This document shows, piece after piece, positions 1 through 64,000 of a stretch of 64,000 nucleotides of DNA. The notes below the pieces were generated by a model. That model saw nothing but the letters and a program-made list of their open reading frames with translations. It searched no databases and was not told the DNA's origin. The first letter of the stretch is position 1; each line of letters opens with the position of its first letter. The position numbers and the translations under genes are program-made. This DNA comes from Gammaproteobacteria bacterium (GTDB lineage: Bacteria > Pseudomonadota > Gammaproteobacteria > UBA4575), in contig CBDEUS010000001.1 in assembly GCA_965243395.1 (NCBI GenBank), positions 192,001-256,000 on the forward strand, written 5' to 3'.

Positions 1-471
1 GTACACAAGTGGGTTGATGAAAAAGGCATCACTCATTATTCGGATTATGTGCCAAATGATATCCATAGCACCGCAGAAAGAATTGAAATTCATAGCAAGT
101 ATGAAACATCCGTTGATCAAGATGATTATTACTCGATAATCAACCAATGGACACGCATGCGTGAAGAACGACTCGAACGCAAGAAATTACAACTTGAGAA
201 AGCTAAACAAAAGATGGCGCTAAAACAGGCTCAAGCAGCAGCTGTTCCACAAGTTGTATATGTCGGTGAACAAGAAGAGCGCAGTAACCGCTATTATCCA
301 GTCTATCCCTATCGATTTGGTTTTAAACATCACAATAAATTTGCGAGTAAAAAATTGGGTGGGCACAAATTAAATGGTTTCAGAAATACTAATAGAGGAT
401 CAATTTGTAAAATCCCTAGGAGCGGCAAATCACGTTATGGTGGTTCGGGTTTAACGCTTAGTATTCGTTAA
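1..471 (+). CDS. DUF4124-type protein, 5'-truncated by window edge
   Basis: Frame 1 is open from base 1 and reads VHKWVDEKGITHYSDYVP, the typical DUF4124 W-D--G--HYSD motif, followed by a coiled coil. Confidence 0.7.
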   Translation, partial: VHKWVDEKGITHYSDYVPNDIHSTAERIEIHSKYETSVDQDDYYSIINQWTRMREERLERKKLQLEKAKQKMALKQAQAAAVPQVVYVGEQEERSNRYYPVYPYRFGFKHHNKFASKKLGGHKLNGFRNTNRGSICKIPRSGKSRYGGSGLTLSIR

Positions 472-578
472 GAGGCAATTTTACCTTTGTGCATTAAATA
501 GTCTTGCATTGCGTGTTCTGCTTTAGCAGAATTCTTCCTCCAAAATTTAAAACATGTCATCAATAATAAAATCAAATC

Positions 579-1772
579 ATGGCAGATGCTGCATTTCATT
601 TATCTGAAGAGTTTATCCGCGAAGACTTAGATTATTATTTTTCGGGCGAACGAGATAAAAATAATCAAATTCGTCCTGATGATAATATTTACAGTATGAC
701 GCCGACGGCGCCACATTTAAGCTTGAGTTTGGATGATGAAAAAGTAGGCAACTTTTTTTATCCCACTCTTCCTAACCTTTTAGACCGCATATACATAGGT
801 ATAAGTATCCCATTGTTTGCAAGCAATTGGGGCGCATCTTTTTTACTTGAATTATTGAAAGTTGTTAAGCCAGGAGGGGTTGTAATTTTACCGGTATACC
901 CTGAAGGTCAGGCACAAGAGAAAGGCTACTGGTCGAGAAGTTTTTTAGAGAACATCTTTTTAAGCCGCCAACGTTGGACCGGTTTTAGTAATGTGCGAGC
1001 AGAGAATGATGGTGTGATGTCTCTTGGTGTAGGTCGTAAATGGCCAAAAGCAATTCCAAGTACTGCCCAATGGTTTTACCAACAACGTGCAAATCTCGTA
1101 TTTGAAAAGTTACTACAAACGGGAAGTCGAGATGAAATTGCCAAAATCTATTCTGATATGGCTTTGAGGGTCTGGGCCAACTACACCCATAGTTCAGTTG
1201 TTGAGCGAATCATTTTAGATCATTTTGGCGCAAAGACAGCGGTTTCCGTGAACAGTGTTAGCAATGATTATGGTCTATTAGTAACGGATTTATTATTGAG
1301 TCCTTATATTAATGTTGCTCAAGGCAACACAAACCATGTAGCGGTGGTAGATGAAGTTGTCACTCAAAGCTTTACTAGTTATTTTCTGCCCCACACGGGT
1401 AACCAGCATAAGATAAAGTTTGAATTATTAAACGATGTTGTATTAGACAATAATTCGGACGTCGTTTGCTTAGTTCATTGTTTGAGCAGCTTAAATGAAG
1501 ATCAGCAAATTAGCTTAATTGATAAAGTATGGACCAAACTGAACCCCAATGGTTTATTGATTTTGCATGATGCTATGCCCGCAGGTTGGCAACAGCATAA
1601 ATTGCGCCAAAAAATAGCAGATTTGGGTCAGATGACTACATATTCTTCTATTGTGGCTTCAAAAATTGAAGATAGTGTAGAAATTAGCCACTATTCAACA
1701 ATTCAGGAAGGAAAATTACGAGAAGAAAAGCAACAGCAGACAGCTGTTTTTAAAGTTATCCAAAAAATTTAA
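579..1772 (+). CDS. Hypothetical protein with two SAM-methyltransferase-like segments
   Basis: 397-aa ORF; LKVVKPGGVVIL and TKLNPNGLLILHD resemble class I methyltransferase motif LxPGG. Confidence 0.45.
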   Translation: MADAAFHLSEEFIREDLDYYFSGERDKNNQIRPDDNIYSMTPTAPHLSLSLDDEKVGNFFYPTLPNLLDRIYIGISIPLFASNWGASFLLELLKVVKPGGVVILPVYPEGQAQEKGYWSRSFLENIFLSRQRWTGFSNVRAENDGVMSLGVGRKWPKAIPSTAQWFYQQRANLVFEKLLQTGSRDEIAKIYSDMALRVWANYTHSSVVERIILDHFGAKTAVSVNSVSNDYGLLVTDLLLSPYINVAQGNTNHVAVVDEVVTQSFTSYFLPHTGNQHKIKFELLNDVVLDNNSDVVCLVHCLSSLNEDQQISLIDKVWTKLNPNGLLILHDAMPAGWQQHKLRQKIADLGQMTTYSSIVASKIEDSVEISHYSTIQEGKLREEKQQQTAVFKVIQKI

Positions 1773-1775
1773 TGC

Positions 1776-2030
1776 CTATTCCCAAAAATACAAATAATAT
1801 GCATATGCAATTACACTAATTGAAACCAGCAATATTAAAATATTTTTACATAGGGTTTTAATTATATCGCTATCTGTATTAATTCCACGAACGAGTTTGC
1901 TTAAATCGTGTTGAATAAGGTTAACACTTACTATAGCGGGTAGTATCGCCAGTAGGGCAGCGATGATCCAGCCGAAAGAGTAATGCGGTGAATTTATCAA
2001 CATTTCTAAGAAAGTCTTAATCGCTTCCAT
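1776..2030 (-). CDS. Small membrane protein
   Basis: 84 aa with two hydrophobic helices, fills the intergenic gap. Confidence 0.5.
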   Translation of the reverse strand: MEAIKTFLEMLINSPHYSFGWIIAALLAILPAIVSVNLIQHDLSKLVRGINTDSDIIKTLCKNILILLVSISVIAYAYYLYFWE

Positions 2031-2201
2031 GATGCTGCGTTATATTTCTGTAACTTGAGCCTGTAAAATCGGCTTTAGTATGAAAATCGACATTTCATAG
2101 CATTATTTCACGCTTCAGTCGGAGTAATTGCATGGTTGCCGACCATTATGACTAGCATAGGTGTATTATTGAAATATAAATAATATGCGTGGAGGCACGA
2201 T

Positions 2202-2651
2202 ATGGGAATGCGAAAATTAAGAGACAAGGTATCGACACCTGCCACCATTATTGGAAAAGATTTTGTAATTAATGGTGATGTAAAAGGCTCTGGTTCAATT
2301 GTAATCAGTGGTAATGTCAAAGGTAATGGTGACATAGACGGGCTTGTAGAGCTGGTTTCAACCGCAGTATGGGAAGGTAACATCCACACGGATGATGTAA
2401 TTATAGGCGGTACAGTACGTGGTGATGTTTTTGCCCGTGGTAAACTAGAGATTACTGGAAGTGCTAGAATCTTTGGTAATGTCAGCGGTACTAGTGTCTC
2501 AGTGGCGCAAGGTGCGATGATTGACGGTACAATGAAAATTCATGATGGTAGTGGTCTAGTGGGCCAAACTGACACAGATAGTGCTAAATCTTCTTCAAAC
2601 GAATCTAAAGACAACCTTAATAAATCATTCGAAGAAGCCACTTCTTTCTAA
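2202..2651 (+). CDS. Bactofilin (polymer-forming cytoskeletal protein)
   Basis: TIIGKDFVINGDV...GNVKG...GTVRGDV...IFGNV beta-helix repeats; GGAGG RBS upstream. Confidence 0.9.
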   Translation: MGMRKLRDKVSTPATIIGKDFVINGDVKGSGSIVISGNVKGNGDIDGLVELVSTAVWEGNIHTDDVIIGGTVRGDVFARGKLEITGSARIFGNVSGTSVSVAQGAMIDGTMKIHDGSGLVGQTDTDSAKSSSNESKDNLNKSFEEATSF

Positions 2652-2685
2652 TTCCTATTCAAATAATTTTGCGCAGCTAAACATA

Positions 2686-4662
2686 TTGCTGCGCAAGTAT
2701 TTTCCTAAATTCAAGCTAAATTTATTAGTTCTTATATGTAGAACAGTATTGCTTATTATATTGACGATGGCGGTAAGCCATGCAAATCCGGGTTGGGAAG
2801 AAGAGAGAGACATATATCAACAAGCACGAAAAGCACTCTTCAAAAAACAAATTAACCAATTTCATCAGTATTCTTCTCAGTTAATTGAATATCCTTTACA
2901 TCAATATTTGCAATATGAGGAATTAAAATTACGTTTCTCTAATGTTACCAATCAAGAGATTGATGAATTTTTACAAAAAAATAATGATGGGCCACTAGCA
3001 GAACGATTGCGTGTTGCTTGGTTATATCAATTGCAAAGAAAAGGGCGCTACGAAAGTTTTCTAAAGTATTACCAAGATGATAAAGCGGCCGAACTACAGT
3101 GTTATTTTTTGCGTGCAAAGATACGACATGGCCAGTTCGAAACAAATAAAAAGCAATACTTAAATCAAGTTCGCGATTTATGGGTAGTAGGAAAATCCCA
3201 GCCCAAGCAATGTGATCCTTTATTCAGCTGGTTTGAGAAGCAGGGCTATTTAACTACTGAGCTGGTTTGGGAACGCATTTCCTTGGCAATGGATCATAAC
3301 CGTTCGAGCCTGGCGAAGTACCTTACTAAAAAATTACCATCTAGCGAACAACCGCAAGCCAAGCTTTGGTTAGAGGTTCATCGTGATCCTCAAAATAAAT
3401 TACGTTCTAAAAATCTAAAAAAAGATAATCACATAAACAGACAAATTGTGCGTCATGGATTAGAGCGCTTAGCAAGAAAAGATTTAACTCTGGCCCATGA
3501 ATTCTGGTTAGCTACCCAAGATAATTATGCATTTGGTTCGGACTTGCATGATGAGGTAGAAAGAAGGTTAGCCTTGCGAGCCGCCTATAGGCATGACGAT
3601 CGTGCAACTACGTGGATGTATCAGTTGCCTAAAGACTTGATTGATCCTTCAACAAGTTTGTGGCGTGCACGTTCAGCAATTCGCAGTCTTGACTGGGATT
3701 TAGTGCTTCGTGGCATTGCCATGTTGAATGAGCAAGAGAAAGAAGAGCCTCAATGGCAATATTGGAAGGCGCGTGCGTTAGCTGAAAAAGGACTTCAGTC
3801 TGATGCAAATATTTTGTATGAAAAGATAGCTGGAGAAAGAAGTTATTATGGGTTTTTAGCCGCAGACAAATTATCTAAGCCATATAATATTTTTGATATT
3901 CCAGTGCAATTTAATCAAACTGAGCTTGAAAAGATTGCGCAAACACCAAGCATTATTCGTGCGAGCGAATTATTGTTAGTAGATCAAATCACGGATGCCC
4001 GTAGAGAATGGAATTATGCAACCCAAAATTATTCTCAACGTGAATATCAAACTGCTGCATACTTAGCCCATCAGTGGCAATGGCATGATTATGCGATTCG
4101 AACAATAGCGAAAGGTGGTTACTTTGATGACCTAAGCATACGTTTTCCCACACCTTTTACGGGCCTAGTTACAAAATATGCCACTAAGAGAAATTTAGAG
4201 CCCGCTTTTATATTCGGGATCATAAGACGAGAGAGTGCTTTTAATCCGCAAGCACGTTCGCCTGTAGGGGCTCGGGGCTTAATGCAATTAATGCCTGCTA
4301 CAGCGAAGCAAGTATCAAAAACCCTCAAGTTGAAAGCACCCACTCGTTACGACTTATATACACCTGGCTTTAATATAAATTTAGGTAGTCGATATATCAC
4401 TGATATGTTGAGTAAATTCAACGGCCACAGGGCGCTTGCTTCAGCAGCATATAACGCGGGTCCTCATCGTGTGAATGCTTGGTTGCCAGAAAATAATACT
4501 TTGCCTGCGGATGTATGGGTGGACACCATTCCGTTTACCGAAACACGTGAATATGTGCGAGCAATTCTGGCATACACTGCCTTGTTTGAGTGGAAATTAG
4601 ACCAGAACCCGACACGCTTAAGCGTGCATTTACAACCAGTCGTTCCTAACCCTGATTCATAA
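2686..4662 (+). CDS. slt: Soluble lytic murein transglycosylase (Slt70-like); start uncertain
   Basis: IIRRESAF, GARGLMQLMP, AAYNAGP and ETREYV motifs; N-terminal signal-like stretch. The 2581 start of the ORF track overlaps the bactofilin gene. Confidence 0.88.
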   Translation: MLRKYFPKFKLNLLVLICRTVLLIILTMAVSHANPGWEEERDIYQQARKALFKKQINQFHQYSSQLIEYPLHQYLQYEELKLRFSNVTNQEIDEFLQKNNDGPLAERLRVAWLYQLQRKGRYESFLKYYQDDKAAELQCYFLRAKIRHGQFETNKKQYLNQVRDLWVVGKSQPKQCDPLFSWFEKQGYLTTELVWERISLAMDHNRSSLAKYLTKKLPSSEQPQAKLWLEVHRDPQNKLRSKNLKKDNHINRQIVRHGLERLARKDLTLAHEFWLATQDNYAFGSDLHDEVERRLALRAAYRHDDRATTWMYQLPKDLIDPSTSLWRARSAIRSLDWDLVLRGIAMLNEQEKEEPQWQYWKARALAEKGLQSDANILYEKIAGERSYYGFLAADKLSKPYNIFDIPVQFNQTELEKIAQTPSIIRASELLLVDQITDARREWNYATQNYSQREYQTAAYLAHQWQWHDYAIRTIAKGGYFDDLSIRFPTPFTGLVTKYATKRNLEPAFIFGIIRRESAFNPQARSPVGARGLMQLMPATAKQVSKTLKLKAPTRYDLYTPGFNINLGSRYITDMLSKFNGHRALASAAYNAGPHRVNAWLPENNTLPADVWVDTIPFTETREYVRAILAYTALFEWKLDQNPTRLSVHLQPVVPNPDS

Positions 4663-4954
4663 TTTACTGAATCTGCGTGTTAAATTTTCAGTTCACATTT
4701 TTATTCAATTTTGACCATGACAAAAGGGCAAAAAAAACGGATCAGTGGTCACTGATTAATTATTAAATATTACTTTAGGTAACTATTATAGATAACACGT
4801 ATTTTGGTCATGAATGCTTGGCCTCTTTATCGTTTTTTTTAAGAGAGGGAAATTAACAAAGATATAGTTATTTTCTAAATTTACATTAAGCGCTAGATAG
4901 GATTTCTATCGCTTAGATGTAACAAACAAATTGATTTCAATTGGAGTTGGAACA

Positions 4955-7180
4955 ATGAACGGCATACTAAAAAGTATCGCATTAGTTGCGGTCGTCTCGT
5001 TTTTTTTAAGCGCTTGTGGTGGTGAGTCTTCAGGCGAAAGTTCGGGAACTATGAGCACAGGCAGTGGCCTTAGCGGAGCTCTTCTATCGGATGCAGGGCA
5101 ACGCGGATTAGCTATTTTCCAAGACTCTCAATACGGATGTGTGAGTTGTCATGGTGCTCTAGGGCAGGGAACTAACGCGGGTGGACCAATAGACAATACA
5201 ACAGATTGTCCTTCATGTGTTGATCTTGCAACATTAACTAATTACAACGAATTACTAATGCCTGCATCACCTTTTCAACCAGGTGCTTGTGTAGGTGCAT
5301 GTGCAAGTGATGTATCACAGTTTATTATTGAAGGCTTGATACAAGGCCGAGCTTTACCGGGTGCGAACAACACTCCTGCAATTTTAGTAAATCCAACTTC
5401 GGGTCTAGTGACATCAGAAGCCGGTGGTACGGCCTCCTTTACAGTCACATTAAATTCTTTGCCTACAGATAATGTAGATATCACCTTAACTAGTAGTAAT
5501 ACTGCTGAGGGAACGGTTGCTCCAACAGCACTTACATTCACTAATGCGAATTGGAATGTACCGCAAACTGTTATGGTTACCGGCCAAGATGATGCAGTAC
5601 TGGATGGCGATATTGCTTATACAATAATGACAACTGCAGCCAGTGTTGATGCAAATTATGCAGCAATTGATCCAGCAGATGTTTCAGTTACAAATACTGA
5701 TAATGAAGTACCTCCTCCAGGCGTGATTACAGTGAATCCAACTTCTGGTCTTGTAACAACCGAGGACGGTGGTACCGCAACGTTCACTATAGTGCTTGGT
5801 ACACAACCTAGCGCAAATGTAAGCATTGGTTTAACTAGCAGCAATGCGGCCGAGGGTACGGTTTCGCCTGCATCCGTTGTGTTTACAAACGCTAACTATA
5901 ATGTTGCACAAACCATTACAGTAACGGGTGTAGATGATGCTGCGGCTCCTGCTGTGGATGGCAATATTGCATACAGTATTGTTACTGCTGCTGCGGTCAG
6001 TGCAGATCCATCTTACAGTGGATTAAATGCATCTGATGTATCCGTGACAAATAATGATAATGATGTGCAACCTGTGATTGCGCAGTTTACTGCTGACCCG
6101 GTATCCAATGCTGGTGCACCGATTCCTTATGCAGGAATGGTGACATTGAATTGGATGTCTGATGGTGATAGCTGTACTGCAGGTGGCGCAAACGCTGGCG
6201 GTCAATGGACGGGTGCCGTGTTAGCCAGTGGAATGCAGACTTTGACTAATTTAACGACTTCGGGTGTGAACACATTTACGTTGACTTGTACAAAGGGTGG
6301 AATTGATTCTGCGATATCAACAGTAGACGTAACTGTTGCGGCTGCACCAGGTGCGCCAGTTGTTACCTTAACCTCAGACCAAGTAGCCGGAACAATGCTA
6401 GCGTATAACGGAACCGCAACGTTAACTTGGACGTCAACAGGTGCAGTTGGAACTTGTACTGCAAGTTCTACTCCTGCAAATGCAGCATGGACAGGTGCTA
6501 AAGCATTAAACGGTAATGAAGCAATAAATAATCTTACTGTTGATACTACCTTTAATTTAACGTGTGTAAATTCAATAGGTACGCCAACTACTGTAAGTAC
6601 TTCTGTAGATGTAGTAGATGTAAATCCAGCTTTAACATTTACAGTTAATGGTGCTGCAAGTGCCACGATCATTAAGGGAGATTCAGTAACCCTTGCATGG
6701 AATCCGACTGATTTGGCTTCTTGTACTGCAAGTGCTGTACCTGCAAATGCAGCGTGGACGGGAGCTAAAGGAGCTACTTTGGCAACTTATAATGAAGTGA
6801 TTGCAAATGTTCAAGATTCAACAACTTTCACCCTTACATGTGTTGGAGTTAATGGTGCTAATGTTGTTCAATCGGTAACAGTTACAGCTAATCCTGATCC
6901 AGAGCTTGCAATTGGTCAGATGAATTACGATGCACAATGCGCGCTTTGTCACGGCGCTGATGGAACTGGTACAGCTGTCTTCTATCCATTGCCAATCGGG
7001 CCAAACATGTGTAGTAATAATGTTGCAGGACCAGTTCCTCCAATGCAGGAAGTTTGTAGTGATCAAGCAACATTAGAGGCTTATATAGGTGTTTATATGC
7101 CTAATCAGCTTTTCCCATGTAATGGCGATTGTGCTAGAACAACAGCTAAGTACATATTAAATAATTTCTCTGTAAATTAG
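4955..7180 (+). CDS. Lipoprotein with two c-type cytochrome domains separated by Calx-beta/Ig-like repeats
   Basis: Lipobox FLSAC; CVSCH near the N-terminus, CALCH near the C-terminus; two NPTSGLVT-E-GGTA repeats and three TL-W...CTA...WTG repeats. Confidence 0.75.
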   Translation: MNGILKSIALVAVVSFFLSACGGESSGESSGTMSTGSGLSGALLSDAGQRGLAIFQDSQYGCVSCHGALGQGTNAGGPIDNTTDCPSCVDLATLTNYNELLMPASPFQPGACVGACASDVSQFIIEGLIQGRALPGANNTPAILVNPTSGLVTSEAGGTASFTVTLNSLPTDNVDITLTSSNTAEGTVAPTALTFTNANWNVPQTVMVTGQDDAVLDGDIAYTIMTTAASVDANYAAIDPADVSVTNTDNEVPPPGVITVNPTSGLVTTEDGGTATFTIVLGTQPSANVSIGLTSSNAAEGTVSPASVVFTNANYNVAQTITVTGVDDAAAPAVDGNIAYSIVTAAAVSADPSYSGLNASDVSVTNNDNDVQPVIAQFTADPVSNAGAPIPYAGMVTLNWMSDGDSCTAGGANAGGQWTGAVLASGMQTLTNLTTSGVNTFTLTCTKGGIDSAISTVDVTVAAAPGAPVVTLTSDQVAGTMLAYNGTATLTWTSTGAVGTCTASSTPANAAWTGAKALNGNEAINNLTVDTTFNLTCVNSIGTPTTVSTSVDVVDVNPALTFTVNGAASATIIKGDSVTLAWNPTDLASCTASAVPANAAWTGAKGATLATYNEVIANVQDSTTFTLTCVGVNGANVVQSVTVTANPDPELAIGQMNYDAQCALCHGADGTGTAVFYPLPIGPNMCSNNVAGPVPPMQEVCSDQATLEAYIGVYMPNQLFPCNGDCARTTAKYILNNFSVN

Positions 7181-7197
7181 AGAATTGGGACTTCCTT

Positions 7198-7232
7198 AAA
7201 ACCTACTGCGTCTATGATGCAGTAGGTTTTTT
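7198..7232. terminator. Bidirectional rho-independent terminator
   Basis: AAAACCTACTGC-loop-GCAGTAGGTTTTTT between convergent genes. Confidence 0.85.
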
Positions 7233-8203
7233 TATTTTTGCAGATTTTGAACGATCCGCTGATCAATCCAGTTGGAGTTAAATATCCCATTAAGATAACC
7301 ACAGTGCCCACCATATCGTGTGAGGTGGATATTCAAATATTTTGACGCATAAAGATCTTGATGATCATGCGGAGGGATTACAGGATCATCCTTCACAATA
7401 TAAACATCACTCTCAATACTTAGAGAGGCCAGGCGATCTCCTGTGATTGAATAACCTTTTAAATATTTTTCGACTGAATCGAATTCAGTATATTGCAGCA
7501 ATAAATGTTCCGTCATATCTGTCAGCGAGTTTTGCTGATAAATTGTTTTTAAATCAAAATCATCAGGGAAAAGTTTGTGTTTTTTTCTCAACATGCTTTT
7601 CCAGCGCTGCAAATAATATTGTGTGTAAATCCGCGGCATTGATTTTGTTTCATCTAATGCGTTGGCTGCATTCATGACAGGACAAATGGAAATTATTTTT
7701 TTGATACTTAAATTATATTCTTTTGCTTCAGCACCAATGCGTAGTGCAAAGTTTCCGCCAAGGGAAAACCCAACAATATAAAAAGCAGAGTGGGGCACTT
7801 GATTTTGAATGGCAGAGGTTGCTTCTAAAACTTCTGTCAGCCTGCACGAGTGAAACAAATCTTTATTTAAGTGTTGCGTTCCGCCATGGTCTCTAAAATT
7901 TAAACGAGCTACATTAAAGCCACTTGCATAGAGCTGACTTGCAAGTGGCAATAAATATAACGATTCTGCACAGCCCAACCAACCATGTAGTATTAAAACC
8001 AAGGGGCTATTTACAGAATTGCTTTGAGTATTAAAAAGTCCTTGCAGGCGTATACCATCTGACAAAGATAAAATCTTTGGTTGGCTGTGTTTGCAAAATG
8101 TTTTGCTTACATACCAAGCATACGATTTGCGCAACGCAGATGCTGCAACAACAGTATTTATATGGCCGTTACGAAATAATCGAGGAGGAAGGTATTCCGC
8201 CAC
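7232..8203 (-). CDS. YheT-like alpha/beta hydrolase
   Basis: LHGWLG, nucleophile elbow GFSLGGN, DDPVIP, GGHCGY. Confidence 0.85.
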   Translation of the reverse strand: MAEYLPPRLFRNGHINTVVAASALRKSYAWYVSKTFCKHSQPKILSLSDGIRLQGLFNTQSNSVNSPLVLILHGWLGCAESLYLLPLASQLYASGFNVARLNFRDHGGTQHLNKDLFHSCRLTEVLEATSAIQNQVPHSAFYIVGFSLGGNFALRIGAEAKEYNLSIKKIISICPVMNAANALDETKSMPRIYTQYYLQRWKSMLRKKHKLFPDDFDLKTIYQQNSLTDMTEHLLLQYTEFDSVEKYLKGYSITGDRLASLSIESDVYIVKDDPVIPPHDHQDLYASKYLNIHLTRYGGHCGYLNGIFNSNWIDQRIVQNLQK

Positions 8204-9477
8204 TACTTTGCTTTATTTAATGCTTGTTCAATATCTGCCAATATATCATCAATATGCTCAATACCTATGGAAAGTCGCACCAGGTCTTCACTTACGCCAG
8301 CAGCAGCCTGTTCTTCTTTTGATAATTGTCGATGCGTAGTTGTAGCAGGATGACATGCTAATGATTTTGCATCACCGATATTCACTAAACGCACTATAAG
8401 TTCAAGCGCATCAATGAATTTTGTACCTGCTTCAAGTCCGCCTTTAATACCAAAACTTAAAATTCCTGAAGCACGTCCACCAAAATATTTTTGTGCAAGC
8501 TGATGGTCTTCATGCGAAGGTAATCCAGCATAACTTACCCAATTAACCAATTCGTGTTTTTCTAAATATTTGGCAACCGCTGTGGCATTTTCGCAATGTC
8601 GATCCATGCGCACTGGAAGGCTTTCTATACCTTGAAGAATAATAAAACTGTTCATTGGAGAAATAGCTGAACCCATGTTACGCAACGGAACAACACGAAC
8701 TCGCCCAATGAATGCTGCATTACCAAATGCCTCTGTGTACACAATGCCGTGATAAGAAGGGTCAGGTTCATTGAAGACAGCAAAACGCTTTTTATGCTTT
8801 TCCCAAGGAAAATTTCCCGAATCAACTACTACACCGCCAATGGAAGTGCCGTGTCCTCCCATGTATTTAGTTAAAGAGTGAATACAAATATCTGCACCAA
8901 ATTCAAAGGGTCTGCACAAGTAGGGTGTGGGTACTGTGTTATCGACCATTACGGGAACCCCAGCTTGATGAGCAATATTGGTTAAAGCCTCAAGATCAAT
9001 AACATTACCTGCTGGGTTCCCTAAGGATTCACAAAATACGGCTTTGGTATTTTCATCTATCGCTGCTGCCATAGCATCCATATCACGATAATCAACAAAT
9101 CGAACCTCAATCCCCAGCTTAGGTAAAGTGTGTGCAAAGAAGTTATATGTCCCACCATATAAAGTGGCTACCGAAACGATATTGTCTCCTTGTTCAGCTA
9201 AGGCAAAAATTGCATAAGAGATTGCAGCCATGCCGGATGACAGGCCTAGAGCACCTACACCCCCCTCCATCGCGGCGATACGTTGTTCTAATACCGCTGT
9301 TGTAGGGTTCATAATGCGTGTGTAGATATTACCTTCAACTTTTAAGTCAAATAAATCTGCCCCATGTTGTGTGTTATCAAATGCATACGAAGTGGTTTGA
9401 TAAATGGGTACCGCAACAGCTTTTGTAGTGGGGTCAGGTGAATAACCCGCATGTATGGCTTGAGTTTCAATTTTCAT
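8203..9477 (-). CDS. metY: O-acetylhomoserine aminocarboxypropyltransferase (sulfhydrylase)
   Basis: PIYQTTSY, GNIYTRIMNPT, PLP lysine motif HSLTKY, NIGDAKSL. Confidence 0.92.
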   Translation of the reverse strand: MKIETQAIHAGYSPDPTTKAVAVPIYQTTSYAFDNTQHGADLFDLKVEGNIYTRIMNPTTAVLEQRIAAMEGGVGALGLSSGMAAISYAIFALAEQGDNIVSVATLYGGTYNFFAHTLPKLGIEVRFVDYRDMDAMAAAIDENTKAVFCESLGNPAGNVIDLEALTNIAHQAGVPVMVDNTVPTPYLCRPFEFGADICIHSLTKYMGGHGTSIGGVVVDSGNFPWEKHKKRFAVFNEPDPSYHGIVYTEAFGNAAFIGRVRVVPLRNMGSAISPMNSFIILQGIESLPVRMDRHCENATAVAKYLEKHELVNWVSYAGLPSHEDHQLAQKYFGGRASGILSFGIKGGLEAGTKFIDALELIVRLVNIGDAKSLACHPATTTHRQLSKEEQAAAGVSEDLVRLSIGIEHIDDILADIEQALNKAK

Positions 9478-9665
9478 AATCGATTACCTCTGAAAGTTTG
9501 TGAGGTGGATATAAGTTAATAAACAAAGCCGTGAGACTGCAAATAAATGCAAAATTACATGGCAGAAAACTGGATTGTTTGGTCATGAAATCCGTCCCTA
9601 AGCTTAATTGTGTGCTTCAAATTATTCGGGCGTTGACTCGACCTAGAAGCTTAAAGGGCGGTCAT

Positions 9666-9720
9666 CGCTTTAGCAGAATTTTTTAGTCGCCCTGCAAGTT
9701 GTTGAATTAAATCAGCGACA
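9666..9720 (-). promoter_or_regulatory. Probable SAM-II-type riboswitch
   Basis: Minus strand reads GTCGC-TGATTTAA...TTGCAGG-GCGAC-TAAAAAATTCT-GCTAAAG, matching SAM-II hallmarks (P1 stem, UGAUUU, UUGC, GCUAAA), upstream of a Met biosynthesis gene. Confidence 0.65.
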
Positions 9721-9815
9721 TAACCAGGAGGTTATTGAGTAAAAATGCTAGGGGTATTTTGAGTTGATGTCAATAACTGGGCCATTAATGGGTAATTATA
9801 TCGTTGCATTTTGTA

Positions 9816-10310
9816 TTATTTTCTCAAGTTCCAAGTAATAAATCTTTGAGAACTGATAATGTCATGCTGGATTAGCCAGTATTTAACTTCTTCTGCGTCA
9901 TCAGTAAACCAGCAAAATGCAGAACCCAGTCGAAAACTATATCCCCAAGCGTCCATATCCTTAAATGCCTGTTGCCGACAATATCCTTCAATGTAGTCGG
10001 CTAACATGATTTGTAGGTAGCAGGTAGCATTTTCTTCTGCATTAGTACCTTGAGCATCCACTTCATTACGTTCACGTTGATTTTGCGACATGCATACGTA
10101 ATGCGCACTTTCATGCAATATTGAGTGTATGGGGGTATCGCCACGTACATATAACGTATTTTTGAGTCTTCCGGCCTCAGGAGCGCCCCAAAAGCTATGC
10201 GGAATCTCTCTGTCAAAATTTAGGCAGTTAATTTTTAAGCCATAGCGCTTTAGGACTGCATTGATTGATTCCGAATTTAGATCTTTGTAATACACCATAT
10301 CAATTTCCAT
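9816..10310 (-). CDS. Conserved hypothetical protein with HExxH-like motif
   Basis: IPHSFWGAPEAG...DTPIHSILHESAHYVCM...WGYSFRLGSA. Confidence 0.65.
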   Translation of the reverse strand: MEIDMVYYKDLNSESINAVLKRYGLKINCLNFDREIPHSFWGAPEAGRLKNTLYVRGDTPIHSILHESAHYVCMSQNQRERNEVDAQGTNAEENATCYLQIMLADYIEGYCRQQAFKDMDAWGYSFRLGSAFCWFTDDAEEVKYWLIQHDIISSQRFITWNLRK

Positions 10311-10446
10311 AGTGAACCCGCCCCACCGCAATAGATGTGCTTAACGCCACGGTTTGTCCAAAAAGAGAGATCCATATTTTACGAAAACTAGGTATACTCA
10401 CCACGCTATTTTTATCCCACTTATCATTCTACGGAGAGAAGCCATT

Positions 10447-10770
10447 ATGCGTTATGTATTACGCAAATCATTATTAATTGGATTGCTTAGCCTGATGGCA
10501 ACGTCTGCAAGTATTGCGGGTGGAAATGTTGAGGCCGGAAAGTATAAAGCGGAAACTTGCTTGGGATGCCATGGGGTGCCTAGTTATACAAACGTTTATC
10601 CTACCTACCGCGTACCTCGCCTTGGCGGGCAACATGCCGAGTATATTGTTGCTGCATTAAAAAGCTATCAAAACGGTGAGCGTAGTCACCCTACGATGCA
10701 AGCTCAAGCCTATGGATTAAGTGAAGAAGATATGGTCGATATCGGTGCATATTTTCAGTCTTTAAAATAA
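10447..10770 (+). CDS. Class I cytochrome c (c553/c4-like)
   Basis: Signal peptide, CLGCH, PRLGGQHAEYI, axial Met; GGAG RBS. Confidence 0.9.
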   Translation: MRYVLRKSLLIGLLSLMATSASIAGGNVEAGKYKAETCLGCHGVPSYTNVYPTYRVPRLGGQHAEYIVAALKSYQNGERSHPTMQAQAYGLSEEDMVDIGAYFQSLK

Positions 10771-10802
10771 ATATTAAGCCTACTAATTTAAATTTATTCA
10801 TT

Positions 10803-11180
10803 ATGAAAAACTTAATTATTAATACGATTCTTCTTCTACTAGTTGTATCTTTAATACCTAGTTTTGCATTCGGAGAAACTGCACATGGTGAATCTAATAC
10901 CGTGGCTAGGAGTGGTGAAGAAGTAGCAAAGCAGTGTGTGTCTTGTCATGCAGAAGATGGTAATAGTATTGCACCAAATTTTCCGCGCTTAGCTGGGCAG
11001 CATGCTGACTACATGTTTCATTCTTTAAAATCGTATAAAAATGGCGATCGCAAAAACGCTATTATGGCTGGTATTGTTGCCGCACTAAGTGAAAAAGAAA
11101 TGAAAAATGTTTCTGAATATTATGCAAATATGGATGGCGGTCTTTCGGTAATCAATATCGATGACGAATCAAGTTTCTAA
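10803..11180 (+). CDS. Class I cytochrome c (c553/c4-like)
   Basis: Signal peptide, CVSCH, PRLAGQHADY, NAIM. Confidence 0.9.
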   Translation: MKNLIINTILLLLVVSLIPSFAFGETAHGESNTVARSGEEVAKQCVSCHAEDGNSIAPNFPRLAGQHADYMFHSLKSYKNGDRKNAIMAGIVAALSEKEMKNVSEYYANMDGGLSVINIDDESSF

Positions 11181-11196
11181 AGAAACCAGATAAAAA

Positions 11197-11439
11197 TTAC
11201 TTTTCCTGTTGTTCCCATTCTTCAGGAGTAAATGCCTTAATACTTAGTGCATGTAATTCTCCGCTGGCAATTTGTGTTTTTACCGTGGCATATACCATTT
11301 GATGTTCCTTCACCATACTTAGCTTATCGAAGCTATCGCTAATAACAATTGCCTCATATTTGCCTTCGCCGCCGCTTACCATAGCCTTAGAGTTGGGTAA
11401 GCCAGCTTCAATTAGTTTTTCTATTTCGTCTGTAGTCAT
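11197..11439 (-). CDS. BolA/IbaG family protein
   Basis: IVISDSF...HQMVY...LHALSIKAFTPEEW. Confidence 0.9.
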   Translation of the reverse strand: MTTDEIEKLIEAGLPNSKAMVSGGEGKYEAIVISDSFDKLSMVKEHQMVYATVKTQIASGELHALSIKAFTPEEWEQQEK

Positions 11440-11499
11440 AATGATGATTATCTACTAGGTACTAAATCACGCTATATCGCTTAGGCCATATAAGACTGA

Positions 11500-12609
11500 T
11501 TAAGTAATGTCATTCGCTTCAATAAGAGCGACTAATTCATCTCCAATAAGATCTTTTTTCCAGCTGGATAGAATATCAAGCTCACGTTTACCACGAATGA
11601 GTTTTTCAACCACACTTCGAGTAGCAAGTAGACTGGGTGAAATATTCAATTCCTCGGCGCGTTCGCGTACAAAACTCTGAGCTACTTTAACCAGTTTACG
11701 CTGAGCACTATTTAGAGGCCCAATAGTGCTTACTGCGGGCCAATCATGTTCTGGAATCTTTAGTGCGGCTTTGATTTCTAAAATTAATGATTCAGCATAG
11801 ATGAAATGTTCTTCTGAAATATTTTCTAAAGCTGTAAATGAACTAATATCCGTTGGTTGTTCTATAGCTAATATACGTAAAACTTTATCACTAAGAACCC
11901 ATCGGCGGGGTTTGTTCTCAGTCATAGCTTGTTCTTCACGCCATTTAGCGAGTTGTTTTAAGATATTTAATTGATTAGAAGTTAGTTTTCCTGCGCCTTT
12001 AATTGTTTTCCAGACTTTATCGGTATTTATTTTATATTTTCCAATTGAAGCTAAATTATTACATTCAAAATCTGCCCAATGGCTGCGACCATTTTCGCCC
12101 AATTCAGTTTTTAAAAACTGATAAATTTCGGCTAAATATTTAACGTCATCAATAGCATATTTGAGCTCTTTATTTGATAACGGTCTGCGTTCCCAGTTTG
12201 TTCGCGAAAGAGATTTATCAAGTTCAATACTGCATATTTCATTCACTAATTGCGCATAGCTTACTTGTTCTCCATAACCCAATAAGCTGGCAGCAATTTG
12301 AGTATCAAACATTGGAGTAGGTACTACATCAAATAAGTTAACAAATATCTCGAGGTCTTGACTAGCAGAATGAAAAATTTTAGTAATAGAGGTTTGATAT
12401 AGTAATTTTTTCAATGATGATAAATCATTAATTGCAAGGGTATCTATGCATACTAGATCATGTTCTGACGCAATTTGTATTAAACATAAGTTTGGATAGA
12501 ACGTCTTTTCACGTATAAACTCTGTATCCAGTGCAAGCCAATCTGCATTAGAGGATGCTGAACAGAACTTATCTAAATCTTTAGAAGATGTGATTAATTT
12601 AAATTCCAT
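11500..12609 (-). CDS. rnd: Ribonuclease D
   Basis: ALDTEF, FHSASQDLE, FDTQIAA, YAIDDV, HRDC domain. Confidence 0.93.
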   Translation of the reverse strand: MEFKLITSSKDLDKFCSASSNADWLALDTEFIREKTFYPNLCLIQIASEHDLVCIDTLAINDLSSLKKLLYQTSITKIFHSASQDLEIFVNLFDVVPTPMFDTQIAASLLGYGEQVSYAQLVNEICSIELDKSLSRTNWERRPLSNKELKYAIDDVKYLAEIYQFLKTELGENGRSHWADFECNNLASIGKYKINTDKVWKTIKGAGKLTSNQLNILKQLAKWREEQAMTENKPRRWVLSDKVLRILAIEQPTDISSFTALENISEEHFIYAESLILEIKAALKIPEHDWPAVSTIGPLNSAQRKLVKVAQSFVRERAEELNISPSLLATRSVVEKLIRGKRELDILSSWKKDLIGDELVALIEANDIT

Positions 12610-13588
12610 AATTATAAGTTGCGTGAATTCCCTACGAGTTCACAAGGCTATCTATTATTTGATTTTGTATTTTGCTCTTCCACAAAATAGTGTAACAGCT
12701 GAGGAATCAAGAAAGGAATGGCTAGCGCCCTATTTGCAGGAGCATTCGTTGGTTGGCAAAGTTTGGGATACTCATAAAAAGGACTGGATCAGTGAGAAAA
12801 AATTCTATAAAGAGCTGGCTTATTATGATTATATTCTTTTAGGTGAAGTACATAACCATCCAGATCACCATGTTTTGCAGGCAAAGCTATTAGATGTTTT
12901 GGCAAGCTCAGGTATAAAACCCAGTGTAGTGATGGAAATGTTGACCATTGAAAGTTGGCAGGATCAACCATCCACCTGGGGAAAAACCGAAGAACTACAA
13001 GAACTCGCAAGCATGATAAATGATGGCTGGCCATGGGAATTGTATAAACCTGTATTAAGTTCGATTGTCCGACACAAGCTTCACTTATATGCAGGAAATA
13101 TTAGTAGTGATGAATTGCGAAAACGTTCGTACGAAAATTCATTTTTTGATTACCCTTATGCTGAAAAGAATTATTCTTATACAAAAGAAAACTTTGAGAC
13201 ATTAAAAAAAGATATTATTGACTCTCATTGTGGGTATGCGAATGAAGGGTTGGTAAAATTCATGTCACGTGCGCAAATGCAACGTGATCACATCATGGTG
13301 AGTGCACTGCTGGATAAGAATCGACCTGTTGTTTTAATTGCAGGTAAGGGGCATGTAAGAAATGATTATGCAGTTCCTATGCAGCTTAGAAGAAATTTTA
13401 GGCAAACATCTTATTTATCCGTTGCATACATTCCTGTTCAGGAGGACAAGCATGATCCACAAGAATATTCGCAGGGCAATGAAGATTTATATGACATTCT
13501 ATATTTCACCCCTAGTCATACTACAGAAGATCCATGTGTGAAATTTCGTAAACAGTTGCAAAACATGCGTCAACGTCAAGATCTGTGA
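12590..13588 (+). CDS. ChaN-like (haem/iron uptake) protein; start uncertain
   Basis: ILLGEVHNHPDHH, VVMEM, AQMQRD, LIAGKGH. Confidence 0.75.
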   Translation: MINLNSIIISCVNSLRVHKAIYYLILYFALPQNSVTAEESRKEWLAPYLQEHSLVGKVWDTHKKDWISEKKFYKELAYYDYILLGEVHNHPDHHVLQAKLLDVLASSGIKPSVVMEMLTIESWQDQPSTWGKTEELQELASMINDGWPWELYKPVLSSIVRHKLHLYAGNISSDELRKRSYENSFFDYPYAEKNYSYTKENFETLKKDIIDSHCGYANEGLVKFMSRAQMQRDHIMVSALLDKNRPVVLIAGKGHVRNDYAVPMQLRRNFRQTSYLSVAYIPVQEDKHDPQEYSQGNEDLYDILYFTPSHTTEDPCVKFRKQLQNMRQRQDL

Positions 13589-13690
13589 GCGTTATTGACC
13601 AATAATTTAATGCACTTGCTTGCAGTAGATGGGTTATGTGCGACAATATCGTATAGAAATATGCTCACCTTACATTTAATAGGATATTAA

Positions 13691-15109
13691 ATGCTCATAG
13701 GGCCCGATGCTAATTTAAAAGCAAGAATAAAAAGTCTTCGCAATCATATTACAAATGAAAATCCTCTACTGGTGGATGTGGTGGACCATTTTTGTGAATT
13801 GGACAAGATTGCTTATAAACTTGGCGTTCTTACAAATAAAGAGTCTTACACTACCGACATATCATGGTGGCCGCTAATTTCTGTGTTAGGGACATTTTCA
13901 GCGGGCAAGTCGACCTTTATCAATCACTATGTGCAAACCGATTTGCAAAAAACGGGTAACCAGGCGGTCGATGATAAATTTACAGTTATATGTTTTAGCA
14001 GTGATGACAAAATAAGAGTCTTGCCCGGATTAGCGTTAGATGCAGATCCTCGTTTTCCGTTTTATCAAATCAGTGAAGAAATTGAAAAAGTATCAACGGG
14101 TGAAGGTTCTCGTATCGATACTTATTTGCAGTTAAAAACCTGTCCATCTGATTTAATTAAAGGAAAAATTTTTATTGATTCTCCAGGTTTTGATGCAGAT
14201 GCACAACGAACTTCAACATTACGAATTACAGATCACATCATAAACCTCTCTGATTTGGTTTTAGTATTGTTTGATGCACGTCATCCAGAACCAGGTGCTA
14301 TGCGCGATACGTTAGAACATCTTGTTGCAGGTACAGTGCGTCGTAATGACTCTAATAAAGTGCTATTTATTCTCAATCAAATTGATACTACTGCTGCAGA
14401 AGACAATGCAGAAGAAGTTGTAGCAGCATGGCAACGTGCGCTCGCTTCTGGGGGATTGGTAAGTGGACGTTTTTACTCAACCTATAATGAAGAAGCGGCC
14501 GTAAAGATAGAAGACAAAGCATTGCAAGAACGTTATCGACGTAAACGCGACAATGACCTGGGTGAAATTTATCAACGTATTTCTGAAGTTAGTGTGGAAC
14601 GTGTTTATCGAATTATTGGCTCACTCGAAAATACTGCAAACCAAATAGAAAATAATCTCGCGCCGCAAATACAAGAAGCGACACGCACATGGGCTAAGCG
14701 AGTCTTGATGATTGATGTGCTAGTTTTGATTCCTATTTTTCTAGCTATGCTTATTTACTTTATTAAACATTTCGGTTCAGGAACGGCTTTTGATAGCTTT
14801 GGAACAACAGGTGTAACGTCAGCCGTAGTTGTTGGGCTGTTGCTGTTATTTTTTATTCATCACTTTATAAGAAATATTGTAAGCAAATGGGTGGCTAAGT
14901 CTTTACCTGAAAGAGAGTTAACCGGAAGCGCAAGAGCAGGTTTTTTACGCAACACAAAATGTTGGCAGCCCTTATGGCGTCCTTTTATTGTCGGTTGGAA
15001 TAAACATACTCGTAAAAAACTTGTTCAAATAAGAGAAGCGGCTGATCGTTTTGTTCAAACACTGAATGATGAATATACCAACCCATCTGGCGAACACAGG
15101 GATATGTGA
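13691..15109 (+). CDS. Dynamin/EHD-like P-loop NTPase with C-terminal membrane helices
   Basis: GTFSAGKST (G1), DSPG (G3), NQID (G4); two hydrophobic helices near the C-terminus. Confidence 0.8.
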   Translation: MLIGPDANLKARIKSLRNHITNENPLLVDVVDHFCELDKIAYKLGVLTNKESYTTDISWWPLISVLGTFSAGKSTFINHYVQTDLQKTGNQAVDDKFTVICFSSDDKIRVLPGLALDADPRFPFYQISEEIEKVSTGEGSRIDTYLQLKTCPSDLIKGKIFIDSPGFDADAQRTSTLRITDHIINLSDLVLVLFDARHPEPGAMRDTLEHLVAGTVRRNDSNKVLFILNQIDTTAAEDNAEEVVAAWQRALASGGLVSGRFYSTYNEEAAVKIEDKALQERYRRKRDNDLGEIYQRISEVSVERVYRIIGSLENTANQIENNLAPQIQEATRTWAKRVLMIDVLVLIPIFLAMLIYFIKHFGSGTAFDSFGTTGVTSAVVVGLLLLFFIHHFIRNIVSKWVAKSLPERELTGSARAGFLRNTKCWQPLWRPFIVGWNKHTRKKLVQIREAADRFVQTLNDEYTNPSGEHRDM

Positions 15110-15167
15110 GTGCGGGGCGAATCGAGATGATTCTTTGTTATCAATAACGTATAGATTCGAACAATTT

Positions 15168-15650
15168 TTAGAACATTAAGACCTTTTTACTTACTGCCCG
15201 CATCACTAAATAAATCCAGGGCCAAACAATAACGCTGGTAACGACAGGTGCCCAGTAGACCCAAGTTTTAGGGTCTTCACCTAATATTCCTAATATCCAT
15301 AGCGATAAACTCATGTAAGGCAATAAGATCATGCCGATAAACATTGCTTGTTGATGCAATGGATAGACTCGTACGCGTTGATGAAATCGAATGGCTATGT
15401 ATGCTGTGATCGCAAACCCTAAGGCGTGCTGGCCAAGTAGTGCACCTTGAATCACATCTACGCACAATCCTAATATCCAAGCGATGCCCACGCCGACTTT
15501 TTTAGGAATAGTGATATTCCAATAGATGAGAGCTAAAGCAATCCATTCGGGTCTGTAAGGGCGAGCCCAGTCAGGTAAAGGAATGAGCATGAGTATCATC
15601 GCGACAATGAAGGTTGTAATAATAATTAAAAATATTGGTCGGCTATTCAT
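15168..15650 (-). CDS. mreD: Rod shape-determining protein MreD
   Basis: RPEW...YW, LLGQHAL; follows mreC. Confidence 0.92.
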   Translation of the reverse strand: MNSRPIFLIIITTFIVAMILMLIPLPDWARPYRPEWIALALIYWNITIPKKVGVGIAWILGLCVDVIQGALLGQHALGFAITAYIAIRFHQRVRVYPLHQQAMFIGMILLPYMSLSLWILGILGEDPKTWVYWAPVVTSVIVWPWIYLVMRAVSKKVLMF

Positions 15651-16534
15651 GGATTAATCATTGCGGATTTTTTGTCTACCAAATCACTTTCAGCATTTGA
15701 TTCTGATTTCTGTTCGCCGGGCCAGATGAGTAGTACTTCGCGAATGGTATTAAGTTCTACCAAAGGTTTGGCTTCAACTTTTACAAATGCTTCACCTGAG
15801 ACTTGTTGAATACTGGTGATTTCTGCAATGGGGTAATCGCTTGGATAGCGCCCATCAAGGCCTGATGTAATGACCAAGTCGCCAATTTGTATGTCTGCTG
15901 TGTTGGTTAAATGCAGTAATTCAAGTTTTTGTATATTTCCCGTACCAACCACTAAACTTCTTTGTCTGCTACGCGCTACTTCACCAAGCAAAGCATGATT
16001 TGGGTCTGTCATTAAGATAGCAACTGAGCTAAATGGCCCAGCTTTATCGATTTGACCGATAATACCTTTTGCACCTAGTAATGGTTGTCCTTCGTATACG
16101 CCTTCACGTGTGCCTTTATTGACAACAATTCGTTGTCGATAAGGATCTAAATCGACAGAAAGCAGCTCTCCAATTAATACATGTTCTTTTTTGAAGTACT
16201 TTGCAGAAGAAAGCATTTCGCGCAGGCGATTGTTTTCTTCTTCTAGAGTGGCAAGTTTTTGTAGTCGTAATTCCAAACGAATTTGTTCGGCACGTAATGC
16301 AGCATTATCCCGTAACAATTTATTACGCGACGAGAATGATTCTGTGCTCCAGTTATATACTTTAGCAGGAAGGCTAGCTAAATATTCAATGGGGTACATT
16401 GCCACACTGATGGATTGGCGAACTTTGCGTAAATGATTAAAGTGGTGATCAACCGTCATCATTGCTATCGACAGAATGATGAGCAGGAATAATTTAGCAG
16501 CAACTGATGGACCAAGACTGAAGAGCGGTTTTAT
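15647..16534 (-). CDS. mreC: Rod shape-determining protein MreC (probable ATA start at 16534)
   Basis: ENNRLREML, VNKG, GDLVITSGLDGRYP; in-frame N-terminus IKPLFSLGPS preceded by GAGGAG. Confidence 0.9.
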   Translation of the reverse strand: MKPLFSLGPSVAAKLFLLIILSIAMMTVDHHFNHLRKVRQSISVAMYPIEYLASLPAKVYNWSTESFSSRNKLLRDNAALRAEQIRLELRLQKLATLEEENNRLREMLSSAKYFKKEHVLIGELLSVDLDPYRQRIVVNKGTREGVYEGQPLLGAKGIIGQIDKAGPFSSVAILMTDPNHALLGEVARSRQRSLVVGTGNIQKLELLHLTNTADIQIGDLVITSGLDGRYPSDYPIAEITSIQQVSGEAFVKVEAKPLVELNTIREVLLIWPGEQKSESNAESDLVDKKSAMINP

Positions 16535-16629
16535 AGTGAAATCTCCTCAATAATTAAACAGGTCTTTAATAAAAGCGTAGTAATGATAACGAATTACTCG
16601 TTATCCGTCAGCGTAGTGGGATTTATAGC

Positions 16630-17694
<1,065 letters not shown>

Positions 17695-17806
17695 TTAATT
17701 ATACGAGAGTTAGCGTACTCTATCAGTGGCTAAAATTTTGGGCAAGCCATTAAATGTGCCGCATAAGTGTGGTAGTTTGCCGTTCGTTCATTTATATATA
17801 AGTACT

Positions 17807-18094
17807 ATGTCGATCACACCTGAAGAAGTTCTAAAAATTGCCAACCTGGCGCGTCTGGAAATACAGCCAGATGAAGTTGAGCAATATGCAAAAGATTTAT
17901 CCAATATCATTAATTTGGTTGAGCAAATGAATACGGTGGATACTAAAGATATACAACCGATGGCACACCCTTTGGATGCAACACAGCGATTGCGTGAAGA
18001 TAAAATCAAAGAAGAAAATCAGCGTGAAAAATTTCAAACTATTGCTCCTTCGGCAGACAAAGGTCTTTATTTGGTTCCAAAAGTAATTGAGTAA
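17807..18094 (+). CDS. gatC: Asp/Glu-tRNA amidotransferase subunit C
   Basis: IANLARL...LREDK...YLVPKVIE; ATG at 17807. Confidence 0.93.
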   Translation: MSITPEEVLKIANLARLEIQPDEVEQYAKDLSNIINLVEQMNTVDTKDIQPMAHPLDATQRLREDKIKEENQREKFQTIAPSADKGLYLVPKVIE

Positions 18095-18113
18095 ACTCTG
18101 ATTTTATTTTCAC

Positions 18114-19568
18114 ATGCACGATCTTTCTGTTTCACAGCTTGTTGAAGGCTTACGCAATGGCGATTTCTCCAGTGTCGAGTTAACTCAACACTATGTACAG
18201 CGCATGCAAAAGTTTAGTGATTTAAATGCGTTTATTACTGAACTCGGAGAGCGTGCTGTTTTACAAGCAGAGCATGCCGATAAATTAATTAAAGAAAAAA
18301 AACAGGGTCCATTAACAGGGATACCGATTGCCACAAAAGATATTTTTTGTATGTATGGAGTTAAGACTTCTTGCGGATCAAAAATGTTAGATAGTTTTAT
18401 TGCACCTTATGATGCAACAGTGACACATAAAATTGACCAAGCAGGTTGTGTCACATTGGGTAGAACCAATATGGATGAGTTTGCCATGGGTTCTTCTAAT
18501 GAAAGTAGTTATTACGGACCGGTTAAAAATCCATGGAATACAGAATGTGTACCGGGAGGTTCATCGGGTGGTTCGGCTGCTGCAGTTGCTGCACGCATTA
18601 CTCCGCTAGCAACCGGCACTGATACCGGTGGCTCCATTCGGCAACCGGCCGCACTTTGCGGTATTACCGGCTTGAAACCAACGTATGGAAGAGTATCACG
18701 CTACGGCATGATTGCTTATGCTTCAAGTCTTGATCAGGGTGGACCATTTGGTACATCTGCTGAAGATTGCGCGTATTTATTACAAGCGATAGCAGGGTTT
18801 GATGAAAAAGACTCTACCAGCTTGGATAAAGAAGTTCCGGATTATTCTCAATCTTTGAATGATTCGATAAAAGGTAAAGTAATTGGTATTCCGGAAGAAT
18901 ATTTTAGTGAAGGCTTAGGAGCTGGCGTCAAAGAAATTATAGAGTCCGCCATTACTTGGTATGAACAACAAGGTTGTGAAATAAAAAATATCAGTTTACC
19001 AAATACAAGTTTAGCGATACCTGCATACTATGTAATAGCACCTGCAGAATGTTCATCTAATTTATCTCGTTATGATGGTGTGCGCTTTGGTTATCGATGT
19101 GAAGATCCAAAAGATTTGCGTGATCTGTATGATCGAAGCCGTAGTGAAGCGTTTGGAGATGAGGTAAAACGCAGAATTATGATAGGCACTTATGCTTTGT
19201 CAGCGGGGTATTATGATGCATATTATTTAAAAGCTCAGCAAATACGCAGATTAATCAGTGAAGACTTCAAAAAAGCATTTGAACAAGTCGATGTTATTTT
19301 AGGTCCTACAACACCTGAGCCAGCTTTTAAAATCGGCGAAAAAACCAATGATCCTGTCACAATGTATCTGTCCGACATCTATACCATTTCCATTAACCTT
19401 GCGGGTTTGCCTGCGATTTCTCTACCATGTGGCCAACAAGATGGGTTACCAGTTGGCATGCAACTGATAGGGAATTATTTTGAAGAAGGAAAGTTATTGA
19501 ACTTTGCGCATCAATATCAGCAAGATAGTGACTGGCATCAACAAATTCCACCCGGCTTTAGTGAATAG
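18114..19568 (+). CDS. gatA: Asp/Glu-tRNA amidotransferase subunit A
   Basis: [30 protein letters not shown] amidase signature. Confidence 0.97.
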
Positions 19569-19583
19569 GGGTTTTGAATAACG

Positions 19584-21017
19584 ATGCAATGGGAAACAGT
19601 CATTGGTTTGGAAATACATGTGCAGCTTGCGACACAAAGTAAGATATTTTCGGGTGCTTCAACAGCCTATGGCGCAGAACCAAATACACAAGCTTGTGCG
19701 GTAGACTTAGGATTGCCGGGTGTATTACCTGTGTTGAATAAAGAGGCTGTGAAAATGGCAGCAATGTTTGGATTTGCAGTAGATGCAACCGTTGCTGAGC
19801 GTTCAGTCTTTGCTCGAAAAAATTATTTTTATCCAGACTCCCCAAAAGGCTATCAAATTAGTCAATTTGAATTACCCATTGTTGAACATGGCAAGCTGGA
19901 AATCGTATTAAGCGATGGAGAGCGTAAATCCATCGGCATTACTCGTGCACATTTGGAAGAAGATGCGGGTAAATCTTTGCATGAAGAGTTTCCTGACTCT
20001 ACTGGTATTGATTTAAATCGCTGCGGTACCCCATTGATTGAAATTGTCTCGGAACCCGATATGCGATCCGCCGAAGAAGCTGTTGCTTATATGAAAAAAA
20101 TTCATTCTATTGTTCGCTATTTAGGAATATCGGATGGCAATATGCAAGAGGGATCATTTCGTTGTGATGCAAATGTATCGATGCGTCCAAAAGGACAAAA
20201 AGAGTTTGGCACACGAACGGAAACGAAAAATCTAAATTCATTTCGGTTTGTTGAGCGTGCTATCAATCATGAAATTGAGCGCCAGATTGAAGTGTTAGAG
20301 GACGGTGGAGAAGTTGTGCAAGAAACACGACTATATGATGCGAATAAAGATGAAACACGATCCATGCGTAGTAAAGAAGAAGCAAATGATTATCGCTATT
20401 TTCCTGATCCTGACCTGTTGCCGGTAATTATTAATAGTGAAGAACTTGAGGTCATCAAGAAAGAACTTCCAGAACTTCCTGCAGCAAAAACTGCCCGTTT
20501 TAAACAAGATTATGGGCTCAATGATTACGATGCAGAAAATTTGGTTATGGATAAAGACACTGCGGAGTTTTTTGAGAATGTACTCAAAACAGGAAAAACT
20601 AAAGCAAAGTCTGCAGCGAACTGGATATTGGGCGAACTCAGTGCTGCTCTCAATCAACATGATATTGAGATAATGAATAGTCCTGTTTCAGCTAAAATGA
20701 TGTCTGAGTTATTAAGCCGGATTGAAGATAATACAATCTCAAATAAAATTGCCAAAGAAGTGTTTCAAGCCATGTGGGCGGGTGAAGGTAGCGCAGATGA
20801 AATTATCGAAGCTAAAGGCTTAAAGCAAATAACGGATAGTAGTGCTATTGAGGCGCTAGTTGAGCAGGTGATTGCAGATAACCCGGGGCAGGTTGAGCAA
20901 TATAAATCGGGTAAAGATAAAGTATTTGGTTTCTTTGTAGGACAAGTCATGAAGCTATCTAAAGGAAAAGCCAATCCGCAGCAAGTAAATGAACTGTTAA
21001 AAGCAAAATTGAAGTAG
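19584..21017 (+). CDS. gatB: Asp/Glu-tRNA amidotransferase subunit B
   Basis: [32 protein letters not shown]. Confidence 0.97.
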
Positions 21018-21075
21018 TCGTTAGCTATCCTGTTGTGAATTATAATTATCGTAAGGGGGTTTTTGAGACTAAAAA

Positions 21076-21504
21076 ATGAAAGCTTGTCGCCTTATATATA
21101 GAAGTATAGCTGCACCAGAAATATTAAATGATGATTCGCTAGCAGCACTTGCGAATCGAGCCTCAAACAACAATAGAAGGTTTAATGTTTGTGGGATTTT
21201 GGTTTTGTCTAATGGGCGGTTTCTTCAGGTGATAGAGGGGCAGTCCAAGTTTATTAATCGTTTGTATGCAAACATCATTCAAGATGAGCGGCATCATGAT
21301 GTTGAACTAATAAGTTATGAAGAAGTTCCGAAGGCTGAATTTATTGATTGGAATATGAAATTATTCAGTCTGGATGATATTGACGAGCAAGTGCGTGAAT
21401 TATTAACCAATAAATACCCAGTTGTTGACAATAAAATTCAGTTTATTGATGATGCAGTCTTAATGACTTCGTTGTTGCTGGATATAAAGCATCTGCAAAA
21501 GTAA
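21076..21504 (+). CDS. Stand-alone BLUF-domain (blue-light flavin) protein
   Basis: RLIYRS, NN...VCGIL, FLQVIEG, DERH, WNM motifs. Confidence 0.85.
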   Translation: MKACRLIYRSIAAPEILNDDSLAALANRASNNNRRFNVCGILVLSNGRFLQVIEGQSKFINRLYANIIQDERHHDVELISYEEVPKAEFIDWNMKLFSLDDIDEQVRELLTNKYPVVDNKIQFIDDAVLMTSLLLDIKHLQK

Positions 21505-21556
21505 TTCTGTGTTTTTAGTAATTAACCTCGAATGATATATGAGTCTATAGGGTAAG

Positions 21557-21832
21557 CTAGCGATCAAATAACCGTGATTTAAGATCGTAACAAAAGTTTC
21601 TTGGGAAGCTTACTTTTCCTTCCAGTATATAATTTTTTTCTATTTCAGTACTGATTCTATATACATAGATAATTGCTTTGGGTTGTAAGCGCCCATTTTT
21701 ATAACCTTGCACACGCTCAGTTGAGATTTCAAAGTCCGCGAGTTCATAGCCGTTATCTTCAATACAGCTAATTACAGAATGCAGATAATTTTTTGTAATT
21801 AACGTTCTATCGTGTGTTGCAGTTTCAGTCAT
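21557..21832 (-). CDS. Hypothetical protein
   Basis: ORF fills the gap; no recognisable motif. Confidence 0.45.
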   Translation of the reverse strand: MTETATHDRTLITKNYLHSVISCIEDNGYELADFEISTERVQGYKNGRLQPKAIIYVYRISTEIEKNYILEGKVSFPRNFCYDLKSRLFDR

Positions 21833-21982
21833 TGTTGTTTTTATATATATAAATATAAAAACCAAACACTTGTTAATCACAAATGTTTGGTTTCTAAAAA
21901 AGAATTAAAGCAAAACTTTAAAATTAATTCTTAATATTAGTTAACAGAATTTAATTGAAATTGTAGATAATTGCGCTGGGTA

Positions 21983-22813
21983 TCATAGATTTCCCTGCAT
22001 GCAACGAGGATTACCAGCTAAATCATAATGATTTACGATGCTGTCAAAATTTGCTTTTGCAAATAATTTATAAACTGATTCTGCTTGTTGAAAGCCGTGC
22101 TCAATGAGCAAGGTTCCTGAAGATTTTAAATATTTTGGAGCATTTTCAATAATCTCAGCCAAGTCCTCTAATCCATTTTTTTGGCTTATCACAGCATTTT
22201 TAGGCTCAAACAAGGTCACGTGATTATTCAAATTTGGATCCTGCTCAGCGACATAAGGAGGGTTTGAAACGATTACATCAAATTTTTGACCAGTTAATTT
22301 CGAATACCAGTCACTGTGTACGAAACGAATATCAGCATTGTGTTCTGAGGCGTTTAAACTGGCTATTTCTAATGCTTCAGAAGAAATATCCGTCGCCGTG
22401 ATTTGGCAATCCTTTCGACTATGCGCAAGAGCAATAGCTATAGCACCTGAACCAGTGCCTAATTCTAAAATATGTGGGGATTCAATATTTGCTATTTTAT
22501 TTAATGTAAGTTCAACAAGTAACTCAGTTTCAGGACGAGGGATGAGTACGTGCTGATTGACTGATAAATTTAAAGACCAGAATTCTTTTGTACCCGTAAT
22601 ATAAGCCAGCGGCTCACCCTGTGCCCGCCGTAGTAAAGTGCTATCGAAAGTCTCGCTTTGCGTTTTGGTGAGTTCTTTTTCTGGATGCGCGATTAAGGCT
22701 GTGAGTTCAGTATCACAACAGTGGCAAACGAGAAGCTGTGCGTCTAATTGTGCACTATCGCTGACTGTTAATAGTTTGGCGGTAGCTTGTTCTACCGCTT
22801 GTTGAAACGTCAT
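21983..22813 (-). CDS. prmC: Release factor glutamine methyltransferase
   Basis: GEPLAYI, LIPRPETE, LGTGSGAI, SNPPY; follows prfA. Confidence 0.95.
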   Translation of the reverse strand: MTFQQAVEQATAKLLTVSDSAQLDAQLLVCHCCDTELTALIAHPEKELTKTQSETFDSTLLRRAQGEPLAYITGTKEFWSLNLSVNQHVLIPRPETELLVELTLNKIANIESPHILELGTGSGAIAIALAHSRKDCQITATDISSEALEIASLNASEHNADIRFVHSDWYSKLTGQKFDVIVSNPPYVAEQDPNLNNHVTLFEPKNAVISQKNGLEDLAEIIENAPKYLKSSGTLLIEHGFQQAESVYKLFAKANFDSIVNHYDLAGNPRCMQGNL

Positions 22814-22814
22814 T

Positions 22815-23897
22815 TTAGTCAGACATGGATGCAAGTAAGTCTGCTTGGTGCTCATTACGCAATGGCTGCACAATTTGATCTACATTGCCTTGCATCATTT
22901 CATCTAGTTTATAAAGTGTGAGGTTAATGCGGTGATCAGTCACACGTCCTTGTGGAAAGTTGTAAGTTCGGATACGTTCAGAACGATCGCCACTGCCTAC
23001 AAGATTACGACGCGTCGCAGCTTGCTCATCCATTTGCTTTTGTCGTTCTTGATCTAACATACGTGCACTAAGTAAAGACATTGCACGTGCTTTATTTTTA
23101 TGTTGAGAGCGTTCGTCTTGGCATTCCACCACAATGCCAGTAGGAATATGAGTTATACGAATAGCGGAGTCGGTTTTGTTTACATGTTGTCCTCCCGCTC
23201 CAGAAGCGCGAAACGTGTCAATACGTAAATCAGAATTATCAATTTCCACTTCATCAATTTCATCTACTTCAGGCATGATCGCAACTGTTGCTGCAGAAGT
23301 GTGCACTCGACCCTGAGACTCTGTTTCAGGAACACGTTGGACACGATGCGCGCCTGATTCAAACTTCAAACTTGAGAATACTTCTTTACCATTAATTTTG
23401 GCGATAATTTCTTTATAGCCGCCATGATCACCTTCATTTTGGTTGATGATTTCCACTTTCCAGCCTTTGTTTTCAGCATAGCGAGAATACATACGAAATA
23501 AATCACCGGCAAAAATCGCAGCTTCATCTCCGCCAGTACCAGCACGTATTTCTAAAAAGACATTACTTTCATCATGTGGATCTTTGGGGAGAAGTAATGT
23601 TTGTAGTTCTGCTTCGAGTTGTTCTAATCTTTCTTCAGCACTTTTGATTTCTTCTTGTGCCATGGCTTTCATCTCTTTATCAGAGTCATTGGCCATTTCT
23701 TTTGCTGTTTCTAAGTCATCTAAAGCTTGTAGATGTTCATTAAACTTAGCAACGATGGGTTCTAGTTGTGCATATTCTTTAGAAAGCTTGGTAAATTCTT
23801 GCTGGTTATTAATTACATCTGCATCAGACAGTTCAGCAGCAATTTCTTCGTGCCGTTCTTTAAGGTTTTCTAGTTTTTTTATGATGGAATCTTTCAT
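22815..23897 (-). CDS. prfA: Peptide chain release factor 1
   Basis: GTGGDEA, VPETE (PxT motif), [10 protein letters not shown]. Confidence 0.97.
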
Positions 23898-24037
23898 TAG
23901 CGTTTTAAAAGTTAAAAAATAATAAAATGCCCCGGTAAATTAGAGCATGGAGATATCAAGCTAGTTTAAATAGCTAATGAAAATGCAGGATACAGATGAC
24001 TAAAGTAGTCACTCTTTGAAATTTATTTGAAGGTTGT

Positions 24038-25303
24038 TTATTCATTGGGTGGGATATTTAATAAAATTCTTGCTGCATCTATCAACTCATTTTTACCTTC
24101 TTTTCCTGCAATGTGCAATGCTTCAGTTGGTTCGTGGGTAAGTTTATTGGTGAGAGTGTGGGCAAGAAACTGCAATACCTCCTCAACGGGTTTGCCTTGT
24201 TCCAGCATTTTTTGCGCTTTCTCGAGTACAATATCACGTTGAAATTCTGCTTTAGTGCGGAAAGCACGTACCGTATCAACCACACCTTGGCCACGTAACC
24301 AAAGAGCAAATTCTTCTACTTCATGGTCAATGATGCTTTCTGCTTCGTCGGCGGCTTCTTTACGTGACTTTAAGTTGTGTTCAATAACATTTTGCAAGTC
24401 ATCAATTGTATAAAGATAAACATCAGATAATTTAGCCACTTCGGGTTCTATATCTCTTGGTACTGCAAGGTCAACCATGAATATAGGTTTATGTTTACGT
24501 TGTTTTAATGCGCTTTCCACTAAACCTTTGCCTAATATTGGCAATGTGCTTGCAGTAGCCGTTATCACAATCTCAGATTTTGGTAATGCTTCACCTACAT
24601 AACTTAAACTTACTCCATGCCCGCCAACTTTGTCCGCAATCATTTGTGCACGCTCGACGCTGCGGTTTGCAACTACAATTTTTTCTATACCAGCCCCTTT
24701 TAAATGTTCTGCAGCTAGTTCAATGGTTTCGCCTGCACCTAAGAGCAATGCAGAATGGTTACTAAAATCTCCAAATATTTTTTTTGACAAAGATACTGCT
24801 GCAGATGCAACAGATACGGGGTTGGTACCAATTGCAGTGTTTGTGCGTACTTTTTTTGCAACACTAAAAGCACGTTGAAAGAGTTGATTTAAATTTCTCC
24901 CTAATGTGTCTGCCTGTACCGCATCTTGATAGGCAGATTTTAATTGCCCGAGAATTTGCGGCTCTCCTAATACCATGGAGTCGAGACCACAAGCGACCCG
25001 AAAAATATGACGCACTACGGAGTTGTCTAAATGGTCGTAAATATATGGCTGTGTGTCGTCAGAACTTAAATTGTGAAAATTATTTAGCCAACTAAGAATT
25101 TCTTCTTTACCTTCGTCTATATGATTGACTTCGCAGTAGAGTTCGGTGCGATTACAGGTAGATATAATGGCCGCTTCGTCTACTTGGGGAACTGTGATCA
25201 ATTTCTTGAGGGCATGTCCCAAATTTTGCTCGTTAATTGCCACCCGTTCCCGCACCTCGACCGGGGCAGTTGTGTGGTTGATTCCAAGTGTGAGTAAAGA
25301 CAT
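24038..25303 (-). CDS. hemA: Glutamyl-tRNA reductase
   Basis: STCNRTE, GLDSMVLGEPQILGQ, GAGET, DLAVPRD. Confidence 0.97.
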   Translation of the reverse strand: MSLLTLGINHTTAPVEVRERVAINEQNLGHALKKLITVPQVDEAAIISTCNRTELYCEVNHIDEGKEEILSWLNNFHNLSSDDTQPYIYDHLDNSVVRHIFRVACGLDSMVLGEPQILGQLKSAYQDAVQADTLGRNLNQLFQRAFSVAKKVRTNTAIGTNPVSVASAAVSLSKKIFGDFSNHSALLLGAGETIELAAEHLKGAGIEKIVVANRSVERAQMIADKVGGHGVSLSYVGEALPKSEIVITATASTLPILGKGLVESALKQRKHKPIFMVDLAVPRDIEPEVAKLSDVYLYTIDDLQNVIEHNLKSRKEAADEAESIIDHEVEEFALWLRGQGVVDTVRAFRTKAEFQRDIVLEKAQKMLEQGKPVEEVLQFLAHTLTNKLTHEPTEALHIAGKEGKNELIDAARILLNIPPNE

Positions 25304-25395
25304 GAAAGTATGTGAAAATCTGTATCGTACAGTCGTAAATTTGCCTATATCTAAGCGAGATAATTTTTGCCTAAGTACCCGTAAATTCTGTCAAA

Positions 25396-27222
25396 ATGCG
25401 TATCAATTGCTCAGATAACTACCGTAAAATTAGGTATAGTTTAATTGAGCTAGTAACACAACACAGTATATTGAAGATCAACGCCACAATTCCACGGATT
25501 CCCTACCTGACGAAGCTTGTTTTAGCAGCTATTTTGCCGGTTTTCTTGCTGACCAGCTGTGCCAGCATCTTGAGTGAGCCTGGCTCGGAGCCTGATCAGG
25601 CTATACAGATTCGTAAGCCTCAAACTGAGAAATATGATGCTCAGTCCAACCTAATGTATGAGGTATTGGTTGGTGAGCTATCGGGTCAGTTTGGGCAAGT
25701 TGAGCAGGCTTTAGAACATTATGTGAATGCTTCGCAACTCTCGGATGATCCTGCGGTAGCAGAGCGTGCCACACGTATTGCTATGTTTGCCAAAAACTGG
25801 ACGGCTGGCTTAAAGGCGGCTGCGCGTTGGGAAGAGCTGGTAGGCGAAAATTTAGAAATCAGCCAAATTCTTGGAGTGATGGAACTCCGTAATCAAAATG
25901 TTGAAGGTGCAGTACCCCATTTTGAAAAAATTATGAAAGCTGCAGACGATTCTCCAGCAAAAGGATTCAGCATTATTGGTGCAGTGCTTGCACGCGAGCC
26001 AGATTTTGAATCATCTCTTAAATTGCTTGAAATATTAGTTAATAAACATTTTGAGAATCCATACGGTCACTTAACGATGGCAAGCTTGGCATTTCAGGCC
26101 CAAGATTTTCAACGCACAATTGATGAAAGTGAAATTGCGCTTGGTTTTAAACCTGATTTGATTGAAGCACGTGCAATGCGTGCGCAAGCTTTAATGAATT
26201 TAAATGATACTGACAAAGCTCTGTCAGAAATGAAAATCATTGTTGAGGAACAGCCTGGCAATCGCGAAATGCGTATGGCGTATTCACGCATGTTGATTAA
26301 TGCTGAGCGATATGAAGAAGCAATTGATGAGTTTGAACTATTGTTATTAGAAAATCCAAATGATGGAGAGCTTATATATCGTTTAGGGTTGTTGTATTTG
26401 CAAAAAGAAGAATATGAAAACGCAAAAGGTAAATTTCAACGTTTAGTTGATCGTAAACAACGTGTTGATGAAGCGCATTACTACATTGGTCGTGCTAATG
26501 AAGAGCAAAAAAAATATGTCGATGCGATAACAGAATATGAAAAAGTTCCACAAGGTCAATATTACATCGATGCAAAAGCACGAATTGCCTCGGTTTATGC
26601 CGAACGTGACAATATTGAAAAAGCACAGAGCTACCTGAAAGATTTACGCCGTTCATTAAGTGCACCAGAAGCCATTATTGAAGTGTACTTAATTGAAGGT
26701 CAATTGCTTCATGATAAAGAGTTATACGTTGCAGCGATGGATCTTTACAGTGAAGGACTGCAAGAGTTCCCAGGCCATAGCGATTTACTTTATGCGCGAG
26801 CATTAATGGCAGAAGAAATAGACCGCATTGATTTGCTGGAGCAGGATTTAAGAACAATCCTTTCCGAAGATCCTGAAAATGCATCTGCCTTGAATGCTTT
26901 GGGTTATACCTTGGCAGATCATAATTTCAGAATAAATGAAGCACTTGGTTATATAAAGCGGGCACTTGAACTCAGACCAGATGATCCAGCAGTGATAGAT
27001 AGCATGGGTTGGGTACAGTTCAGGCTCGGAAATTTTGCAGAAGCGGAAACTTATTTACGAAAAGCATTTGCTTTGCTAGAAGATACTGAAATAGCGGGTC
27101 ATTTGGTTGAATTGCTATGGGCGCAAGGTAACTATGATGAAGCTAAAGAAGTCTTGAATGATATGCTTGAGCGCTATCCGGAAGACGAATACATATTAGA
27201 GTTACAGCAAAGACTTCAGTAA
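25396..27222 (+). CDS. TPR-repeat lipoprotein; start uncertain
   Basis: Lipobox LLTSC, many TPRs, ALNALGYTLAD...DSMGWV; usual position between hemA and lolB. Confidence 0.85.
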   Translation: MRINCSDNYRKIRYSLIELVTQHSILKINATIPRIPYLTKLVLAAILPVFLLTSCASILSEPGSEPDQAIQIRKPQTEKYDAQSNLMYEVLVGELSGQFGQVEQALEHYVNASQLSDDPAVAERATRIAMFAKNWTAGLKAAARWEELVGENLEISQILGVMELRNQNVEGAVPHFEKIMKAADDSPAKGFSIIGAVLAREPDFESSLKLLEILVNKHFENPYGHLTMASLAFQAQDFQRTIDESEIALGFKPDLIEARAMRAQALMNLNDTDKALSEMKIIVEEQPGNREMRMAYSRMLINAERYEEAIDEFELLLLENPNDGELIYRLGLLYLQKEEYENAKGKFQRLVDRKQRVDEAHYYIGRANEEQKKYVDAITEYEKVPQGQYYIDAKARIASVYAERDNIEKAQSYLKDLRRSLSAPEAIIEVYLIEGQLLHDKELYVAAMDLYSEGLQEFPGHSDLLYARALMAEEIDRIDLLEQDLRTILSEDPENASALNALGYTLADHNFRINEALGYIKRALELRPDDPAVIDSMGWVQFRLGNFAEAETYLRKAFALLEDTEIAGHLVELLWAQGNYDEAKEVLNDMLERYPEDEYILELQQRLQ

Positions 27223-27857
27223 TGAAGTGTTTATCACTTTTCCAGCATGCGTTCTGCAGACTGGGGTTCTCAATTATAATTTTGTTTATGTTTTCTGCAT
27301 GTGTCACTGTTGAAAAGCATACTATGCCTGTCGATTCTGAAATTAATCAGCAGGCATTGTGGGAAACTCATAAAGCAACTATGCAAACATTGGATAATTG
27401 GAATCTCAAAGGCCGTGTTGCAGGTAAATCAAATAATGAAGGCTTTCGCGCTGGAGTGCATTGGCAACAATTGCAACATGATTTTGTCATTGATTTGCAT
27501 GGCCCATTGGGGCGTAAAGTCGCTGTAATAACTGGTAAACCAGGCAATGTACAGTTAAATACTTCCAAAGGTGAGAGTTATGAAGCGGATGACCCAGAAA
27601 CGTTGCTGCAAGAATTGCTTGGTTATTCGCTTCCTGTAAATGGTTTGCGATATTGGTTATTAGGTGTTCCTGATCCAAAACAGGCTAACTCATTCGAATT
27701 AGATGAAAAAGGCCGATTAATACAACTTAATCAGACGGGATGGTTAATCAATTACAAACGCTATCATGAAGATACACCTGCACTACCGGCATTGATTCAG
27801 ATTTCAAATTTAAATTTGAATGCAAATATAAAAATCGATCATTGGCAGCTCAATTAA
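27222..27857 (+). CDS. lolB: Outer-membrane lipoprotein chaperone LolB
   Basis: Lipobox FSAC, WNLKGRV, LPVNGLRYWLLGVP; synteny. Confidence 0.9.
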   Translation: MKCLSLFQHAFCRLGFSIIILFMFSACVTVEKHTMPVDSEINQQALWETHKATMQTLDNWNLKGRVAGKSNNEGFRAGVHWQQLQHDFVIDLHGPLGRKVAVITGKPGNVQLNTSKGESYEADDPETLLQELLGYSLPVNGLRYWLLGVPDPKQANSFELDEKGRLIQLNQTGWLINYKRYHEDTPALPALIQISNLNLNANIKIDHWQLN

Positions 27858-27890
27858 CTTAACGCAAAATTTTAATTCGTTGAAGTAGTA

Positions 27891-28757
27891 ATGCAGAATT
27901 GGCTTGCACCTGCAAAGATAAATCTTTTTTTACATATCGTTGGTCAGCGAGATGACGGCTACCATTTACTTCAAACAGTTATCCAGTTTGTTGATCTTTG
28001 CGATCAACTTGAGTTCAGTTTACGTTCTGATTCCAAAATAAACTGTAAAAATTCAATTAATTCCATTTCTCCACGAGATGATTTGTGTGTACAGGCTGCA
28101 AAACTATTACAAAGTCAAATCTCTGACAATCAAGGTGTCGATATCAATGTGAAAAAAGTGATTCCGCTCGGTGCTGGTATGGGGGGTGGCAGTTCAGATG
28201 CGGCCACTACATTACTGGCTTTAAATGAGTTATGGGATTGTCAAATGAGCTTGGCACAGCTTGAGGATTTGGGTAAGCAATTGGGGGCAGACGTACCGGT
28301 ATTTATTAGGGGTCATTCCTGTTGGGTGGAAGGAATCGGTGAACAGTTAACGCCCATCGAGCTGTCAGAAAATTGGTATGTCATCGTATATCCAAATGTA
28401 CATTTAGATACAAGTGAGATGTTTGCAGATAAGGAATTGACACGCAATTGCGCTCCGCTCAAAATACGCGACTTCTCAATGGTGAGTGATGCAGAACAGG
28501 CTGATTTTGGCAACACAGAAAATGTATTTGAAAATATTGCGCGTCGTTATCCTGCAATAGACAGTGCGTTTCGATGGCTTGATCAGTATGCATCTGCGAG
28601 ACTAACAGGTTCGGGAAGTGCATTATTCGCGAGCTGCCAAACTAAACAACAAGCAGAAACTATTGCTGCAAAATGTGCAACCGAATTTACAGTTTATGTA
28701 GCGAAAGGAATAAATGAGTCACCAGTTATTTCGTTAAGCGAGTATAATTACGCATAA
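27891..28757 (+). CDS. ispE: 4-diphosphocytidyl-2C-methyl-D-erythritol kinase
   Basis: PAKINLFL, GAGMGGGSSDAA, LGADVP, LTGSGS. Confidence 0.96.
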   Translation: MQNWLAPAKINLFLHIVGQRDDGYHLLQTVIQFVDLCDQLEFSLRSDSKINCKNSINSISPRDDLCVQAAKLLQSQISDNQGVDINVKKVIPLGAGMGGGSSDAATTLLALNELWDCQMSLAQLEDLGKQLGADVPVFIRGHSCWVEGIGEQLTPIELSENWYVIVYPNVHLDTSEMFADKELTRNCAPLKIRDFSMVSDAEQADFGNTENVFENIARRYPAIDSAFRWLDQYASARLTGSGSALFASCQTKQQAETIAAKCATEFTVYVAKGINESPVISLSEYNYA

Positions 28758-28782
28758 CACTTACAGTAGGGGGACAAGTTAT

Positions 28783-28857
28783 TGGGCCGTCGCCAAGTGG
28801 TAAGGCACCGGGTTTTGATCCCGGCATTCGCAGGTTCGAATCCTGCCGGCCCAGCCA
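28783..28857 (+). tRNA. tRNA-Gln(TTG)
   Basis: TGGGCCG/CGGCCCA acceptor stem, anticodon loop TTTTGAT, GGTTCGAATCC, CCA end; 75 nt. Confidence 0.97.
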
Positions 28858-29056
28858 GTTTTTAGATAAAAAACTTACCGCTTTCTTTCATACTTTAAAT
28901 TATAACTGCTTCTGACTGAAAGCGGACAAATTCGCAGTAGATTTAGATCCATAAATTATTAAATGAAAGATAAAGGCTCTAAAGAAAATACATGATTAGT
29001 AAAATTCAATAACTTCACCTTTTATTAAATAATAACTAAAAAGAATAAACGAAAAT

Positions 29057-29923
29057 ATGCAAGCAGATTTACTTACTAAAGTAATTCTTCCAGTCTCTCT
29101 TTTCTGCATAATGTTTGGGATTGGCATTTCTTTAAGGCCAATAGATTTTAAGAAGATTCTTACATCACCAAAAGTGGTAGCCATAGGTATTTGCGCCCAA
29201 ATGCTTTTACTGCCATTGATTGCTTTTGTTGTTGCTAAAGCTCTAAAGCTGCCGCCAGAAATTGCTGTAGGTCTAATTATTATTGCGTTAGCTCCAGGAG
29301 GAGCTACATCAAATATGTTCACTTATTTATCTAAGGGCGATGTGTCTTTATCCATCACCTTAACCGCAATTGTAAGTTTAATTGCGCCGTTCAGTATTCC
29401 TGTTCTTGTTGGTTTGAGTATGGTTTATTTTCTGGGTAGCAATACAACATTTAATTTGCCGATTATTGAAACGATTATTCAATTGTTAGTGATTACAGTT
29501 ATTCCCGTTGTATTAGGTATGTTCGTCTTGTCGCGCTGGGAGATTCTCGCAAAAAAAATTGAGCCTATTATCAAGTGGCTTTCAATCTTATTCTTGATAT
29601 TGATTATTGTTTTAATTGTATTAAAAAATTATGCAAACATGCCTAGTTATTTTTCACAAGCAGGTTTAGCAACATTATTACTTAATTTCACTGCTTTAAT
29701 TTTAGGGTACCTACTTGCTAAATTGGCAAAACTTTTACATTCTCAGGCCATAACAATTGGTTTTGAGGTTGGTATTCAGAATGGAACGTTGGCCCTGGTT
29801 GTTGCTGGAACATTAATTGGCAATGAAGTCATGATGATTCCAGCCGTTACGTATTCATTGATTATGTTTTTTAGTGGTGCTTTATTTGGCTGGTGGATGA
29901 ATAAGCGAGCACATTTTGAATAG
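29057..29923 (+). CDS. Bile acid:sodium symporter family transporter
   Basis: PGGATSN and EVGIQNG motifs, multiple TM helices. Confidence 0.9.
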   Translation: MQADLLTKVILPVSLFCIMFGIGISLRPIDFKKILTSPKVVAIGICAQMLLLPLIAFVVAKALKLPPEIAVGLIIIALAPGGATSNMFTYLSKGDVSLSITLTAIVSLIAPFSIPVLVGLSMVYFLGSNTTFNLPIIETIIQLLVITVIPVVLGMFVLSRWEILAKKIEPIIKWLSILFLILIIVLIVLKNYANMPSYFSQAGLATLLLNFTALILGYLLAKLAKLLHSQAITIGFEVGIQNGTLALVVAGTLIGNEVMMIPAVTYSLIMFFSGALFGWWMNKRAHFE

Positions 29924-30013
29924 AGCAATACGAGTGTTTTTGATCCTGGCTGGTATAACAAACCCTGCCTGTCCAGCCAAGATATAGTCTATGTAATAGA
30001 AAGTTGGCGGTAC

Positions 30014-32566
30014 TTAGTTTATGTCTTCTCTTACGATACTTTTATATTTTCTCAAAATATTTCTTTTTTGCGCTTCATTTTTCCCCAAGTCTAGAACTTT
30101 ATAAACATGCATGAGATAGCCTGCATAAACAAAATTATGATCATGTTTAGGAATATTAATTAAATATGGATCATTTATAGAGGGCGATGTTTGATATACC
30201 TGTTCATAGAATTTAATTAATTGTGAAGTATTAAACCATTTTTCTTGCTGAGCATTTCTTTGCCGATGTGCTATCGGCGCTTGATATTCAATAACAGGAT
30301 GATCATCAACATTGATTGGATAGTGTTCGAATATATTTTGTGAGATAGACAGGTTGCCAATGTAATATTGAAGTAATCGATCAGTTGTTAAAGGATATGG
30401 CCCCTCAGCAATTGTAGTGCTGTCCGTTTCAGTAAAAGAGTTATCTTTAATTTGTGAAATTCTTTTTCTAACAGATTGAAGATTAATTTTCGCTTGACCT
30501 GTATGGCCAACGAGTAGTGCGATAGGTTTGGTTGGGTGAAATTTTCCACGCCACAATGTAACTTGTGGAAATACTTGCAGCATTGTTTTTGCGATTATTG
30601 CAAATTCATTTTCAGATAATTGAAATAATGGCAGCCACTGCGCATAAAATCCGTTTTCATTTAGACGTAGCTTCGCAGTTTCATAATGTTCCTGTGTATA
30701 TAAGCTACCTGTCCCGGCTTTATAAGGTACAAATAAATCTGCGATAATCACATCATATCTTTCATCTGTACCGAGCAGATAATTTCGACCGTCTTCTGCA
30801 AAAATGGATACTCGTTTATCTTGAAATAGATTGTTTAAGTATCCTGTGAAGTATTTATTTGAAGCTTCAATTACATCCGGGATTAATTCAGTTACTACTA
30901 CGCTTTCAACCGGGTGACGTAAAGCAGCACCAGCGGTGATACCTGTACCCATTCCAAGGAAATATACAGATTTTGGGTTTTCATGCATAAGCAAAGGTAG
31001 GTGTGCTTGTCGTTCTTCATGATTACGAGCATCAGTTCCGCCTAAGCTATAAAAATTATTAACTTTTATGCGTAGAGAATTTATGCGTTTGACTACACTA
31101 ACTGTTGCGGCACTTCCATCAAACACTTCAACTAATTCCACAGGTACATTGTTCACAGTACGTAATGTAACGAGAGGAAGTTCTGAGTAATTTGTAATTA
31201 GAATTAAAACAAGCGCGATAGCTTGAAATAGAATAGTTTTGAATAGCTTAATATTGCTTATTAAGACTATAACTATAGTAACAATTAAGTAAATAGCTGA
31301 AAAAAGTTTAACACTTGTCCATAAGCCAAAGATTTCTAAAAATATAAATCCAGCAACAATTGATCCTACAACAGCACCGATGGTGTTAATGGAGGCGATA
31401 TTGCCAATAATTTGTCCGCTAGCAAGCGGCTGTGATTCACATACTTTTATCAGATATGGAAATACTATTCCAAGGAGAATAATCGGAATGAAAGTAACGC
31501 TAGCAATGAGTATGAATACACTTAAAGTATATTCTATCCAACTTTGATTGGAACCAAAGTAACTTAAATTGTCGGTAGCAAATATAAATAAGTATGGTGT
31601 TGCAACCACTAATAAACTAGAAATAGTAATAACTAAAAAAATAGCAGTCGTATGTTGCTTTACTCGTGCTAGTAGAGCCCTGGCGATTATGCTGCCTATT
31701 GAAAGTGAAATTAAAAATACAATTAAAATAGTCGAGAATGTATATACGGAATTATGCAGAACCTGAGCGAACATTCGTGTCCAAAGCACCTGCATGCCCA
31801 ACGTTACAACGCCTGAAATAAATGCAAGTGTTAATATCGATTTATTTGAAAGCTTAATTCTCACAGCCTCGGGACTGTCGCTCTCGCTCTGTATTTCTGC
31901 CTTAGTTGATGAGTCTTTGGGTTTAAAAAAATAATCGTATAGAAACGCAAACAACCCAACCATTAAGGTGATTGCTACCGCTGAAAGATAAGAGTATGTA
32001 TAACCAAAATATTTGGGCAATAAAAATCCTGCTACAAATGCACCCAGTGAAGCACCAATAATGTTTATGGCATAGATAACGGATACATGTTTACCAAGGG
32101 TAGATTTATTGCGGACTAAGTATTGACTTATTGCCGGGAGGGTTCCGCCCATAAAAAATGCTGGAGGAAATAATATAACTAAAGCAAGTATAAATTTAAC
32201 AAGCAAAAACGCCCAATGTCCTGAGCCAAAAGTATTGAATAGAATAGGATATAAATAATTATAAAGATCAGACAATAAAAAGTAGAGAAGAGCGCTAATA
32301 GCAACGAAGAATTCTAGAAACGCGTAAATGCGTAGTGGTTTTTGTATTCTAGAAAGAAATTTTCCTAATACAAAACTTCCACATCCTATGCCTATAAAAA
32401 AAGCTGAAAGTGTTGTCGAAGCAGCATGAGCCGTATTGCCAAATATTAATCCTAACTCTTTCATCCACAGGACTTCGTATACCAGGCCTGTAAAGCCAGA
32501 GGTGAAAAAGAAGATTGAAACGATTACAAAATCGAGCTTGGGTGAAACGATACGTAATGTGCCCAT
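30014..32566 (-). CDS. Fused membrane (MFS-like)/spermidine synthase-like protein
   Basis: SGFTGLVYEVLW, about 13 TM helices, then LGMGTGIT, EDGRNYL, YDVIIAD. Confidence 0.85.
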   Translation of the reverse strand: MGTLRIVSPKLDFVIVSIFFFTSGFTGLVYEVLWMKELGLIFGNTAHAASTTLSAFFIGIGCGSFVLGKFLSRIQKPLRIYAFLEFFVAISALLYFLLSDLYNYLYPILFNTFGSGHWAFLLVKFILALVILFPPAFFMGGTLPAISQYLVRNKSTLGKHVSVIYAINIIGASLGAFVAGFLLPKYFGYTYSYLSAVAITLMVGLFAFLYDYFFKPKDSSTKAEIQSESDSPEAVRIKLSNKSILTLAFISGVVTLGMQVLWTRMFAQVLHNSVYTFSTILIVFLISLSIGSIIARALLARVKQHTTAIFLVITISSLLVVATPYLFIFATDNLSYFGSNQSWIEYTLSVFILIASVTFIPIILLGIVFPYLIKVCESQPLASGQIIGNIASINTIGAVVGSIVAGFIFLEIFGLWTSVKLFSAIYLIVTIVIVLISNIKLFKTILFQAIALVLILITNYSELPLVTLRTVNNVPVELVEVFDGSAATVSVVKRINSLRIKVNNFYSLGGTDARNHEERQAHLPLLMHENPKSVYFLGMGTGITAGAALRHPVESVVVTELIPDVIEASNKYFTGYLNNLFQDKRVSIFAEDGRNYLLGTDERYDVIIADLFVPYKAGTGSLYTQEHYETAKLRLNENGFYAQWLPLFQLSENEFAIIAKTMLQVFPQVTLWRGKFHPTKPIALLVGHTGQAKINLQSVRKRISQIKDNSFTETDSTTIAEGPYPLTTDRLLQYYIGNLSISQNIFEHYPINVDDHPVIEYQAPIAHRQRNAQQEKWFNTSQLIKFYEQVYQTSPSINDPYLINIPKHDHNFVYAGYLMHVYKVLDLGKNEAQKRNILRKYKSIVREDIN

Positions 32567-32987
32567 GAGTAGATATTAGATATGTTTTTTAAAGGTTTTG
32601 AATATTGCTGAATAAGCTTTGTACTGATGCAGTCTAGTTTCGCTTGATTATCATGCTAAATAATATTTTCTGTGAGTTATAGCACTGATATACTATCCAC
32701 AATACAATAAACTATATATAAATACATATTTTAGGAGCGGGTATCAATTAGCAGGCTTCATGCTTCTATTAACTAATTGAACAATAATAAGGTTCCAAGA
32801 TAGCATGAAGTGGGCTGGGCCTGTCAGTTTTAATTTAAAAACTAATCGTTCTCATATAAAAATAATTATTTACCGAACCTAATTTCAATAGTCTTTAGCT
32901 ATATATCAATGACTCTTAGTTAGATTTGGTAAGTTATATATTTTATAAACCTGTTCTTATAAAATTTTAAAAATATATAGAGAATAG

Positions 32988-35336
32988 ATGACATACACTC
33001 TCAAGTTAAAAGATGTAGGGATCAGTGATGTATCTGTAGTGGGTGGGAAAAATGCATCGCTTGGTGAGATGATTCATCATCTTACAGAAAAGGGTGTTCG
33101 TGTTCCTGGTGGTTTTGCAACAACTGCCGATGCATTTCAAGAATTTTTAGATACAAACAAATTAACATCATCAATAAATCAATTATTAGATGGTTTAGAT
33201 GTTAATAATATACAAGAGCTTTCAAAAACAGGTCGAGAGATTCGCGATTTAATTGCAAATGCTCCTTTGCCTGATAACCTTCTAAATGCAATAAGAGATT
33301 CCTATGCAGAAATGGAAAAGGAATTGGGTGAAAACATTGCAGTCGCTGTTCGATCATCTGCAACGGCTGAAGATTTGCCCGAAGCATCTTTCGCTGGCCA
33401 GCAAGAAAGCTATTTAAATATCTCAGGTATAGACGCAGTTATAAAGTCGGTGAAGCAAGTGTATTCTTCCTTGTTTAACGATCGGGCGATTGCTTATCGT
33501 GTTCATAAAGGTTTTCAGCATAGTGATGTCTCCATTTCTGTTGGAGTACAGCAAATGGTTCGTAGCGATTTAGCTTCAAGTGGCGTTATGTTTACACTTG
33601 ATACGGAATCAGGTTTTCGAGACGCTGTTTTTATTACCGCAAGTTATGGATTAGGAGAGGCAGTTGTACAAGGCGAAGTAAATCCAGATGAATTTTATGT
33701 CTTTAAGCCAACCTTAAAACTTAATAAACCAGCTATTACTTTTCGTTCGCTTGGAAGTAAAAGAATGAAAATGATTTATGACACCAGCGGTGGCGTGAAG
33801 AAGGTTGATGTTTCTGTAGAAGAGCAAAATAACTTCTGTATTTCTGACGATGATGTTGAAGAACTTGCACGTATAGGTTGTTTAATTGAAGAAAAATATC
33901 AATGCCCAATGGATATTGAATGGGCGAAAGATGGAGTTACAGAGAAGTTATATATTGTACAAGCACGTCCCGAAACCGTAATGAGTCAAAACCATCAAGC
34001 TGTTGAACGTTATACCTTGAATAACAGGTCTGACGTTTTGGTAACAGGAAGAAGTATCGGTCAGAAAATTGCAAAAGGCACAGTCAGTGTAATTGACAGT
34101 ATTGAAAACATTGAAGACTTAAAAGATGGAGAAGTTTTAGTTACAGATATGACTGATCCGGATTGGGAGCCTGTAATGCAACGTGCTTCTGCAATCGTAA
34201 CGAATCGGGGTGGTCGAACATGTCATGCTGCAATTATTGCGCGTGAACTTGGTGTACCCGCAATTGTAGGGTGTGGTGATGCTACAGAAAAGTTGTCCCA
34301 AAAACAGAGTGTGACAATTTCCTGTGCAGAGGGTGATACAGGATACGTTTATAGCGGCGAACTTGATTATGAGATAAACCGTTTTGAATTGAATAATGTT
34401 CCTGAAATTGACTGCAAAATCATGGCGAATGTTGGCAATCCTTTTAGAGCATTTTCATTTTCACAAATTCCCAATGATGGGGTCGGTTTGGCAAGACTGG
34501 AATTTATAATTAACAAAATGGTCGGTGTGCATCCCCAAGCATTGTTGGAATTTAATTCATTAACAAAAGAACTTCAGGAAAATATTAAATCATTGATGGT
34601 TCCTTATCAGGACCCCATTGAATTTTATATTGATAAGTTACGGCAAGGAGTATCAACAATAGCCGCCGCATTTTATCCAAAACCGGTAATCGTGCGTTTA
34701 TCTGATTTTAAATCAAATGAATACGCGCATATGACAGGCGGGAATCTTTATGAGCCTAGAGAAGAAAACCCCATGATTGGTTTTCGTGGGGCATCGCGAT
34801 ACATATCTGATTCATTTAAATCATCTTTTGAACTTGAATGCAGGGCTCTTAAAATCGTTCGTGAAGAAATGAATCTGACAAATGTAAAAATTATGGTTCC
34901 TTTTGTACGAACAACGAAAGAAGCCAAACAGGTCATTGAACTGCTTAAGCAGAATGGACTTGAGAGGGGCAAAGATGGTTTAGAAGTTATTATGATGTGC
35001 GAGATTCCAAGTAACGCGATACTTGCTGAAGCATTTTTAGAGTACTTTGACGGTTTTTCAATTGGTTCTAACGATCTCACTCAGATGACATTAGCTTTAG
35101 ACCGAGACTCAGAAATCATTGCAGATAAATTTGATGAAAGAAACGAAGCTGTGAAAGTTTTAATCCAGAATGTAATTCAGGCGTGTAAAAAATCTAAAAA
35201 ATATATTGGTATCTGTGGTCAAGGGCCATCTGACTACCCTGATTTTGCTGAATGGCTATTAGATGCAGGTATAGACAGTATATCGCTCAACCCAGATTCA
35301 ATTGTTGATACGATGATGCAGTTAGGAAAAAACTAA
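32988..35336 (+). CDS. ppsA: Phosphoenolpyruvate synthase
   Basis: GGKNASLGEM, RSSATAED, GGRTCHAAIIARELG, FSIGSNDLTQ. Confidence 0.97.
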   Translation: MTYTLKLKDVGISDVSVVGGKNASLGEMIHHLTEKGVRVPGGFATTADAFQEFLDTNKLTSSINQLLDGLDVNNIQELSKTGREIRDLIANAPLPDNLLNAIRDSYAEMEKELGENIAVAVRSSATAEDLPEASFAGQQESYLNISGIDAVIKSVKQVYSSLFNDRAIAYRVHKGFQHSDVSISVGVQQMVRSDLASSGVMFTLDTESGFRDAVFITASYGLGEAVVQGEVNPDEFYVFKPTLKLNKPAITFRSLGSKRMKMIYDTSGGVKKVDVSVEEQNNFCISDDDVEELARIGCLIEEKYQCPMDIEWAKDGVTEKLYIVQARPETVMSQNHQAVERYTLNNRSDVLVTGRSIGQKIAKGTVSVIDSIENIEDLKDGEVLVTDMTDPDWEPVMQRASAIVTNRGGRTCHAAIIARELGVPAIVGCGDATEKLSQKQSVTISCAEGDTGYVYSGELDYEINRFELNNVPEIDCKIMANVGNPFRAFSFSQIPNDGVGLARLEFIINKMVGVHPQALLEFNSLTKELQENIKSLMVPYQDPIEFYIDKLRQGVSTIAAAFYPKPVIVRLSDFKSNEYAHMTGGNLYEPREENPMIGFRGASRYISDSFKSSFELECRALKIVREEMNLTNVKIMVPFVRTTKEAKQVIELLKQNGLERGKDGLEVIMMCEIPSNAILAEAFLEYFDGFSIGSNDLTQMTLALDRDSEIIADKFDERNEAVKVLIQNVIQACKKSKKYIGICGQGPSDYPDFAEWLLDAGIDSISLNPDSIVDTMMQLGKN

Positions 35337-35372
35337 AATTGCGTCAAGTACTGATTCTTTATTTTCTTAATT

Positions 35373-36206
35373 CTACCAGTTGCGTTCAATTTTCAAATGT
35401 AACGCATGGATAATTTTTGTTGCAATTTCTTCAATTGATATTGATGTAGTATCTATATTAATTATATTTTGTTTTGCAAAGATTTCTTCAGTGTGGCGAA
35501 TTTCAAAAGCACATTGTTTTAACGTTGCGTAGTTACTATTGGGTCTTCTTTTTTCTCGAATGTCAGAAAGTTGTTCTGGTGAAATTGTAAGCCCAATAAG
35601 TTTGTGTTTTACTTTTTTTATTGCTTCCGGTAATTCCAGTGATTCAAAATCTGAATCGGCGATAGGGTAATTAGCCGTTTTTAGTTCATAATGCATTGCT
35701 AGATATAAACAGGTCGGTGTTTTTCCACTTCTTGATACTCCTGTTATTACAACATCAGCGTCTTGCAAGTCATCAGCAAGCAAGCCATCGTCATGGCTTA
35801 AGGCATAATTAAATGCATCCATTCGATGGTTATAGGAATTATGATTACCTAATCCATGCATAATACCTGATGCTGAAGAGGCTTGAGTTGCCAAATCTGA
35901 TTCCATGGAAGGAATGAATGTTGAGAAAATATCATATACAGGTATGTTTTCTTCAGTGAATAACGATTTTATTTCAGTATTGGTCAAGCTTGTGAAAACT
36001 AAAGGCTGTAATCCAGTTTGTTCTTTTTGTAAATGAATTTGTTGAATTACATCTTTTGCAATTTCAGTGTCAGACACAAATGGAAAAACAACTTCATTAA
36101 TTTCGACATCTGGAAACTGAGTAAATAATGATTCAGCCAATGCGGTGATGGTTATTGCGGTACCATCAGAGACAAACACTACGTTTTGTTTGCGTTTCTC
36201 AGTCAT
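35373..36206 (-). CDS. ppsR: PEP synthase regulatory kinase/pyrophosphorylase
   Basis: VSDGTAIT, HDDG, GVSRSGKTPT, SIEEIA. Confidence 0.92.
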   Translation of the reverse strand: MTEKRKQNVVFVSDGTAITITALAESLFTQFPDVEINEVVFPFVSDTEIAKDVIQQIHLQKEQTGLQPLVFTSLTNTEIKSLFTEENIPVYDIFSTFIPSMESDLATQASSASGIMHGLGNHNSYNHRMDAFNYALSHDDGLLADDLQDADVVITGVSRSGKTPTCLYLAMHYELKTANYPIADSDFESLELPEAIKKVKHKLIGLTISPEQLSDIREKRRPNSNYATLKQCAFEIRHTEEIFAKQNIINIDTTSISIEEIATKIIHALHLKIERNW

Positions 36207-36585
36207 CGAAAATGAGCCTATCAAAATTATTACGAGAAATAAAAATATATTATCTATATATGAATCTTATAAAATTTAATTGAAGCTATTGAGTAATATG
36301 GGCAAACAGCTTAGCTTAGTAAGTCAAAATTTTGATTCGTAAAGATTGTTAATATGCAAATTACTGAAAATACATAATCTAACTTCTCACAAAGTATTAG
36401 TATCTGAAATTTACCAGTTTTGGTCCTGTGAAAAATTCAATATGTATCACCTCTGCTATGGTTATGTTTATTACGTATTTGAGTGATATAATCACCCGCG
36501 CCCAAATTAGGCTTAAAAAGACTGGAGATTAGGGCAATAAGATTAATTGACTATTTTATTAATTATCTAGGACCGAACTTTTATC

Positions 36586-37560
36586 ATGATTCGCCAAAGA
36601 ATCTTACCCGCTGACAGTAATTTAATGGTGTTCACAGGCAATGCACACCCAAAACTTGCACAAGACATTTGTGATGATTTGAACATACCGCTAGGCAAAG
36701 CATTAGTCAGCAATTTCAGTGATGGAGAAGTACAGGTTGAAATCCAGGAAAATGTTCGTGGTAAAGATGTCTTTTTAGTCCAGCCAACGTGTATGCCAAC
36801 CAATGATAATGTCATGGAGTTGCTGATCATGGTGGATGCCTTAAAACGATCTTCGGCTGAGCGTATTACCACGGTGATTCCATATTTTGGTTACTCCAGA
36901 CAGGATCGACGTGTTCGCTCTATACGAGTGCCGATCTCAGCTAAAGTTATCGCAAACCTCTTGCAAGTTGCGGGCGCAGACCGCGTATTAACCGTTGATT
37001 TACATGCTGACCAAATTCAAGGCTTCTTCGATATTCCAGTAGACAATATTTATGCATCTCCCATTTTGTTAGGCGATGTATATAAACGTAAAGACCCTAA
37101 TTTAATTGTGGTCTCGCCGGATGTGGGCGGTGTTGTGCGTGCACGTGCACTTGCGAAGCGGTTAGATGATGCAGATCTTGCCATTATCGATAAACGACGT
37201 CCGGAGGCCAACAAAGCCGAAGTCATGCATATCATCGGTGAGGTGGAAGGAAAATCTTGTTACATCATTGATGATCTGGTGGATACGGCGGGCACACTGT
37301 GCCAGGCGGCTAAAGCCTTAAAAGAACATGGGGCAGAGAGTGTGAGAGCCTATGCCACGCATCCTGTGCTCTCGGGTAGGGCAGTAGAAAATCTTGAGAA
37401 TTCTATGCTGGATGAATTGGTGGTAACTGATACAATTCCGCTCCGCGAAGAAGCTACCCACTGTACCCGGATTCGCCAGGTTGGCGTGTCAGGTTTGGTA
37501 GCCGAATCAATGCGCCGAATCAACCAAGAGGAATCTGTGAGTACCTTATATATGGATTAA
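36586..37560 (+). CDS. prs: Ribose-phosphate pyrophosphokinase
   Basis: [35 protein letters not shown]. Confidence 0.97.
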
Positions 37561-37619
37561 GGTATATGGGCATGTTGAGGCTTAGTAGCAGAAAATAAAG
37601 AAAGTTTGGAGAAATATTA

Positions 37620-38327
37620 ATGAGTGCCGATTTTACATTAAATGCCGAAATGCGTGACGATTCGCAGCTAGGCAAAGGAGCGAGTCGCAGATTACGTCGT
37701 ATGGGCAAAGTACCTGCAGTTATATATGGAGGTGGAGAAGACCCCGTTTCCGTAACATTTGATCACGACTCATTGATGCATAGCTTAGACCAAGAAGCTT
37801 TCTATTCCCATATTCTAACTGTCGATGTTGCAGGTAAATCACAGCGTGCGATCTTGCGTGATTTACAACGCCATCCTTATAAACCAACTGTTTTACATAT
37901 GGATCTTTTGCGGGTTCGTGAAGACACCGCAATTAATGTGCATGTACCTTTACACTTTTTAAACGAAGATACTTGTCATGGTGTAAAAATGGAAGGCGGC
38001 GCAATCAGCCATAACATTGTTGAAATTGAAATTTCATGCTTACCAAAAGATTTGCCAGAGTTTATTGAAGTAGATACTGCTGACCTGAAGTTAAATGAAG
38101 CTATTCATCTCAGTGAGATCAAAGTTCCAGAAGGCGTTACTATCGTCGAGTTATCTCATGGAGAAGGGCATGATCACGTAGTTGTTTCGGTTCATGTTAA
38201 ACGCGCTGTAGAGGAAGAAGAACCTGTGGTCGCTGAAGAAGGTGAAGAGGTTGCAGAAGAGGATACTGAAACTAAAGCGGAAGGTGATGACAAGGAAGAA
38301 GAAAAATCATCAGGAGATGATTCATAA
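37620..38327 (+). CDS. rplY: 50S ribosomal protein L25/Ctc
   Basis: [19 protein letters not shown], acidic tail. Confidence 0.95.
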
Positions 38328-38339
38328 CTAATCTCACTT

Positions 38340-38924
38340 GTGTCTAATCATAAAGGCATACGACTGATTGTCGGACTTGGCAATCCAGGAGAAAAGCATG
38401 AACAAACCCGGCATAACGCCGGGTTTTGGTTTGTGGATGCTCTGGCTCGCAGAGAAAATTCAATATTCAAACACGAAGTTAAGTTCAAAGGCGAAGTAAC
38501 GCATTTTAGTTGCCATGGGCAAAAAATCTGGTTGCTTAAACCTCAAACCTATATGAATGATAGTGGCGAATCACTTCGACCATTTTGTGATTTTTATAAA
38601 ATCCCCACCGAACAAATTTTAGTAGCCCATGATGAAATAGATTTACCCAATGGTGAGGTTAAAATTAAATGGTCAGGGGGTCATGGTGGGCACAATGGTT
38701 TGCGTAGTATTTTTGCACATTTAAATAAAGACTTTTGGCGTTTACGTATTGGTGTTGGGCATCCTGGCCATAAAGACCAAGTTGTCAACTACGTATTAAA
38801 AAGAGTGAATCAACAAGACCGTGCAGAAATTGATAACGCGATTATTGATGTCATGAACTGTGTAGAAGAATTTGTTGAGGGCAATATTGATTCTGCAATG
38901 AAAAAATTGCACACAAAAGGTTGA
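38340..38924 (+). CDS. pth: Peptidyl-tRNA hydrolase
   Basis: [31 protein letters not shown]. Confidence 0.96.
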
Positions 38925-38928
38925 TGCA

Positions 38929-40020
38929 ATGGGATTCAAGTGTGGAATTGTAGGTATGCCTAACGTTGGCAAATCAACACTCTTTAATGCTTTAACTGCA
39001 ACTGAAATTGCAGCAGAAAATTATCCGTTCTGCACTATTGATCCAAATGTAGGCATTGTTCCAGTGCCGGATTCACGCTTAGACACACTCGCCAAGATTG
39101 CATCTTCAGCGGAAGTCATTCCAACGACTATAGAGTTTGTAGATATTGCAGGGTTGGTTGCAGGAGCATCTAAAGGCGAAGGATTGGGTAATCAATTTTT
39201 AGGGCATATTCGCGAAACCGATGCTATAGCACATGTGGTGCGTTGTTTTGATGATGAAAATATTGTTCATGTAGATGGAAAAGTTGATCCAATTTCAGAC
39301 CTTGAAACCATTTATACAGAATTAATATTGGCAGATTTAGAATCCGTTGATAAAGCGATTGCAAAAGTAGAACGTATTGCCAAGTCTGGAAATAAAGAAG
39401 CTTTAGCACAAGTAGAACTTTATAAAAAACTAAAAGATCATCTCGAAAACGAAAAAGATGCTTTTAGTTTTGAAATAAGTAAAGAACAAGCACCGCTTCT
39501 TCGCGAGCTTCATTTGATTACCGCTAAACCGGTATTTTATATTGCTAATGTTGCAGAAGATGGTTTTGAGAATAATGAGCATTTGAAAAAACTTGAAGAG
39601 TTAGCAAAAAAAAGATCAGTTCAAGTGATTCCAGTCTGTGCGCAAATTGAAGCCGAACTTGCTCAGTTAGATGATGCAGAACAAAAAGAATATTTAGCAG
39701 AATTAGGTTTAGAAGAACCAGGTTTAAACCGGGTAATACGCGCAGGTTACGAGTTGCTCGGGCTGCAAACATTTTTTACTGCTGGTCCAAAAGAAGCGCG
39801 TGCCTGGACAGTTGCAAAGGGTGCAACCGCACCACAAGCGGCAGGCAAGATTCACACCGATTTTGAAAAAGGATTTATCCGCGCCGAAGTAGTGGCCTAT
39901 CAGGACTATGTGGATGCCAACGGTGAGGCAGGGGCCAAAGATGCCGGTAAATGGCGCCTGGAAGGGAAAGAATATGTAATGCAGGAAGCGGATGTGGTCC
40001 ACTTTAGGTTTAATGTTTAA
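38929..40020 (+). CDS. ychF: Redox-regulated ATPase YchF
   Basis: [41 protein letters not shown]. Confidence 0.97.
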
Positions 40021-40099
40021 TACTTTTGGGTAGAATTGACAGTTTGCAGGGCGTTATATAAGGTCCGCTATCCCAAATCATGGGTCAATCTAAGCATAT

Positions 40100-40176
40100 G
40101 GCTATGTAGCTCAGTTGGTTAGAGCACAGCATTCATAATGCTGGGGTCATTGGTTCAAGTCCAATCATAGCCACCA
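40100..40176 (+). tRNA. tRNA-Met(CAT), elongator type; integration target
   Basis: GGCTATG/CATAGCC acceptor stem, anticodon loop TTCATAA, CCA end; closely resembles enterobacterial elongator tRNA-Met. Confidence 0.95.
40132..40176 (+). repeat. attL core (3' half of tRNA-Met)
   Basis: TTCATAATGCTGGGGTCATTGGTTCAAGTCCAATCATAGCCACCA, identical to 60651-60695. Confidence 0.95.
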
Positions 40177-40233
40177 TTTAAATCAATAAGTTATATGATT
40201 ATTGATCATTATCAAGAATGGCTGATCTAGTCA

Positions 40234-40252
40234 TTCCTGCACAATTCCTGCA
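40234..40252 (+). promoter_or_regulatory. Putative integrase arm-type binding site (left)
   Basis: TTCCTGCACAATTCCTGCA, identical to 60500-60518. Confidence 0.7.
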
Positions 40253-40293
40253 AACAGTTCGAATTTGCGCCTTTTTATACTTATATACTGTTT

Positions 40294-40323
40294 TATGTTT
40301 TCTTTCAGCTAATAGCAATCATT
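40294..40323. repeat. Degenerate B half-site (left end of array)
   Basis: TATGTTTTCT-TTCAGCTAAT-AGCAATCATT versus B consensus nATGWCYGCT-TTCGGCCAAT-AGCGGWCATT. Confidence 0.6.
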
Positions 40324-40326
40324 TAG

Positions 40327-40716
40327 TTATTTCTTGGAGACAACTACCATTTCTTTAATTTCAAGTTCTACTTCTGTGCCATATCCTAACTTCCATGTTG
40401 GGAATGGAGCTATTAACAAAGCAATCCAGCCTTGCATCGTTGTTACTTTAACTAATCCGAGATTTTGGTCCTCATCTGAAATCTGGTATGTGTCAATGCA
40501 ATGTGTAGGAATAATGCCGAGTGTTAGTACATAGAACATTGGTTCAAAACAATGAGCACCCTCTGGAAATTCGTTCTCTTTTGTTACTGAAATTTCTTCG
40601 AGACCTTTTTGTGATAATTGTAATTCGCTCTCTGGAACGACCTTATACGTGGCACAAGCAGGCAGAAATAATGCCAAAATAAGTGGAATAAGTACTTTTA
40701 TATTGTATTGCTTCAT
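40327..40716 (-). CDS. Cassette gene: hypothetical lipoprotein
   Basis: Lipobox FLPAC; 129 aa. Confidence 0.75.
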   Translation of the reverse strand: MKQYNIKVLIPLILALFLPACATYKVVPESELQLSQKGLEEISVTKENEFPEGAHCFEPMFYVLTLGIIPTHCIDTYQISDEDQNLGLVKVTTMQGWIALLIAPFPTWKLGYGTEVELEIKEMVVVSKK

Positions 40717-40728
40717 ACAGACCTAATA

Positions 40729-40758
40729 AATTTCCGCTTTCGGCCAATAACGGACATT
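40729..40758. repeat. Single 30-bp palindrome with B core (collapsed site)
   Basis: AATTTCCGCT-TTCGGCCAAT-AACGGACATT. Confidence 0.85.
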
Positions 40759-40767
40759 TGTTCAAAA

Positions 40768-41139
40768 TTAATTACGACGTTTTCGTGGTTTAGCAACTAC
40801 TTGCCAACCATCTTCATAAATAATGATTCCTGGATCATCTGTTTTTAATGTATCTATGATAATTCCATGTTCTTCAAGTATAGCTTTTATAGCCCAAATT
40901 CTTTTTAGTGGCTCCTTAGCCTCGGGTTTAAACCAAGAAATTGCTCTAAAATGCTCTTCATCCTTTAATTCTGGAGGACTCTTTAAATGCTCCTTCAACC
41001 ATTCAATATTTTTTAATAATTCATTTTCTAAATACGTTTCTAGCTTTAAGCTATCTCTTAGCTCAAATGCAATTTGGAAAATTCCTAGATAGCTATTACT
41101 GCCTTTATTCTTAATTCGTCCTTGAAATCGGATAAACAT
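40768..41139 (-). CDS. Cassette gene: hypothetical protein
   Basis: 123 aa ending PGIIIYEDGWQVVAKP; fits exactly between repeats. Confidence 0.75.
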   Translation of the reverse strand: MFIRFQGRIKNKGSNSYLGIFQIAFELRDSLKLETYLENELLKNIEWLKEHLKSPPELKDEEHFRAISWFKPEAKEPLKRIWAIKAILEEHGIIIDTLKTDDPGIIIYEDGWQVVAKPRKRRN

Positions 41140-41161
41140 TCTTCAAATTATTTTAATTTAC

Positions 41162-41264
41162 AATGTCCGCTTTGGGTCGTTAGGAGACATTTTGCGCTTG
41201 TATGTAATTGATTCCAACCTACCACTTCTCATTTTATGACTGCTTTCGGCCATTAGCGGTCATT
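41162..41264. repeat. Full bipartite site 1 (A 41162-41191, 43-bp linker, B 41235-41264)
   Basis: AATGTCCGCTTTGGGTCGTTAGGAGACATT ... ATTCCAACC ... TATGACTGCTTTCGGCCATTAGCGGTCATT. Confidence 0.92.
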
Positions 41265-41655
41265 TGGAGTAATGAAATTGTTTATAAACTATCGTTGCAA
41301 CACTAATATTTATTAAAACAAATATTAACCCTGGGATAAGACTTATAATGCTGTTTTGAAATCCAAAAAACTTCCAGTCTGTATTTATAATTTCATATAT
41401 CCACCATCCAGTATTAAATAACACTATTAAGTAGAAAATATATTGAGACCAGTTTCTATTCGCGAATAAAGCAATACCAGCTACCAAATATGGCATAGCG
41501 TAAAAAACAAACTTCCAATGTTTGTAAACATAAGCACCCCACAGCAGATATACTCCAGCAAGAATAACAGCTAAAATTGCCAACCATTTTCCCAAAGAAC
41601 TTGTCTTGTTATTTTCTCCTAATTCACTATTTGGTGTTGAATACGGATTATCCAT
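41260..41655 (-). CDS. Cassette gene: 4-TM membrane protein
   Basis: MDNPYSTP N-terminus and four hydrophobic helices; stop codon lies inside the B palindrome. Confidence 0.8.
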   Translation of the reverse strand: MDNPYSTPNSELGENNKTSSLGKWLAILAVILAGVYLLWGAYVYKHWKFVFYAMPYLVAGIALFANRNWSQYIFYLIVLFNTGWWIYEIINTDWKFFGFQNSIISLIPGLIFVLINISVATIVYKQFHYSK

Positions 41656-41673
41656 CTGATTTATTTTATTAAT

Positions 41674-41776
41674 AATGTCTGCTTTGGGTCGTTACCAGAC
41701 ATTTTGCTCTTGTATGCTGTTGAATCCAACCGATTGCGTCCCATTTTTTGTCTCCTTTCGGCCATAAGCGGACATT
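41674..41776. repeat. Full bipartite site 2 (43-bp linker)
   Basis: AATGTCTGCTTTGGGTCGTTACCAGACATT ... AATCCAACC ... TTTGTCTCCTTTCGGCCATAAGCGGACATT. Confidence 0.92.
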
Positions 41777-42258
41777 CAATAACCGTAATATTTTGGGTTC
41801 TCTAAAACAGAACGAGCAGTTTCTTTAGCTTGTTCAGAAGTAAACTTTGCGCGAATAAGAACACCAACAGCACAATTTTCGTCTTTTCTTTTTATGCAAT
41901 TTTCAAACTCATCAGATAAGTTGAAAAACCAAAGTCTTTCATTAACTGTCATTCCTTTGTAACTTTCACTAAACCAAATATCCCATTCAAAATCCTTATC
42001 ATCAATTTTATAACTATCCCCACCCATAACTACATCAATTGCTTGCAAGTATTCATTTTGAGTTAATTCGCATGGCTCCCATTTTATATCTGTACCCAAT
42101 TTCCCATCATCAAATCCTCTTTTAAGTAAAAAATTAATTGTCGTTAAAGAGGGCCAATGCGCCATTTTCTTACAGTAAATAAATGATAAACCCAACTCGA
42201 ATAATCTAGCAGTGCTCTGATGTCCAGATTCAATTATTTGCACATTGTGGAGTTTCAT
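41776..42258 (-). CDS. Cassette gene: hypothetical protein
   Basis: 160 aa with C-terminal GMTVNERL...PKYYGY segment. Confidence 0.75.
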   Translation of the reverse strand: MKLHNVQIIESGHQSTARLFELGLSFIYCKKMAHWPSLTTINFLLKRGFDDGKLGTDIKWEPCELTQNEYLQAIDVVMGGDSYKIDDKDFEWDIWFSESYKGMTVNERLWFFNLSDEFENCIKRKDENCAVGVLIRAKFTSEQAKETARSVLENPKYYGY

Positions 42259-42272
42259 TTTTCTAAATTTAA

Positions 42273-42375
42273 AATGTCCGCTTTGGGTCGTTACCTGACA
42301 TTTTGAACTGGTATGTCTTTGTTTCCAACCTGTTTCATCCTAAATTATGTCTTCTTTCGGCCAGAAGCGGTCATT
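42273..42375. repeat. Full bipartite site 3 (43-bp linker)
   Basis: AATGTCCGCTTTGGGTCGTTACCTGACATT ... TTTCCAACC ... TATGTCTTCTTTCGGCCAGAAGCGGTCATT. Confidence 0.92.
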
Positions 42376-42805
42376 CAATAGTTTTACAGAAAGGCGGATT
42401 GTTGTTTGCGGATTCCAAGCTATTTGGATTTGTAAATGGCCAAATATTTCTATCAAAACCGTTATATTCTTTTGGGAAAAAGCCAAACGTGAATATTCTA
42501 ACTATGCCTCTTACGCAAGCTTTTATTCCTGTTTTTTTAGGCCATAAATATTCATAGTCAGATTTCAAGAATAGAATTACCCTAGCTAATTCTCTTTTAT
42601 GTTCATCTGGTATGCGCCAGTCACCTTTGAGCTTGTGAGTCTTAAAATCATCGTAAAGTGGCCAGCCTGCTTGCCACCATATTTCGTAAATAGCAAGGTC
42701 ATCTGATTCAGGAAGACGGCTTTCAAATTCAAAATTATCTATTTGCCCAGAATAGAAATGTCTTAATAATTCAGCAAATTTGTCTCGTGCTTTTCTATCA
42801 ATCAT
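42371..42805 (-). CDS. Cassette gene: hypothetical protein
   Basis: 144 aa (W-LYDD...ILFLKSDYEYLWP...WPF); stop codon inside the B palindrome. Confidence 0.75.
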   Translation of the reverse strand: MIDRKARDKFAELLRHFYSGQIDNFEFESRLPESDDLAIYEIWWQAGWPLYDDFKTHKLKGDWRIPDEHKRELARVILFLKSDYEYLWPKKTGIKACVRGIVRIFTFGFFPKEYNGFDRNIWPFTNPNSLESANNNPPFCKTIE

Positions 42806-42814
42806 TTTTTTGCG

Positions 42815-42917
42815 AATGTCCGCTTTGGGTCGTTACCGGACATTTTGCTCTTGTATGTAATTGATTCCAATCTACTACTTCTCATTTTTTGACTGCTTTC
42901 GGCCAATAGCGGTCAAA
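42815..42917. repeat. Full bipartite site 4 (43-bp linker)
   Basis: AATGTCCGCTTTGGGTCGTTACCGGACATT ... ATTCCAATC ... TTTGACTGCTTTCGGCCAATAGCGGTCAAA. Confidence 0.92.
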
Positions 42918-43308
42918 ATCTATGTTCATTATCATGATTAATTTTTCCAGTTCCATCATGATATAAATCTAGAACTACTAATCCAGAACCATCGTTACAA
43001 AAGTGTCTTGTTCCATTTTCTAACTCTTCATTTCTGGGGCAAAATATAGCAAGGCTTGTTACTTTATCTGGATCATATTTAAAAGTCGCATACACCAAGT
43101 TCGTATCAATATTATGTTGTTCGTGTATATCAGTAGCGCTTTTCGGCAAGTACTCTGGTAGCCACCCAGCAATCATCATGCCTGCTTCTTTTGCTTCATC
43201 GTAAGTTGAAAAATGAGACTCTGTATTTTCCCAATTTTTGCACCACGAAATTGATAGAAGAATAAGAATTAAGCTACCCGCGATTACTATAATAGATGAC
43301 TTAACCAT
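42913..43308 (-). CDS. Cassette gene: exported/membrane-anchored hypothetical protein (YbbD-like head)
   Basis: N-terminal hydrophobic helix; GWLPEYLPKSATDIHEQHNIDTN; stop codon inside the B palindrome. Confidence 0.7.
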   Translation of the reverse strand: MVKSSIIVIAGSLILILLSISWCKNWENTESHFSTYDEAKEAGMMIAGWLPEYLPKSATDIHEQHNIDTNLVYATFKYDPDKVTSLAIFCPRNEELENGTRHFCNDGSGLVVLDLYHDGTGKINHDNEHRF

Positions 43309-43328
43309 GATGGATTGCGTATTAAGCT

Positions 43329-43441
43329 AATGTCCGCTTTGGGTCGTTAGCAGTCATTTTATGTTTGAGTTTTTGTGATTCCAACCTAATTTCCCCCTGA
43401 GTGGTCTAGATCATGTCCGCTTTCGGCCAATAGCAGTCATT
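43329..43441. repeat. Full bipartite site 5 (53-bp linker)
   Basis: AATGTCCGCTTTGGGTCGTTAGCAGTCATT ... ATTCCAACC ... CATGTCCGCTTTCGGCCAATAGCAGTCATT. Confidence 0.92.
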
Positions 43442-43444
43442 TCT

Positions 43445-43945
43445 TTATTTATTCTCGAGTAATTGTTTTAACTTATCCTCTGCAGCTTGAAGTTCATTTT
43501 CTAAATTTTTAACACGATCATGATATCCTTGAGTAAACCTGGTCGATCCACTTGAAAGTATGCCTGATGTACCTATTCGCTCACCTGGAAGTGGCTCTAT
43601 TCCTTTTTCTAATACCTCTTTTTTATTGGCTATATCTTGCCTCGTTGCTTTTATCTCAGCATCGCGTTTTTTGCGAGCACTAATTCTTTCGTTTATACGC
43701 TGACTTATGTTGTCATGTTGTTTCTTAATCTCTTTCTGTTTTACCTTAGTTTTACTTGCAGGAATAGTATTCGCATCTTGTAAGTCTATCTCTTCAATAT
43801 TGTTTGTATTATTTGGTGGGACAGAGGTATAAACGGTTTTACCATTTTCATCCACATATTTATAAACTTTTGACTGCGAATAAGCAGCAATTGTATACAT
43901 GAGCAAAAAGACAACTATAATTGAATTATTGAATCTATTATTCAC
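43445..43945 (-). CDS. Cassette gene: DUF4124 secreted protein
   Basis: Signal peptide, VYKYVDENGKTVYTSVPP, coiled coil. Confidence 0.8.
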   Translation of the reverse strand: MNNRFNNSIIVVFLLMYTIAAYSQSKVYKYVDENGKTVYTSVPPNNTNNIEEIDLQDANTIPASKTKVKQKEIKKQHDNISQRINERISARKKRDAEIKATRQDIANKKEVLEKGIEPLPGERIGTSGILSSGSTRFTQGYHDRVKNLENELQAAEDKLKQLLENK

Positions 43946-44053
43946 TTGATTTCCAAATAAATTATTTAGATTGAAATCATTTTATAGGTCATTATCACTA
44001 CATTTAGATGTCCATTTCACAATAATACGAATGTAATGTATTTTTCTGTTGCA

Positions 44054-44083
44054 AATATCCGCTTTAGATCGTTAGCAGGCATC
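44054..44083. repeat. Degenerate A half-site (right end of array)
   Basis: AATATCCGCT-TTAGATCGTT-AGCAGGCATC. Confidence 0.7.
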
Positions 44084-44331
44084 TTAACTTATTTGATCGA
44101 TAATACTCATTAGCACAAGTAAACTACTTATATAATTATATTTAACATTTAATTGGTTAAATATAAAAGTCTGAACTAGTTCTAGAGTTGAGATTAGTTT
44201 ATATAATTAAGTCCAATATTGGACCTAAGTGTTATATATCTTAATTAGCTTAGCTATTATCGTTGAGGCTATATTATTTTACATTTAAGAATAGTAATTA
44301 AACAGTCTACATTAATTTGGAATAGTTAATT

Positions 44332-44745
44332 ATGAAACGTATTTTGATACTGGTAATCCTTTTTACTACTAATACATATGCTGGGGAAGCTGCTGTAAGT
44401 AGCGATCAATACGGTGAGAAGTGGCCTTTCACTGTTTCTGAAGGAATTGTTAAATGCAAAAAATATCAAAGTGGGAATCATATTCTTGATGCTGTTACGT
44501 TTTTATCAGAAGGCAAAGAGTATGCAATTAACGGTCATGCTATAACGGTTTCAAAAGACTCAAGTCTTAAAATAAATCAATCCATTGATAGCATATGGAA
44601 AGAAGACCCTAAATATAATGAAACGGTAAAAGAGCTTGCTGTAGCTTTAAATAAATCAGAAAAAGAAATTAGAGATGAAATGGGTTCGCCAATGCGCGTA
44701 AGTATAAGTCCTGTTTTAGATAAAGGGTTAAAACTTTGTAATTAA
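44332..44745 (+). CDS. YebY/DUF2511-like secreted protein
   Basis: Signal peptide, VSSDQYGEKWPFTVSEGIVKC, YAING, GLKLC. Confidence 0.75.
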   Translation: MKRILILVILFTTNTYAGEAAVSSDQYGEKWPFTVSEGIVKCKKYQSGNHILDAVTFLSEGKEYAINGHAITVSKDSSLKINQSIDSIWKEDPKYNETVKELAVALNKSEKEIRDEMGSPMRVSISPVLDKGLKLCN

Positions 44746-44842
44746 AATTAGTAAGAGTTTAAGGTACTTTAGCACACAACATCAAGCCCCAAGAACTTTT
44801 GCTCTTGTCGTAATTCAACTAACCCAACAGTGTTTTAATATT

Positions 44843-45205
44843 ATGAAAAATTCAGATGAATATAAAGAATTTGTTACTGAACAACTTGATGAATGTTTTT
44901 TAAGCTATCGAGAATCAGTAAAGCAACACTTAAGCAAATTTGGGCCAGAAAACTTAGACAAGGTTTTAAACAAAATTGAAGCCGATATTAAAAATATTTT
45001 AGTTCAAAATTACATACATGATTATTCTAATATGTATGACAAATGGGATAAAGAAACTAGATCACTCTATATTAGAAATGAAGAAAAAAAGCAGGATTAC
45101 AAATGGTTGTTGCTTAAATTCTTAGGGTATGCGGTAACCATTATCTGTATTGGCTTTGTTTACAAATATTTTGGACTGTCGCCCTTCCTAAATCCTAATA
45201 GTTAA
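44843..45205 (+). CDS. Hypothetical protein with C-terminal TM helix
   Basis: 120-aa ORF. Confidence 0.55.
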   Translation: MKNSDEYKEFVTEQLDECFLSYRESVKQHLSKFGPENLDKVLNKIEADIKNILVQNYIHDYSNMYDKWDKETRSLYIRNEEKKQDYKWLLLKFLGYAVTIICIGFVYKYFGLSPFLNPNS

Positions 45206-45223
45206 TTTCTTAAAAACTCAGTT

Positions 45224-45424
45224 ATGAGATACAGAAAGCCAAGCCTAAAAACCTTACTCGGTATTACCAAAGCCAAACGTCGTGTGAAAAAGGATCTTGG
45301 TATATATAAAGTGACCAAGTACACCAATGCGCCAAAAAACGCTAAGAGACGTGTAAAAAGAAAGCTTGGCTATTACTCAGAACCTATGAAGATATTTCGA
45401 TTTATTAAAAGACTATTGAAATAA
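45224..45424 (+). CDS. Small highly basic protein with internal repeat
   Basis: 66 aa; KAKRRVKKDLGIY / NAKRRVKRKLGYY. Confidence 0.65.
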   Translation: MRYRKPSLKTLLGITKAKRRVKKDLGIYKVTKYTNAPKNAKRRVKRKLGYYSEPMKIFRFIKRLLK

Positions 45425-45736
45425 TACGGAAACATTTTCACATATTTTGGTCCGAAAACGGACCTAACACTTTTACTTTAATAACAAAGGCTATATGAGT
45501 TTTCTTTTAGAATATTTTTCATACAACATTTTTTGAATCTGAATTCAACAATAAAATAATTGTTATTTATAAATTCATTCACACACAATTACGAATAAAA
45601 ATTTCTTAATGTAAATTGTGACGATGTCAATTATTTGTCGTTGCTACAAATACTTCTGTAATTAAACTATCGTAATTAACAATTATCATAATTGTTAGTT
45701 AATAAAAACAACAATTCAGATTTGGGGAGTGTGAGT

Positions 45737-48700
45737 ATGAGGCCGTTCAATCTTGTTCGTTCAGTTTGTAAGAATTTAAAAGCGAGAAATGAGAGTTCAT
45801 TCTCTAATCTTCCAAATGATATTTTAATTCGATTTAAATTTTTAACATTACTTGTAATTCTATATTCATCATTGTTGCAACCATTGCACGCTCTTGAATT
45901 TTGCGGAGGTTCTTATGGTTCATGCAGTGCAGCGCAAGACGCATGTGATACAGTAACCGGTCACAGTAATTGTGACAGCCCGCCAACTAATAGCAGTAAT
46001 AATCATTGTCAGTCTGGAACTCATTATCACTCTGGAAATGTATTCAAAAGTGGCGGTTTTGATAACTATCACTTTACCTGCCTATCCGGCGGAGGTTGTG
46101 GTACGGGTATTACAGAATACACAATCAATAGTTTATGTTTACCAGAAGGGTTTAAAGTTGGAAATACGAAAGGTGCTCCACAAATGTGTGTGGGCAATCC
46201 TCTTAATCCTGCGACTGGAAATAAATTTCAGGCAGAACAAGACATCTCCATCCCGAATAGCGATTTATCCTTTTCGCGTTACTACAATTCAGTAGACGAA
46301 GGGCATGCGGGTGAATTAATCATTAAGGGAAGATGGACTTATGATTATCTTCAAAGACTAGATCCTTCTAATGGATTTGTAACCGTATATCGTCCTGATG
46401 GGAAGGAACTCGTATTCGATTGCCCAGCCACAACTGGGTCTTGTACAGGAGACACCGATCTCAAAATAGAACTTGAGAAAACTTCTACAGGATATTCGCT
46501 ATTAACTTCCAGTAATAACACAGAAGACTATGATACGAATGGAAAACTGCAATCCATTACCTCACTCGCGGGCCAAACACAAACATTATCTTATAACAGC
46601 ACATCTGGATTACTGGAAACCGTTACTGATCATTTTAATCGTACCTTAACGTTTACTTTTGGGACAAGTAGTCGAATAGAAACCATTACCGATCCAAATG
46701 GCGAAGTCTACACATATGATATAGACACGGATAAAAATCTACTATCGGTAACGTATCCCGATGACACACCTGGTACCACAACGGATAATCCAAAACGTGA
46801 GTTTCAATACAACGATACAAATTTTGATTCATTACTCACAGGTATTGTGGATGAGAATGGAAACTTATATGCCGAATTTGATTACGACACCCAAGGACGG
46901 GCGATTCAATCAAAACATGCGGGAGGTGTGGAGCAAGTTGATTTAGTTTATAACGTGGATGGCACTACAACTGTCACGGATTCATTAGGTGCAACGAACA
47001 CCTTCACCTTTGATATCGTGGCATTTGTTCCCAAAACAACGGCTATATCCGGTGGCCAATGTGGCAGCGGTTGTAGTTCACAAGCACAAGCGCAAACTTA
47101 TGACACGAATGGTTATATTGCATCCAGTACCGATTTTGAAGGGAATGTAACTAACTTTGTCAATAACAGTCGGGGACTACAAACTTCAAGAACCGAAGCG
47201 GTGGGAGAATTAGAAGAGCGCACGATAACGACTGACTGGCATTCGACTCTCAGGCTACCTACCAAGATCACAGACAATGGTAAAGAAACTTCCATTACTT
47301 ATAACACTAATGGTCAGGTTCTTACCCGAACTGAAAAAGATTTATCCAATAACAATACGCGCACGACAACGTTTACCTATGATAGTAATGGGAATGTGTT
47401 GACTATCAATGGACCGCGCACTGATATTGATGACATTACCACCTTCACCTATGACACGTCTGGCAATCGTGCCAGCATGAGCGTTGACCCCGATGGCGCA
47501 GGATCTGCACCTGCACAAGTCACTAACTATACTTCTTATGATAATAGCGGGCGTTTGCTCTCCATGACCGATCCTAATGGCGTGGTCACAACGATGGACT
47601 ATGACCCACGTGGGCGCTTAGAGTCGCGTACGGTTGCAAGTGGAACATCCGAAGCTGCAACCACTACTTTTGAATACGATGGCGTGGGGAATGTCACAAA
47701 AATCACATTGCCAAATAATAGTTATCTTTCTTACACGTACGATACTGCACAACGCTTAACGAACATTGAAGACAATCTTGGAAATAAAATTACCTATACC
47801 TTAGATGACTTGGGTAATCGCACCAAAGAAGATGTGTTTGATACCAGCAGCACCTTACGCCGTACACAAAGCCGTGTGTTTGATCAACTCAGTCGAATGA
47901 CCCAGCACACAGGAGGAGCAAGTCAAGTAAGCATTTTTGGTTATGATGGTAATGGTAATCAGGTTTCTGTACTAGACCCTTTAAGCCGAAGCTCTACCTC
48001 TTCCTTTGATGCGTTGAATCGTCTCATTACTTCAACCGATCCGGCATTAAGTGATACAGACTATACGTATGATGATCGCGATAACTTGATCAGTGTATCG
48101 GATGCACGAAGTCTTACTACCACCTACACCTATGATGATTTAGATAACTTAACTCAACTCGTTAGTCCAGACACAGGAACAACTACCTATACGTATGATG
48201 ATGCTGGGAATCGACTTACCCAAACCGATGCCAGAAGTAAAACTACAACCTATACCTATGATGCGTTAAATCGAGTCAGTTCTATAACTTATCCTGATAC
48301 TAGTTTGAATGTCACGTTTACATATGACTCAGGAACGAATGGTAAAGGTCGTTTAACGGGCATGACCGACGCATCAGGTACGACAACATACACCTATGAC
48401 AAGCGTGGAAATCTTGCGAGTGAATCAAAAGTCATCAGCGGTCAAACGTATCTTACGAGTTATGCGTATGATGATGCAGACAATGTCACACAATTAACCT
48501 ATCCAAGTGGGCGCACGGTTGATTACGAATACAATAGCATCGGACAAGTGGTTCAAGTGGAGACTACCTTAGGCAGTAATACCAACATTGTTGCATTTGA
48601 TATTAACTACCACCCATTTGGACCTATTAAAAGTTTAATCTTTGGTAACGGGTTAAGCACTGCATACACATTTGATCAAGACTATCGACTTACCGATGCG

Positions 48701-50815
48701 GTTACAGACAATAATACTCATTCATTGACGTACGCTTATGATCTTGGCGATAACATTTCTACGATCACTGACAATAATGATTCAACGCGTAATCAATCTT
48801 TCACGTATGACAATTTAGATCGCTTATTAAGTGGTAACGGGATTTATGGTTCACTGAGTTACACTTATGATGTAGTCGGTAACCGTCTCACGGAAACAAA
48901 AAATTCAGTAACCGATACTTATAGTTATGCGACTACCAGTAATCAAGTACAAACTATCACTGGTGGTCAAATTAATTCGTTTACTTACGATGCTGCAGGA
49001 AATATCACAGTTGGAAGCGGGGATACCTTCACGGTAAATGATGCCAATCGTATGGCAACCGCAGCAAGTGGTTCGACAACAGCTACGTATACCTATAACG
49101 GCAAAGGCGAACGTACTATAAAAGTAGTGGGTTCTACGACAACGATTTACCACTATGACCAAAATGGACAGCTAATAGCTGAGTCCGATGCACTCGCAAA
49201 TTCACAAGCTGAATATATCTATCTCAATGGGCAACGCCTTGCGTTAATTGATCCTAATGGAACAGGAACGGGCGCATCGGGTATTGTCATCGATAACAGT
49301 GATTCTAGCTCGACTAGTACGATTGGAAATTGGACGACTACCGTAACGGGTACGGGAGATTACGAAGGATCTGATGTTGCGCAGTCAGCATTGAATAGCA
49401 TTGAAATCATTATTGATGATGTTGATTCTTCAACGTCATCTGTAGGTAATTGGTGGCTTAGCACAGCTTCTCATTGGTATGGAGGTACGGCTCAGCATAT
49501 AAGATGGCCAGGCTCAGGTAGTCAAATTTTTACTTGGAATTTTTCTTCTATATCAAGTGGTAATTATGAGGTAGCTGCCCAATGGTGGGCTCACCCGCAA
49601 TATACATCAATTGCACCCTATACTATAAATCACACACAAGGCAGCACGCTTGTATTGGGAGATCAAACCCAAAATCCGGGCTGGAATGTGCTCGGAACAT
49701 TTTCGCTTGATTCCACCAGCAGTATCGAACTAAGCGATGATGCAAATAATAAATATGTCATGGCCGATGCGATACGCTTAATTGATAACACCATACCCAC
49801 ATTCACTTGGGATGCACCGGTGGGCACGTTTGATGTGTATGCAGAATGGACACAAGATTCGAGTCATGCAACGGATTCAACTTATACACTTCATCATTCA
49901 ACAGGACAGACAACTGTAACGGTGAATCAACAAACCAATGGTATAGGTTTGAATTATTTAGGTACAGCAACTTTTGATGCAACAGGAAAAGTTGTTTTGG
50001 CTAGCGGGTCAGATGGAAATGTCATTGCCGATGCAATTCATTTTATAGGGACTTCCACATCCACCACTGCATTGTATTACATTCACAGTAATCACTTAGA
50101 CACCCCTCAAGCCATTACCGACGGAAGTAAAACGGTTGTTTGGAGTGCGGATTATGAACCGTTTGGGGAGACAAATATAACCGTTAATACTTTAACGAAT
50201 AATCTACGATTCCCTGGCCAATATGCTGATAGTGAAAGTGGATTACATTACAACTACTTTAGAGATTACAACCCTAGTATTGGGCGCTATATGCAATCAG
50301 ATCCGATTGGGTTACTTGGCGGATTTAATACCTATGTTTATGTGAAAGCAAATCCACAAAAATTTACCGACAACTTAGGTTTATATGATTCTGATTTTGA
50401 TGCAGCAGAACAAACAATCAATAGATTATTCAAAGGATACAATATTCCTCCTATTTCGACATGTAGCGGTGGTGTAGATTGTACAAGACGCGGATTAGAT
50501 ACATTTGATGAAGGTGGTTATTTACCAGAAACAGATGAAATTATTATAAATGAATTAGATTTTGGTACTGGAGATAATATGAGAGACATAGCTCTCAATG
50601 ATGTACAAGCATATAATCTACTGAACACTTATATCCATGAAATCTTGCATGCAAATCAAAACTTGTTTGGTGATTTCGCAATGAGAAACTTACAAAATGG
50701 ACGAGGTTCTCCGGGAGCATTTTTGCATGACACAATTTATCGATGGGCAGACATTCTAACAAAAAGAAACTTTCAGTCATTCAATGAGTTGAGAGAGCAA
50801 TGCGAAATTAAGTAA
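45737..50815 (+). CDS. Rhs/YD-repeat polymorphic toxin with DUF6531-like domain, nested golvesin-like domains and HExxH tip
   Basis: GNPLNPATGNKF, many YD repeats, core end LRFPGQYAD..YNYFRDYNP.IGRYMQSDPIGL.GG.N.Y.YV..NP..TDNLGL, then YIHEILH; ATG 45737 after GGGGAG. Confidence 0.92.
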   Translation: MRPFNLVRSVCKNLKARNESSFSNLPNDILIRFKFLTLLVILYSSLLQPLHALEFCGGSYGSCSAAQDACDTVTGHSNCDSPPTNSSNNHCQSGTHYHSGNVFKSGGFDNYHFTCLSGGGCGTGITEYTINSLCLPEGFKVGNTKGAPQMCVGNPLNPATGNKFQAEQDISIPNSDLSFSRYYNSVDEGHAGELIIKGRWTYDYLQRLDPSNGFVTVYRPDGKELVFDCPATTGSCTGDTDLKIELEKTSTGYSLLTSSNNTEDYDTNGKLQSITSLAGQTQTLSYNSTSGLLETVTDHFNRTLTFTFGTSSRIETITDPNGEVYTYDIDTDKNLLSVTYPDDTPGTTTDNPKREFQYNDTNFDSLLTGIVDENGNLYAEFDYDTQGRAIQSKHAGGVEQVDLVYNVDGTTTVTDSLGATNTFTFDIVAFVPKTTAISGGQCGSGCSSQAQAQTYDTNGYIASSTDFEGNVTNFVNNSRGLQTSRTEAVGELEERTITTDWHSTLRLPTKITDNGKETSITYNTNGQVLTRTEKDLSNNNTRTTTFTYDSNGNVLTINGPRTDIDDITTFTYDTSGNRASMSVDPDGAGSAPAQVTNYTSYDNSGRLLSMTDPNGVVTTMDYDPRGRLESRTVASGTSEAATTTFEYDGVGNVTKITLPNNSYLSYTYDTAQRLTNIEDNLGNKITYTLDDLGNRTKEDVFDTSSTLRRTQSRVFDQLSRMTQHTGGASQVSIFGYDGNGNQVSVLDPLSRSSTSSFDALNRLITSTDPALSDTDYTYDDRDNLISVSDARSLTTTYTYDDLDNLTQLVSPDTGTTTYTYDDAGNRLTQTDARSKTTTYTYDALNRVSSITYPDTSLNVTFTYDSGTNGKGRLTGMTDASGTTTYTYDKRGNLASESKVISGQTYLTSYAYDDADNVTQLTYPSGRTVDYEYNSIGQVVQVETTLGSNTNIVAFDINYHPFGPIKSLIFGNGLSTAYTFDQDYRLTDAVTDNNTHSLTYAYDLGDNISTITDNNDSTRNQSFTYDNLDRLLSGNGIYGSLSYTYDVVGNRLTETKNSVTDTYSYATTSNQVQTITGGQINSFTYDAAGNITVGSGDTFTVNDANRMATAASGSTTATYTYNGKGERTIKVVGSTTTIYHYDQNGQLIAESDALANSQAEYIYLNGQRLALIDPNGTGTGASGIVIDNSDSSSTSTIGNWTTTVTGTGDYEGSDVAQSALNSIEIIIDDVDSSTSSVGNWWLSTASHWYGGTAQHIRWPGSGSQIFTWNFSSISSGNYEVAAQWWAHPQYTSIAPYTINHTQGSTLVLGDQTQNPGWNVLGTFSLDSTSSIELSDDANNKYVMADAIRLIDNTIPTFTWDAPVGTFDVYAEWTQDSSHATDSTYTLHHSTGQTTVTVNQQTNGIGLNYLGTATFDATGKVVLASGSDGNVIADAIHFIGTSTSTTALYYIHSNHLDTPQAITDGSKTVVWSADYEPFGETNITVNTLTNNLRFPGQYADSESGLHYNYFRDYNPSIGRYMQSDPIGLLGGFNTYVYVKANPQKFTDNLGLYDSDFDAAEQTINRLFKGYNIPPISTCSGGVDCTRRGLDTFDEGGYLPETDEIIINELDFGTGDNMRDIALNDVQAYNLLNTYIHEILHANQNLFGDFAMRNLQNGRGSPGAFLHDTIYRWADILTKRNFQSFNELREQCEIK

Positions 50816-50847
50816 ATCTAGGCATTGCTTGGTATAATCATCTCAAT

Positions 50848-51249
50848 ATGAAAGGATCAATAAAAGTATTTATAGTTGTACTTATACTATTGGCATTACC
50901 AATTTACCCTAAGTTTCCGGTACAAGTTGCAGATCCTGTGGGAGTGGAAGATTCTCGAATTAAAGTAAATATAAATACCGATGAGTTAGAAGTAATACTC
51001 CATACGATTAGAGGAAAAAAATTTGATTTTTTATATAGTAGATTAAAAAATAGGAATACAAGACCTCTTATTGGAATCTACGACATATCTGGCAAAAGTA
51101 CTGATGAAAAATTATCTCAATTAGATAATTCAATAAAAGATTCTGAAATAATAGCTATTACTGGATCGAAAGGTTATAGAGAGTCGTATTATTTTAATAG
51201 AGATGGTGCATCACTAAAATTTATCACTTCACGAGATATCATGATCTAA
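50848..51249 (+). CDS. Putative immunity protein (membrane-anchored/exported)
   Basis: Directly downstream of the Rhs tip; N-terminal hydrophobic helix. Confidence 0.55.
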   Translation: MKGSIKVFIVVLILLALPIYPKFPVQVADPVGVEDSRIKVNINTDELEVILHTIRGKKFDFLYSRLKNRNTRPLIGIYDISGKSTDEKLSQLDNSIKDSEIIAITGSKGYRESYYFNRDGASLKFITSRDIMI

Positions 51250-51309
51250 TATCAATATTTTATCATTTTCACTTTTTCCTAACATCTATCAGTCGCATAT
51301 CCAATCTCT

Positions 51310-51345
51310 CTAACGATTAAAAGTAGCCCCACATAGAGCAGGGCT
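51310..51345 (+). repeat. 36-bp imperfect direct repeat / hairpin, copy 1
   Basis: CTAACGATTAAAAGTAGCCCCACATAGAGCAGGGCT; near-identical to 53969-54004. Confidence 0.7.
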
Positions 51346-51613
51346 AGATGTCTTAACATTAAATGGTTGATTCAGAAAGTTGAGTGAATTTTAGCTAAGT
51401 CTTGATGTGTAATTTCAGAACTTAAATAAATTTGAAAGAGTATCTCCAAATGCCGTATGGTCAAAGTGGACGATGCGTGTGCTTTAATAGCTTTCATAGT
51501 AGTCAAACAACCAGCAATCACATCATGGTCATTTCCCATGTATACGAACCTAATCTGTTACCAAGAGATTTATCATAATCAAAATTAATGATAACTTGTG
51601 CATAAAGATAAAC

Positions 51614-52285
51614 TTACACTTTTGCCTCATCTTCTATAGGTAATCCTTCTAATTTCCATTCTGGAAACCCATCTTGCAATCGACGAGCTTTATAGCCTTT
51701 TGCTCGAAGCTTAGCGACTGCATCAAATGCTAGTAGGCAATGAGGACCCCTACAATACGCTATTACTTCTTTTGATTTTGGAATTTCATTTAATTTACTT
51801 TTTAATTCTGTAAGAGGAATGCTCTTAGAATTAGGGATATGTCCCAATTGAAATTCACTTCGTGGACGCACGTCTATAACTGTTACGACACCCTTACTTG
51901 CTCGCTTTAACAGCTCTTCCCTCGTAATAGGTTCTAATCCATCTTTACTCGTCAAATACTTGGATATTAATACTTGTATTTCAGCCAAGTTAGCTTCAGC
52001 AATTTCTCGTAACAATGTCATAAGCGCAATTATTGAATTATCGCTTAAGCTGTAATAGGACTTTTGGCCTTGAGATCTAGATTTTACCAGCCCAGAGCGT
52101 CTAAGCCCTTGTAAATGTTGGGACGTATTCGCAACCGTAAGCCCGGACTTTTTTGCAAGATTTTCTACTGTAGCTTCTCCTTGTGCCAAAAATTCCAGTA
52201 ATTCTAAGCGGTTACCGCTACTTAGAGATTTACCAATCATCGCAAACTGAGAAAAAAGCTCTTTCTTGAAGTGATTTGTTTCCAT
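51614..52285 (-). CDS. ArsR-family regulator fused to rhodanese domain
   Basis: RLELLEFL...ANTSQHL..L HTH; IDVRP..EF..GHIP, YCRGPHC. Confidence 0.92.
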   Translation of the reverse strand: METNHFKKELFSQFAMIGKSLSSGNRLELLEFLAQGEATVENLAKKSGLTVANTSQHLQGLRRSGLVKSRSQGQKSYYSLSDNSIIALMTLLREIAEANLAEIQVLISKYLTSKDGLEPITREELLKRASKGVVTVIDVRPRSEFQLGHIPNSKSIPLTELKSKLNEIPKSKEVIAYCRGPHCLLAFDAVAKLRAKGYKARRLQDGFPEWKLEGLPIEDEAKV

Positions 52286-52299
52286 ATATATAATTCTAT

Positions 52300-52321
52300 T
52301 ATTCAATAGATTAATTGAATA
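52300..52321. promoter_or_regulatory. Putative ArsR operator
   Basis: Perfect inverted repeat TATTCAAT-N6-ATTGAATA just upstream of the ArsR gene in a divergent intergenic region. Confidence 0.6.
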
Positions 52322-52457
52322 TTTATTGTGTGCTTAGAAAGAAATTATATCACTGCCATATATGAAATATGCGCTATTTCTAAGGTTGATATTAATTACT
52401 GCTTTCGACTCTGAGTCAATCAAAAAAAAGTCAATAAAAATGTTAGGAGGTAGTTTT

Positions 52458-52538
52458 ATGGATGGGCTTGCATACAACATCATATATTTAGTCTTTGTAG
52501 TTGGGCTTGCATATATTTTCTATGCCAATCTAAGTTAA
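52458..52538 (+). CDS. Putative 26-aa membrane microprotein
   Basis: AGGAGG RBS; MDGLAYNIIYLVFVVGLAYIFYANLS. Confidence 0.5.
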   Translation: MDGLAYNIIYLVFVVGLAYIFYANLS

Positions 52539-52615
52539 ATATATCTTTTGATAATTTACATAGTTGTACACATATCGTATTTACAAATGCTACAGATCAA
52601 TAAAAAGGTAAGTCT

Positions 52616-53119
52616 ATGAATCGGACACAAAGTATTTTCATTTATCTATACATTTTTGGAGTGCTTTTTTTTACGAATATAGCCAATGCAAGTAAACCAC
52701 CTGATGTAGATGCATTAAAAAATGTGAACGAGGGAAAAGTTGTATGGGATGTGACTGTAGGTAACCCTAAAAAGCTTTTGTTAATGCTAAAAGTAATCGA
52801 AGAAACATATTATGACCTTATAAATCAGAATGTTAAACCGGATATGGTTTTTGCCTTTCACGGACCTGTTATGAAACTGATAACTACAGAATCACCCGAT
52901 TTAGCACTTGATGAAGAAGAGGCGCATGAGGAAGTTTTGGAGTTATTGACAAGCTTCAGCCAAAAGCGAGGGGTAAAAATGGAATCATGTTCGATTTCAT
53001 CAAGATTACTCAATATTGAAAATGACACAATAATTTCTGAGATCAAACCTGTAGGTAATACCTTTGTGTCGTTAATTGGGTATCAAAAACAAGGCTATTC
53101 GCTCATACCAATTTACTAG
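52616..53119 (+). CDS. Periplasmic DsrE-family protein
   Basis: Signal peptide, VVWDV, AFHGP, MESC, YQKQGYSLIP. Confidence 0.8.
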   Translation: MNRTQSIFIYLYIFGVLFFTNIANASKPPDVDALKNVNEGKVVWDVTVGNPKKLLLMLKVIEETYYDLINQNVKPDMVFAFHGPVMKLITTESPDLALDEEEAHEEVLELLTSFSQKRGVKMESCSISSRLLNIENDTIISEIKPVGNTFVSLIGYQKQGYSLIPIY

Positions 53120-53204
53120 TAACTATTTTATTTTTTTTAATATTAACAAATATTCATAAAACTAATCTATCGGCAATTCTCATCCATTATTTAGGAGCTC
53201 GTCT

Positions 53205-53318
53205 ATGACTGAAGAAGAATACAAACATGCTATTAAAAACCTCGTAATTAGCGTATTTGCAGCGGGCGTGCCACTTTATTTGTTCTTTTTTTTAGCTATT
53301 ATTTTAGATAATCATTAG
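53205..53318 (+). CDS. Putative 37-aa membrane microprotein
   Basis: AGGAG RBS; MTEEEYKHAIKNLVISVFAAGVPLYLFFFLAIILDNH. Confidence 0.5.
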   Translation: MTEEEYKHAIKNLVISVFAAGVPLYLFFFLAIILDNH

Positions 53319-53331
53319 GATATAGAGTTTG

Positions 53332-53444
53332 TATGTATGCATTGGATAATAAGCAGACATTTTAAGTTTATAAATTATTGAATCTAACCTGACATTCTCC
53401 TCAATGGTTTAATTTATGACAACTTACGGCCAATAGCAGGCGTG
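53332..53444. repeat. Degenerate orphan copy of the bipartite cassette site (53-bp linker)
   Basis: TATGTATGCATTGGATAATAAGCAGACATT ... AATCTAACC ... TATGACAACTTACGGCCAATAGCAGGCGTG. Confidence 0.65.
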
Positions 53445-53508
53445 AATTAATCATCTTATACGCTTTGATTATGGCATTTTTCTTTTAATTTTTAGCAAGA
53501 TAACCTAT

Positions 53509-53877
53509 ATGAATCTTAAATCAGTTATTTTTTTAATTTTGTTTAATATTATTTTAGTTTTGTCTGGATGCTCATCACCTGAAGAAATGGCAGCCAACAA
53601 GGCTGAAAAGGAAGCACTTAAGCATCTTCACTCAGCGCAAAATGGTGCAGCAATTTCTCAGTTAAAACTTGGTAATGCGTACCATGTTGGTAATGGCGTA
53701 ACCCAAGACAATAAATACGCGTACATGTGGGTAAGCTTTGCAGTGGAGCAAGGATTAGGCGCTTCTGCGGATGAATCTTTTGAAAAAATAAAAGCGGATA
53801 TGACCTCTTCTGAAATTGAGGAAGCTAAAAAATTAGCATTAACATGTAAGAAAGAAAAAGGTTACAGAGACTGCTGA
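53509..53877 (+). CDS. Sel1-repeat lipoprotein
   Basis: Lipobox LSGC; SQLKLGNAYHVGNGVTQDNKYAYMW. Confidence 0.85.
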   Translation: MNLKSVIFLILFNIILVLSGCSSPEEMAANKAEKEALKHLHSAQNGAAISQLKLGNAYHVGNGVTQDNKYAYMWVSFAVEQGLGASADESFEKIKADMTSSEIEEAKKLALTCKKEKGYRDC

Positions 53878-53968
53878 ATTGCATAAATTCTTACTCTGGT
53901 CTAATTATGACCTATTGAAAATATTTACTTTGGATTAAATGCTTTCCTTGTATATATATCTACTATAC

Positions 53969-54004
53969 CTAACGATAAAATGTAGCCCCACATTGAGCAG
54001 GGCT
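53969..54004 (+). repeat. 36-bp imperfect direct repeat / hairpin, copy 2
   Basis: CTAACGATAAAATGTAGCCCCACATTGAGCAGGGCT. Confidence 0.7.
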
Positions 54005-54120
54005 TACTTAGTTAGTTATTATTGCTTAGCAAAGTCTTCATATTTATCCATAAATGCACGTACTTCGCTCGTAATGTTCTATCCTAAAAGAAGCACTTTT
54101 ATATGAGTTTGAAATGACCG

Positions 54121-54411
54121 CTACTGCTCAAACGGCAATTCAAGTTGACGGTCTACAATTGCCTGTAATGAGTCTTGCAGTTGTTGCGTAGAGATTTCTT
54201 GTCGATTGTATAAATCTAGTAGACAAAACGATTTATTGCCATCGATACCATGTGCTTTTGAAAACAGGTACATGCAATCATCGTGGTTAACTGCGTATTC
54301 GGGGTATTTTTTATCTAATTCGATCTGCTCAGTTTGTGTTGCAGCCTCGCGGGCACGAAGATATTGAATATATGGAGACTTCTCAGCTTCCCATTGATTA
54401 TTTATGTTCAT
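54121..54411 (-). CDS. Hypothetical protein
   Basis: 96 aa; AGGGGG RBS upstream. Confidence 0.55.
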   Translation of the reverse strand: MNINNQWEAEKSPYIQYLRAREAATQTEQIELDKKYPEYAVNHDDCMYLFSKAHGIDGNKSFCLLDLYNRQEISTQQLQDSLQAIVDRQLELPFEQ

Positions 54412-54587
54412 ATCAAACCCCCTTTTAAAAAAATCAAATGATTGTCTGATAACAGAAAACTGATTAATTCCATAAATTAATAACGGAACTCTTGTGATTT
54501 CCCGTTACTTAATATTTATTGTACCCTCATTAATAAATTTCAGTCAATCGTTTTTGAGCCCTCATAAATTGTTGATACAATTCACAA

Positions 54588-54770
54588 ATGAGAAAACGTA
54601 AACCGGGTAGACCAAAATCTGAAAACCCTGCAACTAAAAAGCTACCTATGGTGCGGGTTACACCAGACCAGTTAGAAAACTATAAGGAAGCTGCCGAAAT
54701 TGAAGGGTTGGCTTTCAGTGCTTGGGTTAGGACTGTACTGGATAAGGCTGCGAAGCGCGTTCTTAAATGA
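54588..54770 (+). CDS. Small ribbon-helix-helix-like DNA-binding protein
   Basis: PGRPK...VRVTPDQ..YKEAAE.EGL.FSAWVR..LD.AA. Confidence 0.7.
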   Translation: MRKRKPGRPKSENPATKKLPMVRVTPDQLENYKEAAEIEGLAFSAWVRTVLDKAAKRVLK

Positions 54771-54777
54771 AACAAGT

Positions 54778-55704
54778 ATGAGTCATGGCCCAACTAGAAT
54801 TAGTACTAAAGGATTATGCATTTATTGTCATTCTACAAATGTAGACTTAACTGATGAACATATACTTCCGTATTTCATTGGTGGTTTTCATATTATTAAT
54901 AATGCTAGTTGTAAAGAGTGTGCAAAAATTACAACTAAATTTGAAAGAGATGTAGCGCGAGGTTTTTGGGGAGATGCTAGAAACGCTTATGGAGCACCTA
55001 CTCGAAGAAAAAAGAAACGAAAGAAATTTATTTATCTAGATGATCAGATAAATATAGGGGGAAAGTTAAAAATACCGTTTAATGAATATCCTGCGCCTAT
55101 GATTTTTTATTGCATGGGCACTGCGGGGTTATTACTTGGAAACTCCGAATCCGTTGACAGCGCGAGCAATTGGACTTTTAAGGCGATAGTAGATCAAAAA
55201 AAACTTGAGGCTTTTGAGAAAAAATATCCTGGTCAATTAACTACAAAAGTTCGGTTCCCACATGATAGTTTTGCAAAATTAATAATAAAAATTGGTTATG
55301 GACAAATTTTGTGTTCTCTTGACCCAGGAGATTTTCGCCCGATTTGTTTGCCGTACCTTTTTGGCAAGAAAACTAATTATTCGTACATAGTTGGTAGCAG
55401 GAAAAGCATACCGGAACCAGAGCCAGGATTAGGTTATATAATGAGAAGTCATTGTATTGGGACTTCAGATTACTTACTGCTAGTTGCTGAAATAAGAATC
55501 ATCGCTAATAATCATACTCCTGCTTATCATGTAGTAGTGGGTGATGTATCTGGGGAAAATCAAGTAAGTTATGTACGCAAAAAAATTCAAGCAGTTTACG
55601 ATGTTATCATTCCAGATAACTCAGCAGGACCGCAATACACTTCTGATGAATTTCATTGGGCGCCACAAATCTGGCCATTACCAGTTCAGACTGAATGTAG
55701 CTAA
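54778..55704 (+). CDS. HNH-type endonuclease domain protein
   Basis: CIYC...LTDEHILP..IGG...ASCKEC Zn/HNH-like N-terminus. Confidence 0.75.
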   Translation: MSHGPTRISTKGLCIYCHSTNVDLTDEHILPYFIGGFHIINNASCKECAKITTKFERDVARGFWGDARNAYGAPTRRKKKRKKFIYLDDQINIGGKLKIPFNEYPAPMIFYCMGTAGLLLGNSESVDSASNWTFKAIVDQKKLEAFEKKYPGQLTTKVRFPHDSFAKLIIKIGYGQILCSLDPGDFRPICLPYLFGKKTNYSYIVGSRKSIPEPEPGLGYIMRSHCIGTSDYLLLVAEIRIIANNHTPAYHVVVGDVSGENQVSYVRKKIQAVYDVIIPDNSAGPQYTSDEFHWAPQIWPLPVQTECS

Positions 55705-55736
55705 GAGAAATTTGCAATCTAAATCATCTAAATTAA

Positions 55737-55925
55737 ATGAATAAGAAAAGAGGCATGCAAAGGCTTGGGTTATTGTTAGGGACGATAGGACTACTCTGGC
55801 TCTTTGTAATGTGGAATGCTTTTAGCGGCAGTAGTTTTTGGGAGGGGTTTTTAGCTGCAGGAGTTTTCCCCGTTGCTGTAGTGATGGGAATTTATTGGGT
55901 TATATATGGGTTTGTTGTAGATTAA
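55737..55925 (+). CDS. Small 2-TM membrane protein
   Basis: 62 aa, two hydrophobic helices. Confidence 0.55.
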   Translation: MNKKRGMQRLGLLLGTIGLLWLFVMWNAFSGSSFWEGFLAAGVFPVAVVMGIYWVIYGFVVD

Positions 55926-55935
55926 ATTTGTCATT

Positions 55936-56244
55936 TTATTTACCTTCTCTAATAATTGCATATAATTCTTCATCAGATAGTTCCTCAACTGGACGATCAT
56001 CTTGGTACGTATCTATAATTTTTGTCGCTTTCCCATCAAGCCGATCGCCAATTTCTTTTATTGCTTGCATATCACCGGCAAGTGCTTTTGAAATAAGCTG
56101 ATTAGCAATTTCACGTAATGCTTGGCCTCTATTAATTGAATTATTCTCAAAGTTATCTAATGCATGCTTAAGTGCATATCTCCATTCACTCGCTTTGCGA
56201 GCATTTTGATTGCCTTTTGGTGCTCCACCTTTATTCACTGACAT
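55936..56244 (-). CDS. Terminase small subunit-like protein
   Basis: GGAPKGNQNARK N-terminus, KALAGDMQAIKEIGDRLDGK, ELSDEEL tail, as seen in phage TerS-like proteins. Confidence 0.6.
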   Translation of the reverse strand: MSVNKGGAPKGNQNARKASEWRYALKHALDNFENNSINRGQALREIANQLISKALAGDMQAIKEIGDRLDGKATKIIDTYQDDRPVEELSDEELYAIIREGK

Positions 56245-56293
56245 AGTTGATTCAACCTTAAGTTTCTGTTTTATAGAATGATATTATTTGTCT

Positions 56294-57649
56294 TCAAACA
56301 TAAGTCACCATTTCTGGATAATATGATTCTGCAATTAACCTAATTGCATTGCTGTCTAATTGCCCATTTTCAATGTCATCAAAATCTTTATCGTCAAGCT
56401 TTGTCATGAATTCATCACAATCTACATCAGTATTTTGCAATGCAGCCTCAATTTTTATTCGGTTCACTTCATTCCTAGTCTGATCCGGGTGAACTTTCTG
56501 GACTTTGTGGTCCAAGTGAACCAGATTAGAGAGATGATTAGGTTCAGAAGGTTCAGGAAGTTCAGAAAGCTCATTAGTTTCTTCTTGGGGGTCTTTTGAA
56601 CCGAATCGTTCTGCATTGAGTTTATTAACAAGTGCCTCAGGTAACTGCCAGATACATTCACGACCATTAGGGATCGACTCAATACCTAACTTACATGCTG
56701 CTCGCTTGATCGTGCTATCAGTAAAGTCTTGTTTTTTTAAATCCCTGAAGACATCTGCACGCTTTCTTGCTCCGTTTATGAGTAGTTCTATTAGTGCTGC
56801 TTTTGTTTCTTCGAGTATAAATTTTCGGTCAATTTGTTCTTCTGTAGAAAAAGCTTCTTCAGCACTTTGTGTGACTGGCTCCAATTCCCATTGCACAATT
56901 GGAAGACCGTCATGATCAATCACGCTATATGCTAAACCCGGTGTTTCTTTTGATAGGTTCGCCTTCAATGGAAGCATTAGTCTTCTAGTGGGATCATCTT
57001 GATCTTTTGTAATGGCGAACGCTGCACGAGCAGCGGCTACGAATGCAATGGAACCACTTAAACGGTGTAGAGGCGTTTCACTAGTTGATTTATTTAAGTG
57101 TTCTATTCCTATGACTGCGATTTCCAACCTTGCTGCCATTTGCGTAAGTGGCGCGAGGATTGCGCGTGTATCTGCATTTTTATGCGTGTCGACACCTGCG
57201 CAATACTGTTTGAGAGGGTCAATAACCAGCAAACGGATATTAGGAATTGATCGTAATACTTCTTCCAGTAAACTAATATTTTGCAGTGAATAAGAAGTTA
57301 TTCTTCCATTGGGTTCGATTACATCACCTAAAAGCATAACTTGATTCAAGTCCGCACCTGCAGCCTGCAATCTTGGAGCGATGGTATCGGCTGCGTCGTC
57401 TTCTGATGCAAGGATTGCACAGGCTCCACGGGGACATTCTCCTTTATCAGGGAAACTTCTACCCGTAGTGACTCTTGCAATAATGTCAATAGACACGAGC
57501 GTCTTACCTAAACCAGGATCACCCCCAAGCAAACTTAACTTGCCTAAAGGTATTCGATTATTCCAAAGCCAATTCAAGGGTTTTATTTCTACACTGGATG
57601 CATTTGTGCATTCAATATGTCTTGCTTTCCTTATGGGCGTTGGGTTCAT
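56294..57649 (-). CDS. AAA_25/RecA-like replicative helicase (Rep)
   Basis: WLWNNRIPLG, Walker A GDPGLGKT, SEDD, Walker B LLVIDP, HLNK, GSIAFVAAAR, KANL. Confidence 0.85.
   Translation of the reverse strand: MNPTPIRKARHIECTNASSVEIKPLNWLWNNRIPLGKLSLLGGDPGLGKTLVSIDIIARVTTGRSFPDKGECPRGACAILASEDDAADTIAPRLQAAGADLNQVMLLGDVIEPNGRITSYSLQNISLLEEVLRSIPNIRLLVIDPLKQYCAGVDTHKNADTRAILAPLTQMAARLEIAVIGIEHLNKSTSETPLHRLSGSIAFVAAARAAFAITKDQDDPTRRLMLPLKANLSKETPGLAYSVIDHDGLPIVQWELEPVTQSAEEAFSTEEQIDRKFILEETKAALIELLINGARKRADVFRDLKKQDFTDSTIKRAACKLGIESIPNGRECIWQLPEALVNKLNAERFGSKDPQEETNELSELPEPSEPNHLSNLVHLDHKVQKVHPDQTRNEVNRIKIEAALQNTDVDCDEFMTKLDDKDFDDIENGQLDSNAIRLIAESYYPEMVTYV
56481..56576. repeat. Inverted arrays of 9-bp iteron-like repeats (candidate origin)
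   Basis: 5x TGRWCY-nnn (56481-56525) facing 4x RGYTCA-nnn (56541-56576). Confidence 0.6.
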
Positions 57650-58113
57650 GCAGCCTTCCTTTGCTGAATATCAGGTTGTTCTTCAGGATTAGGTTGCTTC
57701 CAAAAAACGGTTTCGTTGTTAACAACTCCATAAACTTCTGCAGCTCCACATATAATTAATGCTTTTCCTAATTCATAGATATGTTGATTACATTCGCCGC
57801 GTGAAAGTATTTGTACCTTTCTATTTCTTACAGGCCAGGTGAATTCAAATGCACTCCTATTAGGTGGTAACGCCATTGCTGCAACTGGGAAGTCATCTGG
57901 TGTGTAAAAGTAAGCTTCTGCACAACGTTCTAAGGCTTCGTCTCCTACATATATATGTGTTATTGGATCTCGGTTATCTACTTCATTTGCATGCGGTGGA
58001 TTTTTACTTCCACATCGTTTGTTAGTAGTGGTATCATTCGACGTGTCCTTGATGCCGTCTGTAAAAGCATCTTTAGAAAAGCCCGATTGCCCGATCGGGT
58101 TTTTTGTTTCCAT
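57646..58113 (-). CDS. Hypothetical protein of replication module
   Basis: GAGGA RBS; stop overlaps the helicase start (ATGA). Confidence 0.65.
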   Translation of the reverse strand: METKNPIGQSGFSKDAFTDGIKDTSNDTTTNKRCGSKNPPHANEVDNRDPITHIYVGDEALERCAEAYFYTPDDFPVAAMALPPNRSAFEFTWPVRNRKVQILSRGECNQHIYELGKALIICGAAEVYGVVNNETVFWKQPNPEEQPDIQQRKAA

Positions 58114-58137
58114 AGTATATTTCCTCTTGTTGGTTCA

Positions 58138-58368
58138 TTAAGCTGCTGCTGTATTGGCTTGCTCAGCAAATTGAGAATTAAACTTTTCTAGTGTCTCTTT
58201 ACGGTATAGAACTTTTTTCCCACGTTTTTCAAATGCAGGAGCTTGCTTACCAAATAACTCGCCAGACATTCGAGATTGTTTTAATGTATTAGGTGAACAA
58301 CCGATTTCAATTGCTGCCTCGTGTGTAGATAGCAATTGTTTGAGAGTAAGATTTGTTTGCTGTTTCAT
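58138..58368 (-). CDS. HTH excisionase/AlpA-like protein
   Basis: LLSTHEAAIEIGCSPNTL...P.F.K.GKKVLYRKETLEKF. Confidence 0.8.
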   Translation of the reverse strand: MKQQTNLTLKQLLSTHEAAIEIGCSPNTLKQSRMSGELFGKQAPAFEKRGKKVLYRKETLEKFNSQFAEQANTAAA

Positions 58369-58533
58369 ATATCACCGCATATATAAGTATCTGAGGTGAT
58401 TAGGTTGTATCCGCGATTTCCGCGAATCAATATGCAAGACTAAATTTATTCATTTCCAAATGATTGAAAATTAAAAGAAATATTGCATTGGTGAAAAAAG
58501 TTCCGCGCGCGGGTTTGCGCGAACGATAGAAGT

Positions 58534-59247
58534 TTATTTTTTGCGAGGACTTCGGGTAAGCCTGGCAATTCTACTAGCAGATTTACCTCTACTTTTATCT
58601 GTTCCTTCTAGTTTTTCACATAGCTGTTCATGAGAGAGATTAGGAAATTTTTTATGAAGATCATTTACAGCTTCTTGTAGCTGAGGGTCTCTATCTGAAC
58701 TACCAGCGAAAAATTCATTAAAGTGATTAAAAGGGATTTGCATTTCTTCTGGAATAGACAAATTAGCTTTTCCCGCAGTAGAAATTATTTCATTAGGAGA
58801 TAATTTTTCGTCTCTATCAATAAATGTATTAAACCTATGGTAGTCTTCGTTTTGCTCTTGTGACCATTGTGCTTCACTACGTGTTATAGGTATTTTAGAT
58901 AAATAACAGAATGCTTCTTGAACAGAGAATTTCCTTTCGCAATAAACAGCTTCAGCAAATAATGTGTAATCGGGTTCATTCGATGTTGAAAATGAAATTG
59001 GTGGGTCATTGAGTAGGCCCGGAAAACCATAACCATACTTCTCGTAAAACCAACCTGAAAATATTTCTTTATTAATATAGTTTGACTTAACACATTCAAG
59101 TTTCCCTTCATTAATTGCGTTTCTAATATCTTCTTTGAGCTCATTGCTGGATTTTGGAGATTCATCTTCATCAGGATCGTAGACCTCTAGAATTTCATCT
59201 ATCTTCCAATATTTTATAAGTGGGAGTTTTTCAGGTAGGTCTAACAT
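58534..59247 (-). CDS. Hypothetical protein (possible regulator) downstream of integrase
   Basis: 237-aa ORF starting 5 bp after the int stop; possible C-terminal HTH. Confidence 0.6.
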   Translation of the reverse strand: MLDLPEKLPLIKYWKIDEILEVYDPDEDESPKSSNELKEDIRNAINEGKLECVKSNYINKEIFSGWFYEKYGYGFPGLLNDPPISFSTSNEPDYTLFAEAVYCERKFSVQEAFCYLSKIPITRSEAQWSQEQNEDYHRFNTFIDRDEKLSPNEIISTAGKANLSIPEEMQIPFNHFNEFFAGSSDRDPQLQEAVNDLHKKFPNLSHEQLCEKLEGTDKSRGKSASRIARLTRSPRKK

Positions 59248-59252
59248 AGTTT

Positions 59253-60497
59253 TTAAATATCATTTAACAAAGCCACAGCCGCAGCCTTATGCTCAGGCGC
59301 TAAATGTGCATAGCGTAGCGTCATGGATAGCTCTGAATGACCAAGCAATTCACGTACAGTATTTAAATCAACACCTGCCATGACTAACTTGCTCGCAAAG
59401 TGGTGTCGTAAATCATGAAAGCGAAAGTCTTTTATCTGAGAAGTCTTTCGTAGGTTTTCCCAAGCGGTTTGAATGTTATCGAAACGTTTACCTGTATTAG
59501 GATTAGGGAATACAAATCTCTTTGATTCAGTCTGATTTCTCCAAGCGATTAACGTACCCAGTGCTTCATCGTTTAGAGGGATGTGACGTGTTGAACCTGA
59601 TTTAGATGAAACACCTTCAACAGTTATGTTTCTTTTCTTGAGATCGACGTTTTCCCATCGAAGATCAAACAACTCACCTCTGCGCATACCTGTGTTTATG
59701 GCTACTAGAATCATGGGCTTTAAGTAATCAGCAAATGACTTTTTGCTTAAATCTTCTAATAGTTTCTTGCCTCTAGCTGCTCTCCAATCATTTCCAGATT
59801 GTCTATCCTTGATAATACTTTTCTCTCTAGAATCTAATGCTTTTCTGAGTCTCTTTTCTTCATCATCCGTCAAGTAGCGTATCTTTCCTTTACTATCGAC
59901 CTTTAAAGGTTTGACCTTTGTAAGAGGGTGCTTGTTAATAACTCCCCATTCGAGTGCTTTAGATAAGACGGCTTTCAACGCCATCAACTGACGATTAACC
60001 GTTGAGGGTTTGAGACCCTCCTTAATTTCCACAGTCCGCCACTTTTGTATTTCCCATGGAGTGATTTCTTCCATATTGTGTTTCATAAGATGAGGGAAGG
60101 CGAGGTTAAGTTTCTTGAGAGTTTCCTCACCCGATTTACGTTCGACGAGTACCCAAGGTTTATATTTATTCTCGATGAACTTGCCTAGGACTTGATGCTT
60201 TCTGGCTTCACTTCTTTTCTTGGCTGATTTTTTGTTTTCTTGAATGTCCTGGCCTTTGGCTAATTCACCTATTTTGATCTTTGCATGTTCACGAGCTTGA
60301 TCAGCAGTCAGTTTGCCATACTTGCCTAAGGTGTATTCTTTACCTGAACCATTGTGACGATAGTAAATACAAAAGCTTTTCACTCCGCTTGGCATGACGC
60401 GTAAGAAGAATCCAGGCTGTTCGGTATCCCAAACCTTGTAGTACTTAGATCGTGGCTTAAAAGCCTTTACAGTGCGTGTCGTAAGCTTCTCTTTCAC
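59253..60497 (-). CDS. int: Tyrosine recombinase/integrase with N-terminal arm-binding domain
   Basis: N-terminal VWD..PGF.LRV.PSG.KSF...TLGKYG; catalytic TGMRRGE, K, FHDLRH, LLGH, RYAH. Confidence 0.95.
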   Translation of the reverse strand: MKEKLTTRTVKAFKPRSKYYKVWDTEQPGFFLRVMPSGVKSFCIYYRHNGSGKEYTLGKYGKLTADQAREHAKIKIGELAKGQDIQENKKSAKKRSEARKHQVLGKFIENKYKPWVLVERKSGEETLKKLNLAFPHLMKHNMEEITPWEIQKWRTVEIKEGLKPSTVNRQLMALKAVLSKALEWGVINKHPLTKVKPLKVDSKGKIRYLTDDEEKRLRKALDSREKSIIKDRQSGNDWRAARGKKLLEDLSKKSFADYLKPMILVAINTGMRRGELFDLRWENVDLKKRNITVEGVSSKSGSTRHIPLNDEALGTLIAWRNQTESKRFVFPNPNTGKRFDNIQTAWENLRKTSQIKDFRFHDLRHHFASKLVMAGVDLNTVRELLGHSELSMTLRYAHLAPEHKAAAVALLNDI

Positions 60498-60499
60498 CG

Positions 60500-60518
60500 T
60501 TCCTGCACAATTCCTGCA
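60500..60518 (+). promoter_or_regulatory. Putative integrase arm-type binding site (right), over the int RBS region
   Basis: TTCCTGCACAATTCCTGCA, 2 bp from the int GTG start. Confidence 0.7.
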
Positions 60519-60650
60519 TAATTAAAATACACTCATATACCTTGAGTGACTAAAATAAGGTTAATAAAAGCCTATAAATATAGGGATTATAACGAATATT
60601 AGGTATATAAAGGTATCTTACAGGATAGGGAAGGATAAGGCTATAACGCT

Positions 60651-60695
60651 TTCATAATGCTGGGGTCATTGGTTCAAGTCCAATCATAGCCACCA
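60651..60695 (+). repeat. attR core (duplicated 3' half of tRNA-Met)
   Basis: 45-bp identity to 40132-40176, starting at the anticodon loop. Confidence 0.95.
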
Positions 60696-60713
60696 CTCTT
60701 TCGAGTGGATTTT
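60693..60713. terminator. Hairpin after attR, probably the original tRNA-distal terminator
   Basis: CCACTC-TTTC-GAGTGG followed by ATTTT. Confidence 0.45.
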
Positions 60714-60730
60714 ACTCGCAAAAATTATTT

Positions 60731-61933
60731 TTAAGAGGCCATTGCAAGTTTTGGTTTCTTGCGATGATCTTTTTGGCCCGGGATATATTTAGCGATGCGA
60801 GGAACGGAATGAGCAAGCACGCAAATATCATTTATACCTCGTTGTTCTGCGGTAGTTTCGATGTTTTCAGTAATTAAGTCTGCAATATTTTGATTCGTTA
60901 TACAGCGTATCGTCGCGTATTCCTGATTTACATTTGCGTGTGCAAGTTCATAGTCGTCATCACCCATTGCAACAAAGCGTGAATAACTGACATTCACACC
61001 GGGTGCTCCTGAATCCAACATTAAGTCCATGAATTGTTGTGACTGATCACGATTGACTACAGATGAAAAACACACTTGATTGGTTTGAGTTGTTTTATTT
61101 TGTTCCAAAAATTTAAGCCCTGTGCCTTTGCCTTGTCCTCCTACATCAAAAACTGCTTGATCACGCCAATGCGTGTGACCGGTTAAATGATCAATAGCGT
61201 GAATAATTTGTTGGGTGTTTGCAGGATAGTGAGGATTAGCGATGCGGCTAGGTAAATTAAACATGCCTTTATCAATCGGTAAGCTATACATGAAGCCGCG
61301 TGCGGGCAAATGAAATTCTCCGGCTTTTGCCATTGCGGTAAAGATTCCTTCTACATCCGAATTGTCCGCAAGAACCATTAATACTTCTTGTTCACTATCT
61401 TTTGTAATACGTAGCCAACCGAGTCGATCACGAAGACCTTTACCTTCTGCATAATAGACTACAGGGCCGTGTGCACCGGCATTGATGGCTGCTTTAGCGA
61501 TGCGGTCACTTAAGCTATGACTCACGCTACAAAAAATTGCACTTAAATTTTCTGAAAGCTTATGAGAATCTTTTGTGGTGTTTAAAGCTTCAGTTGTTCG
61601 TAAATTATGAAAGTTAGAACCCACATAAGCACTTTCACAAGGTGTGCTAAAGACGGCGCCCGTTGCTTGTAAGTCTAATTTGCCTTCTTCAATAACAAGT
61701 CCAAGAACACGATCGACATCATGTACGGGAACAACCATTTGTAACATGGTTTTTGAAGGGCTAATAGGAGGCACCCACGACTTCCACCAGTGCTCGCGTA
61801 ATAAAGTACCGCGTGCTTTTGACACTAATACATCAGTGACTTCTCGAGATGTTAGTGTATTAACAACTGTATCTGCTGATTGGTTAGGCAATACAGCTGT
61901 GATGAGTGAGATTTCGTGCTTACTATTAAACAT
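60731..61933 (-). CDS. Multi-domain P-II-like protein
   Basis: Three P-II-like segments (ARGTL..., AKAAINAGAHG...GKGLRDRLG...EQEVL, LDSGAPG); adjacent to a DUF1538 gene. Confidence 0.6.
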   Translation of the reverse strand: MFNSKHEISLITAVLPNQSADTVVNTLTSREVTDVLVSKARGTLLREHWWKSWVPPISPSKTMLQMVVPVHDVDRVLGLVIEEGKLDLQATGAVFSTPCESAYVGSNFHNLRTTEALNTTKDSHKLSENLSAIFCSVSHSLSDRIAKAAINAGAHGPVVYYAEGKGLRDRLGWLRITKDSEQEVLMVLADNSDVEGIFTAMAKAGEFHLPARGFMYSLPIDKGMFNLPSRIANPHYPANTQQIIHAIDHLTGHTHWRDQAVFDVGGQGKGTGLKFLEQNKTTQTNQVCFSSVVNRDQSQQFMDLMLDSGAPGVNVSYSRFVAMGDDDYELAHANVNQEYATIRCITNQNIADLITENIETTAEQRGINDICVLAHSVPRIAKYIPGQKDHRKKPKLAMAS

Positions 61934-61935
61934 GA

Positions 61936-63879
61936 CTATGCGGGTCCTAATTGTGTAGAGTCGCTATCGATTTCGGTAGCAGGGTCCGGTAAATTTTCTT
62001 TCTGCGCTTTTTTCTCATTTCTTTGTGTGTATAGGCCTACAGTCAAAACCGTCATGATCGGGCCCACTGAAGCAAGGGCTAAAATACCAAAACCGTCACT
62101 TACACCGGGAATATTCGCACCCACACCAAGACCCATTGCTAATACGAGGGGTACCGTTATAGGGCCTGTTGTAACACCCGCGCTGTCCCATCCGAAATTA
62201 ACAAAGCTGTTTGGTGCGCGCCAAGTAAGAATCAATACAAGCAAATAAGGAGGCATCAACATCCAAATTAAAGGTAAGTTGTAGGCCATCTTTACAATGC
62301 CTGCACCGATGCCTAATCCCACGCCAATTGCCACAGCTTGCATTAACAATTTCTTACGGAACGCACCCACCGTAATTCGTTCCACGGTGTCACCTAATGC
62401 ATTGAGTGCGGGTTCGGCAAGTGTTGCACCATAACCGAGGAAAAACGCGAAACCTATGGCAACGAGTTTGCCTGCATGACCATCGCCAAATAATGGACCT
62501 TCAACATGATCAAACCCCCAAGGAACAATTTCTGCAAAGGCGAGTGGAATATTACTGCCTAGTTGCCCACCTAGTGGTGTAAGCCCAAGCGCGATACCCA
62601 AACCAAACAATGCCATGCCCACCAGCGCAAAGGTTACTCCTATGCCTACATCACTATCTTTATCTAAGCGTTGTTTGAGGATCAAACGTAAGACGAAATA
62701 TAAAAACAAACATAAGGGGATAATTGCACGAAGTGCTCCCATAAATGCTTCCCACATTTGTTCTGAAAGAGAAGTTTCTTTATCCCAGGTTTTATCACTG
62801 ATTAATTCAAAATTTCGGGTATATATTTTTTTAACAACGAGATTTGGATCAGTTACTACAATTTGTCCATCAACAAGCTCTGCTTTTCCACCCTTAAAAT
62901 CTAATTCATAGCCATTTGGTAAAGCACCCGTTTCTAAGTAAGTCGCAAATTCTTCATCCGTAATTGCTTCTAATTTAGGATCTAGTGCTTCAGCGCTGTC
63001 AGCAACTTCTGATTGGCTTTGAACAATTTCAGAGCCTTTATAATTTGAAGCACCATAGTAATCATTACTAGTGTAGTGGTATAAAGCGAGTAGCAGTACG
63101 GCCAGAATAGGGAATAGAGAGGCTAGTGTGACAATTCCAAATCCAGAATGACCGCTGCCCCCAGAACCACTACTCACAACTCGACAAACCCCAATTCCCA
63201 AAGCAAGTACAAGAGGAACGGTTACAGGACCTGTAGTTACCGCACCGCAGTCCCATGCTAAACCTAAAACATCGCGTAATTCTGGAACTTGACTAAAATA
63301 AAAAGACATTGCGAGCAATCCGAGTACTGCAGGGATAGCCAGAAATTTCAATGGCCATGCATAAAAAAATCGCAACACACCCAACATAACCGCAAGACCG
63401 ACGCCCACTCCAACACTTGTTACAAGTTGATTAGAAAAATCATTCAGTAGGCTGTATAACAATGGCGCTTCACTGGCTATTACACCACTTCCTGCAGCTT
63501 TTAGTACTGCGATGGCTGGTTCTGCAAATGTAGCACCCGCTCCAAGTAAGAATGCAAAGAGTAAAATAAGTGGCATTCCACTTTTACGTGGAAGCATACT
63601 TCCAATTATTTCGCCAAGCGGCATTAGACCTAACCGCAGGCCTTCCATGAAAAACATTAATCCGATTGCAACAATGAATATTCCAACTGCAATCATCGCT
63701 GCATATACGATTGGTAGTTGTAAAACGAGTAATTGGAAAATGATGAGATAAAAAACGATAAACCAAATGCCTTCAATTTGGCTTAAAAAATTCCGTTTTC
63801 CATATGGCCATAAAACTCGAAATGTGTCACGTAGACCCAAACGAAAACGAGGGTTATCCGGAAGCTGAGAGGATGCCAT
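61936..63879 (-). CDS. Tandem DUF1538 membrane protein
   Basis: Two repeats of AT(F/L)AEPA and WD(C/S)(G/A)(A/G)VTTGP(V/I)TVPLVLA(L/M)G. Confidence 0.88.
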   Translation of the reverse strand: MASSQLPDNPRFRLGLRDTFRVLWPYGKRNFLSQIEGIWFIVFYLIIFQLLVLQLPIVYAAMIAVGIFIVAIGLMFFMEGLRLGLMPLGEIIGSMLPRKSGMPLILLFAFLLGAGATFAEPAIAVLKAAGSGVIASEAPLLYSLLNDFSNQLVTSVGVGVGLAVMLGVLRFFYAWPLKFLAIPAVLGLLAMSFYFSQVPELRDVLGLAWDCGAVTTGPVTVPLVLALGIGVCRVVSSGSGGSGHSGFGIVTLASLFPILAVLLLALYHYTSNDYYGASNYKGSEIVQSQSEVADSAEALDPKLEAITDEEFATYLETGALPNGYELDFKGGKAELVDGQIVVTDPNLVVKKIYTRNFELISDKTWDKETSLSEQMWEAFMGALRAIIPLCLFLYFVLRLILKQRLDKDSDVGIGVTFALVGMALFGLGIALGLTPLGGQLGSNIPLAFAEIVPWGFDHVEGPLFGDGHAGKLVAIGFAFFLGYGATLAEPALNALGDTVERITVGAFRKKLLMQAVAIGVGLGIGAGIVKMAYNLPLIWMLMPPYLLVLILTWRAPNSFVNFGWDSAGVTTGPITVPLVLAMGLGVGANIPGVSDGFGILALASVGPIMTVLTVGLYTQRNEKKAQKENLPDPATEIDSDSTQLGPA

Positions 63880-64000
63880 TTTTTTATAAATTCGAATTAA
63901 GTTAATGAGTTGTATCGGCTGTAGCTGATATTCCTTAAATCAAACTCTGAAATTGCGCAAAATGGTTAATAATTAAATTGTTGAAATGAGCAAATAGAAG

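Follow-up and report, generated by a model that had tools for sequence, protein, structure and literature searches.

Arrays of single-gene cassettes ending in a conserved 30-bp near-palindrome in a gammaproteobacterial genome: apparently an undescribed integron-like or dif-module-like system

The window analysed here is a stretch of 64,000 nucleotides from a gammaproteobacterial genome (G000; 2.58 Mb, 100% complete), and coordinates without a contig prefix are positions in that window. Between 40327 and 43945 it carries seven minus-strand ORFs of 129, 123, 131, 160, 144, 131 and 166 aa, the stops of which all lie at or a few bases from a near-palindrome of about 30 bp that occurs in two classes, P1 and P2. 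The array (34.6% GC, versus 38.2-38.9% for the genome) rides as cargo on a tRNA-integrated element, as the preliminary description had proposed: an insertion of 20,471 bp at a tRNA-Met gene, bounded by direct repeats of 48 bp and missing in the closest relative. The features are as follows.

28905-28931, minus strand: lone, weak site of this family, directly following tRNA-Gln; not part of the island
40100-40176, plus strand: tRNA-Met (CAT); its 3' 48 bp form the left copy of the island's direct repeat
40295-40322, plus strand: degenerate P2-like site, 5 nt past the stop of the first-listed cassette ORF, at the tRNA-proximal array end
40327-40716, minus strand: cassette ORF, 129 aa; lipoprotein-like N-terminus (by eye), no Pfam family
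40728-40759, plus strand: single P2 site, centre CGGCCA (repeat search, nhmmer)
40768-41139, minus strand: cassette ORF, 123 aa; no family, one paralogue (30% identical) at G000 C2:138394-138780
41160-41265, plus strand: composite unit (P1 41160-41193, promoter-like spacer, P2 41234-41265)
41260-41655, minus strand: cassette ORF, 131 aa; hydrophobic, membrane-like (by eye)
41672-41777, plus strand: composite unit (P1 41672-41705, spacer, P2 41746-41777)
41776-42258, minus strand: cassette ORF, 160 aa; no family
42271-42376, plus strand: composite unit (P1 42271-42304, spacer, P2 42344-42376)
42371-42805, minus strand: cassette ORF, 144 aa; homologue in genome G003 (61% identical)
42814-42916, plus strand: composite unit (P1 42814-42846, spacer, P2 42887-42916)
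42913-43308, minus strand: cassette ORF, 131 aa; signal- or lipoprotein-like N-terminus (by eye)
43327-43442, plus strand: composite unit (P1 43327-43360, 83-nt-type spacer, P2 43410-43442)
43445-43945, minus strand: cassette ORF, 166 aa, DUF4124; first gene of the array
44053-44085, plus strand: degenerate P1 site upstream of the first cassette
53333-53441, plus strand: island-borne, degenerate remnant of a composite unit (nhmmer scores 7.6 and 10.3)
59253-60497, minus strand: P4-type tyrosine integrase of the island (Arm-DNA-bind_3 and Phage_integrase)
60648-60695, plus strand: right copy of the 48-bp direct repeat (tRNA-Met 3' end), island end

ORF calling and blastp agree with the earlier claim of seven unrelated minus-strand genes of 123-166 aa, in that no mutual similarity was found among them at E<0.3. 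Six of the seven matched no Pfam family above cut-off, the remaining one being the DUF4124 gene; none matched a toxin-immunity family in Pfam, and a search of PDB sequences and the atlas returned nothing informative for the cassettes tried. Beyond the site at 44053-44085 follow an AT-rich gap of about 250 bp and a divergent DUF2511 gene (44332-44745). The neighbourhood of the array includes an RHS polymorphic toxin.

A repeat search recovered the full-site starts given in the preliminary description, as a 60-nt family starting at 41162, 41674, 42273, 42815 and 43329 (spacing 512, 599, 542 and 514 nt), together with a 127-nt family of four copies and a 36-nt family of eleven copies that includes 40726 and 44051. 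The supposed half sites at 40294 and 44054 turned out to be full-length but degenerate. Each site has a 12-6-12 layout, with inverted arms of about 12 bp (ATGTCCGCTTT / TTAGCGGACAT) around an asymmetric 6-bp centre, which is GGGTCG in P1 and CGGCCA in P2. The window holds six matches to the P1 18-mer (≤3 mismatches; 0.01 expected) and seven to the P2 11-mer (≤1 mismatch; six within the array; 0.74 expected). The 'bipartite' unit of 127 nt is P2 plus a promoter-like spacer plus P1: its two parts are real and related near-palindromes that start 73-83 nt apart, but the pairing is dispensable as a definition of the site, since single sites suffice elsewhere in the genome. The units are 74-81% identical to each other. 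The pattern TTGG[AT][AT]-N16-18-[CT]A[AT]AAT, with variable intervening bases, occurs in the spacer of 25 of 39 composite units (TTGGAA-N17-TAAAAT on the minus strand in unit 43327-43442), and the 45-nt spacer is probably a promoter carried by the cassette.

Conservation within the site peaks at the centre (1.73 bits), the classes of which are discrete, with 78 P1 and 79 P2 among 186 sites. Arm conservation is mirrored between the classes (P1 left 1.55 versus right 1.34 bits; P2 right 1.42 versus left 1.29 bits), yet the centres and inner arms of P1 and P2 are direct repeats by sequence. In composite units (n = 39) the outer arms are better conserved than the inner ones. Covariation between the arms was absent from the 186 sites, where the two polymorphic pairs were Watson-Crick at frequencies of 0.53 (0.52 expected) and 0.40 (0.51 expected), and none was found in the 39 composite units under four pairing schemes, outer and inner cross-pairs included. 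Because the arms lack covariation, a site bound by protein as double-stranded DNA is favoured over a hairpin. The conserved centre and the two discrete classes also fit a duplex site of this kind, with an overlap that has to be the same in both partners, and the layout resembles that of the core site of a tyrosine recombinase.

The repeat had been described as a feature of one locus; scanning G000 with nhmmer (E<0.05) instead recovered 87 sites on both contigs, 82 of them in 12 clusters and five as singles. In the arrays the sites lie just 3' of genes in a fixed orientation relative to the gene: the stop of a co-oriented ORF falls within -5 to +20 nt of 45/91 sites, versus 7/91 for genes in the opposite orientation, and lies inside or at the site in 19/91. 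A further 14 of the 91 are the second element of a composite, and at 40/91 the next ORF starts less than 50 nt away. Within the window, the P2 site at 41234-41265 contains the TGA stop of ORF 41260-41655. Many arrays have one 30-bp site between genes and no composite, and a few copies follow core genes (C1:88213 and C1:220905). Co-oriented cassettes of a single ORF, each ending in a site, thus make up these arrays as they do in integron-type arrays.

The distribution extends far beyond this genome. Of 14 other genomes of the genus, 13 contain the exact 18-mer, and 18 of 24 in the family contain the site; the complete genome G011 has 47 P1 hits. Exact 18-mers were found at more than 117 loci in many phyla (Proteobacteria of the alpha, beta and gamma classes, Nitrospinota and others). 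These include small arrays in Massilia and in an alphaproteobacterial MAG; copies in Pseudomonas and an alphaproteobacterial MAG form inverted doublets. Among 72,556 plasmid records the sole match was one of 32 nt (E=0.3), and 20,395 E. coli records held no match.

Array content is hypervariable at fixed loci, and the arrays recovered with the site HMM differ in gene content, as the preliminary description had anticipated. In all three syntenic arrays compared between G000 and its relative G012 (~90% identical), the flanks are 85-91% identical and the interiors unrelated; a fourth locus, a mini-array, likewise has shared flanks and an unrelated interior, and homology there ends at C1:422944, the last bases of a site. 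Units of gene plus site recur in other arrays and genomes, which bears out the reading of the locus as a cassette array. Shared cassettes link G000 C1:289958-291550 with G012 C5:111645-113240 (92%), C1:45072-45538 with G012 C5:262772 (89.7%), C2:166023-166473 with G012 C1:16744-17197 (73%) and C1:874560-875102 with C23 of G002 (81%). Their HSPs end less than 50 nt from a site centre, although such ends are confounded with those of the ORFs, which the sites adjoin; the clearest example keeps the centre and the ORF-proximal arm but has a different distal arm. The 144-aa cassette of the window has a homologue in only 2 of 60 other genomes, and in G003 (61% identical) the site again lies 3' and supplies the TGA stop. 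Two comparisons of empty and occupied loci revealed replacements and no clean insertion of a single cassette.

A consistently linked recombinase or HUH nuclease, which the preliminary description had envisaged, was not found: the array of the window has no recombinase next to it, no protein family, recombinases included, recurs beside the 12 arrays of G000, and among ORFs of at least 150 aa at 117 distant loci the largest family occurs in only six. G000 encodes just five tyrosine recombinases (XerC, XerD and three P4-type integrases) and no serine recombinase, IS110-type enzyme or Y1 enzyme; G011 has only three tyrosine recombinases. The island integrase, put forward earlier as a candidate, explains the insertion of the island and not the cassettes. 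Homologues at E≤1e-20 were found in only 3 of 30 other family genomes, the complete genomes G001 and G011, both rich in sites, yielded none, and the 11 other arrays of G000 have no recurrent recombinase nearby; it is unlikely to be the cassette enzyme because site-rich relatives lack it. XerC and XerD are the only recombinases universal in the genomes examined, and each xer gene of G000 lies 3-4 kb from a two-site mini-array.

These observations point to a real and apparently undescribed cassette system of integron-like or dif-module-like type. Each cassette would consist of a leader of 10-50 nt, one ORF and a site of about 30 bp, the ORF-proximal arm of which often provides the stop codon. 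Excision and insertion of cassettes would proceed by conservative site-specific recombination between two sites that share a centre, catalysed by an enzyme encoded in trans, so that the arrays would serve as integron- or dif-module-like stores of accessory genes. Since neither a linked recombinase nor an excision product was seen, we infer this mechanism, recombination at the site and the enzyme class included, from the sequences, and give the reading a probability of about 0.5. A broader formulation, to which we lean a little less, is that the 12-6-12 site may mark a second, phylum-spanning route of cassette capture, with some linkers carrying a promoter and the enzyme encoded elsewhere as a host housekeeping factor or a member of an unrecognised recombinase family.

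Four other explanations have to be weighed. The sites and 127-nt units might be kept for another cis function (3'-end insulator plus promoter) and act as portable homology for RecA-dependent shuffling, for instance after DNA uptake, with no dedicated recombinase. The failure to find a linked or co-distributed recombinase, the 74-81% identity across 127 nt and the promoter-like pattern kept in 25/39 spacers amid variable bases are in its favour, but the mismatched single 30-bp sites of many arrays should be poor RecA substrates, terminator-like hairpins with T-runs number 0 in a scan that would expect 2.2, and neither the two discrete centre classes with their highly conserved centre nor the exact identity of the 18-mer across phyla is explained; we regard it as unlikely, if worth some weight. 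Slightly more doubtful is a selfish palindrome of the REP/MITE kind, in which the ~30-bp element itself would be mobile, insert behind genes and pile up in dispensable accessory regions, the cassette look being secondary. A genome-wide short imperfect palindrome 3' of genes in singles, pairs and clusters, the inverted doublets of Pseudomonas and the alphaproteobacterial MAG, as in BIMEs/REPINs, and the copies behind core genes would suit such an element. Against this, Y1/RAYT (PF01797) has 0 matches in G000 and is present in only 1/14 other genus and 4/24 family genomes (the site in 13/14 and 18/24), Watson-Crick frequencies at variable pairs do not exceed the independence expectation, 82/87 sites, although both contigs carry them, sit in 12 arrays, E. 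coli is devoid of matches, and homologous genes in different genomes keep the site down to 61% protein identity.

The sites could also be non-canonical Xer substrates in a dif-module-like system driven by host XerC/XerD, akin to pdif of Acinetobacter plasmids. Such a system would account for the 12-6-12 anatomy with one better-conserved arm, for the sole universal recombinases and for the mini-arrays near both xer genes, and modules with and without an ORF take turns, as C and D dif modules do (PMC13141974). The dif site of G000, AACTTCGCATAATATATATTATGTTAAAT, lies at C1:959296, the cumulative GC-skew maximum and terminus, and was located with a query motif that we take to be that of dif; it has no recognisable arm sequence in common with P1 or P2. 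P1 and P2, despite their mirrored arm conservation, are by sequence direct and not inverted repeats, and the xer genes are also present in the site-free relatives G014 and G017, which leaves this explanation a small chance. Hardly credible, finally, is a divergent attC family, with the arrays as CALINs (attC clusters that lost the integron integrase), despite the same-orientation promoterless small ORFs with a repeat after each, a composite unit of 105-127 nt, within the size range generally known for attC, and the better-conserved outer arms. RYYYAAC/GTTRRRY stands at the ends of 0/5 window units and each motif occurs in 1/186 sites; the earlier statement that the repeat has neither attC ends nor a dif sequence holds. 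One 30-bp site is enough in many arrays, cross-arm covariation is absent, and single-stranded folding gives inconsistent structures, one unit forming two local hairpins and another a long-range fold that is weak (z -0.9); an Rfam search (Rfam has no attC family) gave no relevant match. The reported lack of IntI extends to the whole of G000, in which six-frame TIGR02249 hits are XerC/D and phage-type integrases (best 83.4 bits, cut-off 265), and among five distant site-bearing genomes one has an IntI, on contig C13, with the exact-match site on C14.

The textbook means by which single genes are captured and stockpiled is the integron, and attC is conserved mainly in structure. As in integrons and CALINs, the small ORFs of an array are unrelated, share one orientation and mostly lack promoters, and behind each stands a conserved site that may overlap the stop; the locus is fixed, its content is hypervariable, and several arrays have cassettes in common. 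The site, however, is about 30 bp long, duplex-like and conserved in sequence across phyla, and lacks the attC ends and any one long hairpin conserved between copies; neither IntI nor an attI platform is present, and a genome has about 12 arrays, not one. With pdif of Acinetobacter the site shares short arm-6 bp-arm sites with unequally conserved arms, the alternation of gene modules with ORF-less modules and the lack of a cis-encoded recombinase. It differs in being unrelated to dif and in that all sites are direct repeats by sequence, and the arrays lie on chromosomes of uncultured Gammaproteobacteria and many other taxa, whereas pdif is found on Rep_3 plasmids. Recombination at pdif requires matching 6-bp spacers, according to PMC13141974. 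The rAID-1 arrays have co-directional genes, skewed GC and repetitive intergenic sequences as well, but they are defined by a 5' XerD-like recombinase gene, which heads none of the arrays here, and belong to Bacteroidales, another phylum; we set them apart by their genes, not by their repeat sequences. REP, BIME and REPIN elements are likewise short imperfect palindromes 3' of genes, in singles, doublets and clusters of tens to about a hundred per genome; the present site, unlike them, has no RAYT or hairpin covariation, is concentrated in accessory-gene arrays and travels with the gene.

The dif modules and rAID arrays indicate that the idea of a cassette array arose more than once, and the present arrays repeat this architecture around another site, one that is highly conserved; a genome has many of them, they span a very wide range of taxa, and no recombinase resides with them. 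If the proposed reading is true, the conserved 18-30 nt would be a handle with which to fish cassettes from metagenomes, as attC primers do for integrons, and would point to an enzyme-site pair that may become a recombination tool. It would also account for a class of hypervariable islands of small genes in environmental Proteobacteria.

The site is a near-palindrome of about 30 bp, laid out as ATGTCCGCTTT - 6 bp - TTAGCGGACAT, and occurs in two main classes named after its centre: P1 (GGGTCG; 78 of 186 sites from the source genome and its relatives) and P2 (CGGCCA; 79 of 186). The centre is the best-conserved part, at 1.73 bits per position over these 186 sites. In the array of the window, seven cassette ORFs lie on the minus strand (40327-43945; 129, 123, 131, 160, 144, 131 and 166 aa), without a blastp match among them at E<0.3, and a 60-nt repeat family starts at 41162, 41674, 42273, 42815 and 43329 (spacing 512, 599, 542 and 514 nt), next to a 127-nt family of four copies and a 36-nt family of 11. 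ORF calls, repeat families and blastp thus agree with the preliminary description of seven unrelated minus-strand genes of 123-166 aa with one repeat between them; what it took for a half site at 40294 proves to be a full-length, degenerate site, and therefore a site is found behind all seven ORFs. The P1 18-mer (≤3 mismatches) turns up six times in the window where 0.01 would be expected, the P2 core seven times where 0.74 would. Pfam, a PDB sequence search and a protein atlas were all uninformative about the function of these cassettes.

Features of the array in the window
40295-40322: degenerate full site, 5 nt beyond the stop of the last ORF
41194-41233, minus strand: spacer between P2 and P1
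41706-41745, minus strand: spacer between P2 and P1
42305-42343, minus strand: spacer between P2 and P1
42847-42886, minus strand: spacer between P2 and P1
43361-43409, minus strand: spacer between P2 and P1

Read in the coding direction, the composite unit (up to 127 nt) runs from P2, which often provides the TGA stop via AATGAC, through a spacer of about 45 nt to P1 and, 10-30 nt further, the next start codon. In the window spacers, GGTTGGAAT (-35-like) and YAAAAT (-10-like) stand at a constant distance of 17 nt with variable bases between them, and across genomes TTGG[AT][AT]-N16-18-[CT]A[AT]AAT is present in 25 of 39 composite units, again with variable intervening bases. This conservation pattern is promoter-like as far as sequence goes, and the spacer may be a cassette-borne promoter with its transcript start inside P1. 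A generic promoter scan placed one of the five window spacers above threshold, and promoter-like sites across the region (8 versus 18.4 expected) were not above chance.

The arms of the site showed no covariation: the two variable pairs were Watson-Crick in 0.53 (0.52 expected) and 0.40 (0.51 expected) of the 186 sites, and in the 39 composite units expectation was not exceeded under any of the four pairing schemes compared (local P1, local P2, outer cross, inner cross). Single-strand folds moreover differ from unit to unit. All this makes it unlikely that a hairpin is under selection, whether of attC, REP or terminator type. A putative double-stranded, protein-binding site is the more likely reading. 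Rfam at E≤10 returned only tRNA and chance matches, and no known RNA family.

The source genome (2.58 Mb, 100% complete) contains 87 sites (nhmmer, E<0.05), 82 of them in 12 clusters and five single; they lie just behind genes, always in one orientation. A co-oriented stop falls at -5 to +20 nt from the site in 45 of 91 cases (7 of 91 where the gene runs the other way) and within or at the site in 19 of 91; in several arrays single sites suffice as separators between genes. With ≤2 mismatches, the P1 18-mer was recovered from 13 of the genus's 14 other genomes (G014 being without sites), from five of ten other genera of the family and from one of 16 other families sampled, and the exact 18-mer from more than 117 loci in the species collection, with hosts that include: Woeseiaceae, Thiotrichales, Sphingomonas, Caulobacteraceae, Brevundimonas, Massilia, Polynucleobacter, Pseudomonas, Lysobacter, Nitrospinaceae and Nitrospirota. 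Massilia and an alphaproteobacterial MAG carry small arrays of unknown ORFs with site doublets between them, and the neighbours of these were ordinary genes. In viral contigs a 15-mer occurs at 41 loci and the full palindrome (by regex) in only five of them. The composite unit matched nothing in E. coli genomes or phages, and plasmids gave a single weak hit (32 nt). A weak lone site in the window (28905-28931) immediately follows tRNA-Gln in a 63-nt slot, the equivalent of which in the closest relative, G012 (~90% identical), is 419 nt long, includes a small ORF and lacks a site.

Comparison between genomes supports mobility of the cassettes, as read from alignments. At three syntenic arrays of the source genome and G012 the flanks are 85-91% identical and the interiors unrelated and unequal in length, and at a fourth locus homology breaks off where the site that follows a core gene ends (C1:422944), to restart 1.5 kb on. 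Cassettes of the source genome recur in non-syntenic G012 arrays (92% over 1.6 kb; 89.7% over 467 nt), with further matches of 81% and 73% in arrays of G002, another relative, and G012. The matching segments end ≤50 nt from site centres, although, with sites abutting ORFs, a break at the site cannot be fully separated from a break at the end of the gene; in the best-resolved match the ORF-proximal arm and centre are common and the distal arm is different. The 144-aa window cassette is present in only two of 60 other genomes, and its copy in the relative G003 again has a site directly behind it, supplying the TGA stop. Pairs of empty and occupied sites between the source genome and G012 were considered as clean insertions and rejected, the pairs being replacements. 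In Logan contigs of one sample (four runs), the apparent joints on the array rest on flanks of 23-31 nt; the contigs concerned belong to other arrays with the same site, and speak neither for nor against circles or deletions.

The array is, as had been proposed, cargo of a tRNA-integrated element. Window positions 39610-40176 and 60648-64000 align to adjoining, overlapping stretches of G012 (92.6% and 89.5% identity), and 40177-60647 is therefore a 20,471-bp insertion; it has a 48-bp repeat of the 3' end of tRNA-Met on either side and a P4-type integrase at its far end. The one sample with the island has it as a separate contig of 20,549 nt. Its depth (4.2, 3.5, 0 and 14.1 in four runs) was below that of the flank (7.5, 5.7, 2.7 and 16.7) in all four, which suggests that only part of the population carries it. 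The island also encodes a 1707-aa RHS-repeat protein (45692-51249; RHS_repeat, DUF6531, two Golvesin_C domains, RHS core and variable C-terminus) with a 133-aa ORF next after it, likely a polymorphic toxin/immunity pair, and has relics near a Sel1-repeat ORF: a degenerate composite unit (53333-53441) and a degenerate single site (54112-54126).

In the source genome, arrays adjoin two of the three tRNA-Met genes, and in G012 an array that spans 16 kb and has about 30 cassettes (L164, 14739-31055) starts right behind another tRNA-Met, has no integrase in view and ends beside three large ORFs (496, 505 and 649 aa), from their sizes a guessed nuo-like operon. No conserved attI-like region was seen by eye downstream of the array-adjoining tRNA-Met genes. 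About 25 tRNA genes are packed within 4 kb at C2:140340-144477 of the source genome. G012 also has another, distinct hairpin-like repeat (…GCCATCCAT..GGTCGAAG…), located (L168 at ~6700, L221 at ~6840) at two array or insertion boundaries where the source genome has a P-type site.

The tyrosine recombinases of the source genome are XerD, XerC and three P4-type integrases, and no serine recombinase or IS110-type enzyme was found there. The island's integrase (59253-60497, minus strand), one of the two sources of the recombinase put forward earlier, is not likely to have that role, since homologues were found in only three of 30 other family genomes and neither of the site-rich complete genomes G001 and G011 yielded one, the latter with only three tyrosine recombinases. 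A search for a consistently linked recombinase likewise gave none: no protein family recurs near sites, among neighbours of arrays or at distant loci. At C1:422915-427334 and C2:247852-251932, a mini-array of two sites flanking one small ORF has xerD and xerC, respectively, 3-4 kb away, a suggestive proximity, noticed post hoc, with the xerD neighbourhood being syntenic in G012.

The general architecture is that of integron cassettes. The preliminary description had already set the site apart from attC and dif, rightly so: the attC terminal motifs are missing and IntI is absent from the whole source genome (only one of five distant site-bearing genomes has it, on contig C13, with the exact-match site on another contig, C14), and the canonical dif at C1:959296, the GC-skew maximum, is wholly unlike the site. 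Acinetobacter dif modules share the arm-6 bp-arm form, the unequal arms and the alternation of ORF modules with ORF-less ones; according to PMC13141974, their recombination requires matching spacers and module pairs excise between directly oriented sites. Bacteroidales rAID-1 arrays share low GC and repetitive intergenic sequences and are defined by a 5' XerD-like gene (10.1101/471110). The arrays belong to none of these three, rAID-1 being set apart by its defining gene.

We propose that the cassettes would be moved by site-specific recombination, with the enzyme encoded in trans, and give this mechanism even odds (about 0.5). Its main rivals are homology-driven shuffling of the cassettes and a REP-like element, of which the REP-RAYT form was rejected as the Y1 transposase is absent from the source genome and occurs in only one of 14 other genomes of the genus. 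In the literature, the papers listed for site motif strings (20 of 66) were unrelated, mostly with primer-like strings, and a search by concept gave integron papers only; no description of the site was found, which is not proof of none. The cassette system, apparently undescribed, is real and widespread.

Follow-up and report, generated by a model that had tools for sequence, protein, structure and literature searches.

The window (the whole stretch of 64,000 nt that was analysed) comes from a genome, G000, that is 100% complete in two contigs. It carries an array of small genes inside an island of ~20.5 kb that begins at a tRNA-Met gene. The far end of the island holds a tyrosine recombinase gene and a direct repeat of the 3' part of the tRNA. 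In the closest relative (G012), the DNA after tRNA-Met runs straight into the sequence found at window position ~60648. The genes and the island ends are listed below.

40100..40176, + strand: tRNA-Met gene, left end of the island carrying the array (ARAGORN; Rfam tRNA, 74.6 bits)
40327..40716, - strand: last gene of the array, 129 aa, signal- or lipoprotein-like N-terminus, no Pfam family
40768..41139, - strand: cassette gene, 123 aa, no Pfam family
41260..41655, - strand: cassette gene, 131 aa, hydrophobic product, stop codon in the B arm, 68%-identical DNA match in another genome (G011)
41776..42258, - strand: cassette gene, 160 aa, no family, present in a single one of 55 other genomes of the bacterial family
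42371..42805, - strand: cassette gene, 144 aa, homologues in G047 and G003
42913..43308, - strand: cassette gene, 131 aa, no family
43445..43945, - strand: first gene of the array, DUF4124 protein, 166 aa (PF13511, E 4e-10)
59253..60497, - strand: island integrase at the far end of the island, tyrosine recombinase with an arm-binding domain (PF00589, PF13356)
60648..60695, + strand: 48-nt direct repeat of the tRNA-Met 3' part, right end of the island (98% identity)

An Rhs gene adjoins the array. When two of the cassette proteins were submitted to a protein-language look-up, only unnamed clusters were returned.

The genes of the array are separated by palindromes of 30 bp, of which two types, A and B, had been distinguished. 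The original prediction placed five A-linker-B units at 41162-43441, and all five were recovered by sequence reading and a repeat finder. The A loop, TTTGGGTCGTTA, is invariant in 5/5 units, and the B core, TTCGGCCA, in the five B sites as well as in an orphan B at 40729-40758, as had been stated. The linker lengths were also reproduced (43, 43, 43, 43 and 53 bp), with a TCCAAC motif at a constant offset. The element consists of 9-bp arms (AATGTCCGC / GCGGWCATT) flanking a 12-nt centre, the middle 6 bp of which read GGGTCG in A and CGGCCA in B. Arms of 9-12 bp around either of these hexamers correspond to the geometry of a tyrosine-recombinase core site. The flanks of the 30-mers vary, and no conserved tetranucleotide of the GTAG type was found at an end. 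The palindromes of the window are the following.

28898..28933, - strand: solitary degenerate palindrome after ispE and tRNA-Gln, absent from the same place in G012
40729..40758, + strand: solitary B-type palindrome between two genes (nhmmer, 24.6 bits)
41162..41264, + strand: doublet 1, A at 41162-41191, 43-bp linker, B at 41235-41264 (nhmmer, E 2e-33)
41674..41776, + strand: doublet 2, 43-bp linker (sequence reading, repeat finder)
42273..42375, + strand: doublet 3, 43-bp linker (sequence reading, repeat finder)
42815..42917, + strand: doublet 4, 43-bp linker, 95% identical to a G012 doublet at another locus
43329..43441, + strand: doublet 5, 53-bp linker class
44054..44083, + strand: degenerate A-type palindrome with no B partner, upstream of the first gene of the array
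53333..53446, + strand: degenerate doublet, 53-bp linker, adjoining the Sel1-repeat ORF at 53509-53877

With up to one mismatch allowed, the pattern GCTTTSGGYCR matched the window 17 times, whereas 100 shuffles averaged 4.5 matches and never exceeded 10. The stretch 40736-43429 holds 11 of these matches, all of them on the + strand. In the 2.58-Mb genome, 16 copies of the 12-mer A loop were counted, where ~0.3 would be expected in random sequence by our own arithmetic.

A profile search (nhmmer, E ≤ 0.05) retrieved 84 palindromes in G000, 77 of them in clusters of 2-14. They are also present in 13 of the 14 other genomes of the genus and in other genera of the family, and four alphaproteobacterial metagenome-assembled genomes contain 34-446 perfect copies. 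The site is not confined to the window array: the family is spread over the genome, also follows housekeeping genes and amounts to hundreds of copies in other classes. An ORF ends within -15 to +150 nt of 69 of the 84 palindromes in the same relative orientation (7 showed the opposite orientation, 8 no ORF). The commonest distance was -4 (12 cases), which places a TGA stop within the palindrome arm. Housekeeping-like ORFs preceding palindromes include amt-, ndh-, ubiH-, ispE-, mgtE- and pyrophosphatase-like ones. No paralogues were found among the 68 palindrome-flanking proteins. Single A or single B sites of G000 also separate genes, in any order. Homologues of the 144-aa gene (59-61% identity) in G047, which belongs to another genus, and in G003 are palindrome-flanked as well, and the stop of this gene is a TGA inside the arm in both G000 and G003. 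Taken in the broad sense, this is the profile of a REP element: an imperfect palindrome of 20-40 bp with many extragenic copies, mostly 3' of genes.

As a wider sample of linkers, a pattern in which both loops are specified yielded 74 unique doublets across 18 genomes; loop invariance within this set is therefore imposed. An independent estimate of the core was obtained from hairpins gathered by profile search: CGGCCA or GGGTCG occurred in 233 of the 283 unique copies. The linker measured 43 bp in 29 doublets and 53 bp in 34, and the remaining 11 had lengths of 41, 42, 48, 51, 52 (four times), 54 (twice) and 55 bp. TCCAAC (up to one mismatch) began at linker offset 21 in 73/74 doublets, and A and B stood head-to-tail in all 74. 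Most of the sample thus falls at 43 or 53 bp, with 11 exceptions. These two classes represent sequence subfamilies, one of which has a block of ~10 nt directly before B that the other lacks. For this reason the step between them need not mean helical phasing, and the protein-bridged complex that had been proposed is not needed to explain what looks like an indel between two subfamilies. Conservation of the outer arms and drift of the inner ones held weakly in the larger sample, with mean bits of 1.67 (A left), 1.49 (A right), 1.39 (B left) and 1.45 (B right).

The linker may form part of the unit that precedes each gene. A weak promoter candidate, TTGGAA-17-xAxAAT, can be read on the gene's strand of the linker, with its second hexamer ending in the A arm. 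A promoter consensus scan gave a match in only 1/5 window linkers, and the region held 8 promoter-like sites, fewer than its shuffles (mean 18.4). A small peptide across the doublet was also considered and rejected: an ORF can be read in some linkers of the 43-bp class, the start is not conserved and the 53-bp class shifts the frame.

It was then assessed whether the palindromes behave as duplex DNA sites or as hairpins. Across the 74 doublets, 80.4% of stem positions were paired, compared with 80.5% in shuffles (298 of 500 shuffles reached or exceeded the observed value). The long-range fold that joins the left arm of A to the right arm of B gave 79.5% against 80.9%, and all 500 shuffles were at or above the observed value. 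No compensatory arm changes or covariation were detected in the 74 doublets, neither for the local hairpins nor for the long-range fold, and the latter, being no better than two local hairpins, was discarded. The arms vary one by one: stem position 7 showed C:G 77, T:G 67, C:A 39 and T:A 8, and stem position 5 showed T:A 86, T:T 79, A:T 12 and A:A 12. Nine perfect pairs were present in only 8 of the 283 unique copies, the mode being two mismatches. The palindromes folded somewhat better as RNA than shuffles did (mean -8.0 or -6.9 vs -4.1 kcal/mol); folding of doublet 5 was no better than that of its shuffles (z -0.47 and -1.85). An intrinsic terminator or a structured RNA family was rejected, with no covariation, no terminator-like site in 40000-44500 and no Rfam family at the palindromes of the window region or of 10 other loci; in 40000-46000 only the tRNA and weak chance matches were returned. 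As no compensatory change was seen, perfect stems are few and the cores are discrete 6-bp blocks, the palindrome looks, as far as sequence comparison goes, like a DNA site and not a selected RNA hairpin. This agrees with the original prediction, which had preferred DNA sites over covarying RNA or single-stranded DNA hairpins: the cores are conserved and the arms vary independently.

Comparison with G012 revealed how quickly the arrays change. One conserved locus measures 17.7 kb in G000 and 14.7 kb in G012 between flanks that are 87-88% identical, and inside it only palindromes and doublets are common to both. At another place, G012 carries an array of 16.3 kb with 55 palindromes where the G000 flanks stand 57 bp apart. 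Eight single-gene segments were found to be common to different loci or species, in each case with all four ends within palindromes and with unrelated flanks; the Sel1-repeat ORF at 53509-53877 is a shared cassette gene. Three shared cassettes showed identities of 98.5%, 88.3-88.6% and 89.6%, compared with 84.1%, 82.8% and 80.4% for ychF in the same species pairs. Palindromes are the only sequence common to the ends of single-gene segments found in different loci and species, a coincidence that is partly forced because intergenic spacers hold little else. Genes and palindromes also part company, since ten homologues of array genes sit in loci without any palindrome. In one array, the last genes encode a nuclease and a Rap1a immunity protein.

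In four pairs the breakpoints tentatively place the crossover between left arm and core. In a fifth pair (L241/L248) the gene body is more alike than either arm of the boundary palindromes, and no crossover position is claimed for this reason. In one shared cassette, an unusual left arm is found in both genomes, attached to an A core in the first and to a B core in the second. The idea that each gene between B and A is a swappable cassette survived in part: the genes are indeed palindrome-flanked, and single bounded genes recur in unrelated contexts. Its other part, exchange between heterospecific A and B sites, finds no support in the single sites that separate genes in any order or in the arm found on either core.

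The genome was searched for an enzyme that could act on the palindromes. G000 gave no match to Y1_Tnp (PF01797), the RAYT domain, which occurs in 1/14 other genomes of the genus, compared with 13/14 for the palindrome. RAYT-driven REPINs were rejected because Y1_Tnp is absent from G000 and its occurrence does not track the palindrome. In G000 there was likewise no match to the serine recombinases of the Resolvase family, nor to the common transposase families IS110, rve, DDE_Tnp_1 and Transposase_31. The only tyrosine recombinases found there were XerC, XerD and three island integrases. No recombinase was detected in or beside three arrays annotated with Pfam, and a fourth annotated locus (L221) has a P4-type island integrase ~6 kb from its array. 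The dif site of G000 was located at the GC-skew maximum with a consensus motif, and its arms do not resemble those of the palindrome, which argues against XerCD sites. Arm-type sites of the island integrase were rejected too: TCCAACC-like motifs are absent near the att ends of the island, the nearest (59466-59474) lying inside the integrase ORF. The tyrosine recombinase that had been postulated to act on A and B gained no support, with no recombinase linked to the arrays and a dif unlike their arms. An integron integrase (TIGR02249) scored above the cut-off in 6/41 genomes; the 14 genomes of the genus that carry palindromes, G000 included, are not among them. G014 is the only genome of the genus with an integron integrase and the only one without palindromes, a distribution that would fit two alternative cassette systems. 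As neither a recombinase nor a nuclease accompanies the arrays and G000 offers only XerC, XerD and the three island integrases, ordinary homologous recombination between repeats may explain the exchange.

The reading that we prefer, at about even odds (a probability of roughly 0.5), is that A and B represent two versions of the core within a single dispersed REP-like palindrome family whose members act as integron-like cassette junctions and crossover sites. The element sits right after the stop codon in one orientation, often supplying the stop itself. Most copies in the genus lie in hypervariable arrays of small, unrelated, co-oriented genes, where one palindrome or one A-linker-B doublet forms the whole junction. 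Recombination at the palindromes could excise, insert or replace single genes, and the arrays would work like integron cassette arrays with neither an integron integrase nor attC sites. The palindromes would be double-stranded protein-binding sites, with the arms as half-sites and the core as the crossover or recognition region, and the putative enzyme would act in trans. A broader version is more tentative. In it, a hitherto unrecognised gene-cassette system, a functional parallel of integrons, would recombine at the palindromes, with 30-bp sites of two or more core types used alone or in tandem, and with a trans-acting enzyme that is neither IntI nor RAYT. Such a system would extend over several classes of Proteobacteria, with many small arrays per genome, often near tRNA genes.

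The alternative that fares best, although we hold it to be rather unlikely, takes the palindromes for ordinary REP/BIME-like repeats, selfish or regulatory, which may form hairpins at 3' ends that stabilise mRNA or stall ribosomes. Their coincidence with cassette boundaries would then follow from filling the spacers and from offering short homology for RecA-dependent exchange. The extragenic position 3' of genes, in one orientation and near stops, speaks in its favour, as do the dispersal over the genome, behind housekeeping genes too, the abundance in other classes and the pairing of two types with fixed linkers, which recalls mosaic elements. Published REPs located ≤15 nt from a stop codon reduce translation (PMC12306157), and CGTC-type REPs likewise have no dedicated transposase (PMC3733652). 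The RNA folding, somewhat better than that of shuffles (-8.0 or -6.9 vs -4.1 kcal/mol), points the same way. This is opposed by stems that do not covary and typically have 2 mismatches in 9 pairs, with the 12-nt centre as the best conserved part, by the lack of a terminator-like site in 40000-44500, and by doublets that are head-to-tail instead of inverted in a genome in which RAYT was not found. The concentration in hypervariable arrays is also the opposite of the core-genome restriction reported for some REP families (PMC3733652), and nearly identical palindromes stand across genera beside genes that have diverged to ~60%.

It is improbable that A and B serve a tyrosine recombinase as heterospecific core sites, with the genes between B and A swapped by an RMCE-like double exchange and an accessory site in the linker held in helical phase. 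The anatomy, a conserved centre (asymmetric in A) between imperfect inverted arms, would suit it, nearly every gene lies between B and A in the window and in the G012 array, the breakpoints fall between left and right arms in four pairs, TCCAAC keeps its offset in 73/74 doublets, and tyrosine recombinases are the only ones found in the genome. However, the arrays have no accompanying recombinase gene, the arms of dif differ, TCCAACC-like motifs are absent near the att ends of the island, and single A or B sites separate genes in any order. One cassette arm joins either core, and 11/74 linkers lie outside the 43- and 53-bp classes, which are themselves sequence subfamilies. It is scarcely credible that this is a CALIN, an integron array deprived of its integrase, with the units as its attC sites: the small, co-oriented, unrelated genes, the imperfectly palindromic repeats of 100-115 bp that are alike within a lineage, the stop codons inside them and the hypervariability would all fit, but single 30-bp palindromes also act as junctions, G000 and the 13 other palindrome-bearing genomes of the genus have no integron integrase above the cut-off (G014 has one and no palindromes), and no inverted attC core motifs could be read at the unit ends, where the only GTT of A precedes AGGA, ACCA, ACCT, ACCG or AGCA and has no inverse partner at the other end.

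If recombination at the palindromes truly moves single genes, as in the cassette-junction reading, it would be a second widespread route besides integrons for shuffling arrays of accessory genes, one that operates without an integrase linked to the array. A family of REP-like repeats, hitherto unexplained in mobilisation and role, would thereby acquire a function. The sites would provide a sequence tag for tracing the flexible gene pool of these lineages in genomes and metagenomes, and the conserved 30-mers could be used as probes to pull down the candidate protein. Should the palindromes be ordinary REPs, they would still be a clean example of repeats that structure genomic islands. Literature searches with the motif strings gave no paper or only unrelated primer matches, and nothing relevant on cassette arrays with palindromic repeats.

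Core sites of tyrosine recombinases consist of inverted arms of ~11 bp around a centre of 6-8 bp, and in Acinetobacter plasmids Xer sites flank single-gene modules. The palindromes resemble them in the inverted arms around a short centre and in flanking single-gene modules. They differ in that their arms are unlike the dif of the genome, all sites in an array point the same way and no candidate enzyme is linked to the arrays.

REP and BIME sequences are likewise imperfect palindromes of ~30 bp, extragenic and 3' of genes, with tens to hundreds of copies. They share with the present family the joining of two types by linkers of fixed length, stems of 8-9 bp beginning with AT, and a distribution mainly in Proteobacteria, with very large families in Alphaproteobacteria. 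The CGTC-tagged REPs of Di Nocera et al. (2013; PMC3733652) are reported to have no dedicated transposase either. Their defining features are given there as an unpaired CGTC/TGTC tag, a stem of 8-9 bp starting with AT, a loop of 4-5 nt, a CCA tail and head-to-head dimers, of which the palindromes described here share the length of the stem and its AT start and nothing else. Their loop measures 12 nt and is better conserved than any other part. An unpaired GTAG or CGTC tag is missing, TGTC is paired inside the stem, and there is no CCA tail. The doublets are head-to-tail instead of head-to-head, RAYT was not found in G000, and the copies lie in hypervariable arrays and not in the core genome.

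The rAID-1 clusters (recombinase-associated acquired interbacterial defence) of Bacteroidales comprise up to ~31 small co-oriented accessory genes, with intergenic repeats that their authors call reminiscent of integrons; the clusters begin with a conserved gene for a XerD-family recombinase (bioRxiv 10.1101/471110). The arrays studied here lack a recombinase gene, and most of their genes have no recognisable immunity family. Co-oriented arrays of small genes with repetitive intergenic sequence are common to both. The nuclease and Rap1a immunity genes that close one of the present arrays, and the Rhs gene beside the array of the window, add to the resemblance.

With respect to integron arrays and CALINs, the differences concern the integron integrase and the attC core motifs, both lacking here (the motifs as judged by reading the sequence), and the unit, which is made of two autonomous 30-bp palindromes, one of which can serve alone. 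Each genome has many arrays and solitary copies, also behind housekeeping genes, and the arms bear no sign of selection for folding. On the other hand, both have promoter-poor arrays of small, unrelated, co-oriented genes with one repeat unit of ~100 bp at the 3' end of each gene, often containing its stop. In both, the repeats of one lineage resemble each other closely, the arrays turn over rapidly between close relatives, and cassettes are common to several species.

In the window, seven small ORFs, all on the minus strand, were found between 40.3 and 44.1 kb. The spacers between them consist of five units of 103 or 113 bp and one solitary palindrome. Each unit, or doublet, joins two 30-bp palindromes, A and B, through a linker. 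Palindrome A reads AATGTCYGC, TTTGGGTCGTTA and then a variable right arm ending in GWCATT; palindrome B has a variable left arm followed by TTTCGGCCAnnA and GCRGWCAWW. The linker was 43 bp long in four units and 53 bp in one. All the elements listed in the original prediction were recovered in place. A loose core pattern gave 17 matches against 4.5 expected and the A-loop 12-mer is present in 16 copies in the genome, both far above chance. The cassette genes (41139-43329) start 10-22 nt downstream of palindrome A, with no clear Shine-Dalgarno sequence visible by eye in between. One more unit was detected:

53333-53446, degenerate sixth doublet with a 53-bp linker

A search profile built from ten window palindromes (E ≤ 0.05) revealed 84 copies in the 2.58-Mb genome, 77 of them in clusters of 2-14. 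For 69 of the 84, an ORF ends within -15 to +150 nt in the same relative orientation; the orientation was opposite in 7 cases and 8 had no such ORF. In the commonest placement (12 cases) the TGA stop lies inside the palindrome arm, the gene strand reading AATGAC. The neighbouring proteins are unrelated to one another and are mostly small orphans or members of common accessory families (SRPBCC, SNase, GFA, HxlR, DUF1428, methyltransferase and one Rap1a immunity protein). Housekeeping-type genes also precede palindromes, namely those of an ammonium transporter, an NADH dehydrogenase, UbiH-like, IspE-like and MgtE-like proteins and a membrane pyrophosphatase, as judged by reading the translations. 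At the end of one array (contig 2, 535448-536740; locus L217, 2448-3737), a gene for a DNA/RNA non-specific endonuclease stands beside one for a Rap1a-family immunity protein, a hint that some of the array genes serve in competition between bacteria.

Among 74 doublets, local stems paired in 80.4% of cells, compared with 80.5% when partners were shuffled (298 of 500 shuffles reached the observed value). For a whole-unit fold of the left arm of A with the right arm of B the values were 79.5% and 80.9%, respectively, and all 500 shuffles reached the observed one. Neither fold displayed covariation. Across 203 unique palindromes, those stem positions that vary do so independently of their partners; position 7, for instance, was C:G in 77, T:G in 67, C:A in 39 and T:A in 8. 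Nine perfect pairs occurred in 8 of 283 unique copies, the mode being two mismatches, and one of just two central hexamers was present in 233 of the 283. These constant cores without covarying arms are what the original prediction had counted on. The palindromes may have a weak role as hairpins in RNA or single-stranded DNA. Window doublet 5 folded no better than shuffled sequence, no terminator-like site was found in the window array, and Rfam gave no family match for the elements. Since the loop is the most constrained part and stem pairing is not kept copy by copy, we read the palindromes as putative double-stranded recognition sites.

In the DNA of relatives that was compared, eight segments are common to different loci or genomes, with both ends inside palindromes in both partners and unrelated flanks.

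Segments bounded by palindromes in both partners (loci; genomes; identity)
L228/L229; G013 and G010; 98.5%
L148/L230; G005 and G006; 88.3%
L231/L232; G003 and G015; 84.5%
L233/L208; G002 and G012; 89.6%
L241/L248; within G012; 95.4%
L242/L250; within G002; 85.6%
L242/L257; G002 and G007; 77.1%
L242/L265; within G002; 77.9%

In three species pairs the cassettes were more alike than ychF (98.5 vs 84.1%, 88.3-88.6 vs 82.8% and 89.6 vs 80.4%), which points to recent transfer. The breakpoints differed. Between G005 and G006 the left arm and core of A travel with the gene, and the right arm and linker differ, including the linker class (43 vs 53). Between G002 and G012 an unusual left arm travels with the gene, and the next core is A in one genome and B in the other. 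In the pair within G012 both arms are unlike those of the partner. For this reason we claim exchange within or at the palindromes only, as judged from these alignments. Other observations point the other way: in one additional pair, palindromes hold three of the four ends; in five more, a palindrome lies near one end only or 9-50 nt off; and ten homologues sit in palindrome-free loci with similarity limited to the coding region. In an alignment of orthologues of one such gene, two genomes have the palindrome, beginning at an identical position behind a conserved stretch that follows the stop codon, and three others lack it. Homology ending in palindromes is partly unavoidable, because the spacers are almost entirely palindromes; more telling is that a single gene makes up the shared unit and that its ends otherwise have nothing in common.

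Of 74 unique doublets from 18 genomes, 29 have a 43-bp linker, 34 a 53-bp linker and 11 a linker of other length. The predicted clustering at steps of 10-11 bp was therefore seen in part, 63 doublets falling in two classes; the 11 other lengths count against it. The classes are sequence subfamilies, one of which has some 10 nt more just ahead of B, so the 10-bp step need not reflect helical phasing. TCCAAC was found at linker offset 21 in 73 of 74 doublets, its gene strand reading TTGGAA or TTGGAT in 67 of the 74. Hexamers such as CAAAAT (22), TAAAAT (16) and TTTAAT (12) follow 17 nt later, their last bases falling in the arm of A. Together, the two motifs resemble a promoter facing the downstream gene, a hypothesis kept as such because a consensus scan recognised only one of the five window linkers. 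In G012, the closest relative, the first gene of an array is preceded by linker-like sequence and A, without B, which fits a cassette unit of linker, A, gene and B.

The window array lies in an island whose site is empty in G012.

40177-60695, genomic island of about 20.5 kb inserted at tRNA-Met, bounded on the other side by a 48-nt direct repeat of the tRNA 3' end
45692-50815, 1707-aa Rhs-repeat protein with RHS repeats, DUF6531, two Golvesin_C domains and an RHS core
50848-51249, 133-aa ORF without family, following the Rhs-repeat protein

The island carries the cassette array, the Rhs-family protein, an HNH protein, an AAA_25 ATPase, DUF5681 and, at its far end, a P4-type integrase. The Rhs-repeat protein and the 133-aa ORF are arranged as a polymorphic toxin and its immunity gene typically are. 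A second conserved locus measures 17.7 kb here and 14.7 kb in G012, with flanks 87-88% identical; inside it the two genomes match in palindromes and doublets only, over up to 119 nt. A 16.3-kb array of G012 beside a tRNA contains 55 palindromes, nearly all in A-43-B doublets, and the flanks of its counterpart here are 57 bp apart with no palindrome. This array (L241, 1740-2110 and 17990-18200) starts about 300 bp downstream of the tRNA (anticodon CAT), with a short remnant repeating the tRNA 3' end in between, and is the third array seen adjoining a tRNA gene.

Of the five tyrosine recombinases encoded in the genome, two are XerD and XerC, which score above the cut-offs of their NCBIfam equivalog models, and three are integrases of island type. 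Searches with Y1_Tnp, Resolvase, IS110, rve, DDE_Tnp_1 and Transposase_31 gave no match; Y2_Tnp gave none either, but its control was also silent, so this negative carries little weight. A canonical dif-like site is located at the cumulative GC-skew maximum of contig 1 (959290-959317), and its arms are unlike the palindrome. Judged by where the skew turns on each of the two contigs, the replichores may be unequal, or the assembly misjoined or unfinished. Three of four Pfam-annotated array loci contain no recombinase, and the fourth has an island integrase about 6 kb from the array. Of 41 genomes, 6 have an integron integrase above cut-off; the only one of them in the genus is G014, the sole genus member without palindromes, and this single case may be coincidence.

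G014, contig C20, 40615-41559, integron integrase (386.9 bits, above the curated cut-off)

From this survey of recombinases and transposases, no enzyme is assignable to the palindromes. The original prediction is partly supported, as regards DNA-level sites that bound mobile single-gene cassettes; its particular mechanism, in which a tyrosine recombinase would exchange heterospecific A and B sites with the help of an accessory site in phase, goes beyond these results.

A 20-nt palindrome pattern occurred in 13 of 14 other genomes of the genus, 18 of 24 others of the family and 1 of 16 from other families of the class, and reversed-pattern controls gave no match in the same set. With one genome per species, at least 136 stretches matched; many of the matches listed are from Alphaproteobacteria (Pseudolabrys, Hyphomicrobiales), with 2-4 tandem palindromes of the same stem and different loops. 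Isolated matches in other phyla prove nothing, because about 70 chance matches were estimated for the degenerate 20-mer; the full palindromes, and the multiple copies on single contigs, are real. Perfect-stem copies numbered 260, 34, 150 and 446 in four alphaproteobacterial MAGs and zero in one betaproteobacterial MAG. One of the four contains 86 intergenic copies of a 27-mer (up to 1 mismatch) at about 1-kb spacing. In the alphaproteobacterial MAG G075 (L268-L297), many copies are no more than about 100 nt away from the end of a contig, and the family therefore probably breaks short-read assemblies of such genomes.

In placement and copy number the element is like REP, and in what it separates like an attC site. 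A RAYT-REP system was ruled out, as the palindromes come without RAYT, tag or inverted doublets; they also differ in loop length, tag, tail and dimer type from the CGTC REP families as given in the available part of PMC3733652. An integron is improbable as well: no IntI scored above cut-off in this genome, and the units, when read by eye, have no attC motifs. Literature searches with motif strings and for palindrome-type cassette arrays gave nothing relevant, which does not prove the family undescribed, as consensus sequences mostly appear in figures. In function, the arrays come closest to those of integrons and CALINs and, judging from the available text of bioRxiv 10.1101/471110, to the recombinase-associated immunity arrays of Bacteroidales; both have an array-linked recombinase, unlike the arrays described here. 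The real interest of the finding lies in the link that it makes between REP-like repeats and integron-like arrays.
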